Positions 1 to 64,000 of a stretch of 64,000 nt of DNA are shown here, one piece after another. Origin of the DNA: a virus; IMG/VR virus record IMGVR_UViG_3300037516_001783, positions 1-64,000 of that record. One strand, 5' to 3'. Below the pieces are notes generated by a model. That model saw only the letters and a list, made by a program, of their open reading frames with translations. It searched no databases and was not told where the DNA came from. Both the position numbers and the translations under genes were made by a program. Positions within the stretch are counted from its first letter, which is position 1; the number at the start of each line of letters is the position of its first letter.

Positions 1-794
1 GTTGCTGATAAACAAAGTAATCCTCTGATATTGTCACAAGTTTTTATTGTAGCAATTCTTTTTACAGATAAAAATTCATGAACCTCATCTACAATCAAAA
101 GGTCTATTGTTTTTAACCAAGCTGTTAATTCTTTCTTCCTCTTGAAATTTTCCTTCTTCTTTTTGTAGATTGAAGTTTTTACTGGAAACAGAATTCCTGT
201 TAATGTTTGTATAGTTGCTACGGTTATCTGTTTACTGAAATCTAAAATTTTACCTTGAACTGTTCCGACACGACTTACTTTGTCATTTAAAAACAATTCA
301 AACTCTTTTTTAGTTTGTCTCTGTAAATCAACAGAGTCTACAATAAACAACACTTTAGAATCAAACTGTTCTATACAGATTCTTGATATTTCTGCAGATG
401 TAAAAGTTTTACCACCTCTTGTTGGAATTTGAGCAATACCAAAAGGATTTTTGAAAAATTCAATTACTGTATCTTTTTGATGTTGCCATAACATAGGATT
501 AAGATTTACTTTCTGCAAATCTACCTTGAAAGAGAATTTATCATAATCAACTGTTTTAACAGTGATATTTTGTTTCTCCATTTCATCTGTTATGTACTTT
601 GCTAAGCCGAAGTCAATTTCATACTCTTTGTCGTAAAATCTGTGAAAACCATCCCAAATACCATCTACATACAAAGCAGACATATAAGCACTTTCCTGGA
701 AAAACGACAAACATCTTTTAACATAATTCATCTCTGAACTGTTGTTACAAATAATCTTTGCTCTGAAAGTTGAAATCCTCTTTAAAGTCACCAT
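1..794 (-). CDS. SF2 DNA helicase, UvsW-like (N-terminal part; runs off the window start)
   Basis: Not in the ORF track; translated by hand from ATG at 794: MVTLKRISTF...GIWDGFHRFY...IPTRGGKT (Walker A)...QITVATIQTL...LLIVDEVHEF (DExH). Confidence 0.9.
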   Translation of the reverse strand, partial: MVTLKRISTFRAKIICNNSSEMNYVKRCLSFFQESAYMSALYVDGIWDGFHRFYDKEYEIDFGLAKYITDEMEKQNITVKTVDYDKFSFKVDLQKVNLNPMLWQHQKDTVIEFFKNPFGIAQIPTRGGKTFTSAEISRICIEQFDSKVLFIVDSVDLQRQTKKEFELFLNDKVSRVGTVQGKILDFSKQITVATIQTLTGILFPVKTSIYKKKKENFKRKKELTAWLKTIDLLIVDEVHEFLSVKRIATIKTCDNIRGLLCLSA

Positions 795-1150
795 ACACAC
801 CATAACCCTGTTATTTCTGTGAATAACTTGTTACTGAAAAATTTTGTACTGCTACCATTGTTACATCTTTTATGTGTTGTTTCTTACTGTTGTGTTATCT
901 TTTTTCTGTGTTGTTCATGACGATTGCTGTTTTTCTCGGCATTTTAATTTTTTGAATCGAGAGAATCGAGATTTATAAAAATTAAAACAAAAGTTCATCA
1001 TTTCAAAAGTTCATCAATTCATCAATCAAAAACTCTCTTTCTTCTTATATTGAATACCATTATTCGCATGCATGTGAGTGCATATGCATGGATACATGTG
1101 TGAGTGTGGATGGATGAGTGAGGTGTTATAACAACAATTGACTCATTTGC

Positions 1151-1158
1151 TAAATTTG
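1151..1158 (+). promoter_or_regulatory. Bacteroidota-type sigma70 -7 element (TAAATTTG)
   Basis: Matches TAnnTTTG, about 54 nt upstream of the only clear plus-strand gene (1212). Confidence 0.6.
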
Positions 1159-1211
1159 AATAACACAAATACACAAATGAAAACAAGGTTATTCAAGAAA
1201 AATAGCGAAAA

Positions 1212-1676
1212 ATGAACTACCTGTCAAAAGTAAAGAAATTCCATAAAGTGTTTGGCCACCCTGTTGTTGACAAACCTAGCATACCAGACCTTTCTAGGTG
1301 TAATCTTAGAGTTTCTCTGTTAAAAGAAGAACTTGATGAACTGATAACAGCGATATCAGAAAATGATTTAACAGAAGTTGCTGATGCGTTTGCAGACCTT
1401 CAATTTGTCCTTTGTGGGGCAATTTTAGAGTTTGGAATGGCAAGCAAATTCGACAAATTGTTTGAAGAAGTTACGAATTCAAACATGAGTAAATCTTGTA
1501 AAACAATTGAAGTTGCTGAACAAACAGTTCAAAAATACGCTGAATCTGGAATAGAAACTTATATCCAAACAGTGAAATACAAAGGTGAAAAATTCTTCAT
1601 CATCAAGAGAAAAGAAGATGATAAAATTTTGAAAAGTATCGAAATGGTACAGCCTGATTTAGCAAAAATACTTTAA
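1212..1676 (+). CDS. MazG-like / PRA-PH family nucleoside triphosphate pyrophosphohydrolase
   Basis: VKKFH..FG, LLKEELDEL, EVADAFADLQFV, EVTNSNMSK and KILKS motifs of the all-alpha NTP-PPase family. Confidence 0.85.
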   Translation: MNYLSKVKKFHKVFGHPVVDKPSIPDLSRCNLRVSLLKEELDELITAISENDLTEVADAFADLQFVLCGAILEFGMASKFDKLFEEVTNSNMSKSCKTIEVAEQTVQKYAESGIETYIQTVKYKGEKFFIIKRKEDDKILKSIEMVQPDLAKIL

Positions 1677-1684
1677 TTTTTTAA

Positions 1685-1722
1685 TACCAAAGGTTTGTTT
1701 TGGTTGTGACAAACCTTTGGTA
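1685..1722. terminator. Bidirectional intrinsic terminator between convergent genes
   Basis: TACCAAAGGTTTG ... CAAACCTTTGGTA perfect 13-bp inverted repeat followed by a T-run. Confidence 0.8.
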
Positions 1723-1728
1723 ATTTTT

Positions 1729-2553
1729 TTATAACCACTCAATAACAAATGTAAAATCTTGTGGTTTATTGTTTATTGGTGTATGACCTGATTTCTCAAA
1801 ATCCTCATACATTTTTAACCACCTATCCTCAGCTTTAAGTGCTGACTTTTCCTTATCAACACTTCTATTCATCCAGATACATATTTCCTGTCCAGATATG
1901 AAATTATTTGATATCAGACAACTATTATCCACACCTCCTGAATAGTTATCACCAACCAAAGTTGATTGGTTAAATGACGATAAAATTGGTTGGTTTGTAA
2001 ATTCACCAATCAACTTCTTTTCAATGTAAAATTCATTATCAGATTTTCTGATTATAGAATGTTCTTGATTCATCCTAAAAGCTTTAATCACAGAATCTAT
2101 GAATAAAGTAGGAATTATATTAGTCACAAGAACTTCGACTCCTTCGATGACGACTTTTTCTCCTAAAACAAGTGAATTATTTACTTTCACTAAAGATTTG
2201 GCAAAAACCACACTCACATCAAAGAAATCTACATCATAAGGTTTGTCAGAAGATGAATTTAACAACTCAACTTGATTTGCTAATGACGCTCCTATTGTTA
2301 TGTTAACAATTGAATCTTCAGGTTTTAAAGAATAAATTAAAACACCTTTCAAATCTTCACCTGAATCGTTCTTTAAGAAAACAACTTTTGTTTCATCTGT
2401 TTCACCATTCAACATACTGTTAGACAGCACAGAAAAAACTGATTCAACCTTTCCATTTGGTATTGGTGTAGATGATATATAACCACCTAAAGATTTCAAA
2501 GGGGAGTTTTGCTCCCCATTTAATTTATCAGCACCTGAATAGTAAAATTTCAT
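1729..2553 (-). CDS. Virion structural protein (baseplate/tail-associated)
   Basis: N-terminal KFYYSGA...SLGGYISST motif and C-terminal ICIWMNR resemble phage baseplate-region proteins; last gene of the tail operon. Confidence 0.5.
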   Translation of the reverse strand: MKFYYSGADKLNGEQNSPLKSLGGYISSTPIPNGKVESVFSVLSNSMLNGETDETKVVFLKNDSGEDLKGVLIYSLKPEDSIVNITIGASLANQVELLNSSSDKPYDVDFFDVSVVFAKSLVKVNNSLVLGEKVVIEGVEVLVTNIIPTLFIDSVIKAFRMNQEHSIIRKSDNEFYIEKKLIGEFTNQPILSSFNQSTLVGDNYSGGVDNSCLISNNFISGQEICIWMNRSVDKEKSALKAEDRWLKMYEDFEKSGHTPINNKPQDFTFVIEWL

Positions 2554-2554
2554 A

Positions 2555-5350
2555 TTATAATTCTTTTACAAGTAATTTACCATCTCTAATATATGAAGAA
2601 CCTCCAAAAGATGAAACTTTTACATGACCTCTAACAGACAATTCTTCATTTGCTGTAACTTTTATTATAGCTTTTGATTTTGATACCGATAATATTGTCC
2701 ACCCATTTCCATTATCAGGAGCAGCAGCTTGTACATAAGTGAATGCATTTTTATTGATATCAAGCATACCTAAAACATCACCTGTTGATGGGTTGTTTGG
2801 TGCAACTGATATACAAACAAAACAGTCAGCTCCAGCATCACCATTGTTAGTTACTGCTGTAAATGAACCGACTCTAAAATCAACTTCATATATTTTGTCA
2901 ACATTAGAAACGGGCAACTCTATTTTCATCTCTTGGTTTGTCACACCATTTAACAACCATTTAGATGAATAATTAGTACTTACAGTTCCATAAGTGAAAG
3001 TACCTTCTGGAACAGAAACGCCACCAGAACTTTCATTTACCAAAGAAGGGTATTCAACAAAAGCACCAAATTGGTCTGCTGGTAATGTTACTGATTGATT
3101 TTGTGAGTTGATTACCTTTACTTCTTTTATGAATTTTGTTGTTTGTTTTGATATAAATGTTTGGTGTAATAACCAAGTATCTAAGTCTTTTGAATAAATA
3201 AATTGGTACAAAACTCCAGATTCATAATCCATTGCTTCATATTCTGCATTTGTACAAGTGTGAATTACAGTACCACCAATTCCTGGACTAACATCATCAC
3301 CAACTTTAAATATCAAGTTAAAAGAACCTGTTATCAACTTTTGTTTTATCTGTATGAAGAACCTACTTCCATCAGCTACAGCAGAACCATCACCTTTGAA
3401 TTTAGATAAATTTATGATATGGTCTTGAACTAAAGAATAAGGGGTTGAAGAAACTAAAGACTGATATTGCCTGTCTTGACCAACTTTTAAACATTTATAA
3501 GCGTCATTATCAACTAACAACGAAAGGTCTGTTGGGTTTACAGAAGTTATATCACCTTTGTCAATTCTGTCTCTGAATAATGAAAGAGCATTTCTGTTTT
3601 TAATCAGACGTAAGAAATCCTTAAACATATCTGAAATGTAAGGAGTTAATACATTTTCTTCATTAATATAACCAACACTATCAGAATTTATTGTATATTT
3701 TGGACCATATACTTTGTGATTCTTGTGATAGTAACTGATACTGTAATTTTTTGTAGTGTCAGTAGATAAATTCAGAGCAAGTAAAGGTATCAAAACAAAA
3801 CCATTTCTTATATCTGAAAATACAGTTTTCACCAATTCTTTGTTACTTGTAACTTCAATAACAATTTCTTCAACATTTGGTACAATTGTTACTTTAGGTA
3901 CATATTGATTCCAAATTAATTTCCAATATGGTGAATTTTCACTTGGTATTTGATTTGTATTTGAAGATAAGCTTTTGTAAACTTGCTGACCATATTTAAC
4001 ATACTCACCAACGTAAAGAGTTGTTGAAGACCATGCTGTTTGGTCAGGTGATACGTCTAAAATATCATCAGAATCTACCAATATGTAATTAATTGATGAA
4101 AATGATACTTTGTCACCTTGTTTATAAGTAACAGCAGAATTGTATAAAATAGGTTCAAAATCTTGAGGAGATAACCTATCTAAGATTACTTCTATTGTTG
4201 TACCTACTTTTACAGAATTTTTGATTATATAATACCCTTCTTGATTAACTTCTGAATTGAATGTTCTTTTGTTACTAATAAAATCTACATATAATCGATA
4301 TTCATCAAACATACCATTCGTGAATAATGCAGAATCTTTGAATATACCACCAGATAAAGTGTTTAATACAATTTTATTTTGATTTGTATTAACTGAAAAT
4401 GAATTACTTGTAACACCGAAACCAACTTTTACAATATTGTTTTCTAATGAAGAGTTTTCATTGTCATATTTTATACTTTCTACACCAATTATTTCATTCT
4501 TTTGGTTTGATATGTAATCAATTTCAGCTACACCATTGAATTTGAAAAATTCAGTCCTGTAATCTTGTATCTCAACAACACCAGATAAATTCCTTAATCT
4601 ACAAATAAAGAATTCTTTATCTTGAACATAAAATGGTTTAATTGGTGAACCGTCTAAACTTGATTCAGCAACTAACTCTATGTTCAATTCAGAATATCTG
4701 AATATGTTTTTATTTTCAGTTAAAGGTATAAATCCCGGAGTGAATGTTCCAATAACACTATAAAGTAATTCAGTTTCTGTTGTGAAATCACCACTTAATA
4801 ACAACTGTGTATCAGATATAACCTGTACAACTTCATATTCTTGTACATTCAAAGTTGAGTTGTTTAATGAAACACCATCTGAACTTCTTTTGTAAAATTT
4901 TATCTTAGAAGGGAAGTTTGGTTGTCCCCTCAATACTTTAGTAAATTGAGTTCCAACACCTGTACAAACACCATCAGAAGTAATATCTACAACTCCTTTT
5001 TCAAGAACACTTTCTTTTGCTGAAATCTTTAACCAATACCAAGCACTACTGTTAGAAATAGGTATTGGTGAATTTAAATTATTTCTTGATATACAAACCT
5101 GTCCTGCAGAATTTATAGAAATTAATGTACCATTTTGTATTGAAATTGTTTTATCACCTAAAACATCTAAATCTTGAGAGACTTGAAAGTCTGTAAAATC
5201 TTCACCTATCTTATTATTTTTAACAATACCAAATGAATCACTATTGACTTTCAATAGTTGTCCTAATGAGTCATCAAATATAAATTGAGATAATTTATTT
5301 AACTCTAAATTATCTAAAAATAAATCTTCACTGAATTTTAGCTTATTCAT
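2555..5350 (-). CDS. Large baseplate/tail-fibre-type protein with two CBM5/12-like repeats
   Basis: 931 aa, beta-rich; YNSAVTYKQGDKVSF and WSSTTLYVGEYVKYGQQVYKS..NQIPSENSPYW repeats; TGVGTQFT motif; stop/start coupled to its neighbours. Confidence 0.6.
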   Translation of the reverse strand: MNKLKFSEDLFLDNLELNKLSQFIFDDSLGQLLKVNSDSFGIVKNNKIGEDFTDFQVSQDLDVLGDKTISIQNGTLISINSAGQVCISRNNLNSPIPISNSSAWYWLKISAKESVLEKGVVDITSDGVCTGVGTQFTKVLRGQPNFPSKIKFYKRSSDGVSLNNSTLNVQEYEVVQVISDTQLLLSGDFTTETELLYSVIGTFTPGFIPLTENKNIFRYSELNIELVAESSLDGSPIKPFYVQDKEFFICRLRNLSGVVEIQDYRTEFFKFNGVAEIDYISNQKNEIIGVESIKYDNENSSLENNIVKVGFGVTSNSFSVNTNQNKIVLNTLSGGIFKDSALFTNGMFDEYRLYVDFISNKRTFNSEVNQEGYYIIKNSVKVGTTIEVILDRLSPQDFEPILYNSAVTYKQGDKVSFSSINYILVDSDDILDVSPDQTAWSSTTLYVGEYVKYGQQVYKSLSSNTNQIPSENSPYWKLIWNQYVPKVTIVPNVEEIVIEVTSNKELVKTVFSDIRNGFVLIPLLALNLSTDTTKNYSISYYHKNHKVYGPKYTINSDSVGYINEENVLTPYISDMFKDFLRLIKNRNALSLFRDRIDKGDITSVNPTDLSLLVDNDAYKCLKVGQDRQYQSLVSSTPYSLVQDHIINLSKFKGDGSAVADGSRFFIQIKQKLITGSFNLIFKVGDDVSPGIGGTVIHTCTNAEYEAMDYESGVLYQFIYSKDLDTWLLHQTFISKQTTKFIKEVKVINSQNQSVTLPADQFGAFVEYPSLVNESSGGVSVPEGTFTYGTVSTNYSSKWLLNGVTNQEMKIELPVSNVDKIYEVDFRVGSFTAVTNNGDAGADCFVCISVAPNNPSTGDVLGMLDINKNAFTYVQAAAPDNGNGWTILSVSKSKAIIKVTANEELSVRGHVKVSSFGGSSYIRDGKLLVKEL

Positions 5351-7059
5351 TTTATTTCCGTTATTTTTAATATTGAATTGTAAGGAATTAATTTTTGTCT
5401 TGAAAATGTTGTAACATCATCAATTGATAATTTAGAACTATTATTCTTACACATAACATGTAAGACATTATTAGTAGTTAAGAACATTTTTGAAAAAGCA
5501 CCTCTCAATGGTTTATTTTCTAATGTAGGTGTTGAAGTGTTATCTGAATAAACAGTTTGTACTGTACATCCAGAAACTAAAGGTCTTATTTGTAATGCTT
5601 GTATTGTTACTTCAGCATTGAAGTTACCTGAATTTGTATTATTTATGTACAAAACAGGTGCTATTTTAGAAGTCATAACATCCATCTTTAAATGAGTTCC
5701 AAACCCAACATTTAAAGTAGCATCTTGTTGATTTGAAATCAACTCTCTTGATGAATTATAAATTATACCTCTAACAAAATAATAAGTATCTATTCTGTTT
5801 AATTTCTTAAGTTCAAAAAAGTACTTAGTGTCAACCTCATTAAATACGTTTTTTGTTGTCAATTCATTATCTTCAATATCAAATGTCTTTACTCCAAATG
5901 TTATGTTGTTAACATTTATATTTTGTTTGATTTTGAAAGTTATTTCATAATCAATTTTACTATCTACTGGGATGAGCTTTGTAAGTTCAGTTTCATAAAC
6001 AGAAAAAGGAAAATCATTTGAAATATTAAAACCTGAAATATTTCCATAATTATCTCTCAATATTAAACTTAAAAAATTATCATTTGTATCTATACCGTCA
6101 CCTTGATAAGTTTGTGTATTGTAATATCCAACATTAGACATTTTACCATCTTTGTCAAGATTTTTTATTGTATTTTTAGACAAATAATTACCTCTAAAAG
6201 ATGGAGAAGTTTTTCCTAAACACCAAGCTGAAGTTTGATTGTAATAAAGGTCAAATTGAAATTCATCTGATTGTTTATTATCTATCAACCTTAAAAATTC
6301 ACCTTGTAACTCTTGGTCATCTTTCCCTTTAAATACAAATTCTGTACCTCTCTTAGCAACCTCTTTAAAGAAATTAACCTTTGCGTAATTTAAATCTTGT
6401 AAATCAGTAGAATCATTGAAATATAGACCTCTTTGGTTCATGAACCTGTTCAACTCTAATAATTCAGATTCAAAACCTGATATTTTCTTTTTAGTAAAAA
6501 GGAGTATTATACAAAAGAAATCTGTTAATGTTTTACAAAAAGCAATGTAATCAGCGTCATCAACTCTTGGGTTGTTTGTTTGTCCTCTCTCAATGTATTC
6601 AGGTATTATACCAACATCAAACAATTTCTTTGTGAATACCGAACTAAGTTCACTCAATTCTGGATTGAATAAGTAAAGTTCTTTGAAAATTGAGTTTGGT
6701 AAATAGTAATAATCAAAATTACTTATTGGGTCTGTTATTACAGAATTCAATGAAATACTTTGAAAAACCAATGGTGGTCCACCTGTTTCAGAACCTGACC
6801 TTGTATATCTGTAGTTTATGTAAAAACTGTCTTCTGGTGTTACATTGATTGTTGATAAATTATCGTTATTTAATGTCAACCAATCACTAAAAAATAAACC
6901 GTCTAATGAATAACAAAACTCTCTTTTGAAAAATTTATTTACAGTTTCGAATAAAACAACGTCAGTGTAACTGTCAATACTTGAATGACCAAATGTTGGA
7001 AATTTGTTACTTATTAAAAGTACGTCTCCTATCTCATAAGCAGCATTATCTACAACCAT
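5347..7059 (-). CDS. Putative baseplate wedge protein
   Basis: 570 aa; central KRGT motif and C-terminal LIPYN resemble wedge (gpI-like) proteins; lies in the tail operon. Confidence 0.5.
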   Translation of the reverse strand: MVVDNAAYEIGDVLLISNKFPTFGHSSIDSYTDVVLFETVNKFFKREFCYSLDGLFFSDWLTLNNDNLSTINVTPEDSFYINYRYTRSGSETGGPPLVFQSISLNSVITDPISNFDYYYLPNSIFKELYLFNPELSELSSVFTKKLFDVGIIPEYIERGQTNNPRVDDADYIAFCKTLTDFFCIILLFTKKKISGFESELLELNRFMNQRGLYFNDSTDLQDLNYAKVNFFKEVAKRGTEFVFKGKDDQELQGEFLRLIDNKQSDEFQFDLYYNQTSAWCLGKTSPSFRGNYLSKNTIKNLDKDGKMSNVGYYNTQTYQGDGIDTNDNFLSLILRDNYGNISGFNISNDFPFSVYETELTKLIPVDSKIDYEITFKIKQNINVNNITFGVKTFDIEDNELTTKNVFNEVDTKYFFELKKLNRIDTYYFVRGIIYNSSRELISNQQDATLNVGFGTHLKMDVMTSKIAPVLYINNTNSGNFNAEVTIQALQIRPLVSGCTVQTVYSDNTSTPTLENKPLRGAFSKMFLTTNNVLHVMCKNNSSKLSIDDVTTFSRQKLIPYNSILKITEIK

Positions 7060-7082
7060 ATGTTTTTTATTATGAAAAAAAC

Positions 7083-7091
7083 ATAACTGTT
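7083..7091 (-). promoter_or_regulatory. Candidate late promoter AACAGTTAT
   Basis: Recurrent 9-mer upstream of structural genes; 24 nt before ATG 7059. Confidence 0.55.
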
Positions 7092-7098
7092 TGTATCA

Positions 7099-7728
7099 CT
7101 AAAAAATAGAACCTATTACAGCAAGAATACTTAATATTGTAATTATAACAACTCCTCTGTTCTTAAGTTTTTTATTAGTTTCGTTCAAATCTTGATTCTC
7201 AGAAGCTAATTTTGAATTATCTTTGTCCTTATTTTCAATAACCTTTTGACTCTTCAATAATAAGTTTGAAACTGTATCTACTTGAAATTTTAAGGTTTTA
7301 TTTTCATTTGTTATCTCTTTGTTTAATTTTTCTAAACCTGAAGAAGTTGAATCACATATAGACAGTTCAGAAGACATTTGACCAACTATTTCTTCACAAG
7401 GTTTATACTTTTCTATATTTTTAATTAAGCTATCAATAATCTTTTTAGATTTATAATTACTGCTTAATTTTATCTTTTCTCTATCTAATTTTAGATTCTT
7501 AATTACTTTTGATAGTGAATCTTGTTTTGTCCTACTATCCTTCAATTTGTTATCAAAAAATTGCTTCACACTTTTTAATGAATCTGAGAAATCAACCTTT
7601 ACAGGTGGATGTATGTACCTAATTTCTTCCTCACGATTACCTGAACATTTGTTAAATAAAAACAAGCAAACTAAAATTGTAAAAACACAAGTAATTACAC
7701 TTGTGTTTATTGTTTTATTTTTGAACAT
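7099..7728 (-). CDS. Putative unimolecular spanin
   Basis: N-terminal hydrophobic signal ending LFNKC-SG (lipobox-like), long coiled coil, C-terminal TM GVVIITILSILAVIGSIF; follows endolysin and holin-like genes. Confidence 0.6.
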   Translation of the reverse strand: MFKNKTINTSVITCVFTILVCLFLFNKCSGNREEEIRYIHPPVKVDFSDSLKSVKQFFDNKLKDSRTKQDSLSKVIKNLKLDREKIKLSSNYKSKKIIDSLIKNIEKYKPCEEIVGQMSSELSICDSTSSGLEKLNKEITNENKTLKFQVDTVSNLLLKSQKVIENKDKDNSKLASENQDLNETNKKLKNRGVVIITILSILAVIGSIF

Positions 7729-7942
7729 CTTCTTCTTTTGTTATTTTAAAACCACCAATCAACATGTTGATTACACCAGCACCAATTGCCACATACAGTG
7801 CTAATTTGTCATTCCCATTTACAGTGTAATAGGAAATTAAGGTTCCTGAAATAGCAATAAATCCTGCTCTAACTCTTTCAACTTCTTCTGAAGTTTGAGC
7901 AAATAAGTTCACAAGTGAATATGTAACTTTAATCTTATTCAT
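7715..7942 (-). CDS. Holin-like small membrane protein
   Basis: 75 aa, two hydrophobic segments, charged C-tail; overlaps both the endolysin and the spanin genes. Confidence 0.55.
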   Translation of the reverse strand: MNKIKVTYSLVNLFAQTSEEVERVRAGFIAISGTLISYYTVNGNDKLALYVAIGAGVINMLIGGFKITKEEDVQK

Positions 7943-8435
7943 GATTTTCTATTGTCTTAATAACACTTTTTAAAACTTTAGCGTAATTTGGGTCTGTAGC
8001 ATATCCTGCTTTTGCTACCTCTTCAGCAAATCTATATGGGTCAGCTCTGTGAATCAGAGCAGTTTTATACCTTGAATTTTTGAAGAAAAAGTCTGAATGG
8101 TTTTTGAATGATTCATATGCTGTATCGTACTTTCTAAAGTAATCTTTTACAACATATTTCCACAACTTTTTAGCTGGGTTCACTAAAACCTTAGAAATTA
8201 TACTTGGGAATTTTGCATTTGCATTATACAAAAATTCAGTTGTGGTAATCAATTGTTCATTACCATTTACACCATCAGTATCTTTAACACCGAAGAAATT
8301 ATTACCGACAGCACTTTTACCCCAACCAGATTCTAATGCTCCTTGTGCAAGGGTAAATCTGTAATCAATACCACTCTCCTTTTGCAATTTTACAGCATAA
8401 GGTTTAAATGTTTTTATAAACTCCTTTGGTGTCAT
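7935..8435 (-). CDS. Endolysin, GH73 glucosaminidase/muramidase (FlgJ-like)
   Basis: LAQGALESGWG, NNFFGVK, FRKY, GYATDPNYA motifs. Confidence 0.92.
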   Translation of the reverse strand: MTPKEFIKTFKPYAVKLQKESGIDYRFTLAQGALESGWGKSAVGNNFFGVKDTDGVNGNEQLITTTEFLYNANAKFPSIISKVLVNPAKKLWKYVVKDYFRKYDTAYESFKNHSDFFFKNSRYKTALIHRADPYRFAEEVAKAGYATDPNYAKVLKSVIKTIENHE

Positions 8436-8444
8436 AATAAATAA

Positions 8445-8846
8445 TTAGTGATGATTTTTATCTTGTTTGTTTTTCAACTCTTCTTTTATTTCTTGAAGAA
8501 TCTTTTCAGTTCTCTCTTCAGCCTTGTCTAATCGCTTCTCTTGGTCTCCGATTAATTTAGCTATGACTTTGGTGGTTTCGTTAAATGTAGAAGTGCTGTG
8601 CTTTAAATTTAACTTTATTTCAGCAAACCCTTCTTTTATTTCTGAAACCTTTTCCATCCATTTGTTAGTATTATCCTCTAACTTTTGGAAATCAATTGAA
8701 TATTGGGAATCCCTCTTTTCTAAAACTTCAATCCTTGAGTTTATAGAATAGATTGTTATTTTAACCCAAATGAAGAACGAAATTAATGCAAAAATTAATG
8801 CAAAAATTTCGTTAGCAATAGGAATAAATTGTGATATGTTTCCCAT
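8445..8846 (-). CDS. Membrane-anchored coiled-coil protein (holin/antiholin-like)
   Basis: Single N-terminal TM (IFALIFALISFFIWV) plus coiled coil, directly upstream of the endolysin. Confidence 0.5.
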   Translation of the reverse strand: MGNISQFIPIANEIFALIFALISFFIWVKITIYSINSRIEVLEKRDSQYSIDFQKLEDNTNKWMEKVSEIKEGFAEIKLNLKHSTSTFNETTKVIAKLIGDQEKRLDKAEERTEKILQEIKEELKNKQDKNHH

Positions 8847-8849
8847 AAT

Positions 8850-9302
8850 TTACTTTACAAAAGGGATTAGAGATAAGGCTTCGAATTCATCAACTTCTAA
8901 GTCATTTAACAAAGAAGAATCTATTTGTTCAACTTCAAAAGGTATTTCTAAATCACCTATTTGTTTTTCAAGTTGATTTGCTTGCTCGTTCAATTCAATA
9001 TATTGTTCGTTATCAGCAACATCTGAAATTAACAACCCATCTCTTTCGATACCTTTTTCTTTACAAATACCTTGTAATAATTCCTCAATCTTAGAATTCA
9101 ATTCATTCAAAGGATTTTCAATTTCTAAGAAACTTTCAGATTTAAGGTATAATTCTATTCCCATTCTGATGTTCAAAAGTTTGACATTTTTTTCAAATGC
9201 CATTTTTTTGTTTTTAACAAAAATACCATCTTGAATTCCGAATGAATTTTGTCTTCTCAAAGACAGCATAAAATTTTTACCTTGTGAAACTGTAACCTTC
9301 AT
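8850..9302 (-). CDS. Hypothetical protein (helical; tail-fibre/lysis region)
   Basis: ORF track; probable ATG start at 9302 (MKVTV). Confidence 0.5.
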   Translation of the reverse strand: MKVTVSQGKNFMLSLRRQNSFGIQDGIFVKNKKMAFEKNVKLLNIRMGIELYLKSESFLEIENPLNELNSKIEELLQGICKEKGIERDGLLISDVADNEQYIELNEQANQLEKQIGDLEIPFEVEQIDSSLLNDLEVDEFEALSLIPFVK

Positions 9303-9348
9303 TTTGTTGTTTTTGGAAAACACTGATTAAGTGTATGTTTAACTTACA

Positions 9349-9858
9349 TTACAACTGTTTATAGCTGTTAGTTGGTGTTATAATCACCTGTCCTTTTCTG
9401 TTTAATGGTGAAAAGTCTCTTCCTGTTAGGTTCCAATAATACTCTTTTTTACACATGTATCCTAACCACTCAAAACAGAACCAAGCGTTTTCTATGTCTT
9501 TATTTGAAATCTTTTTAGTTATGAATGAATCTACACCGAATAACTTTTTGCTGAAATAGAAAGCACCTTGAGAACCAAATATTGAGAAATCATATCTATC
9601 CCCCAAATGATTCTTGTATTCAACATCTGTTTCAACTTCTGGTAAGTATCTGATTTCACAAATAAGAGAATATTTTTTCAACATATTCTCTTTTGTTATC
9701 AAAATAACACCAAATTCAACAGCTTCAGAAAACATTTCAACACCTTCAGAATCTGTAAAGCACCAACCACAATGGTTCCAATAAGAATCAGTTCCAAGCC
9801 TTATAGTGCTTGAAACTGCATTCCCACGTCTATGAAAGAGAACAGGTGTAATTTTCAT
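9349..9858 (-). CDS. Permuted papain-like (NlpC/P60, YiiX/YebB-type) amidase/peptidase
   Basis: His before Cys order: WNHCG ... EA ... G.RYD ... WFCFEW. Confidence 0.7.
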   Translation of the reverse strand: MKITPVLFHRRGNAVSSTIRLGTDSYWNHCGWCFTDSEGVEMFSEAVEFGVILITKENMLKKYSLICEIRYLPEVETDVEYKNHLGDRYDFSIFGSQGAFYFSKKLFGVDSFITKKISNKDIENAWFCFEWLGYMCKKEYYWNLTGRDFSPLNRKGQVIITPTNSYKQL

Positions 9859-9860
9859 TA

Positions 9861-10394
9861 TTAAACTCTTGCTTTCATATTCTTAGTCATCAAACTAACA
9901 ATATTTGTGAACATTTTGAATGTACTGAACATAGGTTTCCAACCACCAGCAACATCAACTTTTTTCTCATATCTTTTAGGATTAAAAGAAACAGGATTTT
10001 GTGGGTCTGTTAAATCTTTTATTTCTTTTGTTAAATCATCAATAAGATGTTCAGTTCCATTACTTTGTTGGAATCCAGTAATTTGTCCATTAGAAATTGT
10101 TAATTTAACGTACAATTCGTCAGTCATAATCATTTCCTGACCATTAGGGTAACGATTGCTTAATTTACCATTTGGTTTTCTAATCCAAGTTCCTTGAAAT
10201 TTAGCAAATTCAGCAACTTTAGATTTCATAGATTTTTTGAAAATATTACTTTCATACCAAATGTCAAGTTCTTCTGAACCATCTTCATTTATGATATGTA
10301 CACCTTGGTCTTCAAGGATATCGAATTCTGGTAAAATTGTAGCAACACCATTTGCCCAATCAATTGATACTGATACTTCTGTCGTTGTTTTCAT
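9861..10394 (-). CDS. Hypothetical protein downstream of the tail fibre (possible fibre chaperone)
   Basis: ORF track; positional inference only. Confidence 0.45.
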   Translation of the reverse strand: MKTTTEVSVSIDWANGVATILPEFDILEDQGVHIINEDGSEELDIWYESNIFKKSMKSKVAEFAKFQGTWIRKPNGKLSNRYPNGQEMIMTDELYVKLTISNGQITGFQQSNGTEHLIDDLTKEIKDLTDPQNPVSFNPKRYEKKVDVAGGWKPMFSTFKMFTNIVSLMTKNMKARV

Positions 10395-10398
10395 AGTT

Positions 10399-12864
10399 TT
10401 AAGATTTTATTATTACGTTCATTGATACTCCATCTGCTCCTTGATTCAGCCTGAACTGTATTGTGTCATTAGGAGCTAAAGTTATTGCAGATGTAGGCTT
10501 TATCGAAACATCAAGTGTGTTTGCAGCTATATCTGTTGTATGAAAAGCTTCCCATCCTAATCCATTCTTGTTATAGAATACTTTATAGTTTAGAGTTGGA
10601 GCTGTTCCAAAATTTAAAGTTAAAGCGTAAATACTGCAAGCATCTACAGCTATCCATTTTGTAGAACCTGTATCATTTAACATCTGAAATAAAGATGTAT
10701 TCGCTGTGTATGTGTATTTCCAACCAAACTGAACTGTTAAGTTAGTGTTTAAAGTAGTTGCAAATGTCACAACGCTGTTGTTCTGAACTCCTTTAAACAA
10801 GTTAGCAGTAACATCATGCCATATAAGACCATTTCTGGTTGTACCTAAGTTACCTGCTACTAGGTTTAAACCCAGACCCTTGTTTGTATCTTGTAAATCT
10901 AAACAAGCACTTGCATTAATCTCACTACTAACACCAATGGCAAGTCCTCCGTTATACATTATAGCCCTCGTGCTATTTTTAGATTCAAATCTATGTATAA
11001 TACCTCCATTTGTTGATAATATAGATTTGCTTCGAGAGGTTATTATACCTAGTGAAGAAACTTCTTGAACATACGTATCTGACACAGCATGATAAACACC
11101 AAATGCCCTTAATCCAGTTACTTCATCAGCTTGAACAAATAAGTTAGTAGCAAATGAGCCGCCTAATCTAACCATTACTCTATTAGCATTATTTAAAAAA
11201 TCAACTCCATGCACTTGACCAAATACAAAACTTGACCTTGAATTTGTATAATCGTAACTAACTGCAAATGTTGGGGCACTTACATTATTAGCATCTACTC
11301 TAAAAATAGGTTTGCTAGTAGTATTAAAATCTTTAAAATAATAAGTGTTACCTCCTGTATTACCTGCTGATGTACCAAAATAAATATTTCCATTAACAGT
11401 TGCGATACTTGAACCGTTGTCTATTAATTGACTATCAACATAACCACTACCATTCCACTTACTTACATAGTTAGTAGTCAACCCTGTAGGTGTGTTAAAC
11501 TTCCCATTCCAAGTAGAAGCACTTGCAATGTAAGCATCTGCAATAGAAGTACCTTGCCACACACCTGTCCCAATCGTACCAAGAGTTGTTATTGAAGTTT
11601 GACCTACGTAAGTAGAAGCTATATCTATAGTCTTAGTTGTTCCTCCACTAACTGTAACTCTATTCAAAGTACCTACTACATCTGCAACTGTTGCTGCTGG
11701 GTATGCTAATTCTGTCCAACTTCCTATTAATGAAGTATTTGAGCCTGTTATAATAAATGTAGTCCCTCTGTCAGACCTAATACACCAATCACCTTTCTGA
11801 CCTGTCAACCCAAGCATTGCAGATTGATTAACGACAGAACCTAAATAATCAACAACAGCCAAATCAGGTAGAACAGAAGTATTTAATTTACCTGTAGAAT
11901 CTAATCCAGCATAACCGTTATTAACATTTTTGTTAGAAGTTAATTCAAAGTACTGTAAAACATTACCATCATTTTTCCATATAGGATTACCATTAACATC
12001 TGCTGCGAAACTTGATTCGCTTGCTGATGCTGAAATTGCTGAACTTTGATGTTTTAAACCTATATGTCCAGAACCATTTGTACCATTTACTTTAAAATGT
12101 TTAGCGTTAAGTGAATAGTTTCCAATATCAATGTCTTGGTTAGCATTACTACCATCTAAATCTAATTTTTGTGACAAATCAACATCACCTTCCATTAAAA
12201 AGTTTTTCCAAACACCATTCCTGTAACCTTCATATTGATAGGTTTGTGAATTATATGCTATTGAACCGTCTGTTGAATATCTCTGTGAAGTTCCTATCCT
12301 TGGTATTAAAAATCCATTACTATTTACATTAACAACTTCACCAACAAATGACGTTTCTGAAGATGAAATTTGAATTGTACCTGAACCTACATCCAATCTT
12401 GATAGACCTGTACCTGAATTTAATTGGAATAGATTACCACCAGCATAAAATTCTACTCTTGTTTCACCGTAAATATTTGCAACAGTACCATTCAATTCAA
12501 CTTTACTTTTGTTAACACCAGAAATGCTATAATACATCCCTATGTTACTTGTTGAACCTACACCAAAATAAATTTGTGGTACTGTTTCAAAAATACCAAA
12601 TTTAATGTTACTTGAACTGTCAACTAATAAGTCACCACTTATCTTTTTAGATGGTTGTGTACCTGTTATTGGAATGTAATCTCCTAAATCTCCTGTTCCA
12701 CCTACTTCACCTAAAACTTTCCATGTAAGTGTAACAGTATCGTAATATTTAATCTTTTTTACACCATTATTAGTGTCATACCACAACATCACAATGTTTA
12801 TTGGAGGTTCATATCCAACATGCATTGCTTTTATTTGACCGTAATTTTTTTGAAATGTTGTCAT
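10399..12864 (-). CDS. Tail fibre / receptor-binding protein
   Basis: 821 aa, G/S/T/N-rich; LWYDT, GYAGLDSTGK and VGQTSITTLGTI fibre motifs; downstream of baseplate J. Confidence 0.75.
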   Translation of the reverse strand: MTTFQKNYGQIKAMHVGYEPPINIVMLWYDTNNGVKKIKYYDTVTLTWKVLGEVGGTGDLGDYIPITGTQPSKKISGDLLVDSSSNIKFGIFETVPQIYFGVGSTSNIGMYYSISGVNKSKVELNGTVANIYGETRVEFYAGGNLFQLNSGTGLSRLDVGSGTIQISSSETSFVGEVVNVNSNGFLIPRIGTSQRYSTDGSIAYNSQTYQYEGYRNGVWKNFLMEGDVDLSQKLDLDGSNANQDIDIGNYSLNAKHFKVNGTNGSGHIGLKHQSSAISASASESSFAADVNGNPIWKNDGNVLQYFELTSNKNVNNGYAGLDSTGKLNTSVLPDLAVVDYLGSVVNQSAMLGLTGQKGDWCIRSDRGTTFIITGSNTSLIGSWTELAYPAATVADVVGTLNRVTVSGGTTKTIDIASTYVGQTSITTLGTIGTGVWQGTSIADAYIASASTWNGKFNTPTGLTTNYVSKWNGSGYVDSQLIDNGSSIATVNGNIYFGTSAGNTGGNTYYFKDFNTTSKPIFRVDANNVSAPTFAVSYDYTNSRSSFVFGQVHGVDFLNNANRVMVRLGGSFATNLFVQADEVTGLRAFGVYHAVSDTYVQEVSSLGIITSRSKSILSTNGGIIHRFESKNSTRAIMYNGGLAIGVSSEINASACLDLQDTNKGLGLNLVAGNLGTTRNGLIWHDVTANLFKGVQNNSVVTFATTLNTNLTVQFGWKYTYTANTSLFQMLNDTGSTKWIAVDACSIYALTLNFGTAPTLNYKVFYNKNGLGWEAFHTTDIAANTLDVSIKPTSAITLAPNDTIQFRLNQGADGVSMNVIIKS

Positions 12865-13184
12865 ATAACCTTTTCGTAAATTAACTCACCTAATTCGTTA
12901 ATTGAATAATTATCACTGTCAACAGCCTTTATATTTAACTCACCATTACTATCAATCCAAACTGATAATTCATCTGGGTTATTTTCAGAAACCATTAACA
13001 ACTCACCTTCTTTGAAATCAATTGAATTTAATTTACCAACTTGGTCGTCAACTAATAACACATCTTTTATCAAAGGTTCATCACTTGCTGGTGTTTGTAA
13101 ATTTATAGATTTTGTGACTCCTGTATTTGTCTTTGTATCTATGACCGATGAAGTTGTTATTTTTATCTTCTTAGAATTTGCCAT
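12861..13184 (-). CDS. Small tail/baseplate protein
   Basis: IDSNGEL / INELGEL internal repeat; translationally coupled to its neighbours. Confidence 0.45.
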   Translation of the reverse strand: MANSKKIKITTSSVIDTKTNTGVTKSINLQTPASDEPLIKDVLLVDDQVGKLNSIDFKEGELLMVSENNPDELSVWIDSNGELNIKAVDSDNYSINELGELIYEKVI

Positions 13185-14371
13185 TACAGTAGAGTTTGTT
13201 GTAAACTAAAATCAGCAACAGAAGGATAGTAATAAGGGTTTAAAGTCCCTGAAACTTCAGACATTACAGTACCATCTGGATTTAACATTATAAAACCTCT
13301 TATTCTAGGAATTTGGTTTGAAGGTATCTTAATATCAATTTTAGGTGAGAATGTATTATCTAAAATTCTCCTCACTCCAGGAACTCCTTTCACAATTATA
13401 AGTAAGTCTTCCCATTCTATCAAATTACCTTTAAAATAGCGATAATCGATGAACTTATTCATCCTTAATTGAGTTTCCTTTCTGATATTAGTAGCATCAA
13501 AACCACTTTCTAAAATACATCTGTAACTAACATCTATTGGGTACCAAACTGGGTTCTGTAATTTGACTCCGAATTTAGAACTTCCGTTTGGTTTATAATC
13601 AACTAAAGAAATATGTTTTTCTAAACCAACCATCATCTGATTAAATTCATTATCTGTAAAATCGATACCGTTTTGAGATACCACAGACAATAATACTTGA
13701 CCATCTGAAGCTATTCCATTATGAATAACTTTTAAGACGTTTGGATTAACTTTTATCAATGATTGTTCTAATAATCCGATTGTTCCTGTAGCAATGAAAT
13801 TACAACCATTCATGATTCTATTTCTAAAATCATCGTCATTTTCACTATCTCTACCACCTGTCGCATTATACTCGTTAATACAGTATTTGTGACCAACAGG
13901 AACAGGATTTACAGATGTTATTGATAGTGGTGCTGAATTTGTTTTTTCTCCTAGAGATTGACTTCTTACTTTTACATAACCAAATCCAGAAGCACCTATA
14001 TTTAGAGTTTGTTCAACGTCAAAAACAGTTCCGTCTAAACTTTTGAATGTGTGAAATCCTGCAATATAAGAAGTATTTATATCACCAACAACCCTTACAT
14101 AAGTAGAACTCTGACTTGAACCGAATCTATTTGAAATACCGTATCTTTGTGCTATTACATCAAGATTTTCACCATAAGCGTCTTCTGGAAATAAATGGCT
14201 TTCTAATACAGCAACATCTTTTAATATTTTTTGACCAATTTTAGCAACTCCGTACGCAATACCATTATTAACAGACAAAGGAGAAACTTTTGTAACTTTA
14301 TCTGTATTGTTAAGGAACATCTCAATGTATATTCCTTTTAATTCCTCTACAGTTGATATTTTAGTTATCAT
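13184..14371 (-). CDS. Baseplate J-like wedge protein
   Basis: AYGENLD..A..YGI.R, GG.D.E.DDDFR.RI, GT, VPGV motifs. Confidence 0.9.
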   Translation of the reverse strand: MITKISTVEELKGIYIEMFLNNTDKVTKVSPLSVNNGIAYGVAKIGQKILKDVAVLESHLFPEDAYGENLDVIAQRYGISNRFGSSQSSTYVRVVGDINTSYIAGFHTFKSLDGTVFDVEQTLNIGASGFGYVKVRSQSLGEKTNSAPLSITSVNPVPVGHKYCINEYNATGGRDSENDDDFRNRIMNGCNFIATGTIGLLEQSLIKVNPNVLKVIHNGIASDGQVLLSVVSQNGIDFTDNEFNQMMVGLEKHISLVDYKPNGSSKFGVKLQNPVWYPIDVSYRCILESGFDATNIRKETQLRMNKFIDYRYFKGNLIEWEDLLIIVKGVPGVRRILDNTFSPKIDIKIPSNQIPRIRGFIMLNPDGTVMSEVSGTLNPYYYPSVADFSLQQTLL

Positions 14372-15294
14372 ATTGTTTTTTCACTTTCTATTAGTAAACC
14401 TCTAATTGTATTAACTGAAAATTTAAAATCAACTGAGTCTGAATTTTGAGTTATACTTTCAACTTTGAAATCAATTAATGAATCATCTGTGTTGAAAAGT
14501 AAGTATAACTGCCTCTTAATAACAGGTGAATTAATTATAGCCATATTTCCACCAACAACTAAATCTGTCCTTACACCTAAATTCTTGAATTCAGGTACAG
14601 AACCGTATTTAACATCTGTAAGAATAGAAATTGATTGTTTTGCAGTATCTATGTATGAGTTAATTTCAAAGTCTTCATTTACAAAATTAATTTTCTTTTT
14701 AAAATCAAGTCCGTAAAGTTTATCACCAACCATATTATCACATACAGATTCCAACCTTGCATTGTTTTTTCTTATGTAAGGTAAAATTAAATCTACACCT
14801 CCAGATTGATTGTAATCTTCTTCTAATAAATCGTTTGATAATGCTATGTCAACCCACCTATCATCACTTGAATCTGTACTTACTTTTTCGTTCTGAACAT
14901 CTTCTAATGTTTGATATTTTTTTGTTGTATAATCAAAAACATCGTAGTCTGATAAGTTTAACCTAACAGACCTCAACCTTCTTGAAAGATTATTTGAAGA
15001 TTGTAAAGTTGTCTTTATTTCATCTAACATTACAACTAAATCCCAATAATACATTTCACTCAACAATACTTTATTGTTAAAAATTATTGTTGAAATAACA
15101 TCACTTTCTCTTAAAAGGTTTGTTAGATTTTTGAAAGCTTTTGAATCTGGTTTTGAGACTAATAAACTAAACCAATCTTTAATTTTAACATAGTCTAATT
15201 TAAAAAATGAGTCAACGTCAATCAGATATTTATAGATATCGTATTTTGTTAATTTAACAAAATTGTCAAGAGCCTTTGTTTGATAATTTTCCAT
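14368..15294 (-). CDS. Baseplate protein (degenerate LysM-like region plus C-terminal gp25/gpW-like domain)
   Basis: YQTLE..WVDIA..N.L then LYGLDF, GSVPEF..LG and DDS; directly upstream of baseplate J. Confidence 0.6.
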   Translation of the reverse strand: MENYQTKALDNFVKLTKYDIYKYLIDVDSFFKLDYVKIKDWFSLLVSKPDSKAFKNLTNLLRESDVISTIIFNNKVLLSEMYYWDLVVMLDEIKTTLQSSNNLSRRLRSVRLNLSDYDVFDYTTKKYQTLEDVQNEKVSTDSSDDRWVDIALSNDLLEEDYNQSGGVDLILPYIRKNNARLESVCDNMVGDKLYGLDFKKKINFVNEDFEINSYIDTAKQSISILTDVKYGSVPEFKNLGVRTDLVVGGNMAIINSPVIKRQLYLLFNTDDSLIDFKVESITQNSDSVDFKFSVNTIRGLLIESEKTI

Positions 15295-16103
15295 TACAAT
15301 AGTGAAGTTAATTTATTTAAAGAACCTCTTGAAATTTGCTCTTGGTTTATCAAAGCATTAACATTAACATCTGTTGATTTTGAAGTCAGTGCTGAACTTG
15401 TAAAGCTTAACACATTTTTTGCTGATTTCTGTACAGAATCTATGGTTGTATATTTTGATAACCTCTTTTTTAATTCTGGTGAATCTATGATGTCGTCGGC
15501 TGGAGCGATAGCCTTAAAAGACATAGCATAATTCCAAATCATGTTTTTACTAATATCTTGACTAGCTTGAAAAGAAGTAACTTCTATCAAATAGTTAGCA
15601 TTAAAAGCATAGTTGTAAAAAAACACTAATACTGGAAGACCGTTGTACAAATTAGAAGTTCTGTTGTATATGTTCTCTAAAACCTTAACACACCCATATC
15701 CAGTTTTCACATTTCTTGTTAAAATGTTATCACTTTTAACATCTGAACCTCCTCTTGTTATAATCTTCAACTTTCTACCAAAATCACCACTTATTGACAT
15801 TTCAATAGGTACAAAAGAGTTGTTTTCTAAAACACTTATACCGTCAGCAGTTTTTGTTACTGTCTTACTTTTTGATTTGATAACACTCATGTTATTTGGT
15901 GTTATTGGGAAAGTGAAAAATTCTAAAACATTGTTCAAATCATTAGCGTCAACAACTTCAATTGAACATAAATAATATTCAAAATCGTTTGGTGCCACTT
16001 GATTAAGTATTGCTCTACCAGCAGGAGAAACTACTCCTCCTACATTAGATAGAAAACTACCTACATAATCTGAAACTTTCCCTAATTCACTGCCTGTTAT
16101 CAT
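15294..16103 (-). CDS. Tail tube initiator / baseplate protein
   Basis: FTFPITP, KT..G, ISGDFG, WNYAMSF motifs typical of tube-like baseplate proteins. Confidence 0.6.
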   Translation of the reverse strand: MITGSELGKVSDYVGSFLSNVGGVVSPAGRAILNQVAPNDFEYYLCSIEVVDANDLNNVLEFFTFPITPNNMSVIKSKSKTVTKTADGISVLENNSFVPIEMSISGDFGRKLKIITRGGSDVKSDNILTRNVKTGYGCVKVLENIYNRTSNLYNGLPVLVFFYNYAFNANYLIEVTSFQASQDISKNMIWNYAMSFKAIAPADDIIDSPELKKRLSKYTTIDSVQKSAKNVLSFTSSALTSKSTDVNVNALINQEQISRGSLNKLTSLL

Positions 16104-16111
16104 ATTTTTAT

Positions 16112-16120
16112 ATAACTGTT
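16112..16120 (-). promoter_or_regulatory. Candidate late promoter AACAGTTAT
   Basis: Recurrent motif, 9 nt before ATG 16103. Confidence 0.5.
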
Positions 16121-17012
16121 AATTGAATAACAGCGAAATCCTCTCTTTTATCAAATTGACTTTAGCAATTGAATCTGGAGCAAGTGGCAATACACCTGAA
16201 ATTGGGTCTAATACTTTGATTGCCAGAATCTCTGTAACTAAATCACCAAAAAGTTTTGCAAAATCTTCCTTCTTATTTTTAATACTTACATTCTCTTTTG
16301 CTACAGTAATTGAAGTAGATTCAGTTTCAAGTTTAACTCCAGATTCAGACATTGAAACCTTATTTTTAAATTGGTCTTGGATTGATAAATTTCCGTCACC
16401 ATCTATACTTATGATACTTTGCTTACCTTTCTTACCAACTTTGATATCAAGTGTTCCAGGAGTCTTTAAATTCACTGATTTTTCAGCATTAACATTTAAG
16501 TCTCCTTGTACATCTAAATCAAATTCAGCTTCATTTGTGTCATTACAAATTTTTAAAAATGACTTTTCACCTTTTTTATTAGAATTACAAACAAGTCTGA
16601 ATGTTCCACCCTTACCTGATAAATCAAAGTCAACAAAATTTGAAAAACTTTCCTTAAAAATTCTAAATTGCCTTTCTTCTAAAATGATAGGTTGTTCATC
16701 TTCAGTTTGTAAAATACAAACAACTTTTGACTTTCTGTAAAGTGTGTCCCTCACGCAGAATACAGCTGTACCTACCTCTCCAAACTGAGAAGGAAATTCT
16801 ATGTAATGTATAGAACCTTTGTCAATTTGAACATTCTTTTCTATTTGATTGTCAACACTTTTAATCATCAAAGTGCCCTTTTTAAAACAATCTTTTATAT
16901 ACTTTGTTCTATCGACATCTAATGGTATAATAACATGTCCTGTGAAGGCTACGTACTCATTAACTCCGTATCCCTTTTTACCTATTGTTTTTGAGTTATC
17001 ATTCATCATCAC
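16119..17012 (-). CDS. Baseplate central spike (gpV/gp5-like)
   Basis: N-terminal OB-like region (EFP...G.AV), C-terminal beta-helix-like repeats; follows the hub gene. Confidence 0.6.
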   Translation of the reverse strand: MMMNDNSKTIGKKGYGVNEYVAFTGHVIIPLDVDRTKYIKDCFKKGTLMIKSVDNQIEKNVQIDKGSIHYIEFPSQFGEVGTAVFCVRDTLYRKSKVVCILQTEDEQPIILEERQFRIFKESFSNFVDFDLSGKGGTFRLVCNSNKKGEKSFLKICNDTNEAEFDLDVQGDLNVNAEKSVNLKTPGTLDIKVGKKGKQSIISIDGDGNLSIQDQFKNKVSMSESGVKLETESTSITVAKENVSIKNKKEDFAKLFGDLVTEILAIKVLDPISGVLPLAPDSIAKVNLIKERISLLFN

Positions 17013-20000
17013 CGTTCCTCCAAATTTCTAATTCTCTTTCTGCTCTATCAAGTTTTATTATGTTACTTTCAAGTTCATTCACTTCAATAATTTCACCTAA
17101 ATTTGGTTGATTTGAAATAGAATAATTCCCTAAAGTTTCAAAGTCTAATATGTTATCTGAAAACTGTCGTCTACTTAAGAAGAATGAAAAAATTTCTTGA
17201 TTAACTTTTAATTTAGAATAATTATCTTGGTAAGTTTCAACAACTTGTTGGACACCTTCTGAATTTTGATATGTAAGTTTAACAATTACAGCTCTATCGT
17301 TTTTAGATAAATTTTGTTTATCTGATAGCAAGTTATCAAGGTCTGCAGCAACCTTTTCACCGAATGTATAAACACTTATCCTGTCATTACCTAATGGTGG
17401 TAATTCTGGAAAGCTTCTATTGTAAGTTTCTTTTATAATACTGACAACATGATGTGCTCTTCTTGAACCTAAATCTTTGTTATAAGATACTGAAGACCTT
17501 TCATCTGTGTAACCTGTAACTCTTATAGATAGTGAACTGTCGTTTCGTAGTTTATTCACATACTTATCTATTATAGATAAATTTTTGTATGAAATTTCTA
17601 ATCTAACATTTTGATTTCTTTCATCTAACTTATTCAGTAATGATAAATCTCTTGTTGGGTCTAACAATGAAGATTCATTTGTATCGAACAACAATTTAGA
17701 ATCTTCAACAGTATCAGTTGGTATTGTTCTTTTTGTAGACAACTGTTTTTCTGAAGAATGTAAACCTGATATTATATTGAAGTATAAAGGAAGTATGTAT
17801 TGTCCAGAAGCATTGTACTCAACCATCCCTCTACTAACTGAAATAGTTGTAGTGTAATTTGTTTGCTTTTCGTTTACAGAATAGTTATGATTCACACCAT
17901 CTATGTAAAATACTTCACCTGTAGTTTTTGACCTCATCCACACACCTTTTCTTATCCTTTCGTCACCAATTACTGTAAAAGTTCCAGACCTCGTAAAAGG
18001 GAGATAAGCATTCGTTTCTATGAGAAATGATAAATCTTCAAATATTTGTCTTTCAGTTCTTGTTTTATCAGCACCATATTTTTCTTGCTCCTCTCTTTTT
18101 GGATTTATACCAGCAAAAGGAGTGTAAATATTTTGAACGTCTAAACCTTTATTACCATAAACTTCACAGAATTCTCTAAAGAATACTGCTGGCATTTCTT
18201 CTAAGTAACTGAACTGTTGTTTACCGTAAGAAACATAATCAGTATTCATCCTATACCAACTATAAACATCTCCAGAGTACCAACCTAAATTTGTTGAGAC
18301 AACCTTATCAGCAGTAATATTTAAAGCTTCTGAGTTAGAAGTTAATTCATCTAAATAAGATTTTACATCTGATTCATTGAATGGTGGTCTCCTAATTAAA
18401 AAGAAAAAGTTGTTAATGTATGTATCACTAAGTAATTCAACAAAACGGTCATCAACCATTGTTTTTATACCGTTCATTATACTACCACTGTGTACAGCTA
18501 TTGTTGTATCTCTAACATACCTATCCTGTACATTATCAGGGTCACTAATTACTTTAACAATCTTCCAAATTCCAGCAGCATCATACCTTTCTATCTTTCT
18601 GGATTCATAATTGAAGAAATCGTATTGAGATATTCTAAAATCATCTTTTACTCCTAAATAAGATAGGAATAAATTACCATTACAAATTTCTGTTGTAACT
18701 AATGAGTTAAAAATGAATGACACCATTTCACCAACAGTTCTTTCCTTACTATATGAAGCAGATAACAATTCTGTATTCATATTGAGTTTTGAAGCTAATG
18801 CTGGACGTCCCCAATTTTCCGGATTATCATTTCTAAAAATTCCTGTTTGTTGTCTAACTTCCCTACCTATGTTCAATAATTGAGTACTGTCTTCAATTAT
18901 CAATTTATTAAGGTCTCTACCTGTTATACTTACACCTCCAGAAGCATCTTGACCTTGTGTTGATACTGTATTTGTATCGACTAAACCTATTAATGAGAAA
19001 GAATTTTGTGATAATTTTTCAGTTGGATAGACTATGTTATACGGTTCATCTGGTGAGACTGTGTTAGTTTCTTTGTCAAAGATGTTATCATCATTAAATG
19101 AAATAAATACAACATCATTTGCACTTATCATGTTATGAAAATAGAAAATATTTTGCATTTTCAAATCTTCACCATTGACATTTACATCTCTATGTGTATT
19201 TCCTTTAAAGACATAACCACCTTGTCTGTTTACTTCTTTGTAACCTTTTGGTAGTACCTTTAAAGAGAAATCATTTTCATAAGACATTGTTATTGGTGGT
19301 AATGTAAATGAAAATGAAGCACCATTTTTAGTATTATTAACAACTAAGTTTTGTATAAAAGGTGAGATATCTAATAATTCACCTTGAACATCATACCTTG
19401 GTCTTGCAGAAGATTGTCCTTTTTTAACATTTACAGCTTTACACCAAATAAGTACTTTTGGTTTTTGTTGTCTTTTTAAAACTACCGATGTCTGGGTGTT
19501 AAATTTCTTCTTGAAGGTTTTAGTTACAACACTTCTTTTTAAGGCATTTAAAATAAAAGTCTTTGTATTTTTATTTGGGAATATGTTGGTTGAACCGTCA
19601 AATGGTACAAATTCTGGAAGTATCCAAGCACCACTAATTTCAATCCTAGCACCTAATGGGACATAATTAGCTTCTTGACCATCTTCAATTTTATTACCAT
19701 TTTTATCTAACTTCTCTTCACCATAAGCTTTTCTAATACTTTGTCTGTTAGTTGCTGGTGTACCAAAATTAAGTATTTTATCTGCTGTTAATTCTTTCTT
19801 GTTTAAATAATCATACCAACCTTTGTATTGAATGATTTCATCTAATGTGGTATATAAAGGGTTTGTGTGTATATAAACGATATTCCCTTTTGTCAATGGA
19901 ATAACAACACTATCAACTTGTTTTTGTTCTTCTATTCTTTGACTAACTTCTTTTTGTTTCTTTTGTTCTGTTTTTTGTACTGTACTGCTTTTTAAAGTAA

Positions 20001-20538
20001 TTTTAGATTTTTTATCAACCCATCTTTTAAATGAACTTATGGTAATGTCACCATTTTCATTATCAATACCTCTATTCCCTTCGGATATCTTTTTAGGAAA
20101 TTTCCAATTATTAGGTTTATAAAGTGTACCACCAAAAACACCATCTGCATTAGGATAAAAAGCTATCAAATACAGATGATATAAATCTGTAATTTTACCT
20201 GTATAGGCTTTAAAATATTGATAAACATATTCAAGTTGTTCGTAATTTTTTAAAGCACCCATCTTTTCAGCATAGTACTTTCTTAATGTCCTATCTTTTG
20301 ATTGTGATTTAGATAATTTACCTAGTAAACCACAACAAGTTGCAGGCATAAATTGAATCAAACCGACAGCACCTGTAACTTTATTCCTGACTGAAGGTGA
20401 GAATGTACCACCTGTTTCAGAATTAAAAATAATCATCAGCCAATCTGGGTCAACACCTAAAAGTCTTGATATACTGATTACTTTATTTTCAAATAACTGA
20501 CGATTCTCAGTTATATTCTCTATAAATTTAATTGCCAT
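16999..20538 (-). CDS. Baseplate hub / tail-associated lysin: N-terminal lytic transglycosylase, central hub, C-terminal OmpA-like domain
   Basis: SETGGTF.P..N..TGAVGLIQFMP (SLT); ITGRD, RRPPF, FYIDGVNHNY..T..VSRG (hub); VTGYTDERSSVSYNKDLGSRRA..V (OmpA-C). Confidence 0.8.
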   Translation of the reverse strand: MAIKFIENITENRQLFENKVISISRLLGVDPDWLMIIFNSETGGTFSPSVRNKVTGAVGLIQFMPATCCGLLGKLSKSQSKDRTLRKYYAEKMGALKNYEQLEYVYQYFKAYTGKITDLYHLYLIAFYPNADGVFGGTLYKPNNWKFPKKISEGNRGIDNENGDITISSFKRWVDKKSKITLKSSTVQKTEQKKQKEVSQRIEEQKQVDSVVIPLTKGNIVYIHTNPLYTTLDEIIQYKGWYDYLNKKELTADKILNFGTPATNRQSIRKAYGEEKLDKNGNKIEDGQEANYVPLGARIEISGAWILPEFVPFDGSTNIFPNKNTKTFILNALKRSVVTKTFKKKFNTQTSVVLKRQQKPKVLIWCKAVNVKKGQSSARPRYDVQGELLDISPFIQNLVVNNTKNGASFSFTLPPITMSYENDFSLKVLPKGYKEVNRQGGYVFKGNTHRDVNVNGEDLKMQNIFYFHNMISANDVVFISFNDDNIFDKETNTVSPDEPYNIVYPTEKLSQNSFSLIGLVDTNTVSTQGQDASGGVSITGRDLNKLIIEDSTQLLNIGREVRQQTGIFRNDNPENWGRPALASKLNMNTELLSASYSKERTVGEMVSFIFNSLVTTEICNGNLFLSYLGVKDDFRISQYDFFNYESRKIERYDAAGIWKIVKVISDPDNVQDRYVRDTTIAVHSGSIMNGIKTMVDDRFVELLSDTYINNFFFLIRRPPFNESDVKSYLDELTSNSEALNITADKVVSTNLGWYSGDVYSWYRMNTDYVSYGKQQFSYLEEMPAVFFREFCEVYGNKGLDVQNIYTPFAGINPKREEQEKYGADKTRTERQIFEDLSFLIETNAYLPFTRSGTFTVIGDERIRKGVWMRSKTTGEVFYIDGVNHNYSVNEKQTNYTTTISVSRGMVEYNASGQYILPLYFNIISGLHSSEKQLSTKRTIPTDTVEDSKLLFDTNESSLLDPTRDLSLLNKLDERNQNVRLEISYKNLSIIDKYVNKLRNDSSLSIRVTGYTDERSSVSYNKDLGSRRAHHVVSIIKETYNRSFPELPPLGNDRISVYTFGEKVAADLDNLLSDKQNLSKNDRAVIVKLTYQNSEGVQQVVETYQDNYSKLKVNQEIFSFFLSRRQFSDNILDFETLGNYSISNQPNLGEIIEVNELESNIIKLDRAERELEIWRNGDDE

Positions 20539-20539
20539 T

Positions 20540-22435
20540 TTAATGTTTTGGTTCTACTGTTATTCCAACACTTTTAACTTCTCCTAATGCTCCTGTTAAT
20601 TCACCAAGACCTTTAGCTAAATCTGTCATAGATTCAGACAACATTTTACCAAAACCTCCTAACTCAGATTTCAAACCATCTAAAGAAGAAACTAATTGTT
20701 TTTCAACTGCATGTTTGAAACCTTTTGTGTCTTTTGAATATTGGTCCATTTCAGATACATCACCAACTTTTAACCCACCATTTGCATCGTAAGCGTCTAA
20801 CAATTGTTTCGATTTACTTAATGATGATATGTTAAAAGCACCTTGAACATCTCTTAATATAGAAAGTTGCCCAGCGTCTGTATCTGCGTACCCACCGTAT
20901 TCTTGTTTTAAATTCTTAATGAATTGGTTGATAATTTGTACACCTTGAGGATTACTCATATCTTCCATTTGCATAGCAACCTGTGTTGATGAAGCGTTTT
21001 GCCCTAAAACTTGTCTTGCTGCTCTAACATTCTTGAATTTATGTAAAGGGTCTGAAGCATTAGAGAAGCTTTGTTGCATACCTGAAACAAGGTCTCCAGC
21101 ATTATCACTATCTTTAAATATACCTCCTAAACCCATAACAGAATTCATGAATTTCATGTTATTCATAGAATCTGCTGATGAAACTTCACCTTTAATGTTC
21201 AAAGTTTTTTCTTGCATAGAAGTCAACTTTGACATGTATTTTGGTAATTGAGAAAGGTCTTTTCCTACACCCCTGTCGTCACCTAGTGTTATTCCAGTTT
21301 CTAACTTTTCTAACATTTTAGCAAACATATAAGTTCCAGAAAGAGAATCCATCTGCTCCTTACCTGTAAATGACTTTTCACCTGTTACATAGCTATCGAA
21401 AGTGTTATCCTTTCCTATACCCATGGTTTTCTGTAAAACCTTCTCGTCTAAAAATCTTTCTGTGATATCATATCCTGTCCTTGTTCGACCTGACATTTCA
21501 ACCATTTCATTTAATGCTTTTTCTAACTCATCAACTCCGGCAATACCAACACCCATTGATTTAGCACCTGTAAATGAATCAAGTGATTTCAACATGTTAC
21601 CCTTACCTAATGCTCCGGAAAGTTGATTAACAGTTTCACCTAATTTTTCACCACTTGTTACACCTTTCAGTAAAGTTGTAGCTATCATATCAAAAACACC
21701 CATTCCAGCAGAAGCTCCTTTAGACATACCTGATGCTCTGGCTGCTGCAAAAGTATTCATCCCACCTTGAGCGATATGAAGAGCATCACTTGCACCTCCA
21801 CCACCCATAGCTTCTGCTGCAGAACCTAAAACCTTCCCAGCAAATAAATTTTGAGCGAACTGTCTTTGAAACCTCTCTTCTGGAGTTTTGTATGTACCTT
21901 CAACTTGTTTATGCCAATCCTCAGCACTTTTAGCACGAACCCTTTCTTCGTTATACCTATCAGCACTTTCGTAATCTCCAACATTTTTCGCTTGTATTGC
22001 TTTTTTCTTGTACTGTTCTTGTACTTCTCTGAGTTGCTTTTCAGTTAAAGACCTGTATTCCCTGTGTCTTGAGTTATTCTCTTGATTCTGTTTATTTATA
22101 GCTTCAGAATTTTCTTTTAACCTTTGTGAGTTATCAGAAAATTGTTTTTCACCTTGCTTAAAATCTTGGAATTTTTGTGAAAAAGGGTTTGCATTTCCAG
22201 ATTTAAAATCTGCTCTTTCTTGACTTGAAAATTTACTTTCAAACTTTTCTCTTGCTTGTTTTGACCTTTGCTCTTCGTGTCTTTGTCTTTGAATTTCAGA
22301 CATAGAAGAAGTGTTAGTTGTATCTTTCCCAAGATACCTTTCATTGAATTTTGAAACCTCTTCATAAGCACTTTGCATCCTTTTTTTGAAGGAATCAAAG
22401 TTGGCTTCAAAATCTAAAACTATGGTCTTGTTCAT
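20540..22435 (-). CDS. Tape measure protein
   Basis: 631 aa, helical, A/G/M-rich; lies between the tail chaperones and the hub. Confidence 0.7.
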   Translation of the reverse strand: MNKTIVLDFEANFDSFKKRMQSAYEEVSKFNERYLGKDTTNTSSMSEIQRQRHEEQRSKQAREKFESKFSSQERADFKSGNANPFSQKFQDFKQGEKQFSDNSQRLKENSEAINKQNQENNSRHREYRSLTEKQLREVQEQYKKKAIQAKNVGDYESADRYNEERVRAKSAEDWHKQVEGTYKTPEERFQRQFAQNLFAGKVLGSAAEAMGGGGASDALHIAQGGMNTFAAARASGMSKGASAGMGVFDMIATTLLKGVTSGEKLGETVNQLSGALGKGNMLKSLDSFTGAKSMGVGIAGVDELEKALNEMVEMSGRTRTGYDITERFLDEKVLQKTMGIGKDNTFDSYVTGEKSFTGKEQMDSLSGTYMFAKMLEKLETGITLGDDRGVGKDLSQLPKYMSKLTSMQEKTLNIKGEVSSADSMNNMKFMNSVMGLGGIFKDSDNAGDLVSGMQQSFSNASDPLHKFKNVRAARQVLGQNASSTQVAMQMEDMSNPQGVQIINQFIKNLKQEYGGYADTDAGQLSILRDVQGAFNISSLSKSKQLLDAYDANGGLKVGDVSEMDQYSKDTKGFKHAVEKQLVSSLDGLKSELGGFGKMLSESMTDLAKGLGELTGALGEVKSVGITVEPKH

Positions 22436-22771
22436 TTACAAACTATTTATGTCAAAATCTTCAAAGTCTTTAAGTGTTTGTTCTCTTGTATTTTTCTCAA
22501 CAACACTACTTTTAAATAACTGTTCGTCGATGTTTTTTCCAATTTCTTTTAATTTCTTAGAAATTTCATCTTCAGCTATGAGTTGTTTTATTAATAAATC
22601 TTCTGTGTAATCAAATTTTATGTCAAACAAACACATTTTTCTGTGACTGTCTGACATAAAAGGGATGTTAAATTTTCTTCTCCAAATAATATCAAATGGA
22701 AATTTTGAATTCCATTGTTTTACTGAAATAATTAAATCAGATTCTGAATTACCTTTTAAAGAACTTTCCAA
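22436..22771 (-). CDS. Tail assembly chaperone (second)
   Basis: WN.KFP.D..WR.KFNIPF.S..HR motif; immediately upstream of the tape measure; TTG start uncertain. Confidence 0.55.
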   Translation of the reverse strand: MESSLKGNSESDLIISVKQWNSKFPFDIIWRRKFNIPFMSDSHRKMCLFDIKFDYTEDLLIKQLIAEDEISKKLKEIGKNIDEQLFKSSVVEKNTREQTLKDFEDFDINSL

Positions 22772-22775
22772 AATA

Positions 22776-23174
22776 CTACAAATCTATTTGACCTTCTTTA
22801 ACATCTTCAACATTTGGGATTTCAATTTCCTCGTCACGCATTAATTCCTTCATTAATTCATCCATCCAAGGTTTAATTTCCTCTCTCCAAGGCTTTAATA
22901 ATTTTTTAGCTATAATTGGGTCTAAATCATTATAATTCTTCACATTGAAGTCTTTTACAACTTCTGGAAGTAAAACCATGAAGTGTACAACAGCGTCAAC
23001 TAATTCTGTGATAACATAAGATTTATTTAAACCTGAACGGAGTAACTCTGGATAGGTATTGTTTGTCATACCCATTTTGTAAGTTTCAATGTCCATTAAT
23101 TGACCTACGTTTGGGAATTTAACAACAAATGATTTTCCGTCAACGTGTACATTAATTTGTTTTCTGATAGCCAT
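22776..23174 (-). CDS. Tail assembly chaperone (first)
   Basis: FPNVGQLMDIE motif; lies between tube and tape measure, as in Herelleviridae. Confidence 0.6.
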   Translation of the reverse strand: MAIRKQINVHVDGKSFVVKFPNVGQLMDIETYKMGMTNNTYPELLRSGLNKSYVITELVDAVVHFMVLLPEVVKDFNVKNYNDLDPIIAKKLLKPWREEIKPWMDELMKELMRDEEIEIPNVEDVKEGQIDL

Positions 23175-23222
23175 GTGACTTTTGTTTTTAGATTCTCTAA
23201 TTAATAACCTTGTTATAACACT

Positions 23223-24065
23223 TTAACTGTGATTTGCTAAAGATTTCTTTTCAGCCCAATATCTTTTAGCATTTTCAGATTTTATCAACCTAATCCTTTC
23301 ATTTTCTTCTGGTGTTCTACTATCCCATTTAGCTTTTCGTTTAGCTTTAATTTGGTCTTGTTGTTCAACAGTTTTACTTGTCCAATTTTCACTCTTTTTA
23401 TTGAAAGTTATTTCTTTGTCACTTTTACTCCTATTTTTATGACCTGTGGAAACTTTATTTCCGAATTCCTTAACTTTCTCTTCAGACCTTTCATCCCACT
23501 CCTTTTGTTTTGATTCTGATAATTTGTTATATCTAACAAGTTTTATTTCTTCAGGAGTATTTTCTAAGGTTTGTCTAAATTTTACTTTAGATTCTTGTGA
23601 ATGTTGTTTACCATAAAATGGATTTCCAATACCTTGTATTCTTTTTGATATCTTTTGTTTTTGTTCTTCTGAGAATCTATAACCTAACATGAATTTCTTT
23701 CCAATCATATCTGGTCTCGGGACGCCTTGTTTTGCTAAAGATATTTTCATCCTAACTTCTTCTGTCGGTCTTCCTCCTTCACCTCCTTCAGTTTGGTTAT
23801 ATCCAATTTTAGGATTAATTGAATTAAATTGTTTTATAAAGAATTTTTCTATCTCACATATATCCTCTCCTGATATTGATTGGTATAATTCACATATTTC
23901 AAAATTTTCAATACCATACTTCCTCATTGCATTGTGTAAATAGAACCCTTTACCACTATTAGCAGTTGATTTGTGAGAATCAAATCTTATTTGAATTGTC
24001 TTTCTTGTAAAACCGATATAAATTTTACCGTTAATTTTATTTCTTATTTTATAAATATAAGCCAT
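23223..24065 (-). mobile_element. Free-standing GIY-YIG homing endonuclease with NUMOD3-type repeats
   Basis: AYIYKIRN..NGKIYIG.T...RF..H, AMRKYG.ENF, GYN.T.GGEG, KIS..K, GNPFYGKQHS; probable ATG at 24065. Confidence 0.9.
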
Positions 24066-24071
24066 GATTAA

Positions 24072-24182
24072 AAAGAAAAAGTCTAAAACCAATTAAGCTA
24101 CCACACTTAAAAGGAATTAGACTTTTCTTTGTTTTGAAATTCTAATATTTGTTATAAGTGAATAGTGGTAGAATATTCACTT
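24072..24182 (-). ncRNA. Two-hairpin RNA with complementary loops (CUACCAC / GUGGUAG) in the endonuclease 5' leader
   Basis: Stems AAGUGAAUA/UAUUCACUU and AAAGAAAAGUCUAA..UUAAG/CUUAA..UUAGACUUUU read directly from the sequence. Confidence 0.6.
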
Positions 24183-24215
24183 TTTATTTCACAACTAATT
24201 AATTATCAAGGTTTT

Positions 24216-24740
24216 TTAGAACGAGGGATATATGATTGGAGTAGTGTACTCAAATTCGACGTCCCTTGATGAAATGCTTGATTCTGAAATATTAAACCCT
24301 TCTCTTGTTAAGAAACAACCTTTGATAGAAGCAAAAACTTCGTAATCTCCAGTAATATTTCTTTGAATGAAGTTAGGGTCAGGTGATACGTTTGGAAACA
24401 AAGCGTCTGGTTGTTGAATAGATTTTACCCTTTTCAAAATATCAATCTGAACACCATCTTCTTGTAACAAAACATTATTTGCCCACTCATCAATTGTTTT
24501 AGCAATCCTGTTAATCGCTCCTGGAATCATAGACTTTTTCAAATCTATTGTCATGAATTCACATGACAAAGTTCCACTCCATTCAATTGCTGGTAACTCG
24601 TCAATATTTAGTTGACCCAAGCTTCTAACTGCACCTCTACGAATAGATTCAGTACAGCGAATACTTCTCATTTTACCAATTACTATACCATTAACTTTGA
24701 TGACTGCCAATGGTGCCGTTAAAACTCTATTATTAGACAT
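24216..24740 (-). CDS. Tail tube protein (Herelleviridae-like)
   Basis: IKVNG..IG.M.S....E.....V..LG.....E.....WSGTL ... IKGC ... EFEY; directly after the sheath. Confidence 0.8.
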   Translation of the reverse strand: MSNNRVLTAPLAVIKVNGIVIGKMRSIRCTESIRRGAVRSLGQLNIDELPAIEWSGTLSCEFMTIDLKKSMIPGAINRIAKTIDEWANNVLLQEDGVQIDILKRVKSIQQPDALFPNVSPDPNFIQRNITGDYEVFASIKGCFLTREGFNISESSISSRDVEFEYTTPIIYPSF

Positions 24741-24751
24741 ATGTATTTTTA

Positions 24752-26758
24752 TTAAAATTTAGCGTCAAGCGTTACACCTGTGAATAACAATTTGTTAATT
24801 GGACCATTAGGTACATAACCGAAAGTAACATTCCAAGCATCACCATCTAAAGAAACTTTAACATCTTGGAATGAAATAATTAAATTATCTTTTCCGTTGT
24901 TAACAGTTCTGAAAGTTAAGTAATTTTCTGTAAATAACTTAACATCAATTGGTGAAGCAGTACTGTAATTTCCACCTACAAATAACACCCTTGAATTTAA
25001 ACATAATTCTTTTATCAATTGAGCATTGATTCTTTCGATACTCAATTCATAAGAATTACCTTCTGTATCTACAAGGTTATCATTTTTCTGTAAGGTATTA
25101 ATAGATTGATTTACAATCCAATTTTTACCATTTACAAATCTTAAGTGCCAAACGCCACCAAGCAAACATTTCTCTCTTTCAGACTTGTTTAAGTCATGAA
25201 TTGGATAGCTAATATCTAAATCCTTCCAAGTAGTTGGTACTTGAGGTTCTAATCCTGCAGTACGTCCTAATGCTATTGCAGCATGATAGAAAGAACTTAA
25301 CTTTTGCTCACCACCACCTATTTTTGGTCTAACAATACCACTATGAACAACAATAGTGTTTTTAGAGTTGTAGCTTTTTGCTATATCTAAAGAACCGTTT
25401 GTTCCGTTCAATTCGTTACTACTGTAACCACCTCCAATAAATGCAAATTTAGCAAATTCAGAATTAGCTTTAATGAAAGATAATATTTTATTGTTATTAA
25501 CACTTTTAGCATTAACACCATAATTATCTAACAAGAAGAAAGTGTTATCCTCTTCAGTAATTTCTTGTAAAACTCTATCGATATCACCAGAACTGTAAGA
25601 TTCAGTACCACCTGTAGCAATAGTGTAATTAGCATAAGTTGCTAAGTCAGCACTATCAATAAGACCAGAACCATTTACAGTTGTTGATAATTGGAAGTAA
25701 GACAAGAAATTGAAATTAACTTGAGCCCAAGTGTTAAATTCATTGATTGATGAGAATTCAGGTGACTGAACTATCAATTTCTCAGTTGAATTTGCAATAG
25801 AACCTTGACCATAAACATCACTGTAATCAGAAATTGTCCAATACTGATAAGTCATATCAGTTGCAGGATTTCTATTTATGTTAGAACCTGAAACTGAAGT
25901 GAAAACAAAACCATTGTAATAAACAGACTGACCAGCACTGTAAGTTGTGGTTGAATTCCAAGTAGGAATGTTAAAACTTGGTTCTAAGTTATTTACACCT
26001 CTGTAAGTACCTTCATAGAAGTTCAGTACAAACTTGTTAGTATCTAAAATACCAGATGTCATTTTAACACCATAACCTTTTAACAATTTGCCATTTAAGG
26101 TTACACCATTTCCAGAAAGACCTTCACTAACAACTTTGATTGTTAATACACCACCTTGAGTTTGTGCGAATTGACCTTTAAAAGCAATACCACTATTTGT
26201 TGTTGCAGCATTCGCAGTGAACTGTAATGAAGTATCACTATCTATTGTTAATACCGTACCAATTAAAACATTTGCTGAAGTTTTAATGATATCACCAACT
26301 CTTAACTCAGAAAGGAATTTTGTACTAACACCTGTTACTGAAGCTGAAGCAGTTGAAGTTGATATCGTTCCTGTTTTTGTTATATTACCACTTCCAGATA
26401 CTGTTAACACTATTTCAGGTGCAGTAGTTGTAGAAGCCTTAACAACCTGAACAGCAGAAGCACCATTACCTGTTTTAGAAGGTGAGAACAAGTAATCAGC
26501 TATATCCCAAAGGACACCACCTTTTACGAAATTCTTGAAAGTAGTTTTTTCTGTAAATTCATAAACAGTATTTTTGCCATTAGCTAATTGACCATTAACA
26601 CCAGCACCTCCACCAAAGTAAGAACCTATCCCTGTATCGATAATCATTACCTTACCAAAATCAGCTGCAGATTGTCTTTGAGTAGTACCGTTGACAGTTC
26701 TTCCGTAACTTCCAGGTTCTAAGATAGACCTGTTACCAAATTGAATTCTTATTGCCAT
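24752..26758 (-). CDS. Tail sheath protein with inserted domains
   Basis: I.EPGSY N-terminus, GG.L, P.TWK, CLLGG, QSINT, PINK C-terminus; indicates a contractile tail. Confidence 0.9.
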   Translation of the reverse strand: MAIRIQFGNRSILEPGSYGRTVNGTTQRQSAADFGKVMIIDTGIGSYFGGGAGVNGQLANGKNTVYEFTEKTTFKNFVKGGVLWDIADYLFSPSKTGNGASAVQVVKASTTTAPEIVLTVSGSGNITKTGTISTSTASASVTGVSTKFLSELRVGDIIKTSANVLIGTVLTIDSDTSLQFTANAATTNSGIAFKGQFAQTQGGVLTIKVVSEGLSGNGVTLNGKLLKGYGVKMTSGILDTNKFVLNFYEGTYRGVNNLEPSFNIPTWNSTTTYSAGQSVYYNGFVFTSVSGSNINRNPATDMTYQYWTISDYSDVYGQGSIANSTEKLIVQSPEFSSINEFNTWAQVNFNFLSYFQLSTTVNGSGLIDSADLATYANYTIATGGTESYSSGDIDRVLQEITEEDNTFFLLDNYGVNAKSVNNNKILSFIKANSEFAKFAFIGGGYSSNELNGTNGSLDIAKSYNSKNTIVVHSGIVRPKIGGGEQKLSSFYHAAIALGRTAGLEPQVPTTWKDLDISYPIHDLNKSEREKCLLGGVWHLRFVNGKNWIVNQSINTLQKNDNLVDTEGNSYELSIERINAQLIKELCLNSRVLFVGGNYSTASPIDVKLFTENYLTFRTVNNGKDNLIISFQDVKVSLDGDAWNVTFGYVPNGPINKLLFTGVTLDAKF

Positions 26759-26760
26759 GA

Positions 26761-27000
26761 TTATTGTTTTTTACTTTTAACAATTTGTTCTTCCTCTTTA
26801 ACTTCAACAATTGTATCTTCAACAACTTCGTCAAAATCAGAAGAATATTCAAAATTGAAGTTACCTGATAACTTTAGAAACCAATCTCTTGGAGTAAAAA
26901 GCTTATCAACACCATACATTTTAACCAAAACTGCAGTATCGTTTTGATTTAATTTGTAGACATTTATGAATGATAATATGTTCATTTTCTCCATTTTCAT
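26761..27000 (-). CDS. Small hypothetical protein upstream of the sheath
   Basis: ORF track; has its own AACAGTTAT motif at 27012-27020. Confidence 0.55.
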   Translation of the reverse strand: MKMEKMNILSFINVYKLNQNDTAVLVKMYGVDKLFTPRDWFLKLSGNFNFEYSSDFDEVVEDTIVEVKEEEQIVKSKKQ

Positions 27001-27011
27001 ATAATTTATGT

Positions 27012-27020
27012 ATAACTGTT
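27012..27020 (-). promoter_or_regulatory. Candidate late promoter AACAGTTAT
   Basis: Recurrent motif heading the sheath/tube operon. Confidence 0.55.
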
Positions 27021-27039
27021 TTTGGTTATGCTGTTATTC

Positions 27040-27714
27040 CTAATAACTTGACGCTTGAGGATTTACTTCAAACATTTTCACCAATTTGTGTCTCATAACT
27101 TCAGATACTGTACTTTCATAGAAGAAACTTACTGATATGTTTCTGTTGTAGACATTCTGTGGTAACAAATCAGTGTTCAGTTGTAAATCTTGACCAGAAA
27201 TCTTTGGTTGTCTTAAACCCATATTTTCAAAATGTTCAAATATAGCAAACATGAAATTTTTCAAAACATGGTAAATTAAAACAACTTCAGAACTGTTATC
27301 TGAAGTGATTAACATATTGTAATTTGAATCAAAAACATTTGTGAAATTTCTTTTGTATTCACCTTCATCTCCAAAAATGTTATACTGTTTATAACCTTCA
27401 CCCATACCTATGCCAACCTCACCACTAGTTTCAGAAGGTAGTAAAATATGAATTGTTGGTAATCCTTTTCTTTCTGTATTGTATCCTACATTAACAGTCA
27501 ACTTCCTAGATTCATCTTCATTTTTCAAGAATAAATTTTTACCTTGTTCATAGTAACTAAATTTATTCATTGTTATTTCCATACCATTGTCATCTTGAAA
27601 AAGGAACTCATGTAATACAGAATTCTTTTCATCTGCTTGACTTTCGAAATCAGATTTTATTAAATCTAAAATAGTCTTTACTGTATAGTGTAATATTACT
27701 TCTGGAATTAACAT
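27040..27714 (-). CDS. Tail terminator / neck protein
   Basis: P.IHILLPSE, I.S.N..EV..IY..LK, Y.RNI motifs; position before the sheath. Confidence 0.6.
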   Translation of the reverse strand: MLIPEVILHYTVKTILDLIKSDFESQADEKNSVLHEFLFQDDNGMEITMNKFSYYEQGKNLFLKNEDESRKLTVNVGYNTERKGLPTIHILLPSETSGEVGIGMGEGYKQYNIFGDEGEYKRNFTNVFDSNYNMLITSDNSSEVVLIYHVLKNFMFAIFEHFENMGLRQPKISGQDLQLNTDLLPQNVYNRNISVSFFYESTVSEVMRHKLVKMFEVNPQASSY

Positions 27715-28133
27715 AATAAATTATTAAAGGCTTTTTCTAATTGTGAAAATATGGTTGACATATGCTTATCATCTTCATGATAAGATTCTTTATTAGCAAT
27801 GTTTGTTTTTGAAAAGTTTATATTAAACTGATGTATCCTATCTAATCTAAACAATCTCCAATACGGTACTGCTTGGCTCTTACTTACACCTTCATTTAGG
27901 TATGCTCTCAGAATCAAATTTTCAGTACTTCTGTGAATACCGAAAGCCACAGGAGTTATACTTCTATAACCGTTAAGAACTACTCCAGCATCTTCATTTT
28001 CTTCATATAAAATATCCATTTTGAACTTATTATTAATACAATAATTTATTGTATCGTTTAAATTCATAATGTTTTTAATCCTTGGTAATCTCTTAATCCT
28101 TACATTACCAGATATGTCTTTAAATCTACTCAT
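27708..28133 (-). CDS. Stand-alone WYL-domain protein with a C-terminal EKAFNNLL tag
   Basis: I.Y ... R.I.P.AFG ... LRAY ... WRLFRLDRI is the WYL signature. Confidence 0.8.
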   Translation of the reverse strand: MSRFKDISGNVRIKRLPRIKNIMNLNDTINYCINNKFKMDILYEENEDAGVVLNGYRSITPVAFGIHRSTENLILRAYLNEGVSKSQAVPYWRLFRLDRIHQFNINFSKTNIANKESYHEDDKHMSTIFSQLEKAFNNLLC

Positions 28134-28843
28134 GTGAATAAGAGGTCTATTGAATCGTCTATTATTTTAGCAACATCTGTTTGTTGCCAAGCTTTATCCA
28201 TAAAATTCCTTGCTGTGATGCCTCTATTTATCCAACTATTTGGTGGAGATTTATCACTAACTCTTCTGAAAGTGTTGTATGAATTCAAACCTGAATTCAT
28301 TTTAGTTGTTTTTATACCTTCAAAAATACTTGCTTTGTGTTGGTATTCTTCAAAAACATGACCAACACTATTTTCAACTCTTGGTCTGGAATTTGGTGGG
28401 TAGTTTTTCAAGTCAGGTTTTCTCCCAGCTTTTATTGCTCTGTAAATACTCCATGACATTACAGCAGAAGTTTCGGCTCCTGTTGAATTTGGTGTACCTA
28501 TTGAAAATGGTATTGTTAAATACCAACCCCCATCTTTTTTCCTTTTTATCTTATAACTTTTTGAAAATCCTATTTTCATGTCATAAGGCTCTCCTCCTCC
28601 TTCAATTGCATTTGCCATCAAACCTTTTAAGTAGATTTGATTTTTTGTTACAACAATTGAATTCAAATAAATACCTTTTGTAGACCGTAATTCGTTACTT
28701 ACAATTTTGATTAAATTTTTATGAACTTCGTGTAAAATAGAAGACCTGACAACATTAGCGTATGCTTTTATTTCTGACCTTGAAATATCATATTCCGACA
28801 GGACAGCTTTTACAGGTGCTAAGTTTATCTTTAAATTTGCCAT
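28130..28843 (-). CDS. Neck / tail-completion protein (Herelleviridae-like)
   Basis: PYDMK.GF, GWYLTIPF, Y.TFRRVSDKSPP.SWI motifs. Confidence 0.7.
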   Translation of the reverse strand: MANLKINLAPVKAVLSEYDISRSEIKAYANVVRSSILHEVHKNLIKIVSNELRSTKGIYLNSIVVTKNQIYLKGLMANAIEGGGEPYDMKIGFSKSYKIKRKKDGGWYLTIPFSIGTPNSTGAETSAVMSWSIYRAIKAGRKPDLKNYPPNSRPRVENSVGHVFEEYQHKASIFEGIKTTKMNSGLNSYNTFRRVSDKSPPNSWINRGITARNFMDKAWQQTDVAKIIDDSIDLLFT

Positions 28844-29718
28844 TACAACAACCCTTCCTCTACGATTGTTTCACTTACGTCTTTTTTATTCACTTTTGTG
28901 TAGTCAGTATTATCATATTCCTTTAATCCTTGAAGATTATCAGCATTCCACACGTAATGTAACCTTCTCCCTATACTTTTTTGAGGTGCACCTGTTAAAC
29001 CATCTCCCTCATCACTTTCATGATTACCACAGTCAGAAGAACTTTTTGTTTTGAATAACTCTCTTTGTATATCTGTAATACAATAAACAGGTGTATGTTT
29101 ATACCTTACTGTTACTGTTACATCTGTAGAAGTAATTCTATCTTTGTTGAAAAAGATTTTGTTTTTTTCAATATAATAATCCCATTGAGAACCTTTTTCT
29201 TCTTTAGAGTATAAAGGTATCAAAGGTTGTGTTGGGCTGTTAAACATGTATATGTTCATCACCCTTAAAGGTGAATATGTTGTAAATGCAAATAACTTAT
29301 CATTGTATTTTTGTAAAAATAATACTTGAGAGAAGTTACTTTCCAAATCTTCAATTTCAAATTTATCCATGTACGTAACATCATCAACAAACATGGTTGT
29401 TATTGTTGCTGTTCCAGGATTAGATTCAGTCCAATTTTCAAATTTCTTTGAATTTGTCATATTCTGAACTAAAGCTTTAGTTCTTTTCTTGTCTATATAA
29501 AACCAACCAAGACCTGAGCAAGTTTGACAATTTGGTAATGGTGAATGTGTTTCTCTATTCATACATGGACATTTTAATGCCCTGTAATGTATCACATTAT
29601 AACCTTTCTGTATAATAACAGAATCAAACCTATTTATGTTAAAATTAACAGGTTGATGTTTTTCAACTTCATTGTTATTATAAACTCTTGTAATTAACTT
29701 TTTTTCGGTCTTTTCCAT
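28843..29718 (-). CDS. Neck / head-closure protein (Herelleviridae-like)
   Basis: ALKCPC...C.TC.G.GWFY motif, GTA.IT. Confidence 0.7.
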   Translation of the reverse strand: MEKTEKKLITRVYNNNEVEKHQPVNFNINRFDSVIIQKGYNVIHYRALKCPCMNRETHSPLPNCQTCSGLGWFYIDKKRTKALVQNMTNSKKFENWTESNPGTATITTMFVDDVTYMDKFEIEDLESNFSQVLFLQKYNDKLFAFTTYSPLRVMNIYMFNSPTQPLIPLYSKEEKGSQWDYYIEKNKIFFNKDRITSTDVTVTVRYKHTPVYCITDIQRELFKTKSSSDCGNHESDEGDGLTGAPQKSIGRRLHYVWNADNLQGLKEYDNTDYTKVNKKDVSETIVEEGLL

Positions 29719-29719
29719 A

Positions 29720-30547
29720 TTACATACAGTCCATAATCATACCTCTGTATTTAGCTTTCAACCCATCTATTGAACCAGCAAATGTTTTACCATCACCAAA
29801 CAAATCAGTCATATACTGTTTTATTCTTGAACCGTAAATACCACTTTCAGTACTTTTCAATAAAGAAGTGTTTTGACTTAGACCATCTAAGCTTATTGAG
29901 TAACTACTCATCCCAACATTATTATATGTATCACCTAACATAGCAAGAAGTTGTATAGCAACTAATTTACCAACAGTTGATACAAGTTGTTTTGGTACTA
30001 CGGAGAATCCTGTTATGTATGTTGAAACCCAATAGTTTGGTATGTATTTCAAACCTAACATATTTGCAAAAGGAACAACACCATTGAAAGTAACACCCTG
30101 TGATGAAGGGTTACCTGTTGAGCCACTTGGTATAACATGTATTTGTCTAAAAATAACATCATTGTCAACAGTTTGTGAACTACTTTCGTACCTAACATTT
30201 AACCAATTAGAAGGATATCCGATTTGTTTAACTTGGTTGTAATAACCTTCTAATTGTAGTGCTTTTTTTACATTGTAAGAAGTTTTTACAAAAGACCAAG
30301 AATTCCATTCTTGAAACATAAAATTAGATGTTTCTCTAATTATTTGCTCCTTGAATTTAATGTATAAAAGTGATTCTATTAATTCTTGTGCGTCTATAAT
30401 CCTATCTGAAATTATATTTTGTGACAGTTGTTTACCTTTTGAATCACAAATTGGAATACCAAAAAGATACTTTTCTATCACTTCAGAAGGACTTATTATA
30501 AGGTCTGTATTGACATTATAAGGTATGTTAAAATGTAGCTTCCCCAT
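29720..30547 (-). CDS. Head-tail adaptor / neck protein
   Basis: YLFGI, P....STYITGF, G.SSYSISLDGLSQ ... YG.RI.QY; probable ATG at 30547. Confidence 0.7.
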   Translation of the reverse strand: MGKLHFNIPYNVNTDLIISPSEVIEKYLFGIPICDSKGKQLSQNIISDRIIDAQELIESLLYIKFKEQIIRETSNFMFQEWNSWSFVKTSYNVKKALQLEGYYNQVKQIGYPSNWLNVRYESSSQTVDNDVIFRQIHVIPSGSTGNPSSQGVTFNGVVPFANMLGLKYIPNYWVSTYITGFSVVPKQLVSTVGKLVAIQLLAMLGDTYNNVGMSSYSISLDGLSQNTSLLKSTESGIYGSRIKQYMTDLFGDGKTFAGSIDGLKAKYRGMIMDCM

Positions 30548-30577
30548 GTTGTTTTTATAACTGCTTGTTACTAAATA

Positions 30578-30607
30578 CAAAAAGTTGGCTTTTACACCAA
30601 CTTTTTG
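30578..30607 (-). terminator. Intrinsic terminator
   Basis: CAAAAAGTTGG ... CCAACTTTTTG inverted repeat. Confidence 0.65.
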
Positions 30608-30637
30608 TTAAATATATATCTATATGTTCTTATTTAT

Positions 30638-31033
30638 CTAAGGTATCACCTCATCTTTAGCATCTCCAATTGTAACATTACCATAAGAAGGAAAGTTGTA
30701 CTCAGAATTTTTACCTTCTGGAAAATCCGAACCTCCTGGAAATGTAACTACTGCTGAAAAGCTTAAAACTCCTTCTGGAAGATTAACACTTTCACTTCTT
30801 TTAATTAAAACTTCGATGATATGTGAATTTCCAACACCTGACTTTTGACGGCATACACCATACCCAGATTTAGATGTTTTATTATAAGCAACATATTTTG
30901 TTTTTACGTTGTTTTTTGTCACATACAATTGAACCCTAATTGATGTTGCTGTAGTCAAATCAACTGGGATAGAATTTTCATTAATCGGAAGTTCTATAAT
31001 AATATCTTCACCTTGTTGAAATGAAATAGCCAT
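30638..31033 (-). CDS. Hypothetical virion protein (BppU-N/Ig-like)
   Basis: QGED, PVDLT..A motif; located in the head-neck operon. Confidence 0.45.
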   Translation of the reverse strand: MAISFQQGEDIIIELPINENSIPVDLTTATSIRVQLYVTKNNVKTKYVAYNKTSKSGYGVCRQKSGVGNSHIIEVLIKRSESVNLPEGVLSFSAVVTFPGGSDFPEGKNSEYNFPSYGNVTIGDAKDEVIP

Positions 31034-31036
31034 ATC

Positions 31037-31396
31037 TTAAGCGTTTATTTTTTTGAACAAATAGTTTACCATTAATTCAGTAGGTTTAGAAGTGTTTTTA
31101 GACAACTTCTCCCACTCAGCTTCTGGAAGACCCGAAGTTTTTGCTAATTCAATTAACTCCTCTAATGAAAGTTGAGATAATGACTCCTTAGTGAAAACAT
31201 TTTCATCTTTACTTCCTTCATCCTCTGCCACAGGTTTTACAATTCCTGAAGTGTAACCCATATTTCCTTCAATTAATGAAGTTGCAACAGATTCATCTTC
31301 AAAATTCAATTCACCGTTTTCAGGGATTTCAATTTCACCTAATTCTGGAAGTATAATTCTAGTTCCTCTAAGTGATTCTTTTGCAATAACAAGCAT
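31037..31396 (-). CDS. Small protein after the capsid gene, with a C-terminal helix-extension-helix-like motif
   Basis: LSQLSLEELIELAK..GL; position conserved after the MCP in related phages (inference). Confidence 0.5.
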   Translation of the reverse strand: MLVIAKESLRGTRIILPELGEIEIPENGELNFEDESVATSLIEGNMGYTSGIVKPVAEDEGSKDENVFTKESLSQLSLEELIELAKTSGLPEAEWEKLSKNTSKPTELMVNYLFKKINA

Positions 31397-31422
31397 AATT
31401 AAATTTGTTTTATGTGAAAAAA

Positions 31423-31473
31423 TTGGTATAATACGGTATCCCCTTTTTAGGAGTTTTGACCGTATTATACCAA
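31423..31473 (-). terminator. Strong hairpin/terminator after the major capsid gene
   Basis: TTGGTATAATACGGT ... ACCGTATTATACCAA 15-bp perfect inverted repeat with an A-tract on the plus strand. Confidence 0.75.
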
Positions 31474-31486
31474 CTTTTAATTTATT

Positions 31487-32974
31487 TTAAACACCTACGT
31501 TGATATATCTTACGATACGTTTTGGAGCGTATAATAAAGGAGTACCATACAACATAATCATGAAACGATATGCTGGTGAGATGATAGCTAAATCCATTTT
31601 CATCAGAGGAGCTAATTGAGCAAACTCAAAAGTTTCTGAATCATTTTGAATCAACAACGCATTAGCAGTTGAAGGAAGGATTCTGTTCTTATCTCTAACA
31701 ACGTTAGCACCTGTACCGTCAAATCCTGTACCTAACTCTGCAGTAGAGATTTGGAATAAAGGATAGAAAGTTGCGTTAGCACCACCACCTGTAGTAGCAC
31801 CTTTGTTAGAACGATAGATAGTGAAACCTGTAGCTGGATTTGGGTCAGAAACAGCAGCAGTGAATTTCAAGTCGATTGAAGAACCAGCAACAGCAGCAAC
31901 AACAGTACTACTTAAAGCAGTTAAAGCAGACTCACCAAATCTGTTTACAGAAGCTACAGCGTATAAATAGTTTCCTGCATCAGCAGATACCCATTTAGAA
32001 GTTGCGTCAGTATTTACAGCGATAGGAGTAGTACCATCAACAACAATTGGAAGAGGTGCTTTTGTATCAGTCGCAGATTCAGCCAATGTTCTTGGTTTCT
32101 CTGGGTTCATGAATACATCCCACTCCAATTTGATTGGACCATATTGAGATTGGAAAGTTTGAACAGCTTGACCAACTTCACCAGCACGAACAGCATCAGA
32201 GTTGATAGGAATGAATTTGTTACCGTAGAAACTAGCAACGAATTTCGAAAGAACTGCTGGAGGAGCAATTAAGTGAGTAGCAACACCGTAGTTTTCAACG
32301 ATAGCTTCAGCACCCCTTTCAATGTAAACCTCAGTAAGTGGGGCACCTCTTAAGTCAACAACAACTTCTGAGTTGTAATATTGGTCTTTAGTTGAAAACA
32401 AATCGTTTTGAGCATGCTGAGCATACAAACCGTTGAATTCAGTAGGGATGATTGCAGAGTTACCTCTTGTTAATGCTTTGTTTACTTTACGTAAAATCCA
32501 AAGAGTACCGTTTTTCACTTCTCTTTCTACGATATTACCAACTGAAGCTTGAGTATTTACAAGACTCATTGGGTGAGTAACTGATTTAGTTACACCGTAG
32601 AACTTAACTAATTGAGAACGTCTGATGTAAGTTGAGTCCTCATTTGATGGTAACTCACCTTCTAACAATGAACCTCCTCTGTCGTTACCATAAGAAGCTA
32701 ATTGGTTAAACTCCTCAACTGTATTGTAAGCAGTTTTCTTTGGTATCATTTTCCAAAGTTTGATGTTACTTTCAGAGAAAGTAATAACTTTTAAAGTTTT
32801 GTCTAAAGACTCAACTTTCAAAGCAGCACCACCTGCAGTTGTAGAGTTAGCAGTATCACGACCTGTGATAGCCTGAGCATCCAAAGCTTTGTTCAAGTTT
32901 TGTAACTCTTCCATTGAAGCTCCATTTCCTGAAAAAACTTCGTTTGGCAAATAATCGTTTATGTTAATATTCAT
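31487..32974 (-). CDS. Major capsid protein (Herelleviridae Cps-like)
   Basis: GGAALKVESLD, EEFNQ...G, EG.LP...D....R....VK, EFNGL, QLAPLMKMDLA, YG...LYAPK; likely maturation site LNK|A at residues 27-30. Confidence 0.92.
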   Translation of the reverse strand: MNININDYLPNEVFSGNGASMEELQNLNKALDAQAITGRDTANSTTAGGAALKVESLDKTLKVITFSESNIKLWKMIPKKTAYNTVEEFNQLASYGNDRGGSLLEGELPSNEDSTYIRRSQLVKFYGVTKSVTHPMSLVNTQASVGNIVEREVKNGTLWILRKVNKALTRGNSAIIPTEFNGLYAQHAQNDLFSTKDQYYNSEVVVDLRGAPLTEVYIERGAEAIVENYGVATHLIAPPAVLSKFVASFYGNKFIPINSDAVRAGEVGQAVQTFQSQYGPIKLEWDVFMNPEKPRTLAESATDTKAPLPIVVDGTTPIAVNTDATSKWVSADAGNYLYAVASVNRFGESALTALSSTVVAAVAGSSIDLKFTAAVSDPNPATGFTIYRSNKGATTGGGANATFYPLFQISTAELGTGFDGTGANVVRDKNRILPSTANALLIQNDSETFEFAQLAPLMKMDLAIISPAYRFMIMLYGTPLLYAPKRIVRYINVGV

Positions 32975-32990
32975 CTTCTGGTTTATTCAA

Positions 32991-34604
32991 TTATTGTAAA
33001 GTTATTCCTTTTTCCATTCTCAATCTTTGTAACACAGATTGACTAATTTTACCTCCAGTCTCAAAAGAAGTTAAAGCTTCAGAGAACTCTAAATCAACTT
33101 CACCTTTGTGGAAAGTAGCTTTGTCTAAGATATCCAAAACAAGCCTTCTATTTGTTAAACTAATAACATTAGAATCGCCACCCTTTTGAATGTCATTGTT
33201 AGGAACTTGACCACCGAAGTTTCTTTCTCTAACAGTTGATTGAGGGATAGACTTTCTTGTTATTGGTTGACTGTCAAATGATTTTGATAAATCACTGATA
33301 GTATCTCTTAAACCATTAAATGAAAGTTCAGTAGAATCTAAAGATTTCTTTAATTCACTATCTGCAGATTGAATTGCATCAATTTTTTCAGACAATGAAG
33401 ATAAATCTTTGTACATATTTTTCAGTATGACACCGATATGATGATTCTTCTCAGTAACTAAGGTAGAAATGTCAGAAATTGCTTTTAACAAAGGGTCTTC
33501 TTTTGTTTCAACTTCTTCCTTAACAATTAAACCTTTTTCTATTAATTCTTTCTCTAATTCAGCAAGTCTTAACTTTTCAGAATTAAAAGATTTAACAATA
33601 GAATCGTCATTACTTTCAATAACATCAGAATCTAAAGCCTTATCTAAAAGGTCGATAGCTTCTGAAATTGTTTTTTTAGTAATATTTTCACCTTTTTGCA
33701 TTGCACACTTTTCGATAAAGTTATAAAGCTTCTCAGCTTCTAACAGAGTTATAGCTGTTTTTTTAGTGAATATTTCTTCGTAACAACTTGCTTTTGACAT
33801 TTTATCTTCATCAAGCAAATCTAAATCGATTTCTTCATCTTCACCTTCCTCCTCTTCATTTTCTTCCTCCTCTTCTTCAACTTCACCTTTGTCTAAAATA
33901 ACTTCCTTACCATTAGCAGTTTGAAAGTCATTTTTCATTTTAGGTTTTTTCTTAGAAGGTTTTTTGAAGCTTTCAAGTTTCAGAGCATCACCTTGTCCTG
34001 GAATAGCAACATCTGTAGTTTCAGTCCCTGTTGTAACACCAGCAGAAAGGTCTTTCATTAACAGTTCAGTTTCATCGTCATATTCGTCTGAATAATCATC
34101 ATCACAACCACCCTTAATTAAATCCATATAAGTCTTAGGATTCTTAGGCATAAATGTGATAGCACATCCTGTAATCATCGCTTTTTTGATAATCTTAGGA
34201 TTAACTAAATCTCTGTCAATAGCTTTTCCCTCTATTGAAAAACCAAGATTTCTTGTAGACGAATTTTTCTTTAATGAAGTTGCTGTATTGTAAACTGCTT
34301 GAGCGATAGGATTGTCTGGATATAAGAATCCTTCAATGTACAACCCTTCTTTTGTAATCCTAGCTACTGTTGGTTCACCAATGATAGCATTTGGGTCATT
34401 TTTAGCTTGATGGTGGTAGTTTAAGAAACCACTCTTAAGGAAATATGAAACGTCGAAACCATTTGGGTCTAAAAATTCTCCATCTGCATCTTCAGCATTT
34501 GTAGAAGCTATACCACCAACTTTCATTACTTCATTACCTTTGTCATCCTTACCTTTGACAATGTCATCAAGTGGAACCCAAAACTTAAAATTCTTTTCTG
34601 GCAT
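32991..34604 (-). CDS. Prohead protease fused to an acidic/coiled-coil scaffold
   Basis: GIAST...D.DGE, LNYHHQ, IGEP, LGFSIEG, AIT..P.NP.T; long C-terminal region with a poly-E tract. Confidence 0.9.
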   Translation of the reverse strand: MPEKNFKFWVPLDDIVKGKDDKGNEVMKVGGIASTNAEDADGEFLDPNGFDVSYFLKSGFLNYHHQAKNDPNAIIGEPTVARITKEGLYIEGFLYPDNPIAQAVYNTATSLKKNSSTRNLGFSIEGKAIDRDLVNPKIIKKAMITGCAITFMPKNPKTYMDLIKGGCDDDYSDEYDDETELLMKDLSAGVTTGTETTDVAIPGQGDALKLESFKKPSKKKPKMKNDFQTANGKEVILDKGEVEEEEEENEEEEGEDEEIDLDLLDEDKMSKASCYEEIFTKKTAITLLEAEKLYNFIEKCAMQKGENITKKTISEAIDLLDKALDSDVIESNDDSIVKSFNSEKLRLAELEKELIEKGLIVKEEVETKEDPLLKAISDISTLVTEKNHHIGVILKNMYKDLSSLSEKIDAIQSADSELKKSLDSTELSFNGLRDTISDLSKSFDSQPITRKSIPQSTVRERNFGGQVPNNDIQKGGDSNVISLTNRRLVLDILDKATFHKGEVDLEFSEALTSFETGGKISQSVLQRLRMEKGITLQ

Positions 34605-34670
34605 AATTTGTATGTTTAACTTGTATCATCATGTTATTGTAATAACAGTTTATGTCTTTGAAAATAAAAG

Positions 34671-34679
34671 ATAACTGTT
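34671..34679 (-). promoter_or_regulatory. Candidate late promoter AACAGTTAT
   Basis: Lies between the terminator at 34703-34738 and the protease ATG. Confidence 0.55.
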
Positions 34680-34702
34680 TGAACTGTTTCTTATATAAAA
34701 CA

Positions 34703-34738
34703 AAAATCCCCTTAGTATATTTCACCTAAGGGGATTTT
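34703..34738 (-). terminator. Intrinsic terminator ending the cargo cluster
   Basis: AAAATCCCCTTAG ... CTAAGGGGATTTT inverted repeat. Confidence 0.75.
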
Positions 34739-34847
34739 AAATTTATTATGTTTTTATATTTTATCTATTCGCAACACGATTATGTAAATCATGTATTTCT
34801 TTCAACTTTTCATCAGAAGGTTCTTGATTTGTTTGGTGTATGACCAA

Positions 34848-35702
34848 TTACTTTATCATCTTTTCATTAGTTTCATATTCTTCAGACTTTTCATCTTTTT
34901 TAGGTTTCATAACCTTACCATCCTCATCTTTGATTTTAAAATCACTAAATCCTCCAAGTTCATCTGCGATTGCTTTAGCACTTCTTGACTCTCCTTTTTT
35001 ATTTACCCAATGACCTTCACCCTTACATGTGTAAGAATAACCACCACCTGAAACAACACTTCCTCTACCAGCTTCCAACAATTGGTCTTTTATTTTTTCA
35101 TAATGACCTTTCACTTGCACCTCACCTTTAGATTGTTCTTTTACACCTTCTGGTTTATGAAAATCTACTTTTAAAGGAGATTTATCGTGTCTCTTACCAT
35201 TCTTATCTTTTAACTGTAGATAACCATCATGTTTGATGTTATGAATGGTATGTTCTTCACCTTTGTAGTTTATTTTATCTCCAGGAATTACTTCTCTTAA
35301 ATGTTCTTTTTCATCTTGGTGAGGAGTTCCAGGTTTTTTCCAAACAACTTGGTGATTACCTTTCTTATTGATTATATGGGTCAACACCAACCCATTTCCA
35401 CCGTGGAAAGCTTTTTCAATAAAAGAGTGTAAAGCCTTTTCTATCTCAGACTTTTCTTCTTCCTCTTCGTCAAGTTCTTCACCCTCTTCACTTTCCTCTT
35501 CCTCAGATTCAACTTGTTTTTTACCACCTTTCAAAAGTTCGATAGTCTTCAAAGATTTTTGTAAATCCTCTTCTGTTATCAAACCTTTGTCAAAATTACT
35601 CTTTAAAGTAATTTCCATTTCCTCAAATGAAGGTTGTTTTTTAGAAAAACTTTTTTCTAAAACAGTCCCTTTATAATTATCCTCAGTTACAAAATTATAC
35701 AT
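34848..35702 (-). CDS. Putative internal head protein (leader A + acidic tract + shared hairpin/SH3-like module)
   Basis: Residues 1-60 are paralogous to the 323-aa protein; residues ~87-185 are nearly identical to part of the 423-aa protein. Confidence 0.65.
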   Translation of the reverse strand: MYNFVTEDNYKGTVLEKSFSKKQPSFEEMEITLKSNFDKGLITEEDLQKSLKTIELLKGGKKQVESEEEESEEGEELDEEEEEKSEIEKALHSFIEKAFHGGNGLVLTHIINKKGNHQVVWKKPGTPHQDEKEHLREVIPGDKINYKGEEHTIHNIKHDGYLQLKDKNGKRHDKSPLKVDFHKPEGVKEQSKGEVQVKGHYEKIKDQLLEAGRGSVVSGGGYSYTCKGEGHWVNKKGESRSAKAIADELGGFSDFKIKDEDGKVMKPKKDEKSEEYETNEKMIK

Positions 35703-35723
35703 ATAGCAGTCTTTATTTTCTTA

Positions 35724-35903
35724 TTAGTTGTTTTTCTTCTTACCTTTGTAAGATTCATAGATTGAATTAAAAACATAAGCACCAACCCAATAAATAAAAG
35801 CTACAATAAATAGCCAAGGTTGTTTTTCTGTTGTTAAACCTGTGATATACAAGATTGTAGCCAATGCAAAAATTGCCACAGTAATGATTGAATGTTTAAG
35901 CAT
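35724..35903 (-). CDS. Small 2-TM membrane protein (59 aa, below the ORF-track cutoff)
   Basis: Hand translation: MLKHSIITVAIFALATILYITGLTTEKQPWLFIVAFIYWVGAYVFNSIYESYKGKKKNN. Confidence 0.55.
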   Translation of the reverse strand: MLKHSIITVAIFALATILYITGLTTEKQPWLFIVAFIYWVGAYVFNSIYESYKGKKKNN

Positions 35904-36271
35904 ATAAGTATAATTAATAGTGAAATTCTTACTTGAAATTGATAAGGAATCATACTCCAGAATGTATCTATTGGTCCACTTCCTAAATGTTCTTTTGGTT
36001 TACCTCTTAAGTAATTTAGTAATGTATCAAATAGAAAACCGTATGACAATAATAATGATATGAATAACAAAAGATTGTAAGGTTTTACACTATTTGTTAC
36101 AACAATACAAATAGAAACAGTCAACCATGAAGTTGCTACTTTGTACTTTCCCTTTAAATCTATTTCATGTTCTTCTATAAGTAGGTAGTCACAAAATGCT
36201 CTACCTACTATAAAAAGAATGAAGCAACCTAAATTTAGGAATAAGTGTAATATGATATGAAGTGTTTGCAT
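35834..36271 (-). CDS. Multi-pass membrane protein
   Basis: About four hydrophobic segments; FD.LLN.LRGK...HLG...ID motif. Confidence 0.6.
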   Translation of the reverse strand: MQTLHIILHLFLNLGCFILFIVGRAFCDYLLIEEHEIDLKGKYKVATSWLTVSICIVVTNSVKPYNLLLFISLLLSYGFLFDTLLNYLRGKPKEHLGSGPIDTFWSMIPYQFQVRISLLIILICLNIQSLLWQFLHWLQSCISQV

Positions 36272-37501
36272 TTACTCTTTAGTTGGTAATTTGAAAATCA
36301 TTTCAAGGTCAGTAGTTCTACCTTTCCCACCCTTATCATCTTGCCATTCATAAACTTCACCTCTACCTTTAGAATCCAAGGTAGCACCAAACATTTCTTT
36401 CATAACATTCTCTATTTTAGAGAGGTCATTACCTTTAGGTCTACTCCAAGAATCAGATTGGTCTGATATTCTTAATTTTATATTATCACCTTCAACTGAA
36501 ACTCTACCCCAAGGGTCACCATTAGATTCATATTTATGTTGAGACAATCCAGCACGAATTATTCTTTCTGCTGCCCTATCACCACCTAATTGAATAGCTT
36601 CATCCAAAGCTTCTTTTGTTACAGGTTCACCATGGTCAACTCTGTGTTTATCAAATAATTTTTCTAACTTCTGTTTCTTTTCAATTTCAGGGTCAGGTTT
36701 TTCTAATTTTTTAGATTGTTGTTTTTGGTAATCTTCTATAGAAAGGAATGAGCCAAAATATGCATCACTATCCATTTTTCTGTATTCATTTACAGAACCA
36801 TCATTGTTGTAAACTCTTACAACTTTAAGGTCACCAAGACCACCACTTTGTGTTTTTACAGAAACAAGTTGTCCCTTTTTTAATTGAATAACACCTGTCT
36901 CACCTTTACCTCCATTTAGTGGTGCTGTACTCCATTTGAAATCAACATCTTTAGTTAATATTCTTGGGCTGTAATCATATTTGTTGAAAGCAACATCTCT
37001 CATTGCTCTGTCAATAGCAACTTGGTTAGGTTCAACAGATTCTACTTTAGGAGTTACACTTTCTACAGATTCTTTTCCATCTTCATCATGACCAACTAAC
37101 TCATCTTCTTCAACTTCCTTACCTTTAACATCCTCAGGTTTTTGGAACTCAACTTTTAAAGGTGATTTATCATGACGTTTTCCGTTTTTATCTTTTAACT
37201 GAAGGTAACCGTCGTGTTTTACAGCATGAACTGTATGTTCTTCACCCTTATAATTGATTTTGTCTCCTGGAAGCACTTCTCTCAAGTGTTCCTTTTCGTC
37301 ATGATGTACACCACCAACTTTTTTCCAAACAACTTGATGTTTGTTATTTTTGTTAATAATGTGCGTAAGGACTAATCCGTCCCCACCATGAAAAGCTTTT
37401 TCTATAAATGAGTGTAAAGCTTTTTCAATATTTTTATCTGAATTGATAATATTATCACCAATAGGTGAATTATCGTAGTGTTCTGGTGTGATGATTTCCA
37501 T
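36272..37501 (-). CDS. Putative internal head protein (shared hairpin/SH3-like module + unique C-terminus)
   Basis: Probable ATG 37501 (MEIITPEHY); IEKALHSFIEKAFHGG...VVWKK...PGDKINYKGEEH...HDKSPLKV. Confidence 0.65.
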   Translation of the reverse strand: MEIITPEHYDNSPIGDNIINSDKNIEKALHSFIEKAFHGGDGLVLTHIINKNNKHQVVWKKVGGVHHDEKEHLREVLPGDKINYKGEEHTVHAVKHDGYLQLKDKNGKRHDKSPLKVEFQKPEDVKGKEVEEDELVGHDEDGKESVESVTPKVESVEPNQVAIDRAMRDVAFNKYDYSPRILTKDVDFKWSTAPLNGGKGETGVIQLKKGQLVSVKTQSGGLGDLKVVRVYNNDGSVNEYRKMDSDAYFGSFLSIEDYQKQQSKKLEKPDPEIEKKQKLEKLFDKHRVDHGEPVTKEALDEAIQLGGDRAAERIIRAGLSQHKYESNGDPWGRVSVEGDNIKLRISDQSDSWSRPKGNDLSKIENVMKEMFGATLDSKGRGEVYEWQDDKGGKGRTTDLEMIFKLPTKE

Positions 37502-37527
37502 GGTGAATTTTGGTGATTTAAAATAAA

Positions 37528-37567
37528 AAACAACAACTAACAATTCAAACTATGTTAGTTGTTGTTT
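37528..37567 (-). terminator. Intrinsic terminator
   Basis: AAACAACAACTAACA ... TGTTAGTTGTTGTTT 15-bp inverted repeat. Confidence 0.7.
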
Positions 37568-37574
37568 AATTTTA

Positions 37575-38546
37575 TTAAGCAAATTTTTTGAAATCTAAAC
37601 CGTGGTGTTTTGCTAATTTCTTAGCTTTATCCCAATGAAATTTTGATTTAGCTTTTGAATCATGGTCAGTTTCACCGTAATTCTCTTTATGTGCTTCAGC
37701 ATTATCAGCATGGTTATATGAATGGTTGACATGGGATTCAATTAATTCAGAAGCCTTTTCTTTAGACAAAGATTTTTCCTCATCAGATGGTTCTGTTTTA
37801 GAATCCATTTCTTTCTTCTTATTTGAAGCAGTTTCTTTTGTTTTAGAAATTTGTTCTGGTGTTTGAGACTGACTCTTTTTCTCCTTATTTTTGATAGTCA
37901 TTGCTTTTCTCCAATGGTTATCAGCAGCATCATATAATTTTTGATATTCTGGTGAGTGGCGAGAATGTTCTCCAAATTTAGATTCCATTTCCTTCATTTT
38001 ATCTTCATTCACTTTCTGAGCATCAAGATGGTCTTGTGATGAAAAGTCACTATGGTTTTTTGAAGAAACAGAGTCATAAACATCCTTACCACTTGCTGTT
38101 TTACCTAATTTATTAGTACCAACTTTTCCACCTTCATGGCTTGCTTTAATTTTTTCAAGAGTTTCTTGTCTATCTTTTTTACCTATTTCGTAATGTTTTT
38201 CAAGATGTTTTGAAGCTTCTTCATTTGAATGGTTTCTTCCGTGTGCACCGAAAGCATCATCATGGTCTTTTGAAGTAAAATTAGCATGACTTGGGTGATT
38301 AAACTTATCATAAATTGGTTTACCACTTTTTGTGTGACCAATTACTTTACCACCTCTTGAACCTTCACCACCTTTTAACAAATCAATTGTTTCTAAGGCT
38401 TTGTTGAATTCCTCTTCAGTGATTAATCCTTTTTCAAAATTACTTTTAACAGTAATTTCCATTTCTTGAAAAGTTGGTTGTTTTTTTACAAAACTTTTTT
38501 CCAACACACTACCTCTATAATCTGCTTCTGTTACAAAATTATCCAT
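37575..38546 (-). CDS. Putative internal head protein (leader A + two His-rich G-x-T-x-S-G-K repeats)
   Basis: KVIGHTKSGKPIY..HANFTSKDHDDA and KLGKTASGKDVY..HSDFSSQDHLDA. Confidence 0.65.
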   Translation of the reverse strand: MDNFVTEADYRGSVLEKSFVKKQPTFQEMEITVKSNFEKGLITEEEFNKALETIDLLKGGEGSRGGKVIGHTKSGKPIYDKFNHPSHANFTSKDHDDAFGAHGRNHSNEEASKHLEKHYEIGKKDRQETLEKIKASHEGGKVGTNKLGKTASGKDVYDSVSSKNHSDFSSQDHLDAQKVNEDKMKEMESKFGEHSRHSPEYQKLYDAADNHWRKAMTIKNKEKKSQSQTPEQISKTKETASNKKKEMDSKTEPSDEEKSLSKEKASELIESHVNHSYNHADNAEAHKENYGETDHDSKAKSKFHWDKAKKLAKHHGLDFKKFA

Positions 38547-38551
38547 TGTTA

Positions 38552-38989
38552 TTAATTTATATTTGAAAACTGCTTAGACATTATTGAACCATCCCTTATG
38601 ATTTGCTGTAATAAAGTACTTTCTCTAGGAGTTGTCGGTACTTTCCCATTAGAATTAGCTTTATCTATCAAATTAGTGATAAAATTCTTTGATTCTACCT
38701 GATAAACTCGTCCTCTTAAACCTTTTAAGTATTCTAATGAATATTCTTTACCAACACCATTAAATACTTTCCCCTCACTCTTTTTACAGTTCACACAAGA
38801 TTTATTACATTTGAAGTTTGCTATTAACTTTTCAATCTCACGATTTTCGTTAATACAATCTCTAATTAAATCTAATATGTTATGGTCTTTTGAGGACTTA
38901 TTTTCTTGAATATAATTGTTGTTAAATAACAACCTATCTTGAAGTTCTTTTTTAGACAAACTTTCAAGTGTAAAAAGAGAAACTTGCAT
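38552..38989 (-). CDS. Hypothetical protein in the head-cargo cluster
   Basis: ORF track; CNKSCVNCKKS motif. Confidence 0.5.
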   Translation of the reverse strand: MQVSLFTLESLSKKELQDRLLFNNNYIQENKSSKDHNILDLIRDCINENREIEKLIANFKCNKSCVNCKKSEGKVFNGVGKEYSLEYLKGLRGRVYQVESKNFITNLIDKANSNGKVPTTPRESTLLQQIIRDGSIMSKQFSNIN

Positions 38990-40323
38990 TACTTGATTTC
39001 GTTAAATTTTATGTTGCCAATATGAGCATCATAATACTGTTTTTGAAGATTTTTGTTGTCTTCAATTTCACTTTTTAATTTATCTATTGTTTGTAAATAA
39101 TTTGTTGGTTTTTTTCTCTCTAAAATGTCAATAATATCTAACTTTTCCTTAGTAGAAACCTTAACAGATTTTAAAGCTTTATTCAACAAAATGATTTCAC
39201 TTTCTGATAAATTATGTTGTTTTTCTTTAGTCCTTAAAACATTATCTGGAGTTCTTTCAAGTAATTCTCCAGAAGGAGTCATAACTATAAAGCCGACATT
39301 TGTTTTTCTTATCAATACACCTTTTGACGGAACACCTTTAACAACACCATTTTCATCTTTTTTTCTTATGGTTAAATCAACATGGTCACCTACAGATAAT
39401 ACACCTCCAAGCTTTTTAGAAATTGTTTCTTCAACAGGTTTTTGCTTTTCAAAATCCTTTTTAATTTCTTCAATTTCTTTGTCTCTTTTACCATATCCAG
39501 GAAGTTCCTGTTTATTTATGGTTGTCCAATCACACTTGGTGTCTGTATAGAAATCACCGTTGTCTTGTAAATCTCCAAGTGTTTTGTATTCTCCAGAAGC
39601 GTCATAAAATTTACCATTCACACCCACAGCAACATGAACATCAGGTTCTCCTTCTGAACCGAACGAATGGTAGGTAGGTTTTAAACCTTTCTCTTCAAGT
39701 AGTTTTCCAAAAGCTTCAGCAAATTCATAACAACCACCACTCATGTACCAACCATCTTCCTTACCTTCTTTAAAGGTTTCTACTAAACTATAAGGGTCTA
39801 CACTGATATTAACACTGTTCTTATGTTTTATTTCGTTAAGGTCTCTGAGTACATTTTTAGGTTTTAATTCACCTGTTTTTCTGTCTCTAATTTGAGTTCT
39901 GATATTAGCTTTTACCTTACCATTACTTTCGTCTAATTTACTGAAAGTTCCTTCAACTTCAGTTCCGTCTTGTAATTTTAATAAAACAATATCACCCTTT
40001 TTGTATTTAGAACTAAGTAGTTTGTCTGGATTTATATGTTCTTTTGAATTAACATCTTCAAATGAACCTTTCCTATATTTCTGTTGGAATTTACTTACAT
40101 CAGTCTTATTAGGATTTATCCAATAGGTTTCCATAACAACCTTACCACCTCTAACAATAGGAGTTACAACCTTCTGTAAATGTGCTAAATTTCTCTCAGC
40201 CTTTTCAAGTTCTGAGATTTTACCATATTTGGAACAAACAATTAATGTTTCATAATCTTCATTAGAAATTACTAAATTGTCTAACGAAAGTTGTTTGAAT
40301 TCAGAAGGTTGTAAGAAAATCAT
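38989..40323 (-). CDS. Putative head cargo with KOW/SH3-like domains and a papain/transglutaminase-like Cys-His-Asp domain
   Basis: ELEKA then LQKV...RGGK..ETYWINP; KKGDIV and VGDHV (KOW-like); SGGCYEFA ... VHVAV ... YDASG triad. Confidence 0.6.
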   Translation of the reverse strand: MIFLQPSEFKQLSLDNLVISNEDYETLIVCSKYGKISELEKAERNLAHLQKVVTPIVRGGKVVMETYWINPNKTDVSKFQQKYRKGSFEDVNSKEHINPDKLLSSKYKKGDIVLLKLQDGTEVEGTFSKLDESNGKVKANIRTQIRDRKTGELKPKNVLRDLNEIKHKNSVNISVDPYSLVETFKEGKEDGWYMSGGCYEFAEAFGKLLEEKGLKPTYHSFGSEGEPDVHVAVGVNGKFYDASGEYKTLGDLQDNGDFYTDTKCDWTTINKQELPGYGKRDKEIEEIKKDFEKQKPVEETISKKLGGVLSVGDHVDLTIRKKDENGVVKGVPSKGVLIRKTNVGFIVMTPSGELLERTPDNVLRTKEKQHNLSESEIILLNKALKSVKVSTKEKLDIIDILERKKPTNYLQTIDKLKSEIEDNKNLQKQYYDAHIGNIKFNEIK

Positions 40324-40324
40324 T

Positions 40325-40579
40325 TTAAGAGAATATTGATTGTAAAGCAGTAACCATTAAGAACTTATCATTAGCAGTTGGAGTTGTTATATCCGAAACT
40401 TTAAATTTTAAAGAATCAGATTGTCCAGAAATTGCTGCTATTGGTGAACAACATCTTGTAACTAAGATACAATCTTCGTTTGGATGCGGTAAAACATTTA
40501 CAGTTCCAGATACACCATAAATGACACCATTATCATTTATTGTTACTCTATTCGATGCTTTTGTGAATGTAATTGGCAT
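40325..40579 (-). CDS. Hypothetical protein
   Basis: ORF track. Confidence 0.5.
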   Translation of the reverse strand: MPITFTKASNRVTINDNGVIYGVSGTVNVLPHPNEDCILVTRCCSPIAAISGQSDSLKFKVSDITTPTANDKFLMVTALQSIFS

Positions 40580-40582
40580 AAA

Positions 40583-41110
40583 TTAATTCTCTAAAGTTTG
40601 TACCTGTCTCATTGATAAAATGTACTCTTTATTTTGGTCTAAGTTTTTCAACAAAGTATCAACAATTTTCAATTCACCTTTACAGTTTATCATTCTGTAA
40701 ACAGCTTGATTGTGTGATTTGTAATTGTTTGCCTCAACTTGACCACTGATTGGAGATTTATTTTCACCGAACTGTGGAGCGTTAATTTCATTCCAATAAG
40801 TATATTCATCACCATATACCAATAAACCTTCCAACTCATCACAATCACAGTCTTCGTAATAAGGTTTGATAGAAGGTTGACGTTCTAAAACTCCAGAAAG
40901 TGCTGAAACAACTTGATTACAAGCTGAATATTCACCTTCAAGTTTCATTTTCTTAGCTTCCAAAAGAGAAATAATTTCACTACCCATTTTAGGGAATTTT
41001 AAACTATCGTCATAGATAAAACTTGACATACCTTTTTCAAGTTCATCTTTGTTTGAAAAGCTGTTATAGATATTTCTTCTAGTTTGCTCTATTTTTTGTA
41101 TCGCGTCCAT
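40583..41110 (-). CDS. Hypothetical protein with an ELEKG site near the N-terminus
   Basis: ORF track; NSFSNKDELEKGM. Confidence 0.55.
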   Translation of the reverse strand: MDAIQKIEQTRRNIYNSFSNKDELEKGMSSFIYDDSLKFPKMGSEIISLLEAKKMKLEGEYSACNQVVSALSGVLERQPSIKPYYEDCDCDELEGLLVYGDEYTYWNEINAPQFGENKSPISGQVEANNYKSHNQAVYRMINCKGELKIVDTLLKNLDQNKEYILSMRQVQTLEN

Positions 41111-41116
41111 TACTAC

Positions 41117-43171
41117 TTATTTAAAATTTATATCGTCTTCAATTACACCACCTAATAAATAATCAAATGCCTTTTTGATATTCACTTTCTTTAAACTCTC
41201 AGCATAATAATCTTTCCAATCTTCATATTGGTCTTGAGTTTCTTTTGGTAAATTTCCGAAAGTCATTTTTGCTTCTTTTATGTTACCTAAAGTTCTAACT
41301 TGTAAATCAGATTCTGGTAAGTTCTTTTGGTTCTTAACTAAAACGTCATACAACTCTTTGTTTTGTTCAAAGTTGTCATATCCGTCTCTTAATTTACCAT
41401 CCAACATTGTAGACATAGCATACAGCATTTGTTTTTTATCCAAATCTATATGTATAGGTTTACTTCTACCTTTAAGAGCAGCAGAGTCTTGGCTATCATC
41501 CAAACCTTTATTTGTAATGAAGTTTAACTTACCATGGAAATCAAATTCGTCTGGAATATCTTTAACATTTTCACCTGTTAAATCGGCTATCTTCTTTTTG
41601 AAAGTTGGTGTTATTGTTATCTTTGGAGTTTTACCTTCAAAGTTCTTAAGTAAGTTAATTGTTTTAGGATTAAACAACATACTATCACTGTCATCGAATG
41701 AAAGTAATGTTTTAGAACCCTCTTGTCCTCTATATTTATACAGATATGCAAGGAAATCACCGTAATTGAATCCCGTACCTTTCAATTCAACATAAGAACC
41801 GTTTGGATGCTCTTCTGGGTCGTAAGGTTGGTCTTTATTTATTTTGTCATAACCAAGTTCTCCCAATGCAGCTTTTTCTACATTGTATGATTTACCAACT
41901 CCTGCTTTACCACTAATTATTGTCATTAATTTAGGACTTTCGTCACTCATTAATGTTTTAATACTACCGATAATAGAATGAGCTGTTGAAGTGATTTCTC
42001 TTTTTTGATTATCGTCTAATCCTATACTTTGGTCACCGTTCCAACCAGCACCTGTTTTTGGATTATACTCACCATCCTTTAACTTTTGGATACCAAGTTT
42101 CTTTTTCTCGTCTTCAGAAAGTTTGGAAACGTCTACTTTTTCAGGTTTCTTAGTTTCTTCTTTAACCTTATCACTTTTCGGTTTTTCAGTTTTATCTTCA
42201 GAACCTTCTTTTGGATTTTCAGGTTTACTATCACCTTCTCCTTCAGCACGTTTATCATCAGGTTTAGAATCTTCTGTTTTATTATCAGCTTTTTTGTCAC
42301 CTTCCTTATTTTTATAAGGGTTTCGGTCATCTTCAGAATTTATGTATTCCTCACCTCTTTTAGCTAACTCTTTTTTTGCTGAATCAACTAAAATTCTTGC
42401 CTTTGGATTGTCATGTTCTTTGTCTAAAAAATTCTTTAAATCTTCAGTAGATGACTTTTTAGCATGAGATTCAACTTTTTTGTTATCCTGATAGATAGAA
42501 TGATAATCGTAATCAGAACTCTTGCCCTTTGGATTTTCAACCTTCTTATTAGACGGTTCGTTTGCATTATTATCTTCTTGTTTTGTGGTTTTAACTTCTG
42601 ATTGATTATCGTCATTTTTGACCCACTTTTTCATGTGTCTACCTAGCTTATCAACGATATCTTTGATATGTAGCTTACTCATGTTTAAACCCTTATTAAA
42701 CTCATCTGAATATGGGTTTGGTTGGGTTAAACTTGTAATGCTTTTTTCTAAATCTCTTTGATTAACAAAATCAAAATAATGGCTTAAAATTTCACCTTGA
42801 TTATCTAAGAAGTCAAATTCAGTTAAATCGTCATCACAAATAAGTTCATATTTATCATGTTCAAAATTTAGTATAGCAGATTCAACATCATACTCACCTT
42901 CATTTCTAACTAAAAAGTAATTAACTTCAAAATCTTCTTCACCGTTGTTTTCAATTGTTTTAAACAACAAAGAAATATCATTAGACTTTACATCTATTGA
43001 TATTTCTTCTTTTAATTCTCTTATTGCAGTTTCTATAGGCTCTTCACCGTCTTCAACTAAACCTCCTGGAAGGTTCCAACATAAATCTCCATAAGTTGCT
43101 GTAAAACTCCTTCTTAAAATAAGTACATTGGAATCCCAATCTGGTAAAATGGCTACAGAATATACGTTCAT
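41117..43171 (-). CDS. Nudix hydrolase - disordered linker - AAA+ ATPase fusion (putative head cargo)
   Basis: Nudix box PGGLVEDGEEPIETAIRELKEE; Walker A SGKAGVGKS; Walker B LSFDDSD; ITN; AALKGRS arginine finger; C-terminal IKKAFDYLL; probable ATG 43171. Confidence 0.8.
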   Translation of the reverse strand: MNVYSVAILPDWDSNVLILRRSFTATYGDLCWNLPGGLVEDGEEPIETAIRELKEEISIDVKSNDISLLFKTIENNGEEDFEVNYFLVRNEGEYDVESAILNFEHDKYELICDDDLTEFDFLDNQGEILSHYFDFVNQRDLEKSITSLTQPNPYSDEFNKGLNMSKLHIKDIVDKLGRHMKKWVKNDDNQSEVKTTKQEDNNANEPSNKKVENPKGKSSDYDYHSIYQDNKKVESHAKKSSTEDLKNFLDKEHDNPKARILVDSAKKELAKRGEEYINSEDDRNPYKNKEGDKKADNKTEDSKPDDKRAEGEGDSKPENPKEGSEDKTEKPKSDKVKEETKKPEKVDVSKLSEDEKKKLGIQKLKDGEYNPKTGAGWNGDQSIGLDDNQKREITSTAHSIIGSIKTLMSDESPKLMTIISGKAGVGKSYNVEKAALGELGYDKINKDQPYDPEEHPNGSYVELKGTGFNYGDFLAYLYKYRGQEGSKTLLSFDDSDSMLFNPKTINLLKNFEGKTPKITITPTFKKKIADLTGENVKDIPDEFDFHGKLNFITNKGLDDSQDSAALKGRSKPIHIDLDKKQMLYAMSTMLDGKLRDGYDNFEQNKELYDVLVKNQKNLPESDLQVRTLGNIKEAKMTFGNLPKETQDQYEDWKDYYAESLKKVNIKKAFDYLLGGVIEDDINFK

Positions 43172-43196
43172 TGTTTTATAAAATAACAATAAAAAT

Positions 43197-43205
43197 ATAA
43201 CTGTT
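43197..43205 (-). promoter_or_regulatory. Candidate late promoter AACAGTTAT
   Basis: 26 nt before the probable ATG of the Nudix-AAA gene. Confidence 0.55.
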
Positions 43206-43422
43206 AAGGGTTAATTGGCTTATAACAAGTCTCTGGATTATCGTCAAATTTTCTTATAATATCTACAAAATCAGAGTATTTCATACCATGAACTTTGGAA
43301 AAATCTTCAGCATCCAAATCTTTAGATTTGATGTCAACAAGAAACTTCCAATTCAAATACAAGTCGTACTGATAATCTAAATCAGCCAATAAACCTGTTG
43401 AGTTCTCAAATCCACCTTCCAT
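43204..43422 (-). CDS. Small acidic hypothetical protein
   Basis: ORF track; immediately downstream of the GNAT-like gene. Confidence 0.5.
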   Translation of the reverse strand: MEGGFENSTGLLADLDYQYDLYLNWKFLVDIKSKDLDAEDFSKVHGMKYSDFVDIIRKFDDNPETCYKPINP

Positions 43423-43429
43423 ATCGTAA

Positions 43430-44833
43430 TTAATCTAAATTAAGTTTTTCTTTTGATAACAATTTTTCAAAAGTTTTTCTTTGAATATCATTTGTTAAGT
43501 CTAACTCACCGTCCCAACTTGAACCTGAATTTTTAAAGAAAACATTTTGTTCATGTTTGTTTAATTTTTTAGCTAAAGATTTCAACATGTACCTGTCTCC
43601 AACTTTGTCTAATTCAATTGTACTAACACTGTTATTTATTTTGTCAAGTTGATGTTCAGTTGGGTGGAAATATATTTCATATTTGAATTTTATTTTATCA
43701 CCAACTTGTTTACTATCACCTATCCTTGTTACTTTATAATTAAAACTATCCTCTTCAGAAGGTACATAAGTATCTGAATCTTGATAGTCAAGTTCGTCTT
43801 GGAAAGTATCACCACTCAAATCAGCAGTTTTAACAACCCCATCTTTTGAAATGTACTTAATTTCAGGTTTTTCACCTACCTTATGTTCACAGAAACCTCT
43901 GGCAATTAAAGTTGGTTTTATAGAACCTGAATCATTACTTTTAACAACATATCTGATGAAATTTTCTCTCATCCTTTTAACGTCACTTTCTGAAGCTGAG
44001 AAACCCCAATTCCCCCAAACAGACACACCTGTAAGCACTTCACTTTGTGTTTGTGAATTTGCTTGTACTGAAATTTTCTTAACTCCTAACTCCTTGTATT
44101 TGTCATAAAAGTTAGACATTAACTTTCTAGCAAAGTCAGTATTTCTAAGTGTTTCAGAACAACCAAAACTTGAGTGGTAAACAGAACCATCTGGTCTAAT
44201 TACTCTTGAAATCTGAAAATGTTTTGGTTGGCTAAAACCAAACTCATCAGTTGAAGCAGAATCCTCAGACATGTGAACTCTTATTGTTCCGTCAGAATCA
44301 CAAAAGAACCTTTTGTCAGAAACATTTCTTCCATTAGTGTTAGGAATGTAACTATCTATCAATTCATTACAACCTTTATAAAGGTCTGCTATATCATGAC
44401 CTTCCCAATGTTTGTTAAAATTGTTAATAGAAGTTTGGTCTGATTCAACCCTTACATTTTTTAACTTCTCTAATGTAAGTTCTGGTTTTTTAACACCGTA
44501 AGCTTCATCTGTAATTCTATCAACTTGCTTTAACACTTCTTCCTTTTTAAATTGGAAGCTGTTACCTTTCTCAACCTGTTTTAATGAATGTGATATTACA
44601 GATTGCTGGTGAAAATATTCAGCTTTTTTCAATAACTTTTTAGCCAATTCTTTTTCAGTTGAAGATAACATTTTATCTTCATTTACAGCATTAATATCTC
44701 TAATTTTTACATAAATTATGTGAGAATTTTTATCAAGTTTTTGTTGATATTCAGGATTCCCCTTCTTATGTATATTTTGTAATCCACCTTTGACAATTAC
44801 ACTGTCAAAGGCTTTTTTCAATTCATCTTGCAT
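43430..44833 (-). CDS. Putative head cargo with a GNAT-like acetyltransferase domain
   Basis: N-terminal ELKKAFDSVIVKG; VYHSSF....LRNTDFARKLM...Y.ELGVKKISVQA...G..VW..WGF resembles a GNAT fold. Confidence 0.55.
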   Translation of the reverse strand: MQDELKKAFDSVIVKGGLQNIHKKGNPEYQQKLDKNSHIIYVKIRDINAVNEDKMLSSTEKELAKKLLKKAEYFHQQSVISHSLKQVEKGNSFQFKKEEVLKQVDRITDEAYGVKKPELTLEKLKNVRVESDQTSINNFNKHWEGHDIADLYKGCNELIDSYIPNTNGRNVSDKRFFCDSDGTIRVHMSEDSASTDEFGFSQPKHFQISRVIRPDGSVYHSSFGCSETLRNTDFARKLMSNFYDKYKELGVKKISVQANSQTQSEVLTGVSVWGNWGFSASESDVKRMRENFIRYVVKSNDSGSIKPTLIARGFCEHKVGEKPEIKYISKDGVVKTADLSGDTFQDELDYQDSDTYVPSEEDSFNYKVTRIGDSKQVGDKIKFKYEIYFHPTEHQLDKINNSVSTIELDKVGDRYMLKSLAKKLNKHEQNVFFKNSGSSWDGELDLTNDIQRKTFEKLLSKEKLNLD

Positions 44834-44834
44834 A

Positions 44835-47057
44835 TTATAATATTAATGAGTTAAATGCTTTTTCTATATCAACGTCTACAATGAATAAACTTCCCGAATC
44901 CAATGATTTCATTAATTTTTTAACAACATTTTCTTCGTTACCATTTTCACTCCTAAAGAAGTGCATACATTTAATAACACCTTCTTCGTTCTTGTAAGAA
45001 TTCTTAATTTTGTCTATGTTTTTAGCCATAAAATTAAGAGCATCTTTGTATTCACTGTAAGTGTAGTTCTGTCCTTTTAGGTTTGTAAATCCAATACCTA
45101 ATTGTTCTCTTTTATTTATAAGATATTTAGAACGCTCTATAAAGGTATCAGGAGTTTCCTTTATATTTGCTAACATACTTCTTGATTGAATTGGCTGTGG
45201 AGCATTATCTAATGAAGAAGTGATAAAAACACACTTACCTTTGAATTGGAATTTTTCTGGTAAGTCGTTTGGGTGAGTTATGCTTTTTGGGTCAACCTTT
45301 CCAGACTCTTCGTCAGTTTCATATTTCCAACCACCTTGTCTAAGAGCGTCACCATAAGCACCGTTATCTTCAAAGTCAGAAGGTTTAAAATCAGGTTTAT
45401 AACGACCTGTATTAACACTTGTCAACCAAGCAACTTCACCATCACCAGATGTATCTAATGCTCCTTTTAACAAACCTTGACCAAGATTGCTTTCTAAAAC
45501 CTTATCAGCAGAGTTGTCAAAAACAATTGTCTTAAAGTTATGTTTAAACAAAGTTTCGTATAATGATTTCTCTGTTAAACCACCTCCTGCTGAGGAAATA
45601 ACAACATATTGATTACTTACAGGTTCCTCACCATCTTCAGGTTCGTATTCTAAGTTTTGTTGTTTCTGTAATGTACAAACTTCATGAGAATTTTGCATAC
45701 CTTTTTGTTTTAAGTAGGTAGTAACATTATTCGCATTTGTATCAGCAACAACAGCACATTTAACTTGGTTTCCTGTTACCATATCTAAAGAGTTGTAAAA
45801 CGAATCAAAGTTTTCAACTATAGACATTTCAGGCTTATCTTTCAATAAAATCTTATCAGCTTCAACCTCCCATTTCATCCCCTTTTTAGAGAAGAAATCT
45901 CTGATAGCATTACACTTTGTTAAAGTTCTACCACTTAACTCCTCTAAATTTCTCCAATTTTTAGCAAAGTAATTAGCAATACTTTCTTTCTCCTCATCTG
46001 TAACTTCTACTTTATTACCTAATGCGTCTTGGAATTTTAGAGAACTGTTAATCTTACCATAATTAGGATTCTCGATTCCGTTAATCATTTTCCTACCATC
46101 ATGTAAGATTTTATCATTTAACAGGTCCCAAGTTTCCTTTTTAGTTAATCGTAAGTTTAAGTTATCAGAATTTGTTAAAATCCTTTGGAAATTTTCAGCT
46201 TTTGGTCCATGTTTTTCAGCTTGTTTATCTAAATTCACATTAGATATTAACATAACACTACCATCGAAGTCAAATCTTGGAGGAACACCATCAGAAGTTT
46301 TCTCATGTACATTACCACTTTTAGGGTTTGTAAGAGTTACACTTCCTGTGTTAGAAGATATTGAGGTTAAAATATTCAACATGGCTGGGTCATCAAAAAC
46401 CATATCAAAATCATCCAAAATAATCTTCTTATCTTTATTGTTATAAAGCATTTCAAAGAAACCTCCGGGAGTTGTACCACCTGTGAACTTTACAACATCA
46501 CCATTTTCAAGACCTTCTTTGATTTTTGTATTTTGTAATACAGTAAAAGTTTTACCAACACCACCTGAACCTGAAGCAATAGAAAGTCTAAGAGATTTAT
46601 CATCAGCAAAATTTGATACCATTTTCTCCCACTCAATCATCCTTTCAGCTGGAGAGCCATAAATATCATAATCTAAACCACCTTCATCTTCATCAGAAAC
46701 AACTTTTTTCTCACTTGGTTTAACTTCACCTTCTGGTGTAATTGGTGCACTACCTTCACCGTCATGAGGGAATACTAATTTGTTAGGTGATTTGTCATGA
46801 CGTCTTCCTGTTTGGTCTTTCAACTTAACATATCCGTCATCTTTAACACCAACAATTGTATGTTCTTCACCGTTGTATAAAGCAACATCACCTTCTTTAA
46901 CATGTAAATGTTCGTCAGTAACTTCATCCTTTTTTACCCAAGTTAATCTCTTGTGGATTCCATGAGCACCATGAACAAGTATAAATTTTGGAACCAACTT
47001 ACCACCGTGTGATAAGTCTGCAGCCTTCTCTATGTCTGTTTCTAAATTATTTAACAT
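44835..47057 (-). CDS. Putative head cargo: SH3-like module + tandem AAA+ domains (second degenerate)
   Basis: DIEKA at the N-terminus; EGD...YNGEEH...DGY..LKD..G.RHDKSP; SGSGGVGKT, IILDDFD, FDFDGSVMLISN; second unit LYETLF..IVFD..LLKGALD..FQFKGKCVFIT..IQSRS; C-terminal DIEKAFNSLIL. Confidence 0.75.
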   Translation of the reverse strand: MLNNLETDIEKAADLSHGGKLVPKFILVHGAHGIHKRLTWVKKDEVTDEHLHVKEGDVALYNGEEHTIVGVKDDGYVKLKDQTGRRHDKSPNKLVFPHDGEGSAPITPEGEVKPSEKKVVSDEDEGGLDYDIYGSPAERMIEWEKMVSNFADDKSLRLSIASGSGGVGKTFTVLQNTKIKEGLENGDVVKFTGGTTPGGFFEMLYNNKDKKIILDDFDMVFDDPAMLNILTSISSNTGSVTLTNPKSGNVHEKTSDGVPPRFDFDGSVMLISNVNLDKQAEKHGPKAENFQRILTNSDNLNLRLTKKETWDLLNDKILHDGRKMINGIENPNYGKINSSLKFQDALGNKVEVTDEEKESIANYFAKNWRNLEELSGRTLTKCNAIRDFFSKKGMKWEVEADKILLKDKPEMSIVENFDSFYNSLDMVTGNQVKCAVVADTNANNVTTYLKQKGMQNSHEVCTLQKQQNLEYEPEDGEEPVSNQYVVISSAGGGLTEKSLYETLFKHNFKTIVFDNSADKVLESNLGQGLLKGALDTSGDGEVAWLTSVNTGRYKPDFKPSDFEDNGAYGDALRQGGWKYETDEESGKVDPKSITHPNDLPEKFQFKGKCVFITSSLDNAPQPIQSRSMLANIKETPDTFIERSKYLINKREQLGIGFTNLKGQNYTYSEYKDALNFMAKNIDKIKNSYKNEEGVIKCMHFFRSENGNEENVVKKLMKSLDSGSLFIVDVDIEKAFNSLIL

Positions 47058-47071
47058 TACCTTATATTTTA

Positions 47072-48637
47072 TTATTCAAACGGATTCTCACTATCATCTG
47101 TTGGCATATCAGAATAATCTTCTTCACCATCTTCAGGTTGTACTTCACCACCTTCTTGTTCACCACCCATACCCATTTGTTGTGCAGCCATTTTGAATTG
47201 TGAGTAAGTACTTGACATAACATTATCTGCAGCTGGGTCTTTAATTTTTGGATAACCAAGTTCTTCTCTAACTTCATTTAAAGTTGCAAAGTTGGTTACT
47301 TTCTTAACTGCCATATCCAATTCCTCTGACTGACTTAATGCATCTATTCCAACGAACGATAAATAATAATCCTTATCTAATTGGTTTACCACATATTTAT
47401 TTAGTCTGGAAGCTATGAATTTTAAAAGTGGGTATAAACCTTTGTCCTTACTATGTTTTAATTTACCTTCATTATTACTTTCAAATAATGCTCTGTTTTC
47501 AGCTCCACCACTTTGTGAGAAACCTATTTCTTCTGGAGATATACAGTAAATTGCACAAGCTGTTTTGATAAGGTAATCTTGCCAAGCCTTAAACTCCATG
47601 TCTTTATTGGCAGTTTGAAGGTTGATGAATTCCATCTTTCCAGCTTCCATAACAGGAGTCTTCCAAGCATTATGAACTCCAGAAACCATTGCTTGCCACT
47701 GTTGTTTAAATTCTTGGATTTTTGCTGGTGAAACTGAACCGTCTACACGAATAATACCTTTAGGTGCTGAACCTTGTGAGAAGAATCTTCTGTTATACTC
47801 ATCTGACCATAACATAGAAGTTATTGTTGTTACAAGTTCTTCAAGTTCTGAAACTCCGTAACCAAAATTATGAATATCACTTTCTGGATTTCTAACACCA
47901 AAACATAATTCCCAAGGATAAAAATCTGCTACAACCTGACCATTGTCTACTTGACAAAATGACGGATAATAACCTTTGATTTTTTCTTTGTTTTGGTTTT
48001 GATAACTATCATCATCAACACTATCAGATATCCTAAAAGTAGATGCGTCTGTGGCAATGAATTCTATTGGTAAACCTTTTCTGTTGTAAATAACCTCAAA
48101 AGTCAATTGGTCAAAAACTAATGAATCTCTTGTTACTTTTCTTATGAAACTGTCAAAATCATCTGCTTCCCAAGAGTTGTTTGTACCACAATTCAAAATA
48201 AATTGCGTTATTTCATCAACCCTAGCTTGTTCTGCTTTTGTTAATTTTGAGTTTTCCTTACCTCTTTTTAAAATCTTAAATCCTGTACTGAATTTATCCT
48301 TCTGAGGTTCAGCAAATGCGGCAACTTGATTTACCCTTGTCTTAATAATAGCACTAATAACAGGAACTCTTGCCATACGTTTTAAATTGTCGTATGACAT
48401 CCCCATAGCTTTATCCTTGTAACCTAAAGAAGTTGCAAAATCTAATGGGTCAATTAATATAGATTTTCTATCAGAAAGTTCTCTGTTCTCTATGTATTTA
48501 CTTGCGATTGCTTGTGCTTTTACTAACTCATTTGGGTCTGTAGAAGATAGTGCACTGCCAACCAAAGACATTTTCTTAGCTAATATCTTTTCCTCTAAAG
48601 TATTTAAGATGTTTATTTTTTCTATTCTACCCATCAC
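47072..48637 (-). CDS. Portal protein (Herelleviridae-like)
   Basis: AII.TR.NQV..F, RD.L..DQ..FE, VRNP..D....GYG.SELE, YN.RFFSQG..PKGI, DMEF..W..YLI...CAIY.I.P.EI, SK.KGL.PLL.FI, T.NE.R. Confidence 0.92.
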   Translation of the reverse strand: MMGRIEKINILNTLEEKILAKKMSLVGSALSSTDPNELVKAQAIASKYIENRELSDRKSILIDPLDFATSLGYKDKAMGMSYDNLKRMARVPVISAIIKTRVNQVAAFAEPQKDKFSTGFKILKRGKENSKLTKAEQARVDEITQFILNCGTNNSWEADDFDSFIRKVTRDSLVFDQLTFEVIYNRKGLPIEFIATDASTFRISDSVDDDSYQNQNKEKIKGYYPSFCQVDNGQVVADFYPWELCFGVRNPESDIHNFGYGVSELEELVTTITSMLWSDEYNRRFFSQGSAPKGIIRVDGSVSPAKIQEFKQQWQAMVSGVHNAWKTPVMEAGKMEFINLQTANKDMEFKAWQDYLIKTACAIYCISPEEIGFSQSGGAENRALFESNNEGKLKHSKDKGLYPLLKFIASRLNKYVVNQLDKDYYLSFVGIDALSQSEELDMAVKKVTNFATLNEVREELGYPKIKDPAADNVMSSTYSQFKMAAQQMGMGGEQEGGEVQPEDGEEDYSDMPTDDSENPFE

Positions 48638-48684
48638 AGTTAATTAAAAACAAAACACAGTAAAATTCACCTGTTTTAAAAAAT

Positions 48685-48693
48685 ATAACTGTT
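48685..48693 (-). promoter_or_regulatory. Candidate late promoter AACAGTTAT
   Basis: Lies between a hairpin (48709-48740) and the portal start. Confidence 0.55.
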
Positions 48694-48708
48694 TGTATGG
48701 AAACAATT

Positions 48709-48740
48709 ATTAAGGGATGTTAATAACAACACCCCTTAAT
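48709..48740 (-). terminator. Probable intrinsic terminator
   Basis: ATTAAGGG ... CCCTTAAT inverted repeat after the 163-aa gene. Confidence 0.55.
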
Positions 48741-48754
48741 TTAAAATAATTTGA

Positions 48755-49246
48755 CTATTGGATTGTAACTTTTAACATTTCAATAATGTCTTCCATCTCC
48801 TTAATTTTAAGATTGACAGTATTTACTCTACATTCGTCGTCAGCAACTAATTGGTATTTTTTCACACCACCTTTTAACCTATCCTCAACACTTTTAGCTT
48901 CACCTGTGATGATGTAACCGTATTGGTCTAAAAATGCAATTTTTGTTAATAAATCCTCTTTTGATTCTGAACACTTTTTCAGTAAATCTTTTACTTCAAA
49001 CCATTCATTACCAACAATATTGTGTAAGTTGTAAAATAAAGCAAAAGCTTTCGATTTATTATCTCTAAGGTATTCCATGTGTGAATACTTAGCTACAGAA
49101 TCTTCAACAACTTCTAAAACATCAGCAAAATTTCTAATAACTTCTACAGGTGATAAACCTGTAGACTTTAATTCAGGAAGTTCTGGAGAGGTCATTAAAA
49201 ACTCACCTGATTCTTGCTTTTCAATACTTAAATTAATTTTGTTCAT
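48755..49246 (-). CDS. HicB-like N-terminal domain fused to a winged-helix-like domain
   Basis: IEKQESGEFLMTSPELPELKSTG.SP.E...N..DVL resembles HicB; downstream helix-helix-L.QYGYI. Confidence 0.5.
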   Translation of the reverse strand: MNKINLSIEKQESGEFLMTSPELPELKSTGLSPVEVIRNFADVLEVVEDSVAKYSHMEYLRDNKSKAFALFYNLHNIVGNEWFEVKDLLKKCSESKEDLLTKIAFLDQYGYIITGEAKSVEDRLKGGVKKYQLVADDECRVNTVNLKIKEMEDIIEMLKVTIQ

Positions 49247-50195
49247 CTTTTAATATATTAGACAATGTGAATTCACCTTTGTAAGTGAATGTATTTAATT
49301 TTGACTTAAATTCCTCCTGTAATTGTAATTGATGTTGTTCTGATAACCAACAAGTTTTCAATTGCATTAATTTAGCATTCCTATAAACTTTTTCAGCAAG
49401 AGCAACTTCATCTTTCTTAAATTTGAAGTGTGCATTTATCAATAAAGCAATGAACTCAATATATCCACTATCCCAGAATTCACAACCCAATAGTGAATTT
49501 TCATTCGCTTTTTGTACAATTCCTTCTGCCGTTTTATCACCCATTCCTGTACAGATATTCGGGACATTATCACCACCATCACCAACTAATATTTTCTTTA
49601 ATGTGAACTCGTTGTTATTAACTTCTATGTATTTAACCTTATCTGAATTTTTAAGTTGTACCATCTTACCTTTAGCATGATACAATTTCAAATTAGAGCT
49701 GTTATTACAATAAACAAAATTGTTACCTGTAACAGACTGAACCATATCAGCGTCTCCAGTAACAATTATTTGTGAATCACTTTTACTGTTCTTAGCGAGT
49801 TGTTCAACCCAATAAACTAACAGGTCATCACCTTCTAAACCTTCTATGCTTGAAATGATAAATCCTCTGGTTGACATAAACCTTTTGAATTTATCCATTA
49901 TAGCATAAAAGTTCTTCCAACCTTCTTCATCTGAAGGGTCTTTTATTTTATTTTTGTATTCTGGGTAGTACTCTTTTCTCCAAGATTTACCTAAGTCAAA
50001 AACAATTACAATCCTACCTATTTCTGTAAAATTATTGATTGCGTAACAACAATCAGTGATACATTTTCTGAAGAAAATACCTTGTTGTTCTTTTGTTTGA
50101 AGTGCATCTGTTAAGGTAGCATCTTGTCCCCAACCCTTTAATACACTAACACTTTTATGGAATAAATAATTCCCATCAATAATTATATTGTTCAT
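49233..50195 (-). CDS. 5'-3' exonuclease / flap endonuclease (T4 RNase H, Pol I N-terminal family)
   Basis: IIIDGN, VFD...SWRK..YP.YK, EGDD, TGDAD, GD.GDNVP, G.G.KTA. Confidence 0.92.
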   Translation of the reverse strand: MNNIIIDGNYLFHKSVSVLKGWGQDATLTDALQTKEQQGIFFRKCITDCCYAINNFTEIGRIVIVFDLGKSWRKEYYPEYKNKIKDPSDEEGWKNFYAIMDKFKRFMSTRGFIISSIEGLEGDDLLVYWVEQLAKNSKSDSQIIVTGDADMVQSVTGNNFVYCNNSSNLKLYHAKGKMVQLKNSDKVKYIEVNNNEFTLKKILVGDGGDNVPNICTGMGDKTAEGIVQKANENSLLGCEFWDSGYIEFIALLINAHFKFKKDEVALAEKVYRNAKLMQLKTCWLSEQHQLQLQEEFKSKLNTFTYKGEFTLSNILKDEQN

Positions 50196-50207
50196 TAAAT
50201 GATTAAA

Positions 50208-51245
50208 TTAATAAAGTAAGAATGAGTTGTCTCTTTCACCAACATTTATTTTTGACCTTTGTTTACCAACACCAACTTTCATTTTCCAATACTTTTGGTA
50301 TTCACATAACATCATTTCTATATTGTGTAATGTAAGTTCACCTGTTTCAGAAACTTCATATACCTTTTTAACCTTGTTCCAAGTTGTATATTTAAAATCT
50401 TCAACTTGTTCGTTAAACATGTCTCTTAGTAAACCTATGCCACCAATTATTTCCTTTTCTTGTAAGCTTGGAAAAATTAATCTCAACCCAACTTTACATC
50501 CTGGACCGACATTGGTGAAATCATTTTGGTCAAATTTGAACTTGAAATTCTTACAGTAAATTGTTATGTAAGTTAAGTCTTGATATAATTCATGACTAAC
50601 AAAATGTGAAACAGAAGATATCGTTTCAAAACATTTTATCAATGGTTTTACATCATTTCCTTTAGCAAGAGTTTCTATTTTACTTAACAACGAAATCATC
50701 TTTGGGATAACCTTATTACAGAAATGCCAATCTCTTGTATGACCTATAGAACCTACGCTGTTTGTACAGTATGCATTTGTAAAAGGATTCCCACCAGACA
50801 TCCTAAATTCCTTCAAAAGTTCTTCAAAAACAATTGGGTCATATTCTTCTGGTGTTGGGATACCTCTGTATGGAGAGTTCTTAATTAACCAAGAAAACAA
50901 CAAATTGTTGTTAAAGAATTTAAAGAAGAACATGTAATAATACAACAACTTTATATCATCATTTGCATACGTAATTGCAGAACCTTTTAAATTTTTAGTA
51001 TCAAAAGGTATCATTATTTTACTAATCAAGAATTGACTTTCCCTGTCTAATTCCCTGTAAACATTTGTGAATTTGTTGTTTAATAGAATTTGGTCTTTAG
51101 TCCAAGGTTTTGGTTCTTTTAAAAACCTTTTGAACCAAATATCTTGCCTCTCTTTAACTACGTAGAAAAATTCTTCTAAATTCTCTTGACAGACATCTAA
51201 ATCTTCTGAAGGCAAGAACTTCTCAAATGTATGAGGTTTTTTCAT
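50208..51245 (-). CDS. aGPT-Pplase1 / 5hmdU-DNA kinase helical-domain protein (thymidine hypermodification)
   Basis: ERQ.IW..R....PWT.D.IL...KFTNVYRELDR, F...ELY.DL.Y, VGPG...GL, IE..LCEY.KY.K. Confidence 0.8.
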   Translation of the reverse strand: MKKPHTFEKFLPSEDLDVCQENLEEFFYVVKERQDIWFKRFLKEPKPWTKDQILLNNKFTNVYRELDRESQFLISKIMIPFDTKNLKGSAITYANDDIKLLYYYMFFFKFFNNNLLFSWLIKNSPYRGIPTPEEYDPIVFEELLKEFRMSGGNPFTNAYCTNSVGSIGHTRDWHFCNKVIPKMISLLSKIETLAKGNDVKPLIKCFETISSVSHFVSHELYQDLTYITIYCKNFKFKFDQNDFTNVGPGCKVGLRLIFPSLQEKEIIGGIGLLRDMFNEQVEDFKYTTWNKVKKVYEVSETGELTLHNIEMMLCEYQKYWKMKVGVGKQRSKINVGERDNSFLLY

Positions 51246-51583
51246 TATTTCAAAATAAATTTAATCCTTTTATCAGAAGATTTCATTTTATCTTCTACAA
51301 ATTTTTGAACTGCTAAAACAGATTCATAACTAAGGAATGTGTTTGTATTCACACCAGAATAAGTTTCTGGTAATTCACTATCGTCTACATAAAGTTTCTT
51401 ATGTGACAATGAACAAACAACAGGTTGTTTTAATTTGTTTACTTTACTAACAACTTGTATTGGATAGTAAGAATGAACTAAATGTAAAACGAATTTAAGC
51501 GATTTACTATCTTCGTATTTCTTATGTAATTCTGAAACTAATCTTTCAACCTCTTCAACTTTATCAACTTCTTCTTGAAACAT
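51245..51583 (-). CDS. Hypothetical protein
   Basis: ORF track; preceded by a TAnnTTTG element. Confidence 0.55.
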   Translation of the reverse strand: MFQEEVDKVEEVERLVSELHKKYEDSKSLKFVLHLVHSYYPIQVVSKVNKLKQPVVCSLSHKKLYVDDSELPETYSGVNTNTFLSYESVLAVQKFVEDKMKSSDKRIKFILK

Positions 51584-51598
51584 ATCATTGTTTTTTCA

Positions 51599-51606
51599 CA
51601 AAAATA
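51599..51606 (-). promoter_or_regulatory. Bacteroidota-type -7 element TATTTTTG
   Basis: TAnnTTTG match 16 nt before ATG 51583. Confidence 0.5.
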
Positions 51607-51610
51607 CCTG

Positions 51611-51742
51611 TTATTTAAAGTAAATCAACTCACAAACAGTAACACCTTTGATGTGCATTACCTTCAGAACTGCGTTACTTAATCTATGGACGTTGTTATT
51701 TTCTACCTTAACAACGTCCTTCTTTTTTACTATTTTAGACAT
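51611..51742 (-). CDS. Small hypothetical protein (43 aa)
   Basis: Hand translation MSKIVKKKDVVKVENNNVHRLSNAV...; overlaps the upstream stop codon. Confidence 0.35.
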   Translation of the reverse strand: MSKIVKKKDVVKVENNNVHRLSNAVLKVMHIKGVTVCELIYFK

Positions 51743-51992
51743 CTTTACAATTTTCTCTGAAGACTCTACCTTCAAGTTCACAAACTTTAAATTTATAAGC
51801 TTGTTTGTTTCCTACAATCACCTTACCACTTTCCAAAATATGTGATTCTTGTTTTTTATGTAAGATAATGGTATCATTCAAGCTTAGACTTTTAAAATTC
51901 ACAGTAAGATTTAGTGATTTATAAAACGTCAACCAATTAACATATTCTTTAGGACATTCAATTGGTAAATCAACATAAACAACTTTACTCAC
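51735..51992 (-). CDS. Hypothetical protein
   Basis: ORF track; coupled overlaps with neighbours. Confidence 0.5.
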   Translation of the reverse strand: MSKVVYVDLPIECPKEYVNWLTFYKSLNLTVNFKSLSLNDTIILHKKQESHILESGKVIVGNKQAYKFKVCELEGRVFRENCKDV

Positions 51993-52410
51993 TTTTTTCC
52001 TTTTTAACTCTTTTGGTTTTGTTTACTTCTTTGTCTAAAATCTTCATTTGATTTTCATCAACGAACCTTACATTACCATTTTGGATTTCATCTAAACATA
52101 ATTGAAACATGTCTTTTATGTTAAAAAGTTCCTCCTCCATATCCTTGATTTTGATGAACCTATTAAGTTTATTCCTCATCATCAAGTATTTCCTATTGAG
52201 TTCAATGAAGTCCTTTTTTATGTCTTTCAATTCCTTTGATTTGAAATCCTGTTGTAAGGCAACTGCTAAATGTTCTAAACCGTATTCAACACAAACAGCA
52301 GAATTAATGAAGTTCATTCTATTCTTAGAAATAGACTCATTAATTTCTTCTAAATTAGAATTCTTGTTTTCTAAAATAGTTTTTATTTTTGAACCTAAAT
52401 TACTACTCAT
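51985..52410 (-). CDS. Hypothetical protein (helical)
   Basis: ORF track. Confidence 0.55.
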   Translation of the reverse strand: MSSNLGSKIKTILENKNSNLEEINESISKNRMNFINSAVCVEYGLEHLAVALQQDFKSKELKDIKKDFIELNRKYLMMRNKLNRFIKIKDMEEELFNIKDMFQLCLDEIQNGNVRFVDENQMKILDKEVNKTKRVKKEKSE

Positions 52411-53524
52411 ATTCCTCTCTGTTTATATTGATGATTACAGGGAATCTTGGAATTCCATCAGGAGTTAAGTTCTGATATTTACAAGTAGCAGATTTACCAA
52501 TGAAATCTTTTTTCTTTAACAACAACATTTTGTAATATTCTCTATCACCTTTAATGTTGGAGTTGAAAACCTTTCCAGTCACCCTATCCTTTAAAACGAT
52601 ACCTCCAGCCATTCCTGCTCTTTCACCGTTACCTTCTTCTACATCAACAATTTCGAACTCCTCAGTAATCATTTCCTTTCTTTTTAACAAAGACTTACTT
52701 CTGTTATTTTCGTAGGCTGATAATGACGCTCTAACCATTTGACCTTCATAACCTTCTTCCAAGAATTTACCGTAAAGTTCATCAAGATGTTCGTCTGATT
52801 CAACTTCAATGGTTTCAACCAACTTTAAATATTTGAAATCGTGTTTTTCAAATATCATTTCTAACAGCTGGAATCTTTCAACAAAAGAAACGTGTTTATG
52901 TTCTGGTAATTGTATGTCGTAGATGTGGTATTCTAAAAATTCTTCTGAGATTTGTAAGTCAGATTCAGAAGGTTTTGTTTTCTTAGCGTAAGAAATGATT
53001 TTGTTAAAATCTTCTTTTAAAATGTGGTTGTAAATTTCACCGTCGATAACACAAGGTAAATTAATTTCCTCCTCCAGGATAGCAAGTTCTTTATCAAAAT
53101 GAGGAACAGAAATTACAGGTTTACCACCTCTACTGAATTTACCGTTTTCATTTTTCACCATCCTCATACCATCCAATTTAGGCTGGCAGTGTCTTCTTTT
53201 ACCTATTAGAGAACCTTTCATTTTCTCATATTCGAAGGCTAACATAGGAGCAACCATTTCTAATTTAGCAACGTCAATTAAGCTTAAACTGTGGGTGTAA
53301 CCATTGTCTAACTTCTTAACTTGTTTTGCTCTTGCTTCCAATTGGGCTTGTTCTTCTGGTGAAGTTTCATTGCTTCTACCGATATTTTTACCTTTACAAA
53401 CTGTCCAAGCAGAAGTGGTTCTAACACCTTCAATCTGACCTTCTACAGTTCTGTATTTATTACCTTCTACGATAATTTCCCAAACTTGGATGGCTCCAGT
53501 TTTAGTTCTTTTATATAACTCCAT
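52403..53524 (-). CDS. ATP-dependent DNA ligase
   Basis: PMLA, QPKLDGMR (KxDG), SR.GK, DGEIY, YD, GYEGQMVR, RSKSLLKRK, G.PRFP. Confidence 0.93.
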   Translation of the reverse strand: MELYKRTKTGAIQVWEIIVEGNKYRTVEGQIEGVRTTSAWTVCKGKNIGRSNETSPEEQAQLEARAKQVKKLDNGYTHSLSLIDVAKLEMVAPMLAFEYEKMKGSLIGKRRHCQPKLDGMRMVKNENGKFSRGGKPVISVPHFDKELAILEEEINLPCVIDGEIYNHILKEDFNKIISYAKKTKPSESDLQISEEFLEYHIYDIQLPEHKHVSFVERFQLLEMIFEKHDFKYLKLVETIEVESDEHLDELYGKFLEEGYEGQMVRASLSAYENNRSKSLLKRKEMITEEFEIVDVEEGNGERAGMAGGIVLKDRVTGKVFNSNIKGDREYYKMLLLKKKDFIGKSATCKYQNLTPDGIPRFPVIININREEYE

Positions 53525-53640
53525 GATTAAATAATTGATTAATTGAATTTTTTAAAACGCTGTTTAATACAGTAAAATGTCTAACAGATTAATGAAATTA
53601 AATGCAAGACAAACAACGCTTACGAAGAGAGTACCTATTA

Positions 53641-53688
53641 CAAATATAATGTTCATAATTTTCTAACTGATTTAACACTACAAAAATA
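53641..53688 (-). promoter_or_regulatory. Two Bacteroidota-type -7 elements (TATATTTG, TATTTTTG)
   Basis: Plus-strand CAAATATA at 53641-53648 and CAAAAATA at 53681-53688, in the gap upstream of the ligase. Confidence 0.5.
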
Positions 53689-53737
53689 GTGGTTTTAAAA
53701 TCAATTAGAAAATTATGTTTAATTAGAAAAGACCGTT

Positions 53738-54907
53738 TTATAGGTTTTTCAATGCATTTATCAACCTTAAAGCTACTTTTGTTGTATCCATTTTTCTGGC
53801 GAATTTCTGACCATTGTCTTGAATCTGTTTCAATTCTAAACTGTCTTTTTCACCTTTGAACCAATTTATGTATTCTGCTACATTTTCTAACTCAAACTGA
53901 ACACAACAATCTTCTGGGATAACATTATCAGGGTCTTCAAAGACATTTCTTTCTATCATAGAAATTGTCCTGTAACATAATGGTTCAAAGTGAGTATAAT
54001 TAGTATATCCACGAGTACTTAAATCTATACTGAATAAACTCTTAGCATAATACTTTTGAAGCAGTTCGAACGGCACATGACCGTACATATTATGAATAGC
54101 ATTAGGATTATGAACAATGATTTCACTTTTGTCAAAATTAGGGTCATCTTGAAAGTTAATCTTACTCATACGCCAATCTTCTTTTATGTTATTAAGAAAC
54201 TCATCTGTTTTCTTAATGTAATGGTATTCAATACCAACACCAAACATATTGATAGGAACTTCTACTTTGTCAATTTGTTTGAATAACTTATCATGATTTT
54301 TCCAACCAATCCATTGAGTTGCTAACATACCAATTTCTTGTTTTCTGTTAAGCTTCAATTTATCAATAGGTTCAAAATCTATAGGAAAGTAATCCCAATA
54401 CTTAACACAATCTGCTGGGAATCTTTCTACTGAATGACTGAATTTCTTTTGAGAAGAAACACAAATGTCAATGTAATCAGCTACATCTGCTGCCCAAGGA
54501 TTTGTCTTTTCCCAATTTGCGTCATGATAGATAACAACTTTAGGAGGAGTTGGTTCTGTGTATAACAATTTCCAGTTTTCAATGTCTGCTCTACCAAGAT
54601 TATCTTTAGTAGGGTGAGGAGAATTCTTACAGAAAATTATAGCGTCAAATTTATTAAGAGTTTCAATAGAATCTGCTATGTTTTGCATTGTATAACTCAG
54701 GTGATGTCCAGCTAACTGATAATCATCTAATTTCTTCACATCATTTTCACTATCACAAGTGAATCTGTTGGTTGGAGTTGCATAAAAGAATGTAGGTTCT
54801 ACACCGTTTCTTCTTAAACCCTTTTGAATTTCTTTATTCCACGTAACAATACCTCCTGCATTGTTTATAGGAAAGAAAATCATTGCTACTTTTTCTATTT
54901 TCCTCAT
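53738..54907 (-). CDS. GT-B glycosyltransferase-like protein (candidate DNA-modifying)
   Basis: GGIVTW...I...L...G, VIYHD, WK, G.VP..L...YA, YTHFE pattern of the GT-B fold. Confidence 0.65.
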   Translation of the reverse strand: MRKIEKVAMIFFPINNAGGIVTWNKEIQKGLRRNGVEPTFFYATPTNRFTCDSENDVKKLDDYQLAGHHLSYTMQNIADSIETLNKFDAIIFCKNSPHPTKDNLGRADIENWKLLYTEPTPPKVVIYHDANWEKTNPWAADVADYIDICVSSQKKFSHSVERFPADCVKYWDYFPIDFEPIDKLKLNRKQEIGMLATQWIGWKNHDKLFKQIDKVEVPINMFGVGIEYHYIKKTDEFLNNIKEDWRMSKINFQDDPNFDKSEIIVHNPNAIHNMYGHVPFELLQKYYAKSLFSIDLSTRGYTNYTHFEPLCYRTISMIERNVFEDPDNVIPEDCCVQFELENVAEYINWFKGEKDSLELKQIQDNGQKFARKMDTTKVALRLINALKNL

Positions 54908-54908
54908 C

Positions 54909-55340
54909 TTAATTAAAGAATTGTTTTACTTCTCTCACTTTTCTATTTAACATTGCTATCTCTAACAATTTAATTGACTTTGTTAAGTCCATTTTACCTT
55001 CAGTATCTGTTACCAGAACTAATTCTTCAGAAGTGTAGTTAGAAAGGAAATCTATTGATTCTACCCAAGACTTAAGAATATCAATTTCTATTGTTCTGTA
55101 ACCTGATAACAAATCTTTATCTGAAGTTGTAAGCTTTATAAAGTGTTTTAACCTTACATCTGCGTAGAACTTCGTTATGATGTCAGTAGCTTTAATTGCA
55201 ACCTCTTTTTCACAACCTTTATCACATTCAGGACATAATTTATCGTACTGTAAACTTAGTTCCTTGAAGTGCGAATCAACAGTTTCTGATATCACCTTGA
55301 TATCAAATAAGAACTTGTAATATAACATTGAAAATGCCAT
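54909..55340 (-). CDS. Hypothetical protein
   Basis: ORF track; CPECDKGC motif. Confidence 0.5.
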   Translation of the reverse strand: MAFSMLYYKFLFDIKVISETVDSHFKELSLQYDKLCPECDKGCEKEVAIKATDIITKFYADVRLKHFIKLTTSDKDLLSGYRTIEIDILKSWVESIDFLSNYTSEELVLVTDTEGKMDLTKSIKLLEIAMLNRKVREVKQFFN

Positions 55341-55364
55341 GATTTTTATTTTTTTATGGTTAAA

Positions 55365-55409
55365 AAGTGTGGATTAACTTCAAAAAACTCTGTTAGTTAA
55401 TCCACACTT
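55365..55409 (-). terminator. Intrinsic terminator
   Basis: AAGTGTGGATTAACT ... AGTTAATCCACACTT 15-bp inverted repeat. Confidence 0.75.
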
Positions 55410-55412
55410 AAA

Positions 55413-56975
55413 TTATTTACTCAATCTACCAAGAGCAGTTCGTTTTACTCCGTTGAACTCTTTATGTTCTTTAATTTCAAAAGTAGCTTTTATAACACTA
55501 CCAACTTTCACTTCTTCAGAATCACTGAATTTAGGATTAACAGTACCGAATTTTGTGAAATTATTACCTTCTTCATCAACAAATGAAAATAGAGTCCAAG
55601 TACCGAATTGTCCATTCCCAGTTTTGATATCTGTGACAGTTAAGGTTAATTTTTCTTTCTGACCAACAGTACCTACAAATTTTGTTTCTGGTGTAGATTT
55701 GAACTTCAAGAACGAAGCATATCCAGCAGATAAAACAGATAAATCTTTGTTCATTATCATTTTCTGGTTAGCAACTTTTTGAAGTTTATAATTGAAATCT
55801 TCAACGGTTCCAGAAACTTGAATTTCTTTAGTTTTGAAAGTACAAGTTACAGCACCACCAGCAAACTGTTTATCAAATTTACAACATTCAGTTATAGTGA
55901 TAGAATTATGACCAACGTAAAAACCAGAAACTGTTAGTGTACGAATACTCCCTCCGTAATTTCTTTGAATATCTTGTAATGAAGAATCAAAACCATTATG
56001 ATATTCAACTTTTTCAAAAACACCGTCTTGAATGTATTGCTTAATTTCTGCTAACCAATTATCTTGACTTAATTCAACCCTTTCAGTTACAGTTTCTGTA
56101 TAAGAATACGTATTCAACTTCAGGTTGTTAACATACTCAATGAATTCAGAAAAATCAACTTGTTTATAATCTTCAGAAACTTTCTTCAAAGATTGGTACA
56201 ACTTGTTAATTGTAGCAGTTTCTTTATTAAGTTGCATGCTTAAATCATTCTCATATTGAATATCACCATTATGGTCATAAACATAAGCACCTCTGTAATT
56301 TGTAACAGGTTTTTGAGCGAACTTTTGTTTTTCATAACCAAATTCAGAAACTTCTGGTATAAGAACAGACATCACCTTTTCCATTTCAATGCCACTGTAT
56401 TTGTTCAACCAAGACCTATCTCTACCTGACCTTCTACTATAATCATCCCAATCCTCACCATCACCGTTGAAGTTAAAAACAAGGACTTCTGTGAACATTA
56501 CTTGTAAGTTGGTGATATTAGTCTCTGACATTCCTAAAAATTCCTTAGAGCATGTAGAACCAACCTGTTTGAATGTAGTACCGTTTTTAACAATAAATGA
56601 TTTCCTACGAGCATTATGATTTCCTCCACAGTGGTCACATTTATTGTAATCTAAACCTAACTCTACAGGAGGAACTGTATTCACATCTATAGGTAAAACT
56701 ATTTGGTCTTGAAATAAAACAACTGAAACTAAATCCCAACCATTCAATTTATAAGAACTGTCAATGTCTAAAATAACATCAACAACTTCTAACATTACAA
56801 TTCTGGTATATTTCTCACCCTCACAATCCTCGTAAATAGTTTTTTCTCTGTTGTATGTATCACCATATTTAAAAGTAGGCTTCTCCAAACCCATTTTACC
56901 AACTTTCTTAGCAAAAAGATTGAATTTAGTTTCGAAGTTATGTTTAGAACAAGTTTCTATTTGAATAGTTCTCAT
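55413..56975 (-). CDS. Zn-finger + C-terminal OB-fold-like protein (conserved phage hypothetical)
   Basis: CDHC....R ... QVGSTC...FLG; FVG.VG.K....LTV...G.FG......D.EGN.F ... K.H.EF.G.K.T.L.R. Confidence 0.6.
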   Translation of the reverse strand: MRTIQIETCSKHNFETKFNLFAKKVGKMGLEKPTFKYGDTYNREKTIYEDCEGEKYTRIVMLEVVDVILDIDSSYKLNGWDLVSVVLFQDQIVLPIDVNTVPPVELGLDYNKCDHCGGNHNARRKSFIVKNGTTFKQVGSTCSKEFLGMSETNITNLQVMFTEVLVFNFNGDGEDWDDYSRRSGRDRSWLNKYSGIEMEKVMSVLIPEVSEFGYEKQKFAQKPVTNYRGAYVYDHNGDIQYENDLSMQLNKETATINKLYQSLKKVSEDYKQVDFSEFIEYVNNLKLNTYSYTETVTERVELSQDNWLAEIKQYIQDGVFEKVEYHNGFDSSLQDIQRNYGGSIRTLTVSGFYVGHNSITITECCKFDKQFAGGAVTCTFKTKEIQVSGTVEDFNYKLQKVANQKMIMNKDLSVLSAGYASFLKFKSTPETKFVGTVGQKEKLTLTVTDIKTGNGQFGTWTLFSFVDEEGNNFTKFGTVNPKFSDSEEVKVGSVIKATFEIKEHKEFNGVKRTALGRLSK

Positions 56976-57016
56976 GATTAAATAATTAAATGTTCAAGCT
57001 TCATTGCTTAACATTA

Positions 57017-57024
57017 CAAAGGTA
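57017..57024 (-). promoter_or_regulatory. Bacteroidota-type -7 element TACCTTTG
   Basis: TAnnTTTG match 42 nt before ATG 56975, just after a hairpin. Confidence 0.6.
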
Positions 57025-57044
57025 GTAATAAAAAAATTAAAAAG

Positions 57045-57075
57045 AAAACAGTCTTTAAAAGGAAAAGACTGTTTT
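57045..57075 (-). terminator. Intrinsic terminator
   Basis: AAAACAGTCTTT ... AAAGACTGTTTT inverted repeat. Confidence 0.6.
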
Positions 57076-57085
57076 GATTAAAATG

Positions 57086-57292
57086 TTATGCAGAACCATA
57101 ACGAAAACTTATCCAACATTCACTACCAGAGTTCCAGTGAAAACCAAGTTCATTTAATTTAACTTTGTCTTCTTCTGAAACCTCTTCTTCTGTAATACCC
57201 ATAATCATAAGTTCATCATGTTCACAATGAGTTGGGTAATCTTCATTTTTGTACTTTAAGAAGATTTGTAAAGCTTCGATTAATTTTTCCAT
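57086..57292 (-). CDS. Small hypothetical protein
   Basis: ALQIFLKY..PTHCEHD..L.ELGF..SFRYGSA, a small phage protein pattern. Confidence 0.6.
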   Translation of the reverse strand: MEKLIEALQIFLKYKNEDYPTHCEHDELMIMGITEEEVSEEDKVKLNELGFHWNSGSECWISFRYGSA

Positions 57293-57295
57293 AAC

Positions 57296-57601
57296 TTAAT
57301 TTTCAAAAGATTCTGGTTTGATTATCACAATGTATTTTGGATTTAAACATGCTAACTCTTTATGATAAACAACAATTTCATCCTTAAAATGATTCGGATT
57401 TACTATGATACCATGTATATGGGTTATGTTTGAAATTACTGTTGTTGTGATATTATTTACACTATTTAAATATTGACGAACTTCATCTTCAATGAATTCT
57501 TTTAAACGTGGAGAATAACAAATCATTAAATCTTTGTCTGCACAACCCTTGCTATTCAACATTAAAATAGCTTCTTTTATTTTGTCATTTACTTTCATCA
57601 A
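57296..57601 (-). CDS. Hypothetical protein
   Basis: ORF track. Confidence 0.5.
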   Translation of the reverse strand: MMKVNDKIKEAILMLNSKGCADKDLMICYSPRLKEFIEDEVRQYLNSVNNITTTVISNITHIHGIIVNPNHFKDEIVVYHKELACLNPKYIVIIKPESFEN

Positions 57602-57869
57602 CTTTTTTCTTTAAAGTGTTATTTGGTGGGACTTTCCCATCCTTAATGAATCTCAAGTCAACTGCTTTTGCCGCTTCTTTTTCACCTTCATTACCTACAA
57701 CTGATTCTGGGAATAACCTTACAAATTGATAATTTGGGATTCTAGCTTTCCAAATTATCTCACCTGTTCTTATATCTTGGTATTTGTAGACATATTTGTA
57801 CTTTTTAGACTTCGCTATTTTCTCAAGTTGAGTTTTTATCGTACCTATGTTATGAGTTGGTCTAATCAT
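57585..57869 (-). CDS. AP2-like DNA-binding domain protein
   Basis: KYKYVY.......WKARI......F......EKEAAKAVD. Confidence 0.55.
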   Translation of the reverse strand: MIRPTHNIGTIKTQLEKIAKSKKYKYVYKYQDIRTGEIIWKARIPNYQFVRLFPESVVGNEGEKEAAKAVDLRFIKDGKVPPNNTLKKKVDESK

Positions 57870-58324
57870 CTCTTCTTTTTCTTCAATTCTCTTTGCATTT
57901 TCCTTCTAACTGCTCTACCAGAAAGGTAATGCTGAGAACCATCTGGTTTGGTAACTATATGGTCTTCATAAGATAATAAAGGTCTGTCGTAAAATGATTT
58001 GTTAAAAATATCTGGAACAGGTTCAATCTTAAACTTACTCAATACAGGCTCTTGTAACTCAGAAATTTTTGGGTCGTAAGGTATTAATTCAAAATCCTTT
58101 TCAAGTGCTGTGTGGATTTGTGCCATACCTGAACCTGCAATACCACAACCTACAATGTAAAGTGCTTTTTTCTTGGGTCCTTCAAACAACTTAACATCTT
58201 TAGCAGTAATTTCTTTTTCAACATTATCTGTAGTGTCTAAAACTTTGATAACAGATTCTCCATTTTCAATCTCATCTCTCAACTTTTGAAAGTGATTTTC
58301 CCATTTATCCTCTTGGTGTGGCAT
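57866..58324 (-). CDS. Hypothetical protein
   Basis: ORF track; ends in basic SGRAVRRKMQR. Confidence 0.5.
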   Translation of the reverse strand: MPHQEDKWENHFQKLRDEIENGESVIKVLDTTDNVEKEITAKDVKLFEGPKKKALYIVGCGIAGSGMAQIHTALEKDFELIPYDPKISELQEPVLSKFKIEPVPDIFNKSFYDRPLLSYEDHIVTKPDGSQHYLSGRAVRRKMQRELKKKKR

Positions 58325-58670
58325 TTTGAATTATGTTGTGAAGTTCTAATTTTAGATTGGCAATTTTCACATCTGCTTCCAGTAACTTACCTTCCAATTC
58401 AGATAATTGTCTCCTCAAAGATATTTCTTCATCTGTTGGTTTTACTGTCTCTTCATTTGTATTTATCAAACCTTCCTCTTTAATAAAATCATTGTAGTCC
58501 TTTAAAATTGATACATTTGACCGATGGTCATATTCACCATTTTTTGTAAATGTGATAAAACATTTAGGTTCCTCACATACTGACAGAGTAAGAGGATAAT
58601 CAGTGCCATGATTTTTGTTGTTTTCTAGAACTCCTACAATTACTACTTTTTGACCTAATTTGAATTCCAT
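58305..58670 (-). CDS. Hypothetical protein
   Basis: ORF track; FKLGQKV N-terminus and C-terminal coiled coil. Confidence 0.5.
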   Translation of the reverse strand: MEFKLGQKVVIVGVLENNKNHGTDYPLTLSVCEEPKCFITFTKNGEYDHRSNVSILKDYNDFIKEEGLINTNEETVKPTDEEISLRRQLSELEGKLLEADVKIANLKLELHNIIQNATPRG

Positions 58671-58690
58671 GATTTCTCTAATTTATTTTG

Positions 58691-58933
58691 TTAAATTGTT
58701 AAATTGTTAATTAATAGTTTTAATTCATCAATTGACGAAATTAAATGTCCCCAAGGATGAGTATCAGCATGCCATTTTTTACTTGACAATCCCATAAAAG
58801 TATCAGGAATTGGATAGAAATATTGAGGGATAACTGATTTTATGATTTTATAAATTTGTTGTTGATTTTCTTCAGTAACATTTATACACCAATCAGTTGT
58901 TAATTGTCCATCTCTAATGACTTCTTTTTCCAC
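58691..58933 (-). CDS. Hypothetical protein
   Basis: ORF track. Confidence 0.5.
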   Translation of the reverse strand: MEKEVIRDGQLTTDWCINVTEENQQQIYKIIKSVIPQYFYPIPDTFMGLSSKKWHADTHPWGHLISSIDELKLLINNLTI

Positions 58934-59244
58934 GATTCCTCTAATTTATTTTGTCCATTCCAGCTTACTAATTTTTCATCCTCTGTGAGGTCAACCATTT
59001 CAAAATAACCTAACTCTTGAACGAGGATTAACTTTTCATTTAAATCCTTAAAAGCTTCAAAAAATTTACTACAACAAATATCCTCACCTTGAATTGAAGC
59101 TTTATGGCATGTGAAGTGTGTAGGATATGAATTGTCTTTTGGGTTGTTACAATTTTCAATAATCTCTTTTGCTCTTTCTACAGATACAATTCTGTCTTTG
59201 GTTAGTAAGCAATTTTTACAAGGTTTATTGTAGACTTTTAACAT
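58900..59244 (-). CDS. Cys/His-rich hypothetical protein (possible metal-binding)
   Basis: PCKNC ... HFTCHK ... CC. Confidence 0.55.
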   Translation of the reverse strand: MLKVYNKPCKNCLLTKDRIVSVERAKEIIENCNNPKDNSYPTHFTCHKASIQGEDICCSKFFEAFKDLNEKLILVQELGYFEMVDLTEDEKLVSWNGQNKLEESWKKKSLEMDN

Positions 59245-59392
59245 GATTGATTAAAATTGTTAAGCAACAACATCAACGCTGTTTTGTTTTATAGATTGAA
59301 GTGCTTCTAAAATGTTTTTAACAACAATTTCTTTCTGAGATAACCAATCTTCGAGTTGTTTTATAGTAGGAACAGCAACTAAAGAAGTTAAT

Positions 59393-59689
59393 CTACCACC
59401 TTGCTCTATATAAACCAACACTCACTTCAATATGTTCAGCAGTTCTCTCTTCTTTGATTTTGAACTTCTCAAGTTCCTCCATAGCCTTTTCAATAAAAGA
59501 AACCTTATCTTCAACAGTTCCGTCAATATTTAACAGAATATCATGAACTAAATTCAAACTCCTTAATGAATGTGCTTTAGCTAAATCTAAATCTTCTTTG
59601 TTTCTGAATACTCCAAAACCATGTTCTTGTAACAAGAAATTTGCTAAAGTTATAGGGGCTAAATCTTTGATGTTTTTGTTATCACTCAT
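59393..59689 (-). CDS. Hypothetical protein (possibly frameshifted into 59260-59421)
   Basis: ORF track; a +1-frame continuation is visible. Confidence 0.45.
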   Translation of the reverse strand: MSDNKNIKDLAPITLANFLLQEHGFGVFRNKEDLDLAKAHSLRSLNLVHDILLNIDGTVEDKVSFIEKAMEELEKFKIKEERTAEHIEVSVGLYRARW

Positions 59690-59761
59690 TAGAATTTTGT
59701 TTTAGTGAAGTAATTTAACAATTTAGAAAACCATGTTTGCTTGGGTCTATGCACTAATGGT

Positions 59762-59974
59762 TTACTCTTCATCTGCGTTTTCTAAGTATGCACAACTTTG
59801 TGATTCTTGTGCTCTTATTTTGAAAAGAACATTACCTTCTTTGTCAACCACAATACAGTAATTACAATCAGCTTTGTTTATGAACAACCTTAAACCTCTA
59901 ACTTCTTTAACAAGTTCAAAGGACATATCTTTGTACCTTATTTCTGTTGAAATCTTATCCATTTTATTTAACAA
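59762..59974 (-). CDS. Hypothetical protein
   Basis: ORF track. Confidence 0.45.
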   Translation of the reverse strand: MLNKMDKISTEIRYKDMSFELVKEVRGLRLFINKADCNYCIVVDKEGNVLFKIRAQESQSCAYLENADEE

Positions 59975-60134
59975 CTAAAATTAACATTTCATTTATATTA
60001 GTATCAAGCAAACACTTTTCAACTTTATATTCAAAACCGTAATGTAATACAACATCACCTTTAGACATTGTTATAGGGAAATCATATTCTGCTAAAATCT
60101 CCCAACCTTTCATTAAAATTACTTTTGTTTTCAT
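59964..60134 (-). CDS. Small hypothetical protein (56 aa)
   Basis: Hand translation MKTKVILMKGWEILAEYDFPITMSKGDVV...; fills the gap between genes. Confidence 0.5.
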   Translation of the reverse strand: MKTKVILMKGWEILAEYDFPITMSKGDVVLHYGFEYKVEKCLLDTNINEMLILVVK

Positions 60135-60141
60135 AAAGTAT

Positions 60142-60594
60142 TTACATTTTATGACCTGATTTCATTAACAATACAGTAAAAGTTTTAACATTGTTTTGAT
60201 TTGACATACTTCTAAAAACCCTTTCTATGTTGTATTCTGTAATGAATTTGTAAAACCTTTCTTGTACTTTTATAACTTTAGAAGATAAAACATGAGGAAC
60301 ATTTTCCATGAGTGCTTTTAAGTAGTAAAAATCATCCTCATCTAAAACTAATACTGTGTAACAAGGCTTTATTGCTTTACGTAAATGTGACAAATCAAGT
60401 GGGACATCCATAATCACTTTGTTTTTAGAAGTTAAATCCAAATCAACAGTTGGTGTTGAAGGGTTTTCTCCTGTAATTAATTTGCCATGTGGGTCTCTAC
60501 CATGAATCCTTTTGTCAACATAACCAGAATTCATATTCATTTGGCTTTTTACAGTAATTTCTTCCTTATATTCCCAAGGTCTTTTATTTTCCAT
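60142..60594 (-). CDS. Hypothetical protein
   Basis: ORF track. Confidence 0.5.
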   Translation of the reverse strand: MENKRPWEYKEEITVKSQMNMNSGYVDKRIHGRDPHGKLITGENPSTPTVDLDLTSKNKVIMDVPLDLSHLRKAIKPCYTVLVLDEDDFYYLKALMENVPHVLSSKVIKVQERFYKFITEYNIERVFRSMSNQNNVKTFTVLLMKSGHKM

Positions 60595-60605
60595 ATCGTT
60601 AAAAA

Positions 60606-61178
60606 TTAATCGTCCGAACCTCCACTATCACTTGAACCTCCACCGTCATAACTTGAACCAGAATCGCTGGGAGAGTAATCATTATCAGAACTTGAATCGT
60701 TATTCCATATAGAAAAAGGACTCATTGGGTTTAACGGATTGCATGGGTCAAGTATATCATCACCACTTTGATTACCATTGGTTGCAGGACGAGAATAAGT
60801 TCTTGATTCTTGTTCCCACTTTTTAAGGTTTCTAACACGAGTTGATTCTTCCCTTTGTTTTTGCCATGCCTGACCTTCTTTTGTTCTTAGGAATTGTTCG
60901 TGTTCCCTATCCTTCTCAATTCTTTGTTTTACTTCAAAGTGTCTTCTGATTTTATCACTCCTCAAATCCTGTTTCTCTTTTGTAGTTGGTATTCTTCCAT
61001 ACCACCCTACAAACTTATCCTTAGCACTGAAACCTTTTTCACCTGTTATTGTTTCTACATTAAAGTCAGCTGATTTCTCATCTTCATTTGTTTCAGGTCT
61101 GTTTCTGTGATAATCTTTGAACTTGAGAAACAAGCAACCACAGATTATTGTTACGATAATTATTAACAGGATTTCCAT
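60606..61178 (-). CDS. Membrane-anchored protein with an S/G/D-rich low-complexity tail
   Basis: N-terminal TM; NPLNPMSP; SDSGSSYDGGGSSDSGGSDD. Confidence 0.6.
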   Translation of the reverse strand: MEILLIIIVTIICGCLFLKFKDYHRNRPETNEDEKSADFNVETITGEKGFSAKDKFVGWYGRIPTTKEKQDLRSDKIRRHFEVKQRIEKDREHEQFLRTKEGQAWQKQREESTRVRNLKKWEQESRTYSRPATNGNQSGDDILDPCNPLNPMSPFSIWNNDSSSDNDYSPSDSGSSYDGGGSSDSGGSDD

Positions 61179-61179
61179 A

Positions 61180-61464
61180 TTAACTTAAAATTTGGAATTT
61201 ATCTTTAATTATATCTTCCAAATCAACTTCTTTAGGTATGTTTTGAAAGTTCTTTTTAACATCTTCAGAAATTACTTTTATAACTTCATCTTCTGCTTCG
61301 TTGTTGTTATGGTCTTTATACCAATCGTACTCATTTTCATAATCTTCATCATCTTCCTCCCAATCAGACCACTCTAAAATTTCTTCATCTAACATTCCTG
61401 TTACACGCTCTTCAGGATAATTCTTTTCAATGAATTCAGCAATTGATTTTACAATACTTTCCAT
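61180..61464 (-). CDS. Small, highly acidic hypothetical protein
   Basis: EWSDWEEDDEDYENEYDWY. Confidence 0.55.
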   Translation of the reverse strand: MESIVKSIAEFIEKNYPEERVTGMLDEEILEWSDWEEDDEDYENEYDWYKDHNNNEAEDEVIKVISEDVKKNFQNIPKEVDLEDIIKDKFQILS

Positions 61465-61724
61465 TACACTTCTTTTAAATTATTTAACAAGAATTTGTAG
61501 AACTTCTTTTCAGCGTTAATTTTTAACCTTGTATAACAAGAATAAGTTTTGATATTTCCATTTCCATCCTTGTAATTGAAGTGAAATTCTTCAGCACCTT
61601 TAGGACATTTCTTGAAGTTTCCTGGAGTGTTAACTTCATGTTCTCCTCTACTTTCTGAAGTTGAAGACATTGCTGTTATCATACCAAACATAGCAGATAA
61701 CATTCCTATTTTCTTTAAAGACAT
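61464..61724 (-). CDS. Hypothetical protein
   Basis: ORF track. Confidence 0.5.
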   Translation of the reverse strand: MSLKKIGMLSAMFGMITAMSSTSESRGEHEVNTPGNFKKCPKGAEEFHFNYKDGNGNIKTYSCYTRLKINAEKKFYKFLLNNLKEV

Positions 61725-62365
61725 AATAATTCAGATTTTTCTATTTCTCTATAATGATGTTCTTTAAAACCGTTTTCATTAAAACCACCATAGGTCAATC
61801 TTAAATCGTTGTCAATAAAAAATGCTGTAGCTTCTGTATTCTTAACACACAATTCTTTTGGGCTGTTACCTACTTGCCAATAACAACCTAAATCTATTAA
61901 CAACCTTTGAATTTTTACATTATCTTCAATATTGTCACCAACCCATATTTTACATCTATGTAAAAGTATTGGATTCTGGTCTAAATACCTTTTGATAGCT
62001 TTTTCTATAAAAACCCTCTCCATGAAGTTACTTGTACGGTGAAGGTGCATTTCACCCATATCTCTTAATTTAACAAGCCTTATATAAGTTTCTCTTGGGA
62101 TAATCTTAAATTTATCTGTAAAGTACCATCCCCAAATAACTTTGATTTGTGTTTTTACTTTAAACCAATACCAAAATCCGACAATACCTACATACAGAAT
62201 TATTGAACCGAATAATATGGCACCAAACAATGATAAACCTATGAATATAGAAGCTTGTAACAACAAATTTTTCCTTCTTAAAGATTTGTCATCAAAGACA
62301 TACATTACTGACATACCGTTCAAAACAAAGTATGTACATAACAACACTAATAAAATAATTTCCAT
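61715..62365 (-). CDS. Membrane protein
   Basis: Two N-terminal TM segments. Confidence 0.55.
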   Translation of the reverse strand: MEIILLVLLCTYFVLNGMSVMYVFDDKSLRRKNLLLQASIFIGLSLFGAILFGSIILYVGIVGFWYWFKVKTQIKVIWGWYFTDKFKIIPRETYIRLVKLRDMGEMHLHRTSNFMERVFIEKAIKRYLDQNPILLHRCKIWVGDNIEDNVKIQRLLIDLGCYWQVGNSPKELCVKNTEATAFFIDNDLRLTYGGFNENGFKEHHYREIEKSELLCL

Positions 62366-62374
62366 TTTTGTTTT

Positions 62375-62734
62375 TTATTTATACCAATCAATATTTAACC
62401 AACCTCCTTCTGTACCGTCAGAATTCCACTGTATAAAGTAAGATTTCATTTTAGGTAACTTTCTGTTTTCATTGTAATAAGAAACAATGAATTCATAATC
62501 ATTTTCTAAGATTTTAACCTTCCTGTAGTTCAACTCTAATTGTGAAACCAAAGGTCTGTAAGAATCTTCACCAATTTCTTCGTAGATTACAAAGTAAACG
62601 TCATTTCCTCTTGGGATATCACCTTCATTCCTTAAAAACAAATCTTTGGTATCTTCATACCTACCAAGTTTTGTAGGTGGTTTTGCTACACAATCTTGTA
62701 ATGTTAAAATATAAACCTTATCCATTTTTAACAC
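62375..62734 (-). CDS. Hypothetical protein
   Basis: ORF track. Confidence 0.5.
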   Translation of the reverse strand: MLKMDKVYILTLQDCVAKPPTKLGRYEDTKDLFLRNEGDIPRGNDVYFVIYEEIGEDSYRPLVSQLELNYRKVKILENDYEFIVSYYNENRKLPKMKSYFIQWNSDGTEGGWLNIDWYK

Positions 62735-63269
62735 CTTTTGATTTGTCTAAAACTTGATTCATTTTCCTTAATGACTGTAGATAACCAGCATAATTCCCCC
62801 AATGAAAACTTCCTGCACTTGCTCTTTCAAATTTCTTAAGGTTTGCTAATTTCACTAAATCAATAGCGTCTTTCATAGCCTTGTTATAAGAAGTAAAAGT
62901 CCCAGACATTTCACAATCACCTGTGAATTCTGACCAACCTAAACTTGTTCCAGAACTAACTTTCATTATTTGCCAAAGGAATCCGGAAGCATTTGTATAA
63001 ACAGAAACAAGGACGTCATATTCCCTCATGATTTTATGATGTTCTTCTGTCAAACGAATTAACTCTTCTACATCATCTTTTAACTTAACAATGTAACTAC
63101 TGCTACCACTTGCTATGTACAAACCGTTTGTTATTGACAAACAATTAACTTGAAATACACTGTCTAAGTGAAAATCGTTGTTTTTAATTTCTTCTGAAAC
63201 TGGAATCAAGCTTAATCCGTCTCCAGTTATTTTAGAAATGAATTCTAAATCCTTACCTTTCCTTACCAT
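62718..63269 (-). CDS. Hypothetical protein
   Basis: ORF track. Confidence 0.5.
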   Translation of the reverse strand: MVRKGKDLEFISKITGDGLSLIPVSEEIKNNDFHLDSVFQVNCLSITNGLYIASGSSSYIVKLKDDVEELIRLTEEHHKIMREYDVLVSVYTNASGFLWQIMKVSSGTSLGWSEFTGDCEMSGTFTSYNKAMKDAIDLVKLANLKKFERASAGSFHWGNYAGYLQSLRKMNQVLDKSKGVKNG

Positions 63270-63640
63270 TTCTTTCTGAATTTTCTAAGCTTTACTTGCA
63301 TTTCTAATAACTCACCTCTTATCTGGTGAGCATCTTCTACATAAACGTCTGAACATTGCATTTTAGCAAGTTCCTCACCGATACATTTAACAAATCTATC
63401 AATCTCTTCCTCTATCTTTATAGAAGACATTGTAGTTGAAACTACCATTTTGATTTTTAGTAATTGAGGTGTAACTCCAGGACTTGAGAAAATAACAATA
63501 TCAGATTGGTTTAATAATCCAAAAGCTTCACTTTTAAGGTCTTTACATTTTACGTTGTGTAAATCGAAACCTTTTTCTTTGTGGTTACAATCGTTGATGT
63601 CTAAAATTAAGACTTTAGGATTGTCTATTTGATTTGCCAT
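63263..63640 (-). CDS. Hypothetical protein
   Basis: Probable ATG at 63640; the annotated GTG start lies inside the tRNA-like element. Confidence 0.5.
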   Translation of the reverse strand: MANQIDNPKVLILDINDCNHKEKGFDLHNVKCKDLKSEAFGLLNQSDIVIFSSPGVTPQLLKIKMVVSTTMSSIKIEEEIDRFVKCIGEELAKMQCSDVYVEDAHQIRGELLEMQVKLRKFRKKW

Positions 63641-63657
63641 ATAATAATTAAATTTTG

Positions 63658-63726
63658 CCACCCCAATAGGTCTCGAACCTACATCTCTCTGCTCAGAGTA
63701 TTCTCACCGAATTAAACTACAGGGTG
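63658..63726 (-). tRNA. tRNA-like element with no anticodon loop (pseudo-tRNA or tRNA mimic)
   Basis: Acceptor CACCCUG/UGGGGUG, UA, D-arm GUUU..GG..GAAU, arm CUCUG-AG-CAGAG, variable AGAU, T-arm GUAGG-UUCGAGA-CCUAU; no encoded CCA. Confidence 0.7.
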
Positions 63727-63861
63727 GTCAATTAAAAGTTTAACAGTTTCCTCGGTTTAGACGTCGTTCCCCTCCCACTGTATTTGTTCTACTTGTGACT
63801 TTCCCAACCCTTAGGGAATTCACTTTCTTTCAGTTAATTACTCTGAAGATTTCAAATCAAA

Positions 63862-64000
63862 TTAACTTTTAATTTCTTCGATTGTATAAGTACAACCTTT
63901 TTCGTCACAATCAGAAATTACTTTAAATTTCCTCCCTCTTGATTCAATAACTTCTTGACCTTTAATAACAGCAAGACTTGTGAATTCAAATATTTCTGAT
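63862..64000 (-). CDS. C-terminal end of a hypothetical protein (runs off the window end)
   Basis: Open frame ...SEIFEFTSLAVIKGQEVIESRGRKFKV...EEIKS*. Confidence 0.45.
   Translation of the reverse strand, partial: SEIFEFTSLAVIKGQEVIESRGRKFKVISDCDEKGCTYTIEEIKS

Follow-up and report, generated by a model that had tools for sequence, protein, structure and literature searches.

A lysine-centred motif marks a hypervariable block of candidate capsid-cargo genes in a Bacteroidota phage

An array of genes between the portal gene and the prohead protease gene of the phage analysed here probably encodes internal head (cargo/core) proteins, which, judged from sequence, would enter the prohead and be cut back by the serine prohead protease that the phage itself encodes. 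Most of the array proteins carry the motif that marks both the capsid leader and the scaffold, and are for that reason probably protease-cut and capsid-borne. The earlier note's claim that about 12 co-oriented genes run from portal to protease holds: 12 ORFs (at least 72 aa), all on the minus strand of the window (the whole stretch of 64,000 nucleotides analysed), fill positions 34848-47057 between the portal and a protease-scaffold fusion, with the major capsid protein (MCP) gene beyond the fusion and the flanking genes identified by PHROG matches (Table 1).

The array and its phage context

The source is a 108-kb phage of a large, mostly uncultured Bacteroidota myovirus clade, whose cultured members include the Bacteroides DAC phages (DAC19) and Chryseobacterium phage MA9V-3. 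Its hosts are likely Bacteroidota: among cultured phages, the nearest ones grow on Bacteroides and Chryseobacterium. A related portal is encoded on at least 167 IMG/VR stretches, and the portal-to-protease gap measures 12.2 kb here and 4.8-17.4 kb across the clade. A megablast search with the 12-kb array found no match among phage records, and comparison of its proteins with Pfam, PHROGs and NCBIfam gave nothing at threshold except Nudix and phrog_1250. A promoter and terminator scan of the block did not rise above shuffles, except for one hairpin upstream of the portal. Literature searches returned nothing on the virion proteome of the clade or on NrdC.10 function, and the MA9V-3 paper reports no proteomic or biochemical data.

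Table 1. Features of the head region, with the evidence for each assignment
Feature	Position	Strand	Evidence
Portal, 521 aa	47072..48637	(-)	phrog_12 1e-55; PF04860
740-aa protein	44835..47057	(-)	phrog_1250 7e-35, two stretches
467-aa protein, GNAT-like C-terminal half	43430..44833	(-)	motif sites; ESM Atlas structural neighbours
72-aa ORF	43204..43422	(-)	without motif or family match
690-aa protein, Nudix and P-loop	41117..43189	(-)	PF00293 4.6e-12
175-aa protein	40583..41110	(-)	site ELEK/G at aa 24
84-aa beta-rich protein	40325..40579	(-)	FTK/A at aa 5
444-aa protein, Cys/His insert	38989..40323	(-)	alignment with P0006 and P0007
145-aa ORF	38552..38989	(-)	single internal IDK/A; without family match
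323-aa protein, leader and His-rich repeats	37575..38546	(-)	leader comparison with 284-aa protein
423-aa ORF	36272..37543	(-)	short leader, W module, C-terminal domain without recognised fold
145-aa multi-pass membrane protein	35834..36271	(-)	sequence; 0 motif sites
284-aa chimera	34848..35702	(-)	BLAST module map; AlphaFold2 model
Protease-scaffold fusion, 537 aa	32991..34604	(-)	phrog_1028 4e-47
MCP, 495 aa	31487..32974	(-)	phrog_752 3e-77
141-aa ORF, neck/tail block	27708..28133	(-)	C-terminal tag LEK/AFNNLLC

A shared lysine motif

The scaffold part of the fusion contains 14 h-x-K-[SAG] sites (h, hydrophobic; slashes mark putative cleavage positions) against 2.7 expected, and the scaffolds of relatives are likewise saturated with the motif (21 sites in MA9V-3; 17-19 in DAC19, G003 and G006). 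The protease domain occupies aa 1-165, with residues H65, S123 and E125 invariant in 10 relatives, and the fusion ends in MEK/GITLQ; PDB searches with the fusion and a 10-sequence protease profile gave nothing useful. The probable MCP maturation site is LNK/A, after residue 29, kept as LNK/A or LQK/A in L006, MA9V-3 and DAC19. The motif shared by capsid site and scaffold was thus recovered as earlier described, and the Lys/Ser maturation of A511 Cps agrees with its GenBank record, which annotates the mature protein from residue 24, after ALK/SF (Lys23). In the alignment the MCP and A511 sites are 6 residues apart, which counts against the cargo-cleavage reading. A single code of Lys followed by a small residue, common to the capsid leader, the scaffold and most array proteins, is supported by these sequence comparisons.

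All motif strings listed in the earlier note were found in the proteins to which it had assigned them, and the composition-corrected enrichment test it had proposed gave an excess confined to the head block: [LIVFM]EK[SAG] was observed 14 times in the array against 1.8 expected (z 9.4) and 13 times against 10.1 in the rest of the 108-kb genome (z 0.9), with expected counts from per-protein shuffles. Lys at P1 in h-x-P1-[SAG]-h was over-represented 3.0-fold in the head block versus 1.24-fold elsewhere, and a site of the form h-[polar]-K-[SAG] within the first 50 aa was present in 7 of 11 array proteins versus 7 of 106 other proteins (Fisher p 2e-5). The pattern h-x-K-small-h is somewhat favoured by amphipathic helices, a caveat to reading it as a cleavage site.

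Of two related complete genomes, one reproduced the enrichment: the array of G003 gave 11 sites against 2.5 expected (z 5.2) and its remainder 16 against 11.9. The portal-protease interval of G006 showed no enrichment (1 against 0.7 expected), and the motif-rich genes of that genome lie instead upstream of the portal. Across 80 related loci both flanks of the portal were enriched (2.9x and 2.4x), so that position alone does not define the cargo class, and relatives' arrays can flank the portal on both sides. The genes upstream of the portal in these 80 loci had been taken as a negative control, which failed and was dropped because array-type genes sit there too.

Leaders, modules and payloads

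The shared leader is helical and about 60 aa long. Those of the 284-aa and 323-aa proteins are 72% identical and carry four sites each, which in the 323-aa protein (61-aa leader) are LEK/S, FEK/G, FNK/A and LLK/G. The W module, a basic hairpin plus an SH3-like barrel, is always preceded by an invariant K-[AG] and starts within the first ~65 residues, with the exception of P0004 (residue 160, behind a longer leader). Its paralogues in the array are the 284-, 423- and 740-aa proteins, and about 20 proteins among 1.84e9 cluster representatives carry it in front of unrelated C-terminal payloads. All 20 sequences compared (21-50% identity) have Lys at the junction, followed by Ala in at least 90%. 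Sequence comparison with Pfam, PHROG and PDB gave no match for the module, and word-based searches found 1-3 relatives each for the W module and the 444-aa and 467-aa proteins. An AlphaFold2 model of the 284-aa protein (mean pLDDT 78; W module >90) gave generic SH3/KOW/Tudor matches with Foldseek and VIA (E >= 7e-3, Z 5.3-6.7), from which no specific family could be named. As to the claim that the sites sit at domain boundaries, the model places the last site of this protein at the junction of a helix and the beta module, but most leader sites would fall inside helices.

A peptide K/AF[DN]xLhh, here called the terminal tag, occurs on four proteins against 0.4 expected in the genome, always at a terminus: C-terminal in the 740-aa, 690-aa and 141-aa proteins and N-terminal in the 467-aa protein. 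It forms the portal C-terminus in about 46 relatives, the usual form in the clade; the portals of the source phage and L006 stop just before it, the former ending in ENPFE where relatives' portals go on with K/[AS]F..NL. The source portal also has an N-proximal site, ELVK/AQ, at aa 38-41. The 141-aa neck/tail ORF has no PHROG match and no equivalent gene in G006. The presence on it of the same tag as on the 740-aa protein counts against the cleavage reading, as neck/tail proteins are normally beyond the reach of a prohead protease. The W module and the terminal tag, the latter common to portal tails and candidate cargo, are two new, undescribed elements.

The 740-aa protein consists of a 9-aa leader ending in IEK/A, a W module (aa 5-102), two NrdC.10-like P-loop domains and the tag IEK/AFNSLIL, and its orthologues P0009 and P0020 keep both ends. 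The first P-loop domain has a Walker A (GSGGVGKT) and a Walker B (ILDDFD), the second is degenerate and lacks GK[ST]. By tblastn the protein matched T4-like NrdC.10 genes; a sequence search of the PDB gave nothing useful. The earlier label of AAA+ ATPases was right in that Walker A and B motifs are present in the 740-aa and 690-aa proteins, but these domains are better named T4 NrdC.10-like P-loop NTPases. A DAC19 homologue of the P-loop domain lies outside the DAC19 head block, which counts against the cargo reading.

In the 690-aa protein, which probably starts at 43171 (internal ATG at residue 7), a Nudix domain is followed by a linker with LEK/S (aa 147) and FNK/G (aa 164), a W-type basic hairpin (IVDKLGRHMKKWVKN), a charged linker, a P-loop domain (GKAGVGKS, LLSFDD) and IKK/AFDYLL. 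The proposed Nudix payload is well founded (PF00293, 46.5 bits against a curated cut-off of 21.1): compared with the consensus GX5EX7REUXEEXGU, its box G-LVEDG-E-EPIETAI-RE-L-K-EE-I-S-I has all acidic and Arg positions, with Ser for the last Gly. Nudix proteins of L006 and MA9V-3 have a site in the same post-Nudix linker of the alignment. The 467-aa protein begins with LKK/AFDSVIVK/GG; the ESM Atlas neighbours of its C-terminal half are GNAT proteins, including GNAT-MuF fusions (TM 0.43-0.45), and Pfam gave no hit; the GNAT-like domain is a structural lead only.

The 444-aa protein has a leader ending in ELEK/A (aa 39), a W-type hairpin and SH3-like segments, and a 120-aa Cys/His domain is inserted at aa ~174-294. 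This insert recurs, at 89% identity, at the C-terminus of an unrelated protein of 628 aa. The 444-aa protein matched PF24591 (YunG-like) below cut-off (E 2.5e-4), and its single-sequence fold has a pLDDT of 41, too low to judge the papain-like reading. Behind the leader of the 323-aa protein stand two His-rich repeats, G-x-T-x-SGK-x-[IV]-Y ... F-[ST]-S-x-DH-x-DA, a repeat that P0022 and P0024 carry behind their W modules. The 423-aa ORF, probably starting at 37501 (internal ATG at residue 15), has a short leader ending in IEK/A...FIEK/A, a W module and a C-terminal domain. The 284-aa protein is composed of a leader (aa 1-61), an acidic linker, a helix ending in IEK/A at aa 98, a W module (aa ~100-186) and a small C-terminal domain. 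Homologues of the 175-aa protein lie upstream of the portal in relatives, and that of the 84-aa protein lies just before the protease in L006. Treating every array gene as cargo goes too far: 35834-36271 encodes a multi-pass membrane protein without the motif, which is probably not cargo and has no homologue in related loci.

The comparison with related phages that the earlier note had called for revealed rapid payload turnover, the portal being present in 84 related loci and each array protein in 1-11; a domain insertion and payload swaps were seen directly in alignments. Modules are truly shuffled, as the idea of interchangeable leaders had it, but the conserved vehicle is leader plus folded W module, and what varies is the C-terminal payload, LRR included.

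Processing model, alternatives and known systems

Cleavage, packaging and release into the host, which we infer, would proceed as follows. The protease would cut after Lys, at hydrophobic-x-Lys/Ser, Ala or Gly, often with a hydrophobic residue next; the same code would remove the 29-residue capsid leader and shred the scaffold at about 14 sites, and the portal ends are probably trimmed too. The helical N-terminal leaders of the array proteins, 9-98 aa long and with 1-6 sites apiece, would likewise be removed. In most cargo proteins the last cut would expose the W module, which would be retained after maturation and probably serves to anchor the protein to DNA, the inner capsid or the portal, while the K/AF[DN]xLhh peptide may be a second docking or cleavage signal. 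Behind the W module would ride the variable payloads: Nudix, P-loop NTPases, GNAT-like, Cys/His domain and His-rich repeats. More tentatively, a clade-wide loading code may pack fast-exchanged enzymes into the capsid for delivery to the host with the DNA; it may combine a Lys-specific cleavage site with a conserved helical leader and a W anchor peculiar to the clade, plus the K/AF..L tag shared with the portal.

The motif evidence fits equally well with array proteins that are processed parts of the prohead core or inner body (assembly, DNA-organising), which remain in the head or are cleared from it, their enzyme-like domains being structural or active within the capsid rather than in the host. 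The W module is SH3/KOW-like, a fold that often binds nucleic acid, and the set of W-module paralogues is reminiscent of phiKZ-like phages, whose inner-body proteins are paralogous as well (PMC10052503). We nevertheless regard this as unlikely: core proteins are normally conserved, whereas the array proteins occur in just 1-11 of more than 80 related loci, and the payloads (Nudix with catalytic residues, GNAT-like, P-loop, LRR) are typical of effectors.

It is quite improbable that the block is a hypervariable island of non-virion accessory genes (e.g. for anti-defence or host takeover) in which the Lys motif is a helix habit or docks other partners. The enrichment of both portal flanks in relatives, its absence from the G006 interval and the tag on the neck-block ORF would suit such an island, as would the membrane protein and the NrdC.10-like domain inside the array, the T4 homologue of which lies in the nrdC region, which is early and non-structural. 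Yet in four divergent phages the scaffold is saturated with the identical motif, which also marks the MCP leader, the controls hxR[SAG], hxE[SAG] and hxK[DEN] were not enriched (80 related loci), the rest of the genome lacks enrichment, and the junction Lys is invariant while the surrounding leader varies. That the excess arises from paralogy and a Lys/Glu-rich composition is very improbable and largely refuted: some sites are indeed duplicated among the 284-, 323-, 423- and 740-aa paralogues, but about 10 independent sites remain against ~1.7 expected when paralogous sites are counted once (Poisson p 1e-5), the shuffles preserve each protein's composition, and G003 shows the enrichment too, in array proteins that are non-homologous.

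Should the code read here as a signal for loading and trimming of head cargo be real, capsid cargo, and probably injected proteins, could be read directly from widespread Bacteroidota phage genomes. If it also serves to deliver the enzymes to the host with the DNA, sequence alone would suffice to predict which effectors gut Bacteroides phages inject, and fusion to the leader-W cassette would allow foreign proteins to be loaded. The payloads (Nudix, NrdC.10-like NTPases, GNAT-like, LRR) may serve in early host takeover or counter-defence, and relatives already cultured on Bacteroides thetaiotaomicron and Chryseobacterium put the code within reach of testing. Protease-coupled cargo loading, shown mainly in T4 and phiKZ-like jumbo phages, would then extend to SPO1-like heads and a Lys-specific protease.

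Homologous MCP, portal and prohead protease genes in the order portal...protease-scaffold-MCP link the locus to the Herelleviridae (A511, SPO1, phage K), and the MCP is 35-37% identical to those of SPO1 and SP-10 (tblastn); in A511, however, the portal and protease genes are adjacent, about 100 nt apart, whereas 12.2 kb of variable genes separate them here. MuF (SPP1 gp7-like) fusions resemble the array proteins as head-internal carriers with swappable enzymatic C-terminal domains, but the carrier here is leader plus W module, protease processing is implied, and no array protein matched Phage_Mu_F (PF04233) in Pfam at E <= 0.01, a search that could miss a remote relationship. In phiKZ, 201phi2-1 and SPN3US, which have gp175/gp245-type proteases, ejection or inner-body proteins are packaged with the DNA, and in SPN3US the ejection proteins have multi-site N-terminal propeptides, and the portal and protease have propeptides too (PMC10052503). 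Paralogous head proteins with multi-site N-terminal propeptides, here predicted by sequence, are the likeness to this group; these, however, are jumbo phages whose protease cuts after Glu, whereas the present phage has 108 kb, an SPO1-like head module and a Lys code. The array proteins gave no PHROG or Pfam match to phiKZ-like protease or E-protein families.

With the T4 internal proteins (IPI-III, Alt) and gp21 the array shares a short N-terminal leader that ends, here by sequence, in the phage's own protease consensus, which also serves for capsid maturation and scaffold degradation. The T4 capsid-targeting leader accepts unrelated proteins as passengers (Mullaney and Black 1996, as cited in PMC10052503). 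Whereas gp21 cuts after Glu (L/I-x-E), the motif here has Lys at P1 and hxE[SAG] is not enriched; the protease, a phrog_1028 match, forms a single protein with the scaffold, the leaders are longer and multi-site, and a folded W module would be retained on the mature protein. The array thus appears to work like the T4 system without being a member of it, because of the Lys at P1 and the phrog_1028 protease, and its genes form a hypervariable block of ~5-17 kb beside the portal.

A lysine motif common to the array and the head proteins

An earlier note had placed hydrophobic-x-Lys|Ser/Ala/Gly sites (| marks the predicted cut, h a hydrophobic residue) in at least seven proteins of the gene array that separates the portal from the protease, and all of the motif strings quoted there are found in the sequence. 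The motif is real and above chance. Against shuffles preserving the composition of each protein, [LIVFM]EK[SAG] occurs 14 times in the array versus 1.8 expected (z = 9.4), whereas elsewhere in the genome 28,045 residues hold 13 versus 10.1 expected; with paralogous sites counted once, the array has ~10 versus ~1.7 (p = 1e-5). An N-proximal site is present in 7 of 11 array proteins, compared with 7 of 106 other proteins (p = 2e-5). Lys at P1 of h-x-P1-[SAG]-h is 3.0-fold over-represented in the head block versus 1.24-fold elsewhere, with Ala and Gly preferred at P1′ in the head block, and the controls hxR[SAG], hxE[SAG] and hxK[DEN] showed no enrichment in relatives.

One predicted code is common to the array and to the obligatory protease substrates, the leader of the major capsid protein (MCP) and the scaffold, in divergent relatives. 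Within the protease fusion, the scaffold carries 14 h-x-K-[SAG] sites versus 2.7 expected, and the corresponding motif counts are 21 in Chryseobacterium phage MA9V-3 and 17 and 19 in the complete relatives G003 and G006. The MCP leader ends at LNK|A in this phage and in the related locus L006, and at LQK|A in MA9V-3 and the Bacteroides phage DAC19, while portals have an N-proximal site at aa 26-42. The record of Listeria phage A511 annotates mature Cps from residue 24, following ALK|SF; because the MCP alignment places its Lys 6 residues downstream of Lys29 of this phage, the two sites are equivalent by region, not by column. In the protease domain, His65, Ser123 and Glu125 are invariant across ten relatives, which fits a serine prohead protease, although no Pfam model matched the domain and searches found no relative of solved structure.

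Features of the head block and of genes near it (positions in the window)
Feature	Position	Strand	Details
141-aa ORF, neck/tail block, with tag copy at C-terminus	27708-28133	-	LEK|AFNNLLC
MCP	31487-32974	-	phrog_752
Protease-scaffold fusion	32991-34604	-	phrog_1028 across aa 1-162
Array, twelve ORFs	34848-47057	-	
Multi-pass membrane protein, 145 aa, within array	35834-36271	-	
Portal	47072-48637	-	phrog_12, PF04860
Portal 3′ end	47072-47130		stops at ...ENPFE
Hairpin directly upstream of portal gene	48709-48740	-	14-bp stem
Gene with 5-hmdU DNA kinase helical domain	50208-51245	-	PF18723, 2.6e-43; adjoins 5′-3′ exonuclease gene
Tag copy, C-terminus of 740-aa protein			IEK|AFNSLIL
Tag copy, close to C-terminus of 690-aa protein			
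Tag copy, N-terminus of 467-aa protein			

Modules, payloads and a terminal tag

BLAST within the genome revealed that the array proteins, named here by length, share modules: a 61-aa leader (72% identity between the 284- and 323-aa proteins), a W module, which is a basic hairpin plus SH3-like barrel following K-[AG] (75% between the 284- and 423-aa proteins; 44% against the N-terminus of the 740-aa protein), and a P-loop domain common to the 690- and 740-aa proteins. Since DNA identity between module copies is just 70-77%, they represent paralogues that have diverged, not recent duplications. A profile search found only ~20 W-module proteins among 1.84 billion cluster representatives. These proteins are 240-789 aa long, the module starting no later than about residue 65 in all but P0004 (residue 160, after a longer leader), and their C-terminal parts are mutually unrelated (LRR-like repeats, tandem P-loop domains, His-rich repeats and Lys-rich coiled coils). 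All sequences of a 20-sequence alignment have Lys directly ahead of the module, and at least 90% of them continue with Ala; the leader is conserved across the clade as ...YKG[ST]xhEK|[GS]F ... hEK|[AS]L..NFEK|GL ... hDhhK|AG, with three or four sites. An AlphaFold2 model of the 284-aa protein based on this alignment (mean pLDDT 78) opens with a helical leader, which a disordered acidic linker joins to a helix stopping exactly at IEK|A (aa 98); a beta-hairpin with a five-stranded barrel follows (both at pLDDT >90). The modelled barrel resembles SH3/KOW/Tudor domains (Foldseek E >= 7e-3; VIA Z 5.3-6.7), which we regard as a generic fold match from which no family can be named. Behind their last site the 444- and 690-aa proteins, too, carry a hairpin in a shorter version, h-h-D-K-x-G-[KR]-H-x-x-K-W-[VI]-K-N. 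The W module is apparently an undescribed element.

The payloads proposed in the earlier note fared unevenly. The Nudix domain is solid (PF00293, 46.5 bits, catalytic box residues present), and the linker behind it bears a motif site in all three phages with this domain. The supposed AAA+ ATPases do contain P-loop domains, and these are homologous to T4-like NrdC.10 genes, on whose function no paper was found; the second such domain of the 740-aa protein is without the Walker lysine, and the DAC19 homologue lies outside the head block. Structural neighbours of the 467-aa protein are GNAT-type, some fused to MuF head proteins, and as their TM scores are just 0.43-0.45 the GNAT-like assignment is a lead. 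The 444-aa protein, at most a tentative papain-like payload, resembles the protein P0007 with an inserted 120-aa Cys/His domain, which shares 89% identity with the C-terminal part of an unrelated protein, and the His-rich repeat of the 323-aa protein also stands behind W modules in other phages. The membrane protein encoded within the array, which has no homologue among the related loci, does not fit the cargo idea.

Besides the Lys sites, which the earlier reading had recognized, a second signal absent from it is a terminal KAF tag, K|AF[DN]xLhh. The genome holds four copies of the pattern K-[AS]-F-[DNQE]-x-h-h versus 0.4 expected, each copy being terminal, and the C-terminal tag is retained in the 740-aa orthologues (P0009 and P0020, and in L006 a 779-aa protein). 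In ~46 relatives the portal itself ends in such a peptide after NPF-x-K (K|[AS]F[DNE]xF[LMI], then a short acidic tail). Compared with loci L009-L087, the portals of this phage and of L006 (...NPFKNE) stop just short of the tag; because the ~46 related portals continue there, these two end by natural truncation at the predicted cut, which fits a tail that the mature portal may have lost or can do without. The tag, apparently also undescribed, could act as a docking peptide, mark a cleavage site, or do both. The tagged 141-aa ORF is flanked by two conserved neck/tail-block genes, and its counterpart was not found in G006. P0004, a 532-aa protein encoded on a 112-kb contig, has a 190-aa leader in which K|[SAG] occurs five times; this leader also contains the segment LPDGSFPIRNKQDLLDAIKSVGRAKD and, internally, a tag copy, ELKK|AFDAIEN.

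A variable block beside the portal

The window covers the first 64 kb of the virus record, a single contig of 107,935 bp, and has ~31% G+C, with nearly all genes on the minus strand. Its closest MCPs are those of Bacteroides thetaiotaomicron phages DAC16-23 and SJC03 (46% identity), followed by MA9V-3 (42%) and SPO1/SP-10-type Herelleviridae (35-37%). A portal profile search found at least 167 related IMG/VR stretches, 80 of which were used for the locus comparisons, and complete relatives measure 94-124 kb, several with terminal repeats; on these grounds the phage belongs to a large clade of mostly uncultured, SPO1-like phages, whose hosts, judging from the cultured relatives, are probably Bacteroidota. 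The PF18723 gene, kept in 59 of the related loci, suggests that the DNA carries hypermodified thymidine.

Whereas the portal and protease genes of A511 are ~100 nt apart, the gap is 4.8-8.3 kb in 9 of the 80 related loci, 5.4 kb in DAC19, 13 kb in MA9V-3, and 10.2, 10.5, 14.1 and 17.4 kb in four complete relatives; in the remaining loci of the 80, the protease was not found in the ~10 kb covered downstream of the portal. The portal-adjacent variable block is therefore clade-wide. In the complete 123,871-bp contig G002 the head module is split, since ~34 kb separate the protease from the portal, both being on one strand. The DAC19 array contains a tRNA-Lys gene (16806-16879 of locus L001). Apart from the hairpin upstream of the portal, the coding strand of the head block, array interior included, has no strong terminator-like structure.

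Motif enrichment recurs in G003 (portal 51% identical), where non-homologous array proteins hold 11 sites versus 2.5 expected and the rest of the genome 16 versus 11.9. It was not reproduced in the portal-protease interval of G006, where proteins rich in the motif, with N-proximal sites, are encoded immediately upstream of the portal. Across the 80 loci enrichment is seen in both portal flanks (2.9x and 2.4x), as genes homologous to those of this phage's array occur on each side. Array proteins recur in 1-11 related loci versus 84 for the portal, a turnover somewhat overstated because many loci span only 10 kb.

Putative processing and known counterparts

The earlier note had proposed that interchangeable leaders load enzymes into the prohead, where the prohead protease cuts them for co-injection with the DNA; its observation holds and its interpretation is borne out in part. 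The array probably encodes protease-processed, head-internal proteins, with moderate confidence; the full loading-and-injection scheme is less likely than not. Under that scheme the leader, perhaps with the KAF tag, would bring precursors into the assembling prohead; a Lys-specific protease would cut off and fragment the leaders, as with the scaffold and the MCP leader; the W module would be kept on mature proteins that stay with the DNA; and some or all of these might exit with it at infection. A MuF-type system is unlikely, Pfam searches (E <= 0.01) having found no MuF domain in any array protein.

The array would work like the T4 CTS/internal-protein system and like phiKZ/SPN3US, in which ejection proteins have multi-site propeptides and portal and protease have propeptides too (PMC10052503), a likeness at sequence level. 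It would differ from both in P1 specificity and probably in protease family and, unlike them, would join a retained W module to a portal-linked hypervariable block.

Follow-up and report, generated by a model that had tools for sequence, protein, structure and literature searches.

Between the portal and prohead protease genes of an uncultured phage lie genes whose products begin alike and end differently. The locus raises two questions: whether one of them, encoding 284 residues (g284), was put together from its neighbours, and what the shared N-terminal parts do. The window, meaning the whole stretch of 64,000 nt analysed here (positions 1 to 64,000 of IMG/VR record IMGVR_UViG_3300037516_001783), is the head-morphogenesis region of an uncultured myovirus-like phage, and the full viral record measures 107.9 kb.

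Head genes and members of the family

The nearest kin of the capsid genes are found in Bacteroides DAC and Chryseobacterium MA9V-3 phages, followed by SPO1-like phages, and the order of portal, protease-scaffold and major capsid protein (MCP) genes is syntenic in the relative L007, in MA9V-3 and in a 114-kb contig. No solved structural relative of the protease-scaffold protein was found by sequence. The features of the block are as follows (in sequence motifs, a slash marks a candidate cleavage position).

47072..48637, minus strand: portal protein (phrog_12 at 1e-55), the upstream boundary of the block
44835..47057, minus strand: g740, with an 11-aa leader (..DIEK/A), a diverged module (aa 1-102, 46752-47057), a P-loop ATPase and a C-terminal KAF tag
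37575..38546, minus strand: g323, with a long leader (aa 1-60, 38367-38546) and a His/Lys-rich payload, without the module
37514..37581, minus strand: terminator-like hairpin 3' of g323 (inverted repeat I2), overlapping the upstream TTG start of g423
36272..37543, minus strand: g423, with a short leader, the module and a 270-aa payload of unknown function
37133..37429, minus strand: module copy of g423 (aa 39-137)
34848..35702, minus strand: g284 (284 aa), with a long leader, an acidic linker, a short tag, the beta module and a small C-domain
34695..34746, minus strand: terminator-like hairpin 3' of g284 (inverted repeat I4, then a T-run on the coding strand)
32991..34604, minus strand: prohead protease (aa 1-162) fused to scaffold (phrog_1028 at 4e-47)
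31487..32974, minus strand: MCP (phrog_752), with a candidate maturation site NLNK/ALDA at residue 30

The real start of g423 is probably the ATG at 37501 (Met15), and the protein Atlas entry for this gene also begins at residue 15. The ATPase of g740 belongs to phrog_1250 (T4 NrdC.10-like), and the whole protein has orthologues in P0015 (49%), P0007 (42%) and a 779-aa protein of L007. A fourth module copy is present in P0002 (403 aa), at 106881-107933 of the full record and near its end.

The members of this family, which are separate genes encoding 139-790 aa, are built of an N-terminal address, a basic beta module of ~85 aa with an SH3/Tudor-like barrel at its end, and a variable payload. 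The address is either a helical leader of ~60 aa or a helical tag of ~12 aa (phi-x-K-A-[LF]-x-x-phi-phi-x-K-[AG]), the tag being similar to the final helix of the long leader. The leader is common to g284, g323 and three proteins in L007, and the short tag to g423, g740, P0002 and g467. The payloads comprise the ATPase, DUF5661, an LRR-like domain and proteins of unknown type. Within g284 the parts are arranged as follows.

35523..35702, minus strand: helical leader, aa 1-60, ending LLKGG, identical to the g323 leader at 73% of aa and 77% of nt positions
35445..35522, minus strand: acidic linker, aa 61-86, part of a stretch of 37 aa that other family members lack
35148..35444, minus strand: short tag (IEKALHSFIEKAFHGG) and beta module, aa 87-185, with 78-84% aa identity to g423
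34929..35114, minus strand: C-terminal small alpha/beta domain (SGGGYS..HW..FSDFK), aa ~197-258, homologous to the post-module segment of P0013 and, more weakly, to that of P0010

In the AlphaFold model of g284 (mean pLDDT 77.6), the leader has helices at residues 26-38 and 44-66, and the tag and module segment is all-beta with pLDDT above 90. The "SH3/KOW-like" label that the sequence-only reading gave to the module fits the predicted fold, as a generic fold match only. Residues 139-185 (pLDDT above 90) form a small beta-barrel, which VIA aligns with Tudor, KOW and SH3 domains at Z 5-6.3; the scores to PHF19 Tudor, DSIF KOW and NusG KOW (Z 5.9-6.3, rmsd 1.3-3.1) lie within the range of common arrangements. 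Barrels of the SH3-like type have five strands and about 45-60 residues. Foldseek gave no match in the PDB at E <= 1e-3, and neither g284, g423 nor the N-terminus of g740 matched the KOW or SH3 families of Pfam at E <= 0.1. The SHOCT family (PF09851) matched two of five leaders at E <= 1, and its best match, the g323 leader at 19.7 bits (E 7e-4), is below the gathering score of 27 bits and is a resemblance only.

The family is rare. The module profile had 18 matches among 1.84e9 representatives, and the leader profile found only 13 proteins in 5.8e9. Neither a DNA search with window positions 34600-38600 nor a tblastn search with g284 gave a match in 50,697 phage records, among which no isolated phage has the leader or the module, and neither part is present in the stretches of MA9V-3 and DAC19 examined. 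Pattern scans of IMG/VR with window-only alignments of the module and leader (A1, A2) returned nothing, and a scan with a broader alignment (A3) found L007. The leader, module and payloads are covered by neither Pfam nor PHROGs: g284, g423, g323, g444 and g467 have weak sub-threshold matches only, the relatives' payloads have no Pfam match save DUF5661 (P0020/21), and for the payloads of g423 and g323 the protein Atlas offered no match good enough to use (TM below 0.5, feature score 0.75). Elsewhere in the search, Pfam recognised a NUDIX domain in g690.

Cassette exchange and the history of g284

The similarities that drew attention to g284 are readily recovered. Its residues 1-60 match residues 1-60 of g323 (44/60 identical, 73% aa, E 2e-27, BLASTP with composition correction), with no similarity past residue 60 (LLKGG), and its residues 87-202 match residues 39-154 of g423 (91/116 identical, 78% aa, E 4e-60, BLASTP). 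At the DNA level these appear as repeats of 183 nt (35520-35702 and 38364-38546, 77%) and 300 nt (35138-35437 and 37123-37422, 75%). The two module copies had been called nearly identical, which overstates an actual identity of 78-84% aa and 72-75% nt. The more distant copy reported in g740 is present (g284 130-186 to g740 48-102, 55%, E 1e-13; g423 43-141 to g740 5-102, 44% identity). The junctions had been placed at K-[AG] sites, and for the N-terminal ones this is so: the windowed aa identity drops from 60-100% to 0-12% within ~8 codons at residues 60 (LLKGG) and 87 (IEKA), both coinciding with [LIV]-x-K-[AG]. The module-payload junctions do not fall at such sites; after ...HKPE, at the 3' edge of the module, similarity fades gradually across residues 185-208, with no K-[AG] site there.

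The proposal that leader, module and payload are separable cassettes is borne out in relatives: the parts have separate histories, and cassette exchange is real. One case is the close strain L013, which is 97.7% identical to the window in DNA, has a g323 that is 99.4% identical, and places one boundary precisely.

37110..37120: breakpoint of recombination with respect to L013, where the g423 module ends (...KPEDVKG); the BLASTN alignment ends at 37116

From 39081 to 37183 the identity per 100 nt is 96-100%, after which it falls below 50%, and past the end of the g423 module (window position 37116) L013 encodes an unrelated payload. The L013 protein also has a second weak module-HMM stretch at 145-210. 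In the 114-kb contig, the paralogues P0010 and P0013, 33 kb apart and flanked by repeated intergenic elements, share DNA homology from the ATG to the module end only, with 96% identity over the first 300 nt; leader and module DNA has been copied or converted between distant paralogues. No such repeated elements surround g284 in the window's genome. P0004 and P0005 are ~96% identical with cassette indels of 81 and 133 aa, and P0021 has a 51-aa insertion immediately past LLKGG. The comparison with related genomes that had been suggested as a check revealed different combinations of leader and payload: the leader is carried on at least five payload types, and what precedes the module can be a long leader, a short one or a different N-terminus of 170 aa. 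The tree of the modules agrees with neither leader type nor payload type. In AU tests, a shared history of module and payload is rejected at p 0.002 and one of module and leader at p 9e-6, for groups that were defined by architecture and picked once the tree had been seen, with some branches long.

The sequence-only reading had gone further and described g284 itself as a visible chimera of its neighbours. As a recent event this does not hold. Synonymous sites between g284 and its neighbours, proposed there as a test of the module copies, have reached saturation (pS 0.66 and 0.91), identity at third positions is 53% and 42% against 32-34% expected, the longest identical runs between window copies are 15-18 nt, and a pN of about 0.09-0.14 indicates purifying selection. 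Residues 5-272 of g284 are collinear with residues 3-243 of P0013, the protein of another phage (E 7e-38), the leader and module also align in eight further relatives, and nine relatives join the leader directly to the module; the layout of g284 is therefore the standard architecture of the family. Since P0013 has the same order of leader, module and C-domain, the combination predates this lineage. In alignment A3 the relatives run from ...VKAG directly into the module, and the 37-aa insert peculiar to g284 duplicates the tag.

Assembly of g284 by recombination from its neighbours, with a g323-like leader joined to a g423-like tag and module by crossovers at LLKGG and IEKA, is unlikely, although several observations agree with it. 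The g284 leader is closest to that of g323 (73%, against 28-45% to all other leaders) and its module to that of g423 (84%, against 40-48% to modules of long-leader relatives); g284 alone has a long leader followed by an acidic linker and then the short tag typical of leaderless copies; the insert is absent in relatives; and grouping of the long-leader modules as one clade is rejected by the AU test. However, the collinearity with P0013, the saturated synonymous sites and the lack of long identical tracts argue against it, and the same identities follow equally if g284 was copied into its neighbours or if gene conversion ran either way. The similarity of g284 to g323 and g423 reflects old copying within the lineage. 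The opposite view, that no cassettes were exchanged and that whole genes were duplicated, with constrained N-termini kept and payloads diverging beyond recognition, agrees with the saturated synonymous sites, given which the sharp boundaries, if taken from the window alone, may simply mark where selective constraint ends, but it is very hard to credit, as divergence cannot produce the L013 pattern (96-100% identity to 37183, random beyond 37116), in P0010 and P0013 the 96% nt identity is confined to the stretch between the ATG and the module end, the payloads differ in length and fold class, and the AU tests reject vertical co-inheritance.

A candidate processing motif and the role of the shared parts

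Sites of the form [LIVMF]-x-K-[AG] number 44 in the portal-to-capsid block against 17.4 ± 4.0 in shuffled sequences (2.5-fold enriched) and 78 against 67 ± 9 elsewhere, an enrichment that could partly reflect a helical, K/E-rich, scaffold-like composition. Thirteen of them are in the protease-scaffold protein, including DLIK/GG at the joint of its two domains, which coincides with an ORF end in L007. The candidate site of the MCP, NLNK/A, aligns with ..LNK/ALEA of SPO1 Gp6.1 and with ..LSK/SF of the phi812/K type. The precursor of the phi812 MCP is 463 aa long and the chain in 9row 439 aa, and the offset of 24 places the mature N-terminus past ..LSK; this K/S site was deduced from deposited PDB chain lengths and the sequence of a related phage, because searches of the literature gave nothing usable on a published cleavage site for SPO1 Gp6.1 or the Herelleviridae proteases. 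The KAF tag is found eight times where 0.31 would be expected, in most cases at the ends of proteins, and the same tag stands at the extreme termini of unrelated proteins. The leaders of P0025-29 end ..SLQG, not ..LLKG.

In our judgement the family is probably, though far from certainly, capsid-addressed and protease-processed cargo like the CTS-tagged internal proteins of T4, for which we infer both packaging and cleavage. The leader or tag would bind either the scaffold/protease core or the inside of the shell and so bring the proteins into the procapsid during assembly, and the prohead protease would cut past the K of [LIV]-x-K-[AG], leaving a mature cargo that starts with the beta module and would be functionally equivalent to the T4 proteins. 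The recurring short tag sequence may serve as the junction for new N-terminal combinations. Several observations speak against capsid cargo: some family members lie outside the head block, namely the fourth copy at 107 kb and P0013 and P0010 at ~13 and ~46 kb of a contig whose head block is at ~64-76 kb; some leaders end ..SLQG; and K-[AG] sites are missing from the module-payload junction.

A more extended form of the cargo reading is possible but doubtful. Here a two-part portable address label would load open-ended, strain-variable effectors into the capsid for co-injection, and payloads would be replaced at the edge of the module much as in polymorphic toxin loci, so that effector delivery from the capsid would itself be polymorphic. 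The label would comprise the cleavable helical tag, at either terminus, and the retained SH3-like module, whose basic barrel would perhaps tether the cargo to DNA and let it exit with the genome.

Alternatively, the leader and module may act as a common unit for interaction or oligomerisation, made of a SHOCT-like helical hairpin and an SH3/Tudor-like barrel binding nucleic acids or proteins, that recruits effectors to a common cytoplasmic target of host or phage. The weak SHOCT match of the leader core (19.7 bits, cutoff 27), the basic character of the module, the common binding of nucleic acids or peptides by SH3/Tudor/KOW-like barrels and the dispersal of members beyond the head block are consistent with such a unit. 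It is nevertheless rather improbable, given that [LIV]xK[AG] is overrepresented in the head block specifically, that the same motif stands at the MCP maturation site and the protease-scaffold joint, that the conserved ATPase member always adjoins the portal gene, and that unrelated proteins have the same tag at their extreme termini.

Comparison with known systems

T4 addresses otherwise unrelated proteins (IPI-III, Alt) to its scaffolding core by means of short shared N-terminal propeptides (CTS), which the prohead protease cuts off; a role as an evolutionary tool for packing different proteins has been suggested for them, and in Alt the C-terminus is processed as well (PMC9026906). The family described here resembles them in its shared leader or tag with a candidate protease site at the end, its tags at either terminus and its variable payloads. 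T4 prohead protease sites are glutamate-based, whereas the candidate motif here is [LIV]-x-K/[AG]; moreover, the leader has 60 aa rather than 10-19, and the extra conserved beta module would stay on the putative mature cargo. No homology to T4 IPs or the CTS was detected, and g284, g323 and g423 have no PHROG or Pfam match. If the family is capsid cargo, it would provide a non-T4 system for how HK97-type procapsids select cargo, and a compact, sequence-defined address (leader or tag, protease site and module) by which injected effectors may be recognised in uncultured Bacteroidota-type phages, where nearly all genes are 'hypothetical'.

For giant phages (SPN3US, phiKZ-like), many proteins of the head interior are reported to be processed by the prohead protease at a common motif, with paralogous families among the head genes (PMC5694885, PMC7411985, PMC10052503). 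These propeptide-bearing families of head or ejection paralogues are comparable to the cargo proposed here, but lineage, protease motif and genome size (108 kb here) differ, and no domains homologous to those families were detected with Pfam or PHROGs.

The comparison with polymorphic toxins made in the sequence-only reading captures the logic of a constant N-terminal delivery region and exchanged C-terminal cassettes, including a payload swap between near-identical strains; it does not extend to content, as Pfam found no toxin or immunity family in any payload and no secretion-pathway (T5SS/T6SS/T7SS) domains, and no consistent small partner gene follows g284, g323 and g423. Polyvalent proteins, which are found in phages and on conjugative elements and share this logic, combine 2-15 conflict-related domains per polypeptide, often with MuF or LPD (Iyer et al., 2017; PMC5512222). 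In contrast, the effectors here are separate genes rather than one giant polypeptide, with no MuF or LPD by Pfam. If the family is capsid cargo, payload replacement at a fixed boundary would mean that repertoires of injected proteins turn over quickly, as expected for anti-defence functions.

The leader/module cargo family is absent from Herelleviridae, as far as the tblastn search of 50,697 phage records shows. The head proteins are nonetheless shared with SPO1-like members of that family, including a homologous MCP (Gp6.1, E 7e-75), the protease family phrog_1028 and a conserved N-terminal MCP site, L-N-K/A-L.

Head genes of the record

The IMG/VR record comprises 107,935 bp in total, and the window covers its first 64 kb, with a GC content of ~31% and 130 of 135 ORFs on the minus strand. 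Three genes of the head block were assigned by PHROGs matches:

47072-48637, portal
32991-34604, head-maturation protease fused to a scaffold-like region
31487-32974, major capsid protein (MCP)

Judged by capsid protein, the closest phages are Bacteroides phages DAC16-23 (46%) and Chryseobacterium phage MA9V-3 (42%), followed by SPO1-like Bacillus phages, and the window MCP matches SPO1 Gp6.1 (PDB 9vel) with an E-value of 7e-75. The portal-to-protease interval holds 12 genes, among them g740, g690, g323, g423, and g284, named by their length in amino acids. The parts considered here are the leader (a helical N-terminus of ~60 aa), the tag (a helix of ~12 aa), the module (a beta domain of ~85 aa), and the payload (the variable C-terminal part).

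Both record ends interrupt genes, a DEAD-box-like helicase (1-900, minus strand) and a fourth module gene (106881-107935, minus strand), no terminal repeat was found at the ends of the 107,935-bp record, and the same protein set is also held by a 108,472-bp contig. The record is therefore probably slightly incomplete, although its completeness was estimated at 100%. The multi-pass membrane-like g145a (35834-36271) sits between g423 and g284, and small hydrophobic proteins adjoin the portal gene in MA9V-3 too. Since the listed TTG start of g423 (37543) falls within a terminator-like hairpin 3' of g323, and the Atlas record also starts at Met15, the ATG at 37501 (Met15) is the likelier true start.

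Shared blocks and the architecture of g284

In the sequence-only reading, g284 was described as a visible chimera of its neighbours, with cassettes joined at LLKGG and IEKA. All of the similarities listed there were borne out by BLASTP with composition correction. Residues 1-60 of g284 and g323 are identical at 44 of 60 positions (E 2e-27), and the match stops at LLKGG; g284 87-202 and g423 39-154 share 91 of 116 residues (E 4e-60); and the N-terminus of g740 matches g284 and g423 at 44-55% (E ~1e-13). A DNA repeat search also recovered both blocks (300 nt at 75% and 183 nt at 77%), and at either edge (residues 60 and 87) windowed identity falls to background over ~8 codons. Across the whole record, the leader is present twice and the module HMM detects exactly four copies, the last of which is truncated by the record end (106881-107933) and has its full form in the 403-aa relative P0002.

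The proportion of synonymous differences is 0.66 in the leader and 0.90-0.91 in the module, with a pN of 0.09-0.14 in the shared blocks. Third-position identity is 53% (leader) and 42% (module) versus 32-34% expected from composition, and the longest identical runs between window copies are 15 and 18 nt. Such high synonymous divergence, low pN, near-background third positions, and short identical runs show that the window copies are old and under purifying selection, none of them being "caught in the act".

The module profile retrieved only 18 proteins from 1.84 billion representatives and the leader profile 13 from 5.8 billion, and neither part was found in isolated phages by tblastn of g284 against 50,697 phage records. 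In nine relatives (P0004-6, P0008-11, P0013, and P0014), a homologous long leader passes directly via ...[IV]-x-K-A-G into the module. Residues 3-243 of P0013 are collinear with residues 5-272 of g284 (33%, E 7e-38), the small post-module domain included, so that leader, module, and C-domain form the standard architecture of the family and g284 is its local representative. What sets g284 apart from its relatives is a 37-aa insert, composed of an acidic linker and a short tag, IEKALHSFIEKAFHGG. This tag resembles the final helix of the long leader (FNKALETIDLLKGG), and the short tag is the upstream neighbour of the module in g423, P0002, P0003, g740, P0007, and P0015. An origin of g284 by fusion, as envisaged in the sequence-only reading, is favoured solely by this doubled tag, and the copying may have run in either direction. 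The visible chimera is not supported, since the architecture of g284 is conserved in the family and its divergence is old.

An AlphaFold2 model of g284 from a 20-row alignment (mean pLDDT 77.6) places leader helices at 26-38 and 44-66, a helix at 78-100 with the tag at its end, an all-beta region at 106-181 (pLDDT > 90), and a small alpha/beta domain at 197-258. Foldseek with this model returned nothing at E <= 1e-3, and the fit of residues 139-185 to Tudor, KOW, and SH3 barrels reached Z of 5.9-6.3. On the model, the SH3/KOW-like label given to the module earlier seems reasonable, but a generic match of this kind is uninformative on function.

Exchange of cassettes among relatives

The leader, module, and payload parts move INDEPENDENTLY. 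That they recombine as cassettes, as had been proposed from g284, is supported by the relatives and, at the g423 locus, by a sister strain, but not by g284 itself. In L007, a syntenic 19.6-kb contig from a related phage, the leader occurs on three proteins (581, 227, and 139 aa) and the module on two. The 581-aa protein bears both parts and an LRR-like tail, the 139-aa protein carries DUF5661, and the other module-bearing protein is a 779-aa ATPase. P0021 corresponds to this 139-aa protein of leader and DUF5661, enlarged by a cassette of 51 aa (residues 66-116, motif G-E-I-R-E-W..G-K-K-Y) placed exactly after LLKGG. The leader and module are absent from MA9V-3, and the cassette motif follows L-x-K-[AG] sites in three of its head-block proteins.

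MA9V-3 proteins of the portal-protease block with the motif G-x-R-x-F/W-x-G-[RK]-[EK]-Y-I/K..W-K
13272-14834
15076-15522
16189-17826

A near-identical strain is represented by a 2.2-kb contig (L013), whose DNA identity to the window is 96-100% in each 100-nt stretch over 39081-37183, with g145b and g323 99% identical in amino acids. The similarity is gone beyond window position 37116, which is residue ~142 of g423, directly past the module, and no homologue of the alternative payload was found in the window's genome or the collected family. P0004 and P0005 are ~96% identical, yet entire cassettes (81 and 133 aa), edged by Pro/Lys-rich linkers, set them apart. P0013 and P0010 lie 33 kb apart on one 114-kb metagenomic phage contig. 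From the ATG on, the two genes are homologous in DNA, with identity of 96% over the first 300 nt, ~80% up to nt 480, and at random level thereafter, the DNA 5' of the two genes being unrelated. Repeats of ~80-110 nt (88-96% identical) lie on both sides of P0013 and P0010 and may serve in regulation or recombination; a search for similar elements in the window's genome found none.

Repeats flanking P0013 and P0010
L010, 9851-9955 and 11388-11495
L011, 11039-11148 and 20692-20768
L012, 1167-1282

The shared parts have separate histories. Copies cluster largely by genome in the maximum-likelihood tree, which comprises 18 modules: g284 groups with g423 (96/93) and both with P0002 and P0003 (92/96), and the two L007 copies group with P0016 (95/92). 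A single clade was rejected by the AU test for ATPase-linked modules (p 0.002) and for long-leader-linked modules (p 9e-6), with the groups named once the tree had been seen, a short alignment, and some long branches. The placement of junctions at K-[AG] sites holds for N-terminal junctions and fails for those between module and payload, and the comparison with polymorphic toxins applies in logic and no further.

K-[AG] sites, the KAF tag, and proposed capsid addressing

The motif [LIVMF]-x-K-[AG] is enriched in the 15 MCP-to-portal genes, with 44 occurrences versus 17.4 +/- 4.0 after shuffling, or 15 versus 3.0 +/- 1.8 with an acidic residue at -4, and is not enriched in the other 120 genes (78 versus 67 +/- 9). 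Near-N-terminal sites are found at MCP K30, g740 K11, g467 K15, g175 K26, and g444 K41. The protease-scaffold protein contains 13 K-[AG] sites; at the one where protease meets scaffold, DLIK|GG, L007 has the end of an ORF. Protease and scaffold form a single 537-aa ORF in the window (32991-34604) and MA9V-3, and two ORFs in L007 (13462-14286 and 14331-15080) and DAC19, the split sitting at a conserved D-[LI]-I-K-G-G site.

The MCP site is homologous to that of SPO1 Gp6.1, aligning to L-N-K|A-L, and is kept in L007, MA9V-3, and DAC19. The PDB has two chains for the phi812-type MCP, a precursor of 463 aa (5lii) and one of 439 aa (9row), offset by 24 residues, and the matching position in the K-like phage SapYZU04 comes after ...K-L-S-K. 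The MCP alignment and the phi812 offset support the deduction that this protease clade would cleave after Lys.

A related tag, K-A-[FL]-[DNHQE]-x-phi-phi (KAF tag), occurs eight times in the genome versus 0.31 expected, five times within 18 residues of a protein N- or C-terminus. The 141-aa protein listed below lies 7 kb off the head block.

KAF tags at or near protein termini
44835-47057, g740, extreme C-terminus
27708-28133, 141-aa protein, extreme C-terminus
41117-43189, g690, near C-terminus
43430-44833, g467, N-terminus
14368-15294, 308-aa protein, N-terminus

In T4, unrelated proteins are brought to the scaffolding core by propeptides of 10-19 residues, which the prohead protease subsequently removes, and the T4 CTS was proposed as a means of loading varied proteins (PMC9026906). 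T4 is a precedent for capsid addressing with a cleaved propeptide. Capsid addressing followed by proteolytic release is the best-supported mechanism for the leader/tag proteins: we infer that they would bind the scaffold core or shell and then be cut by the prohead protease, releasing a cargo that would be packaged and ejected. Evidence against capsid addressing comes from family members outside the head block and from some leaders without Lys. Leader and module may instead constitute a cytoplasmic "common adaptor", a possible reading with which the weak, below-cutoff resemblance of the leader core to SHOCT (19.7 bits versus a cutoff of 27) is consistent.

The addressing of cargo through cleavable propeptides is already known, as is mosaicism in phage genes. 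New are this particular family of leader/tag and module, with no counterpart in Pfam, PHROGs, or any isolated phage, the extra conserved barrel that would remain on the mature protein, and the clean strain-level replacement of a payload.

In g690 (41117-43189), a NUDIX hydrolase is joined to a P-loop ATPase of phrog_1250, and an F-N-K|G site divides the NUDIX part from the remainder. The same ATPase family is present in g740 (44835-47057) and is tied by tblastn to T4-type NrdC.10 proteins in >1,000 phage records.
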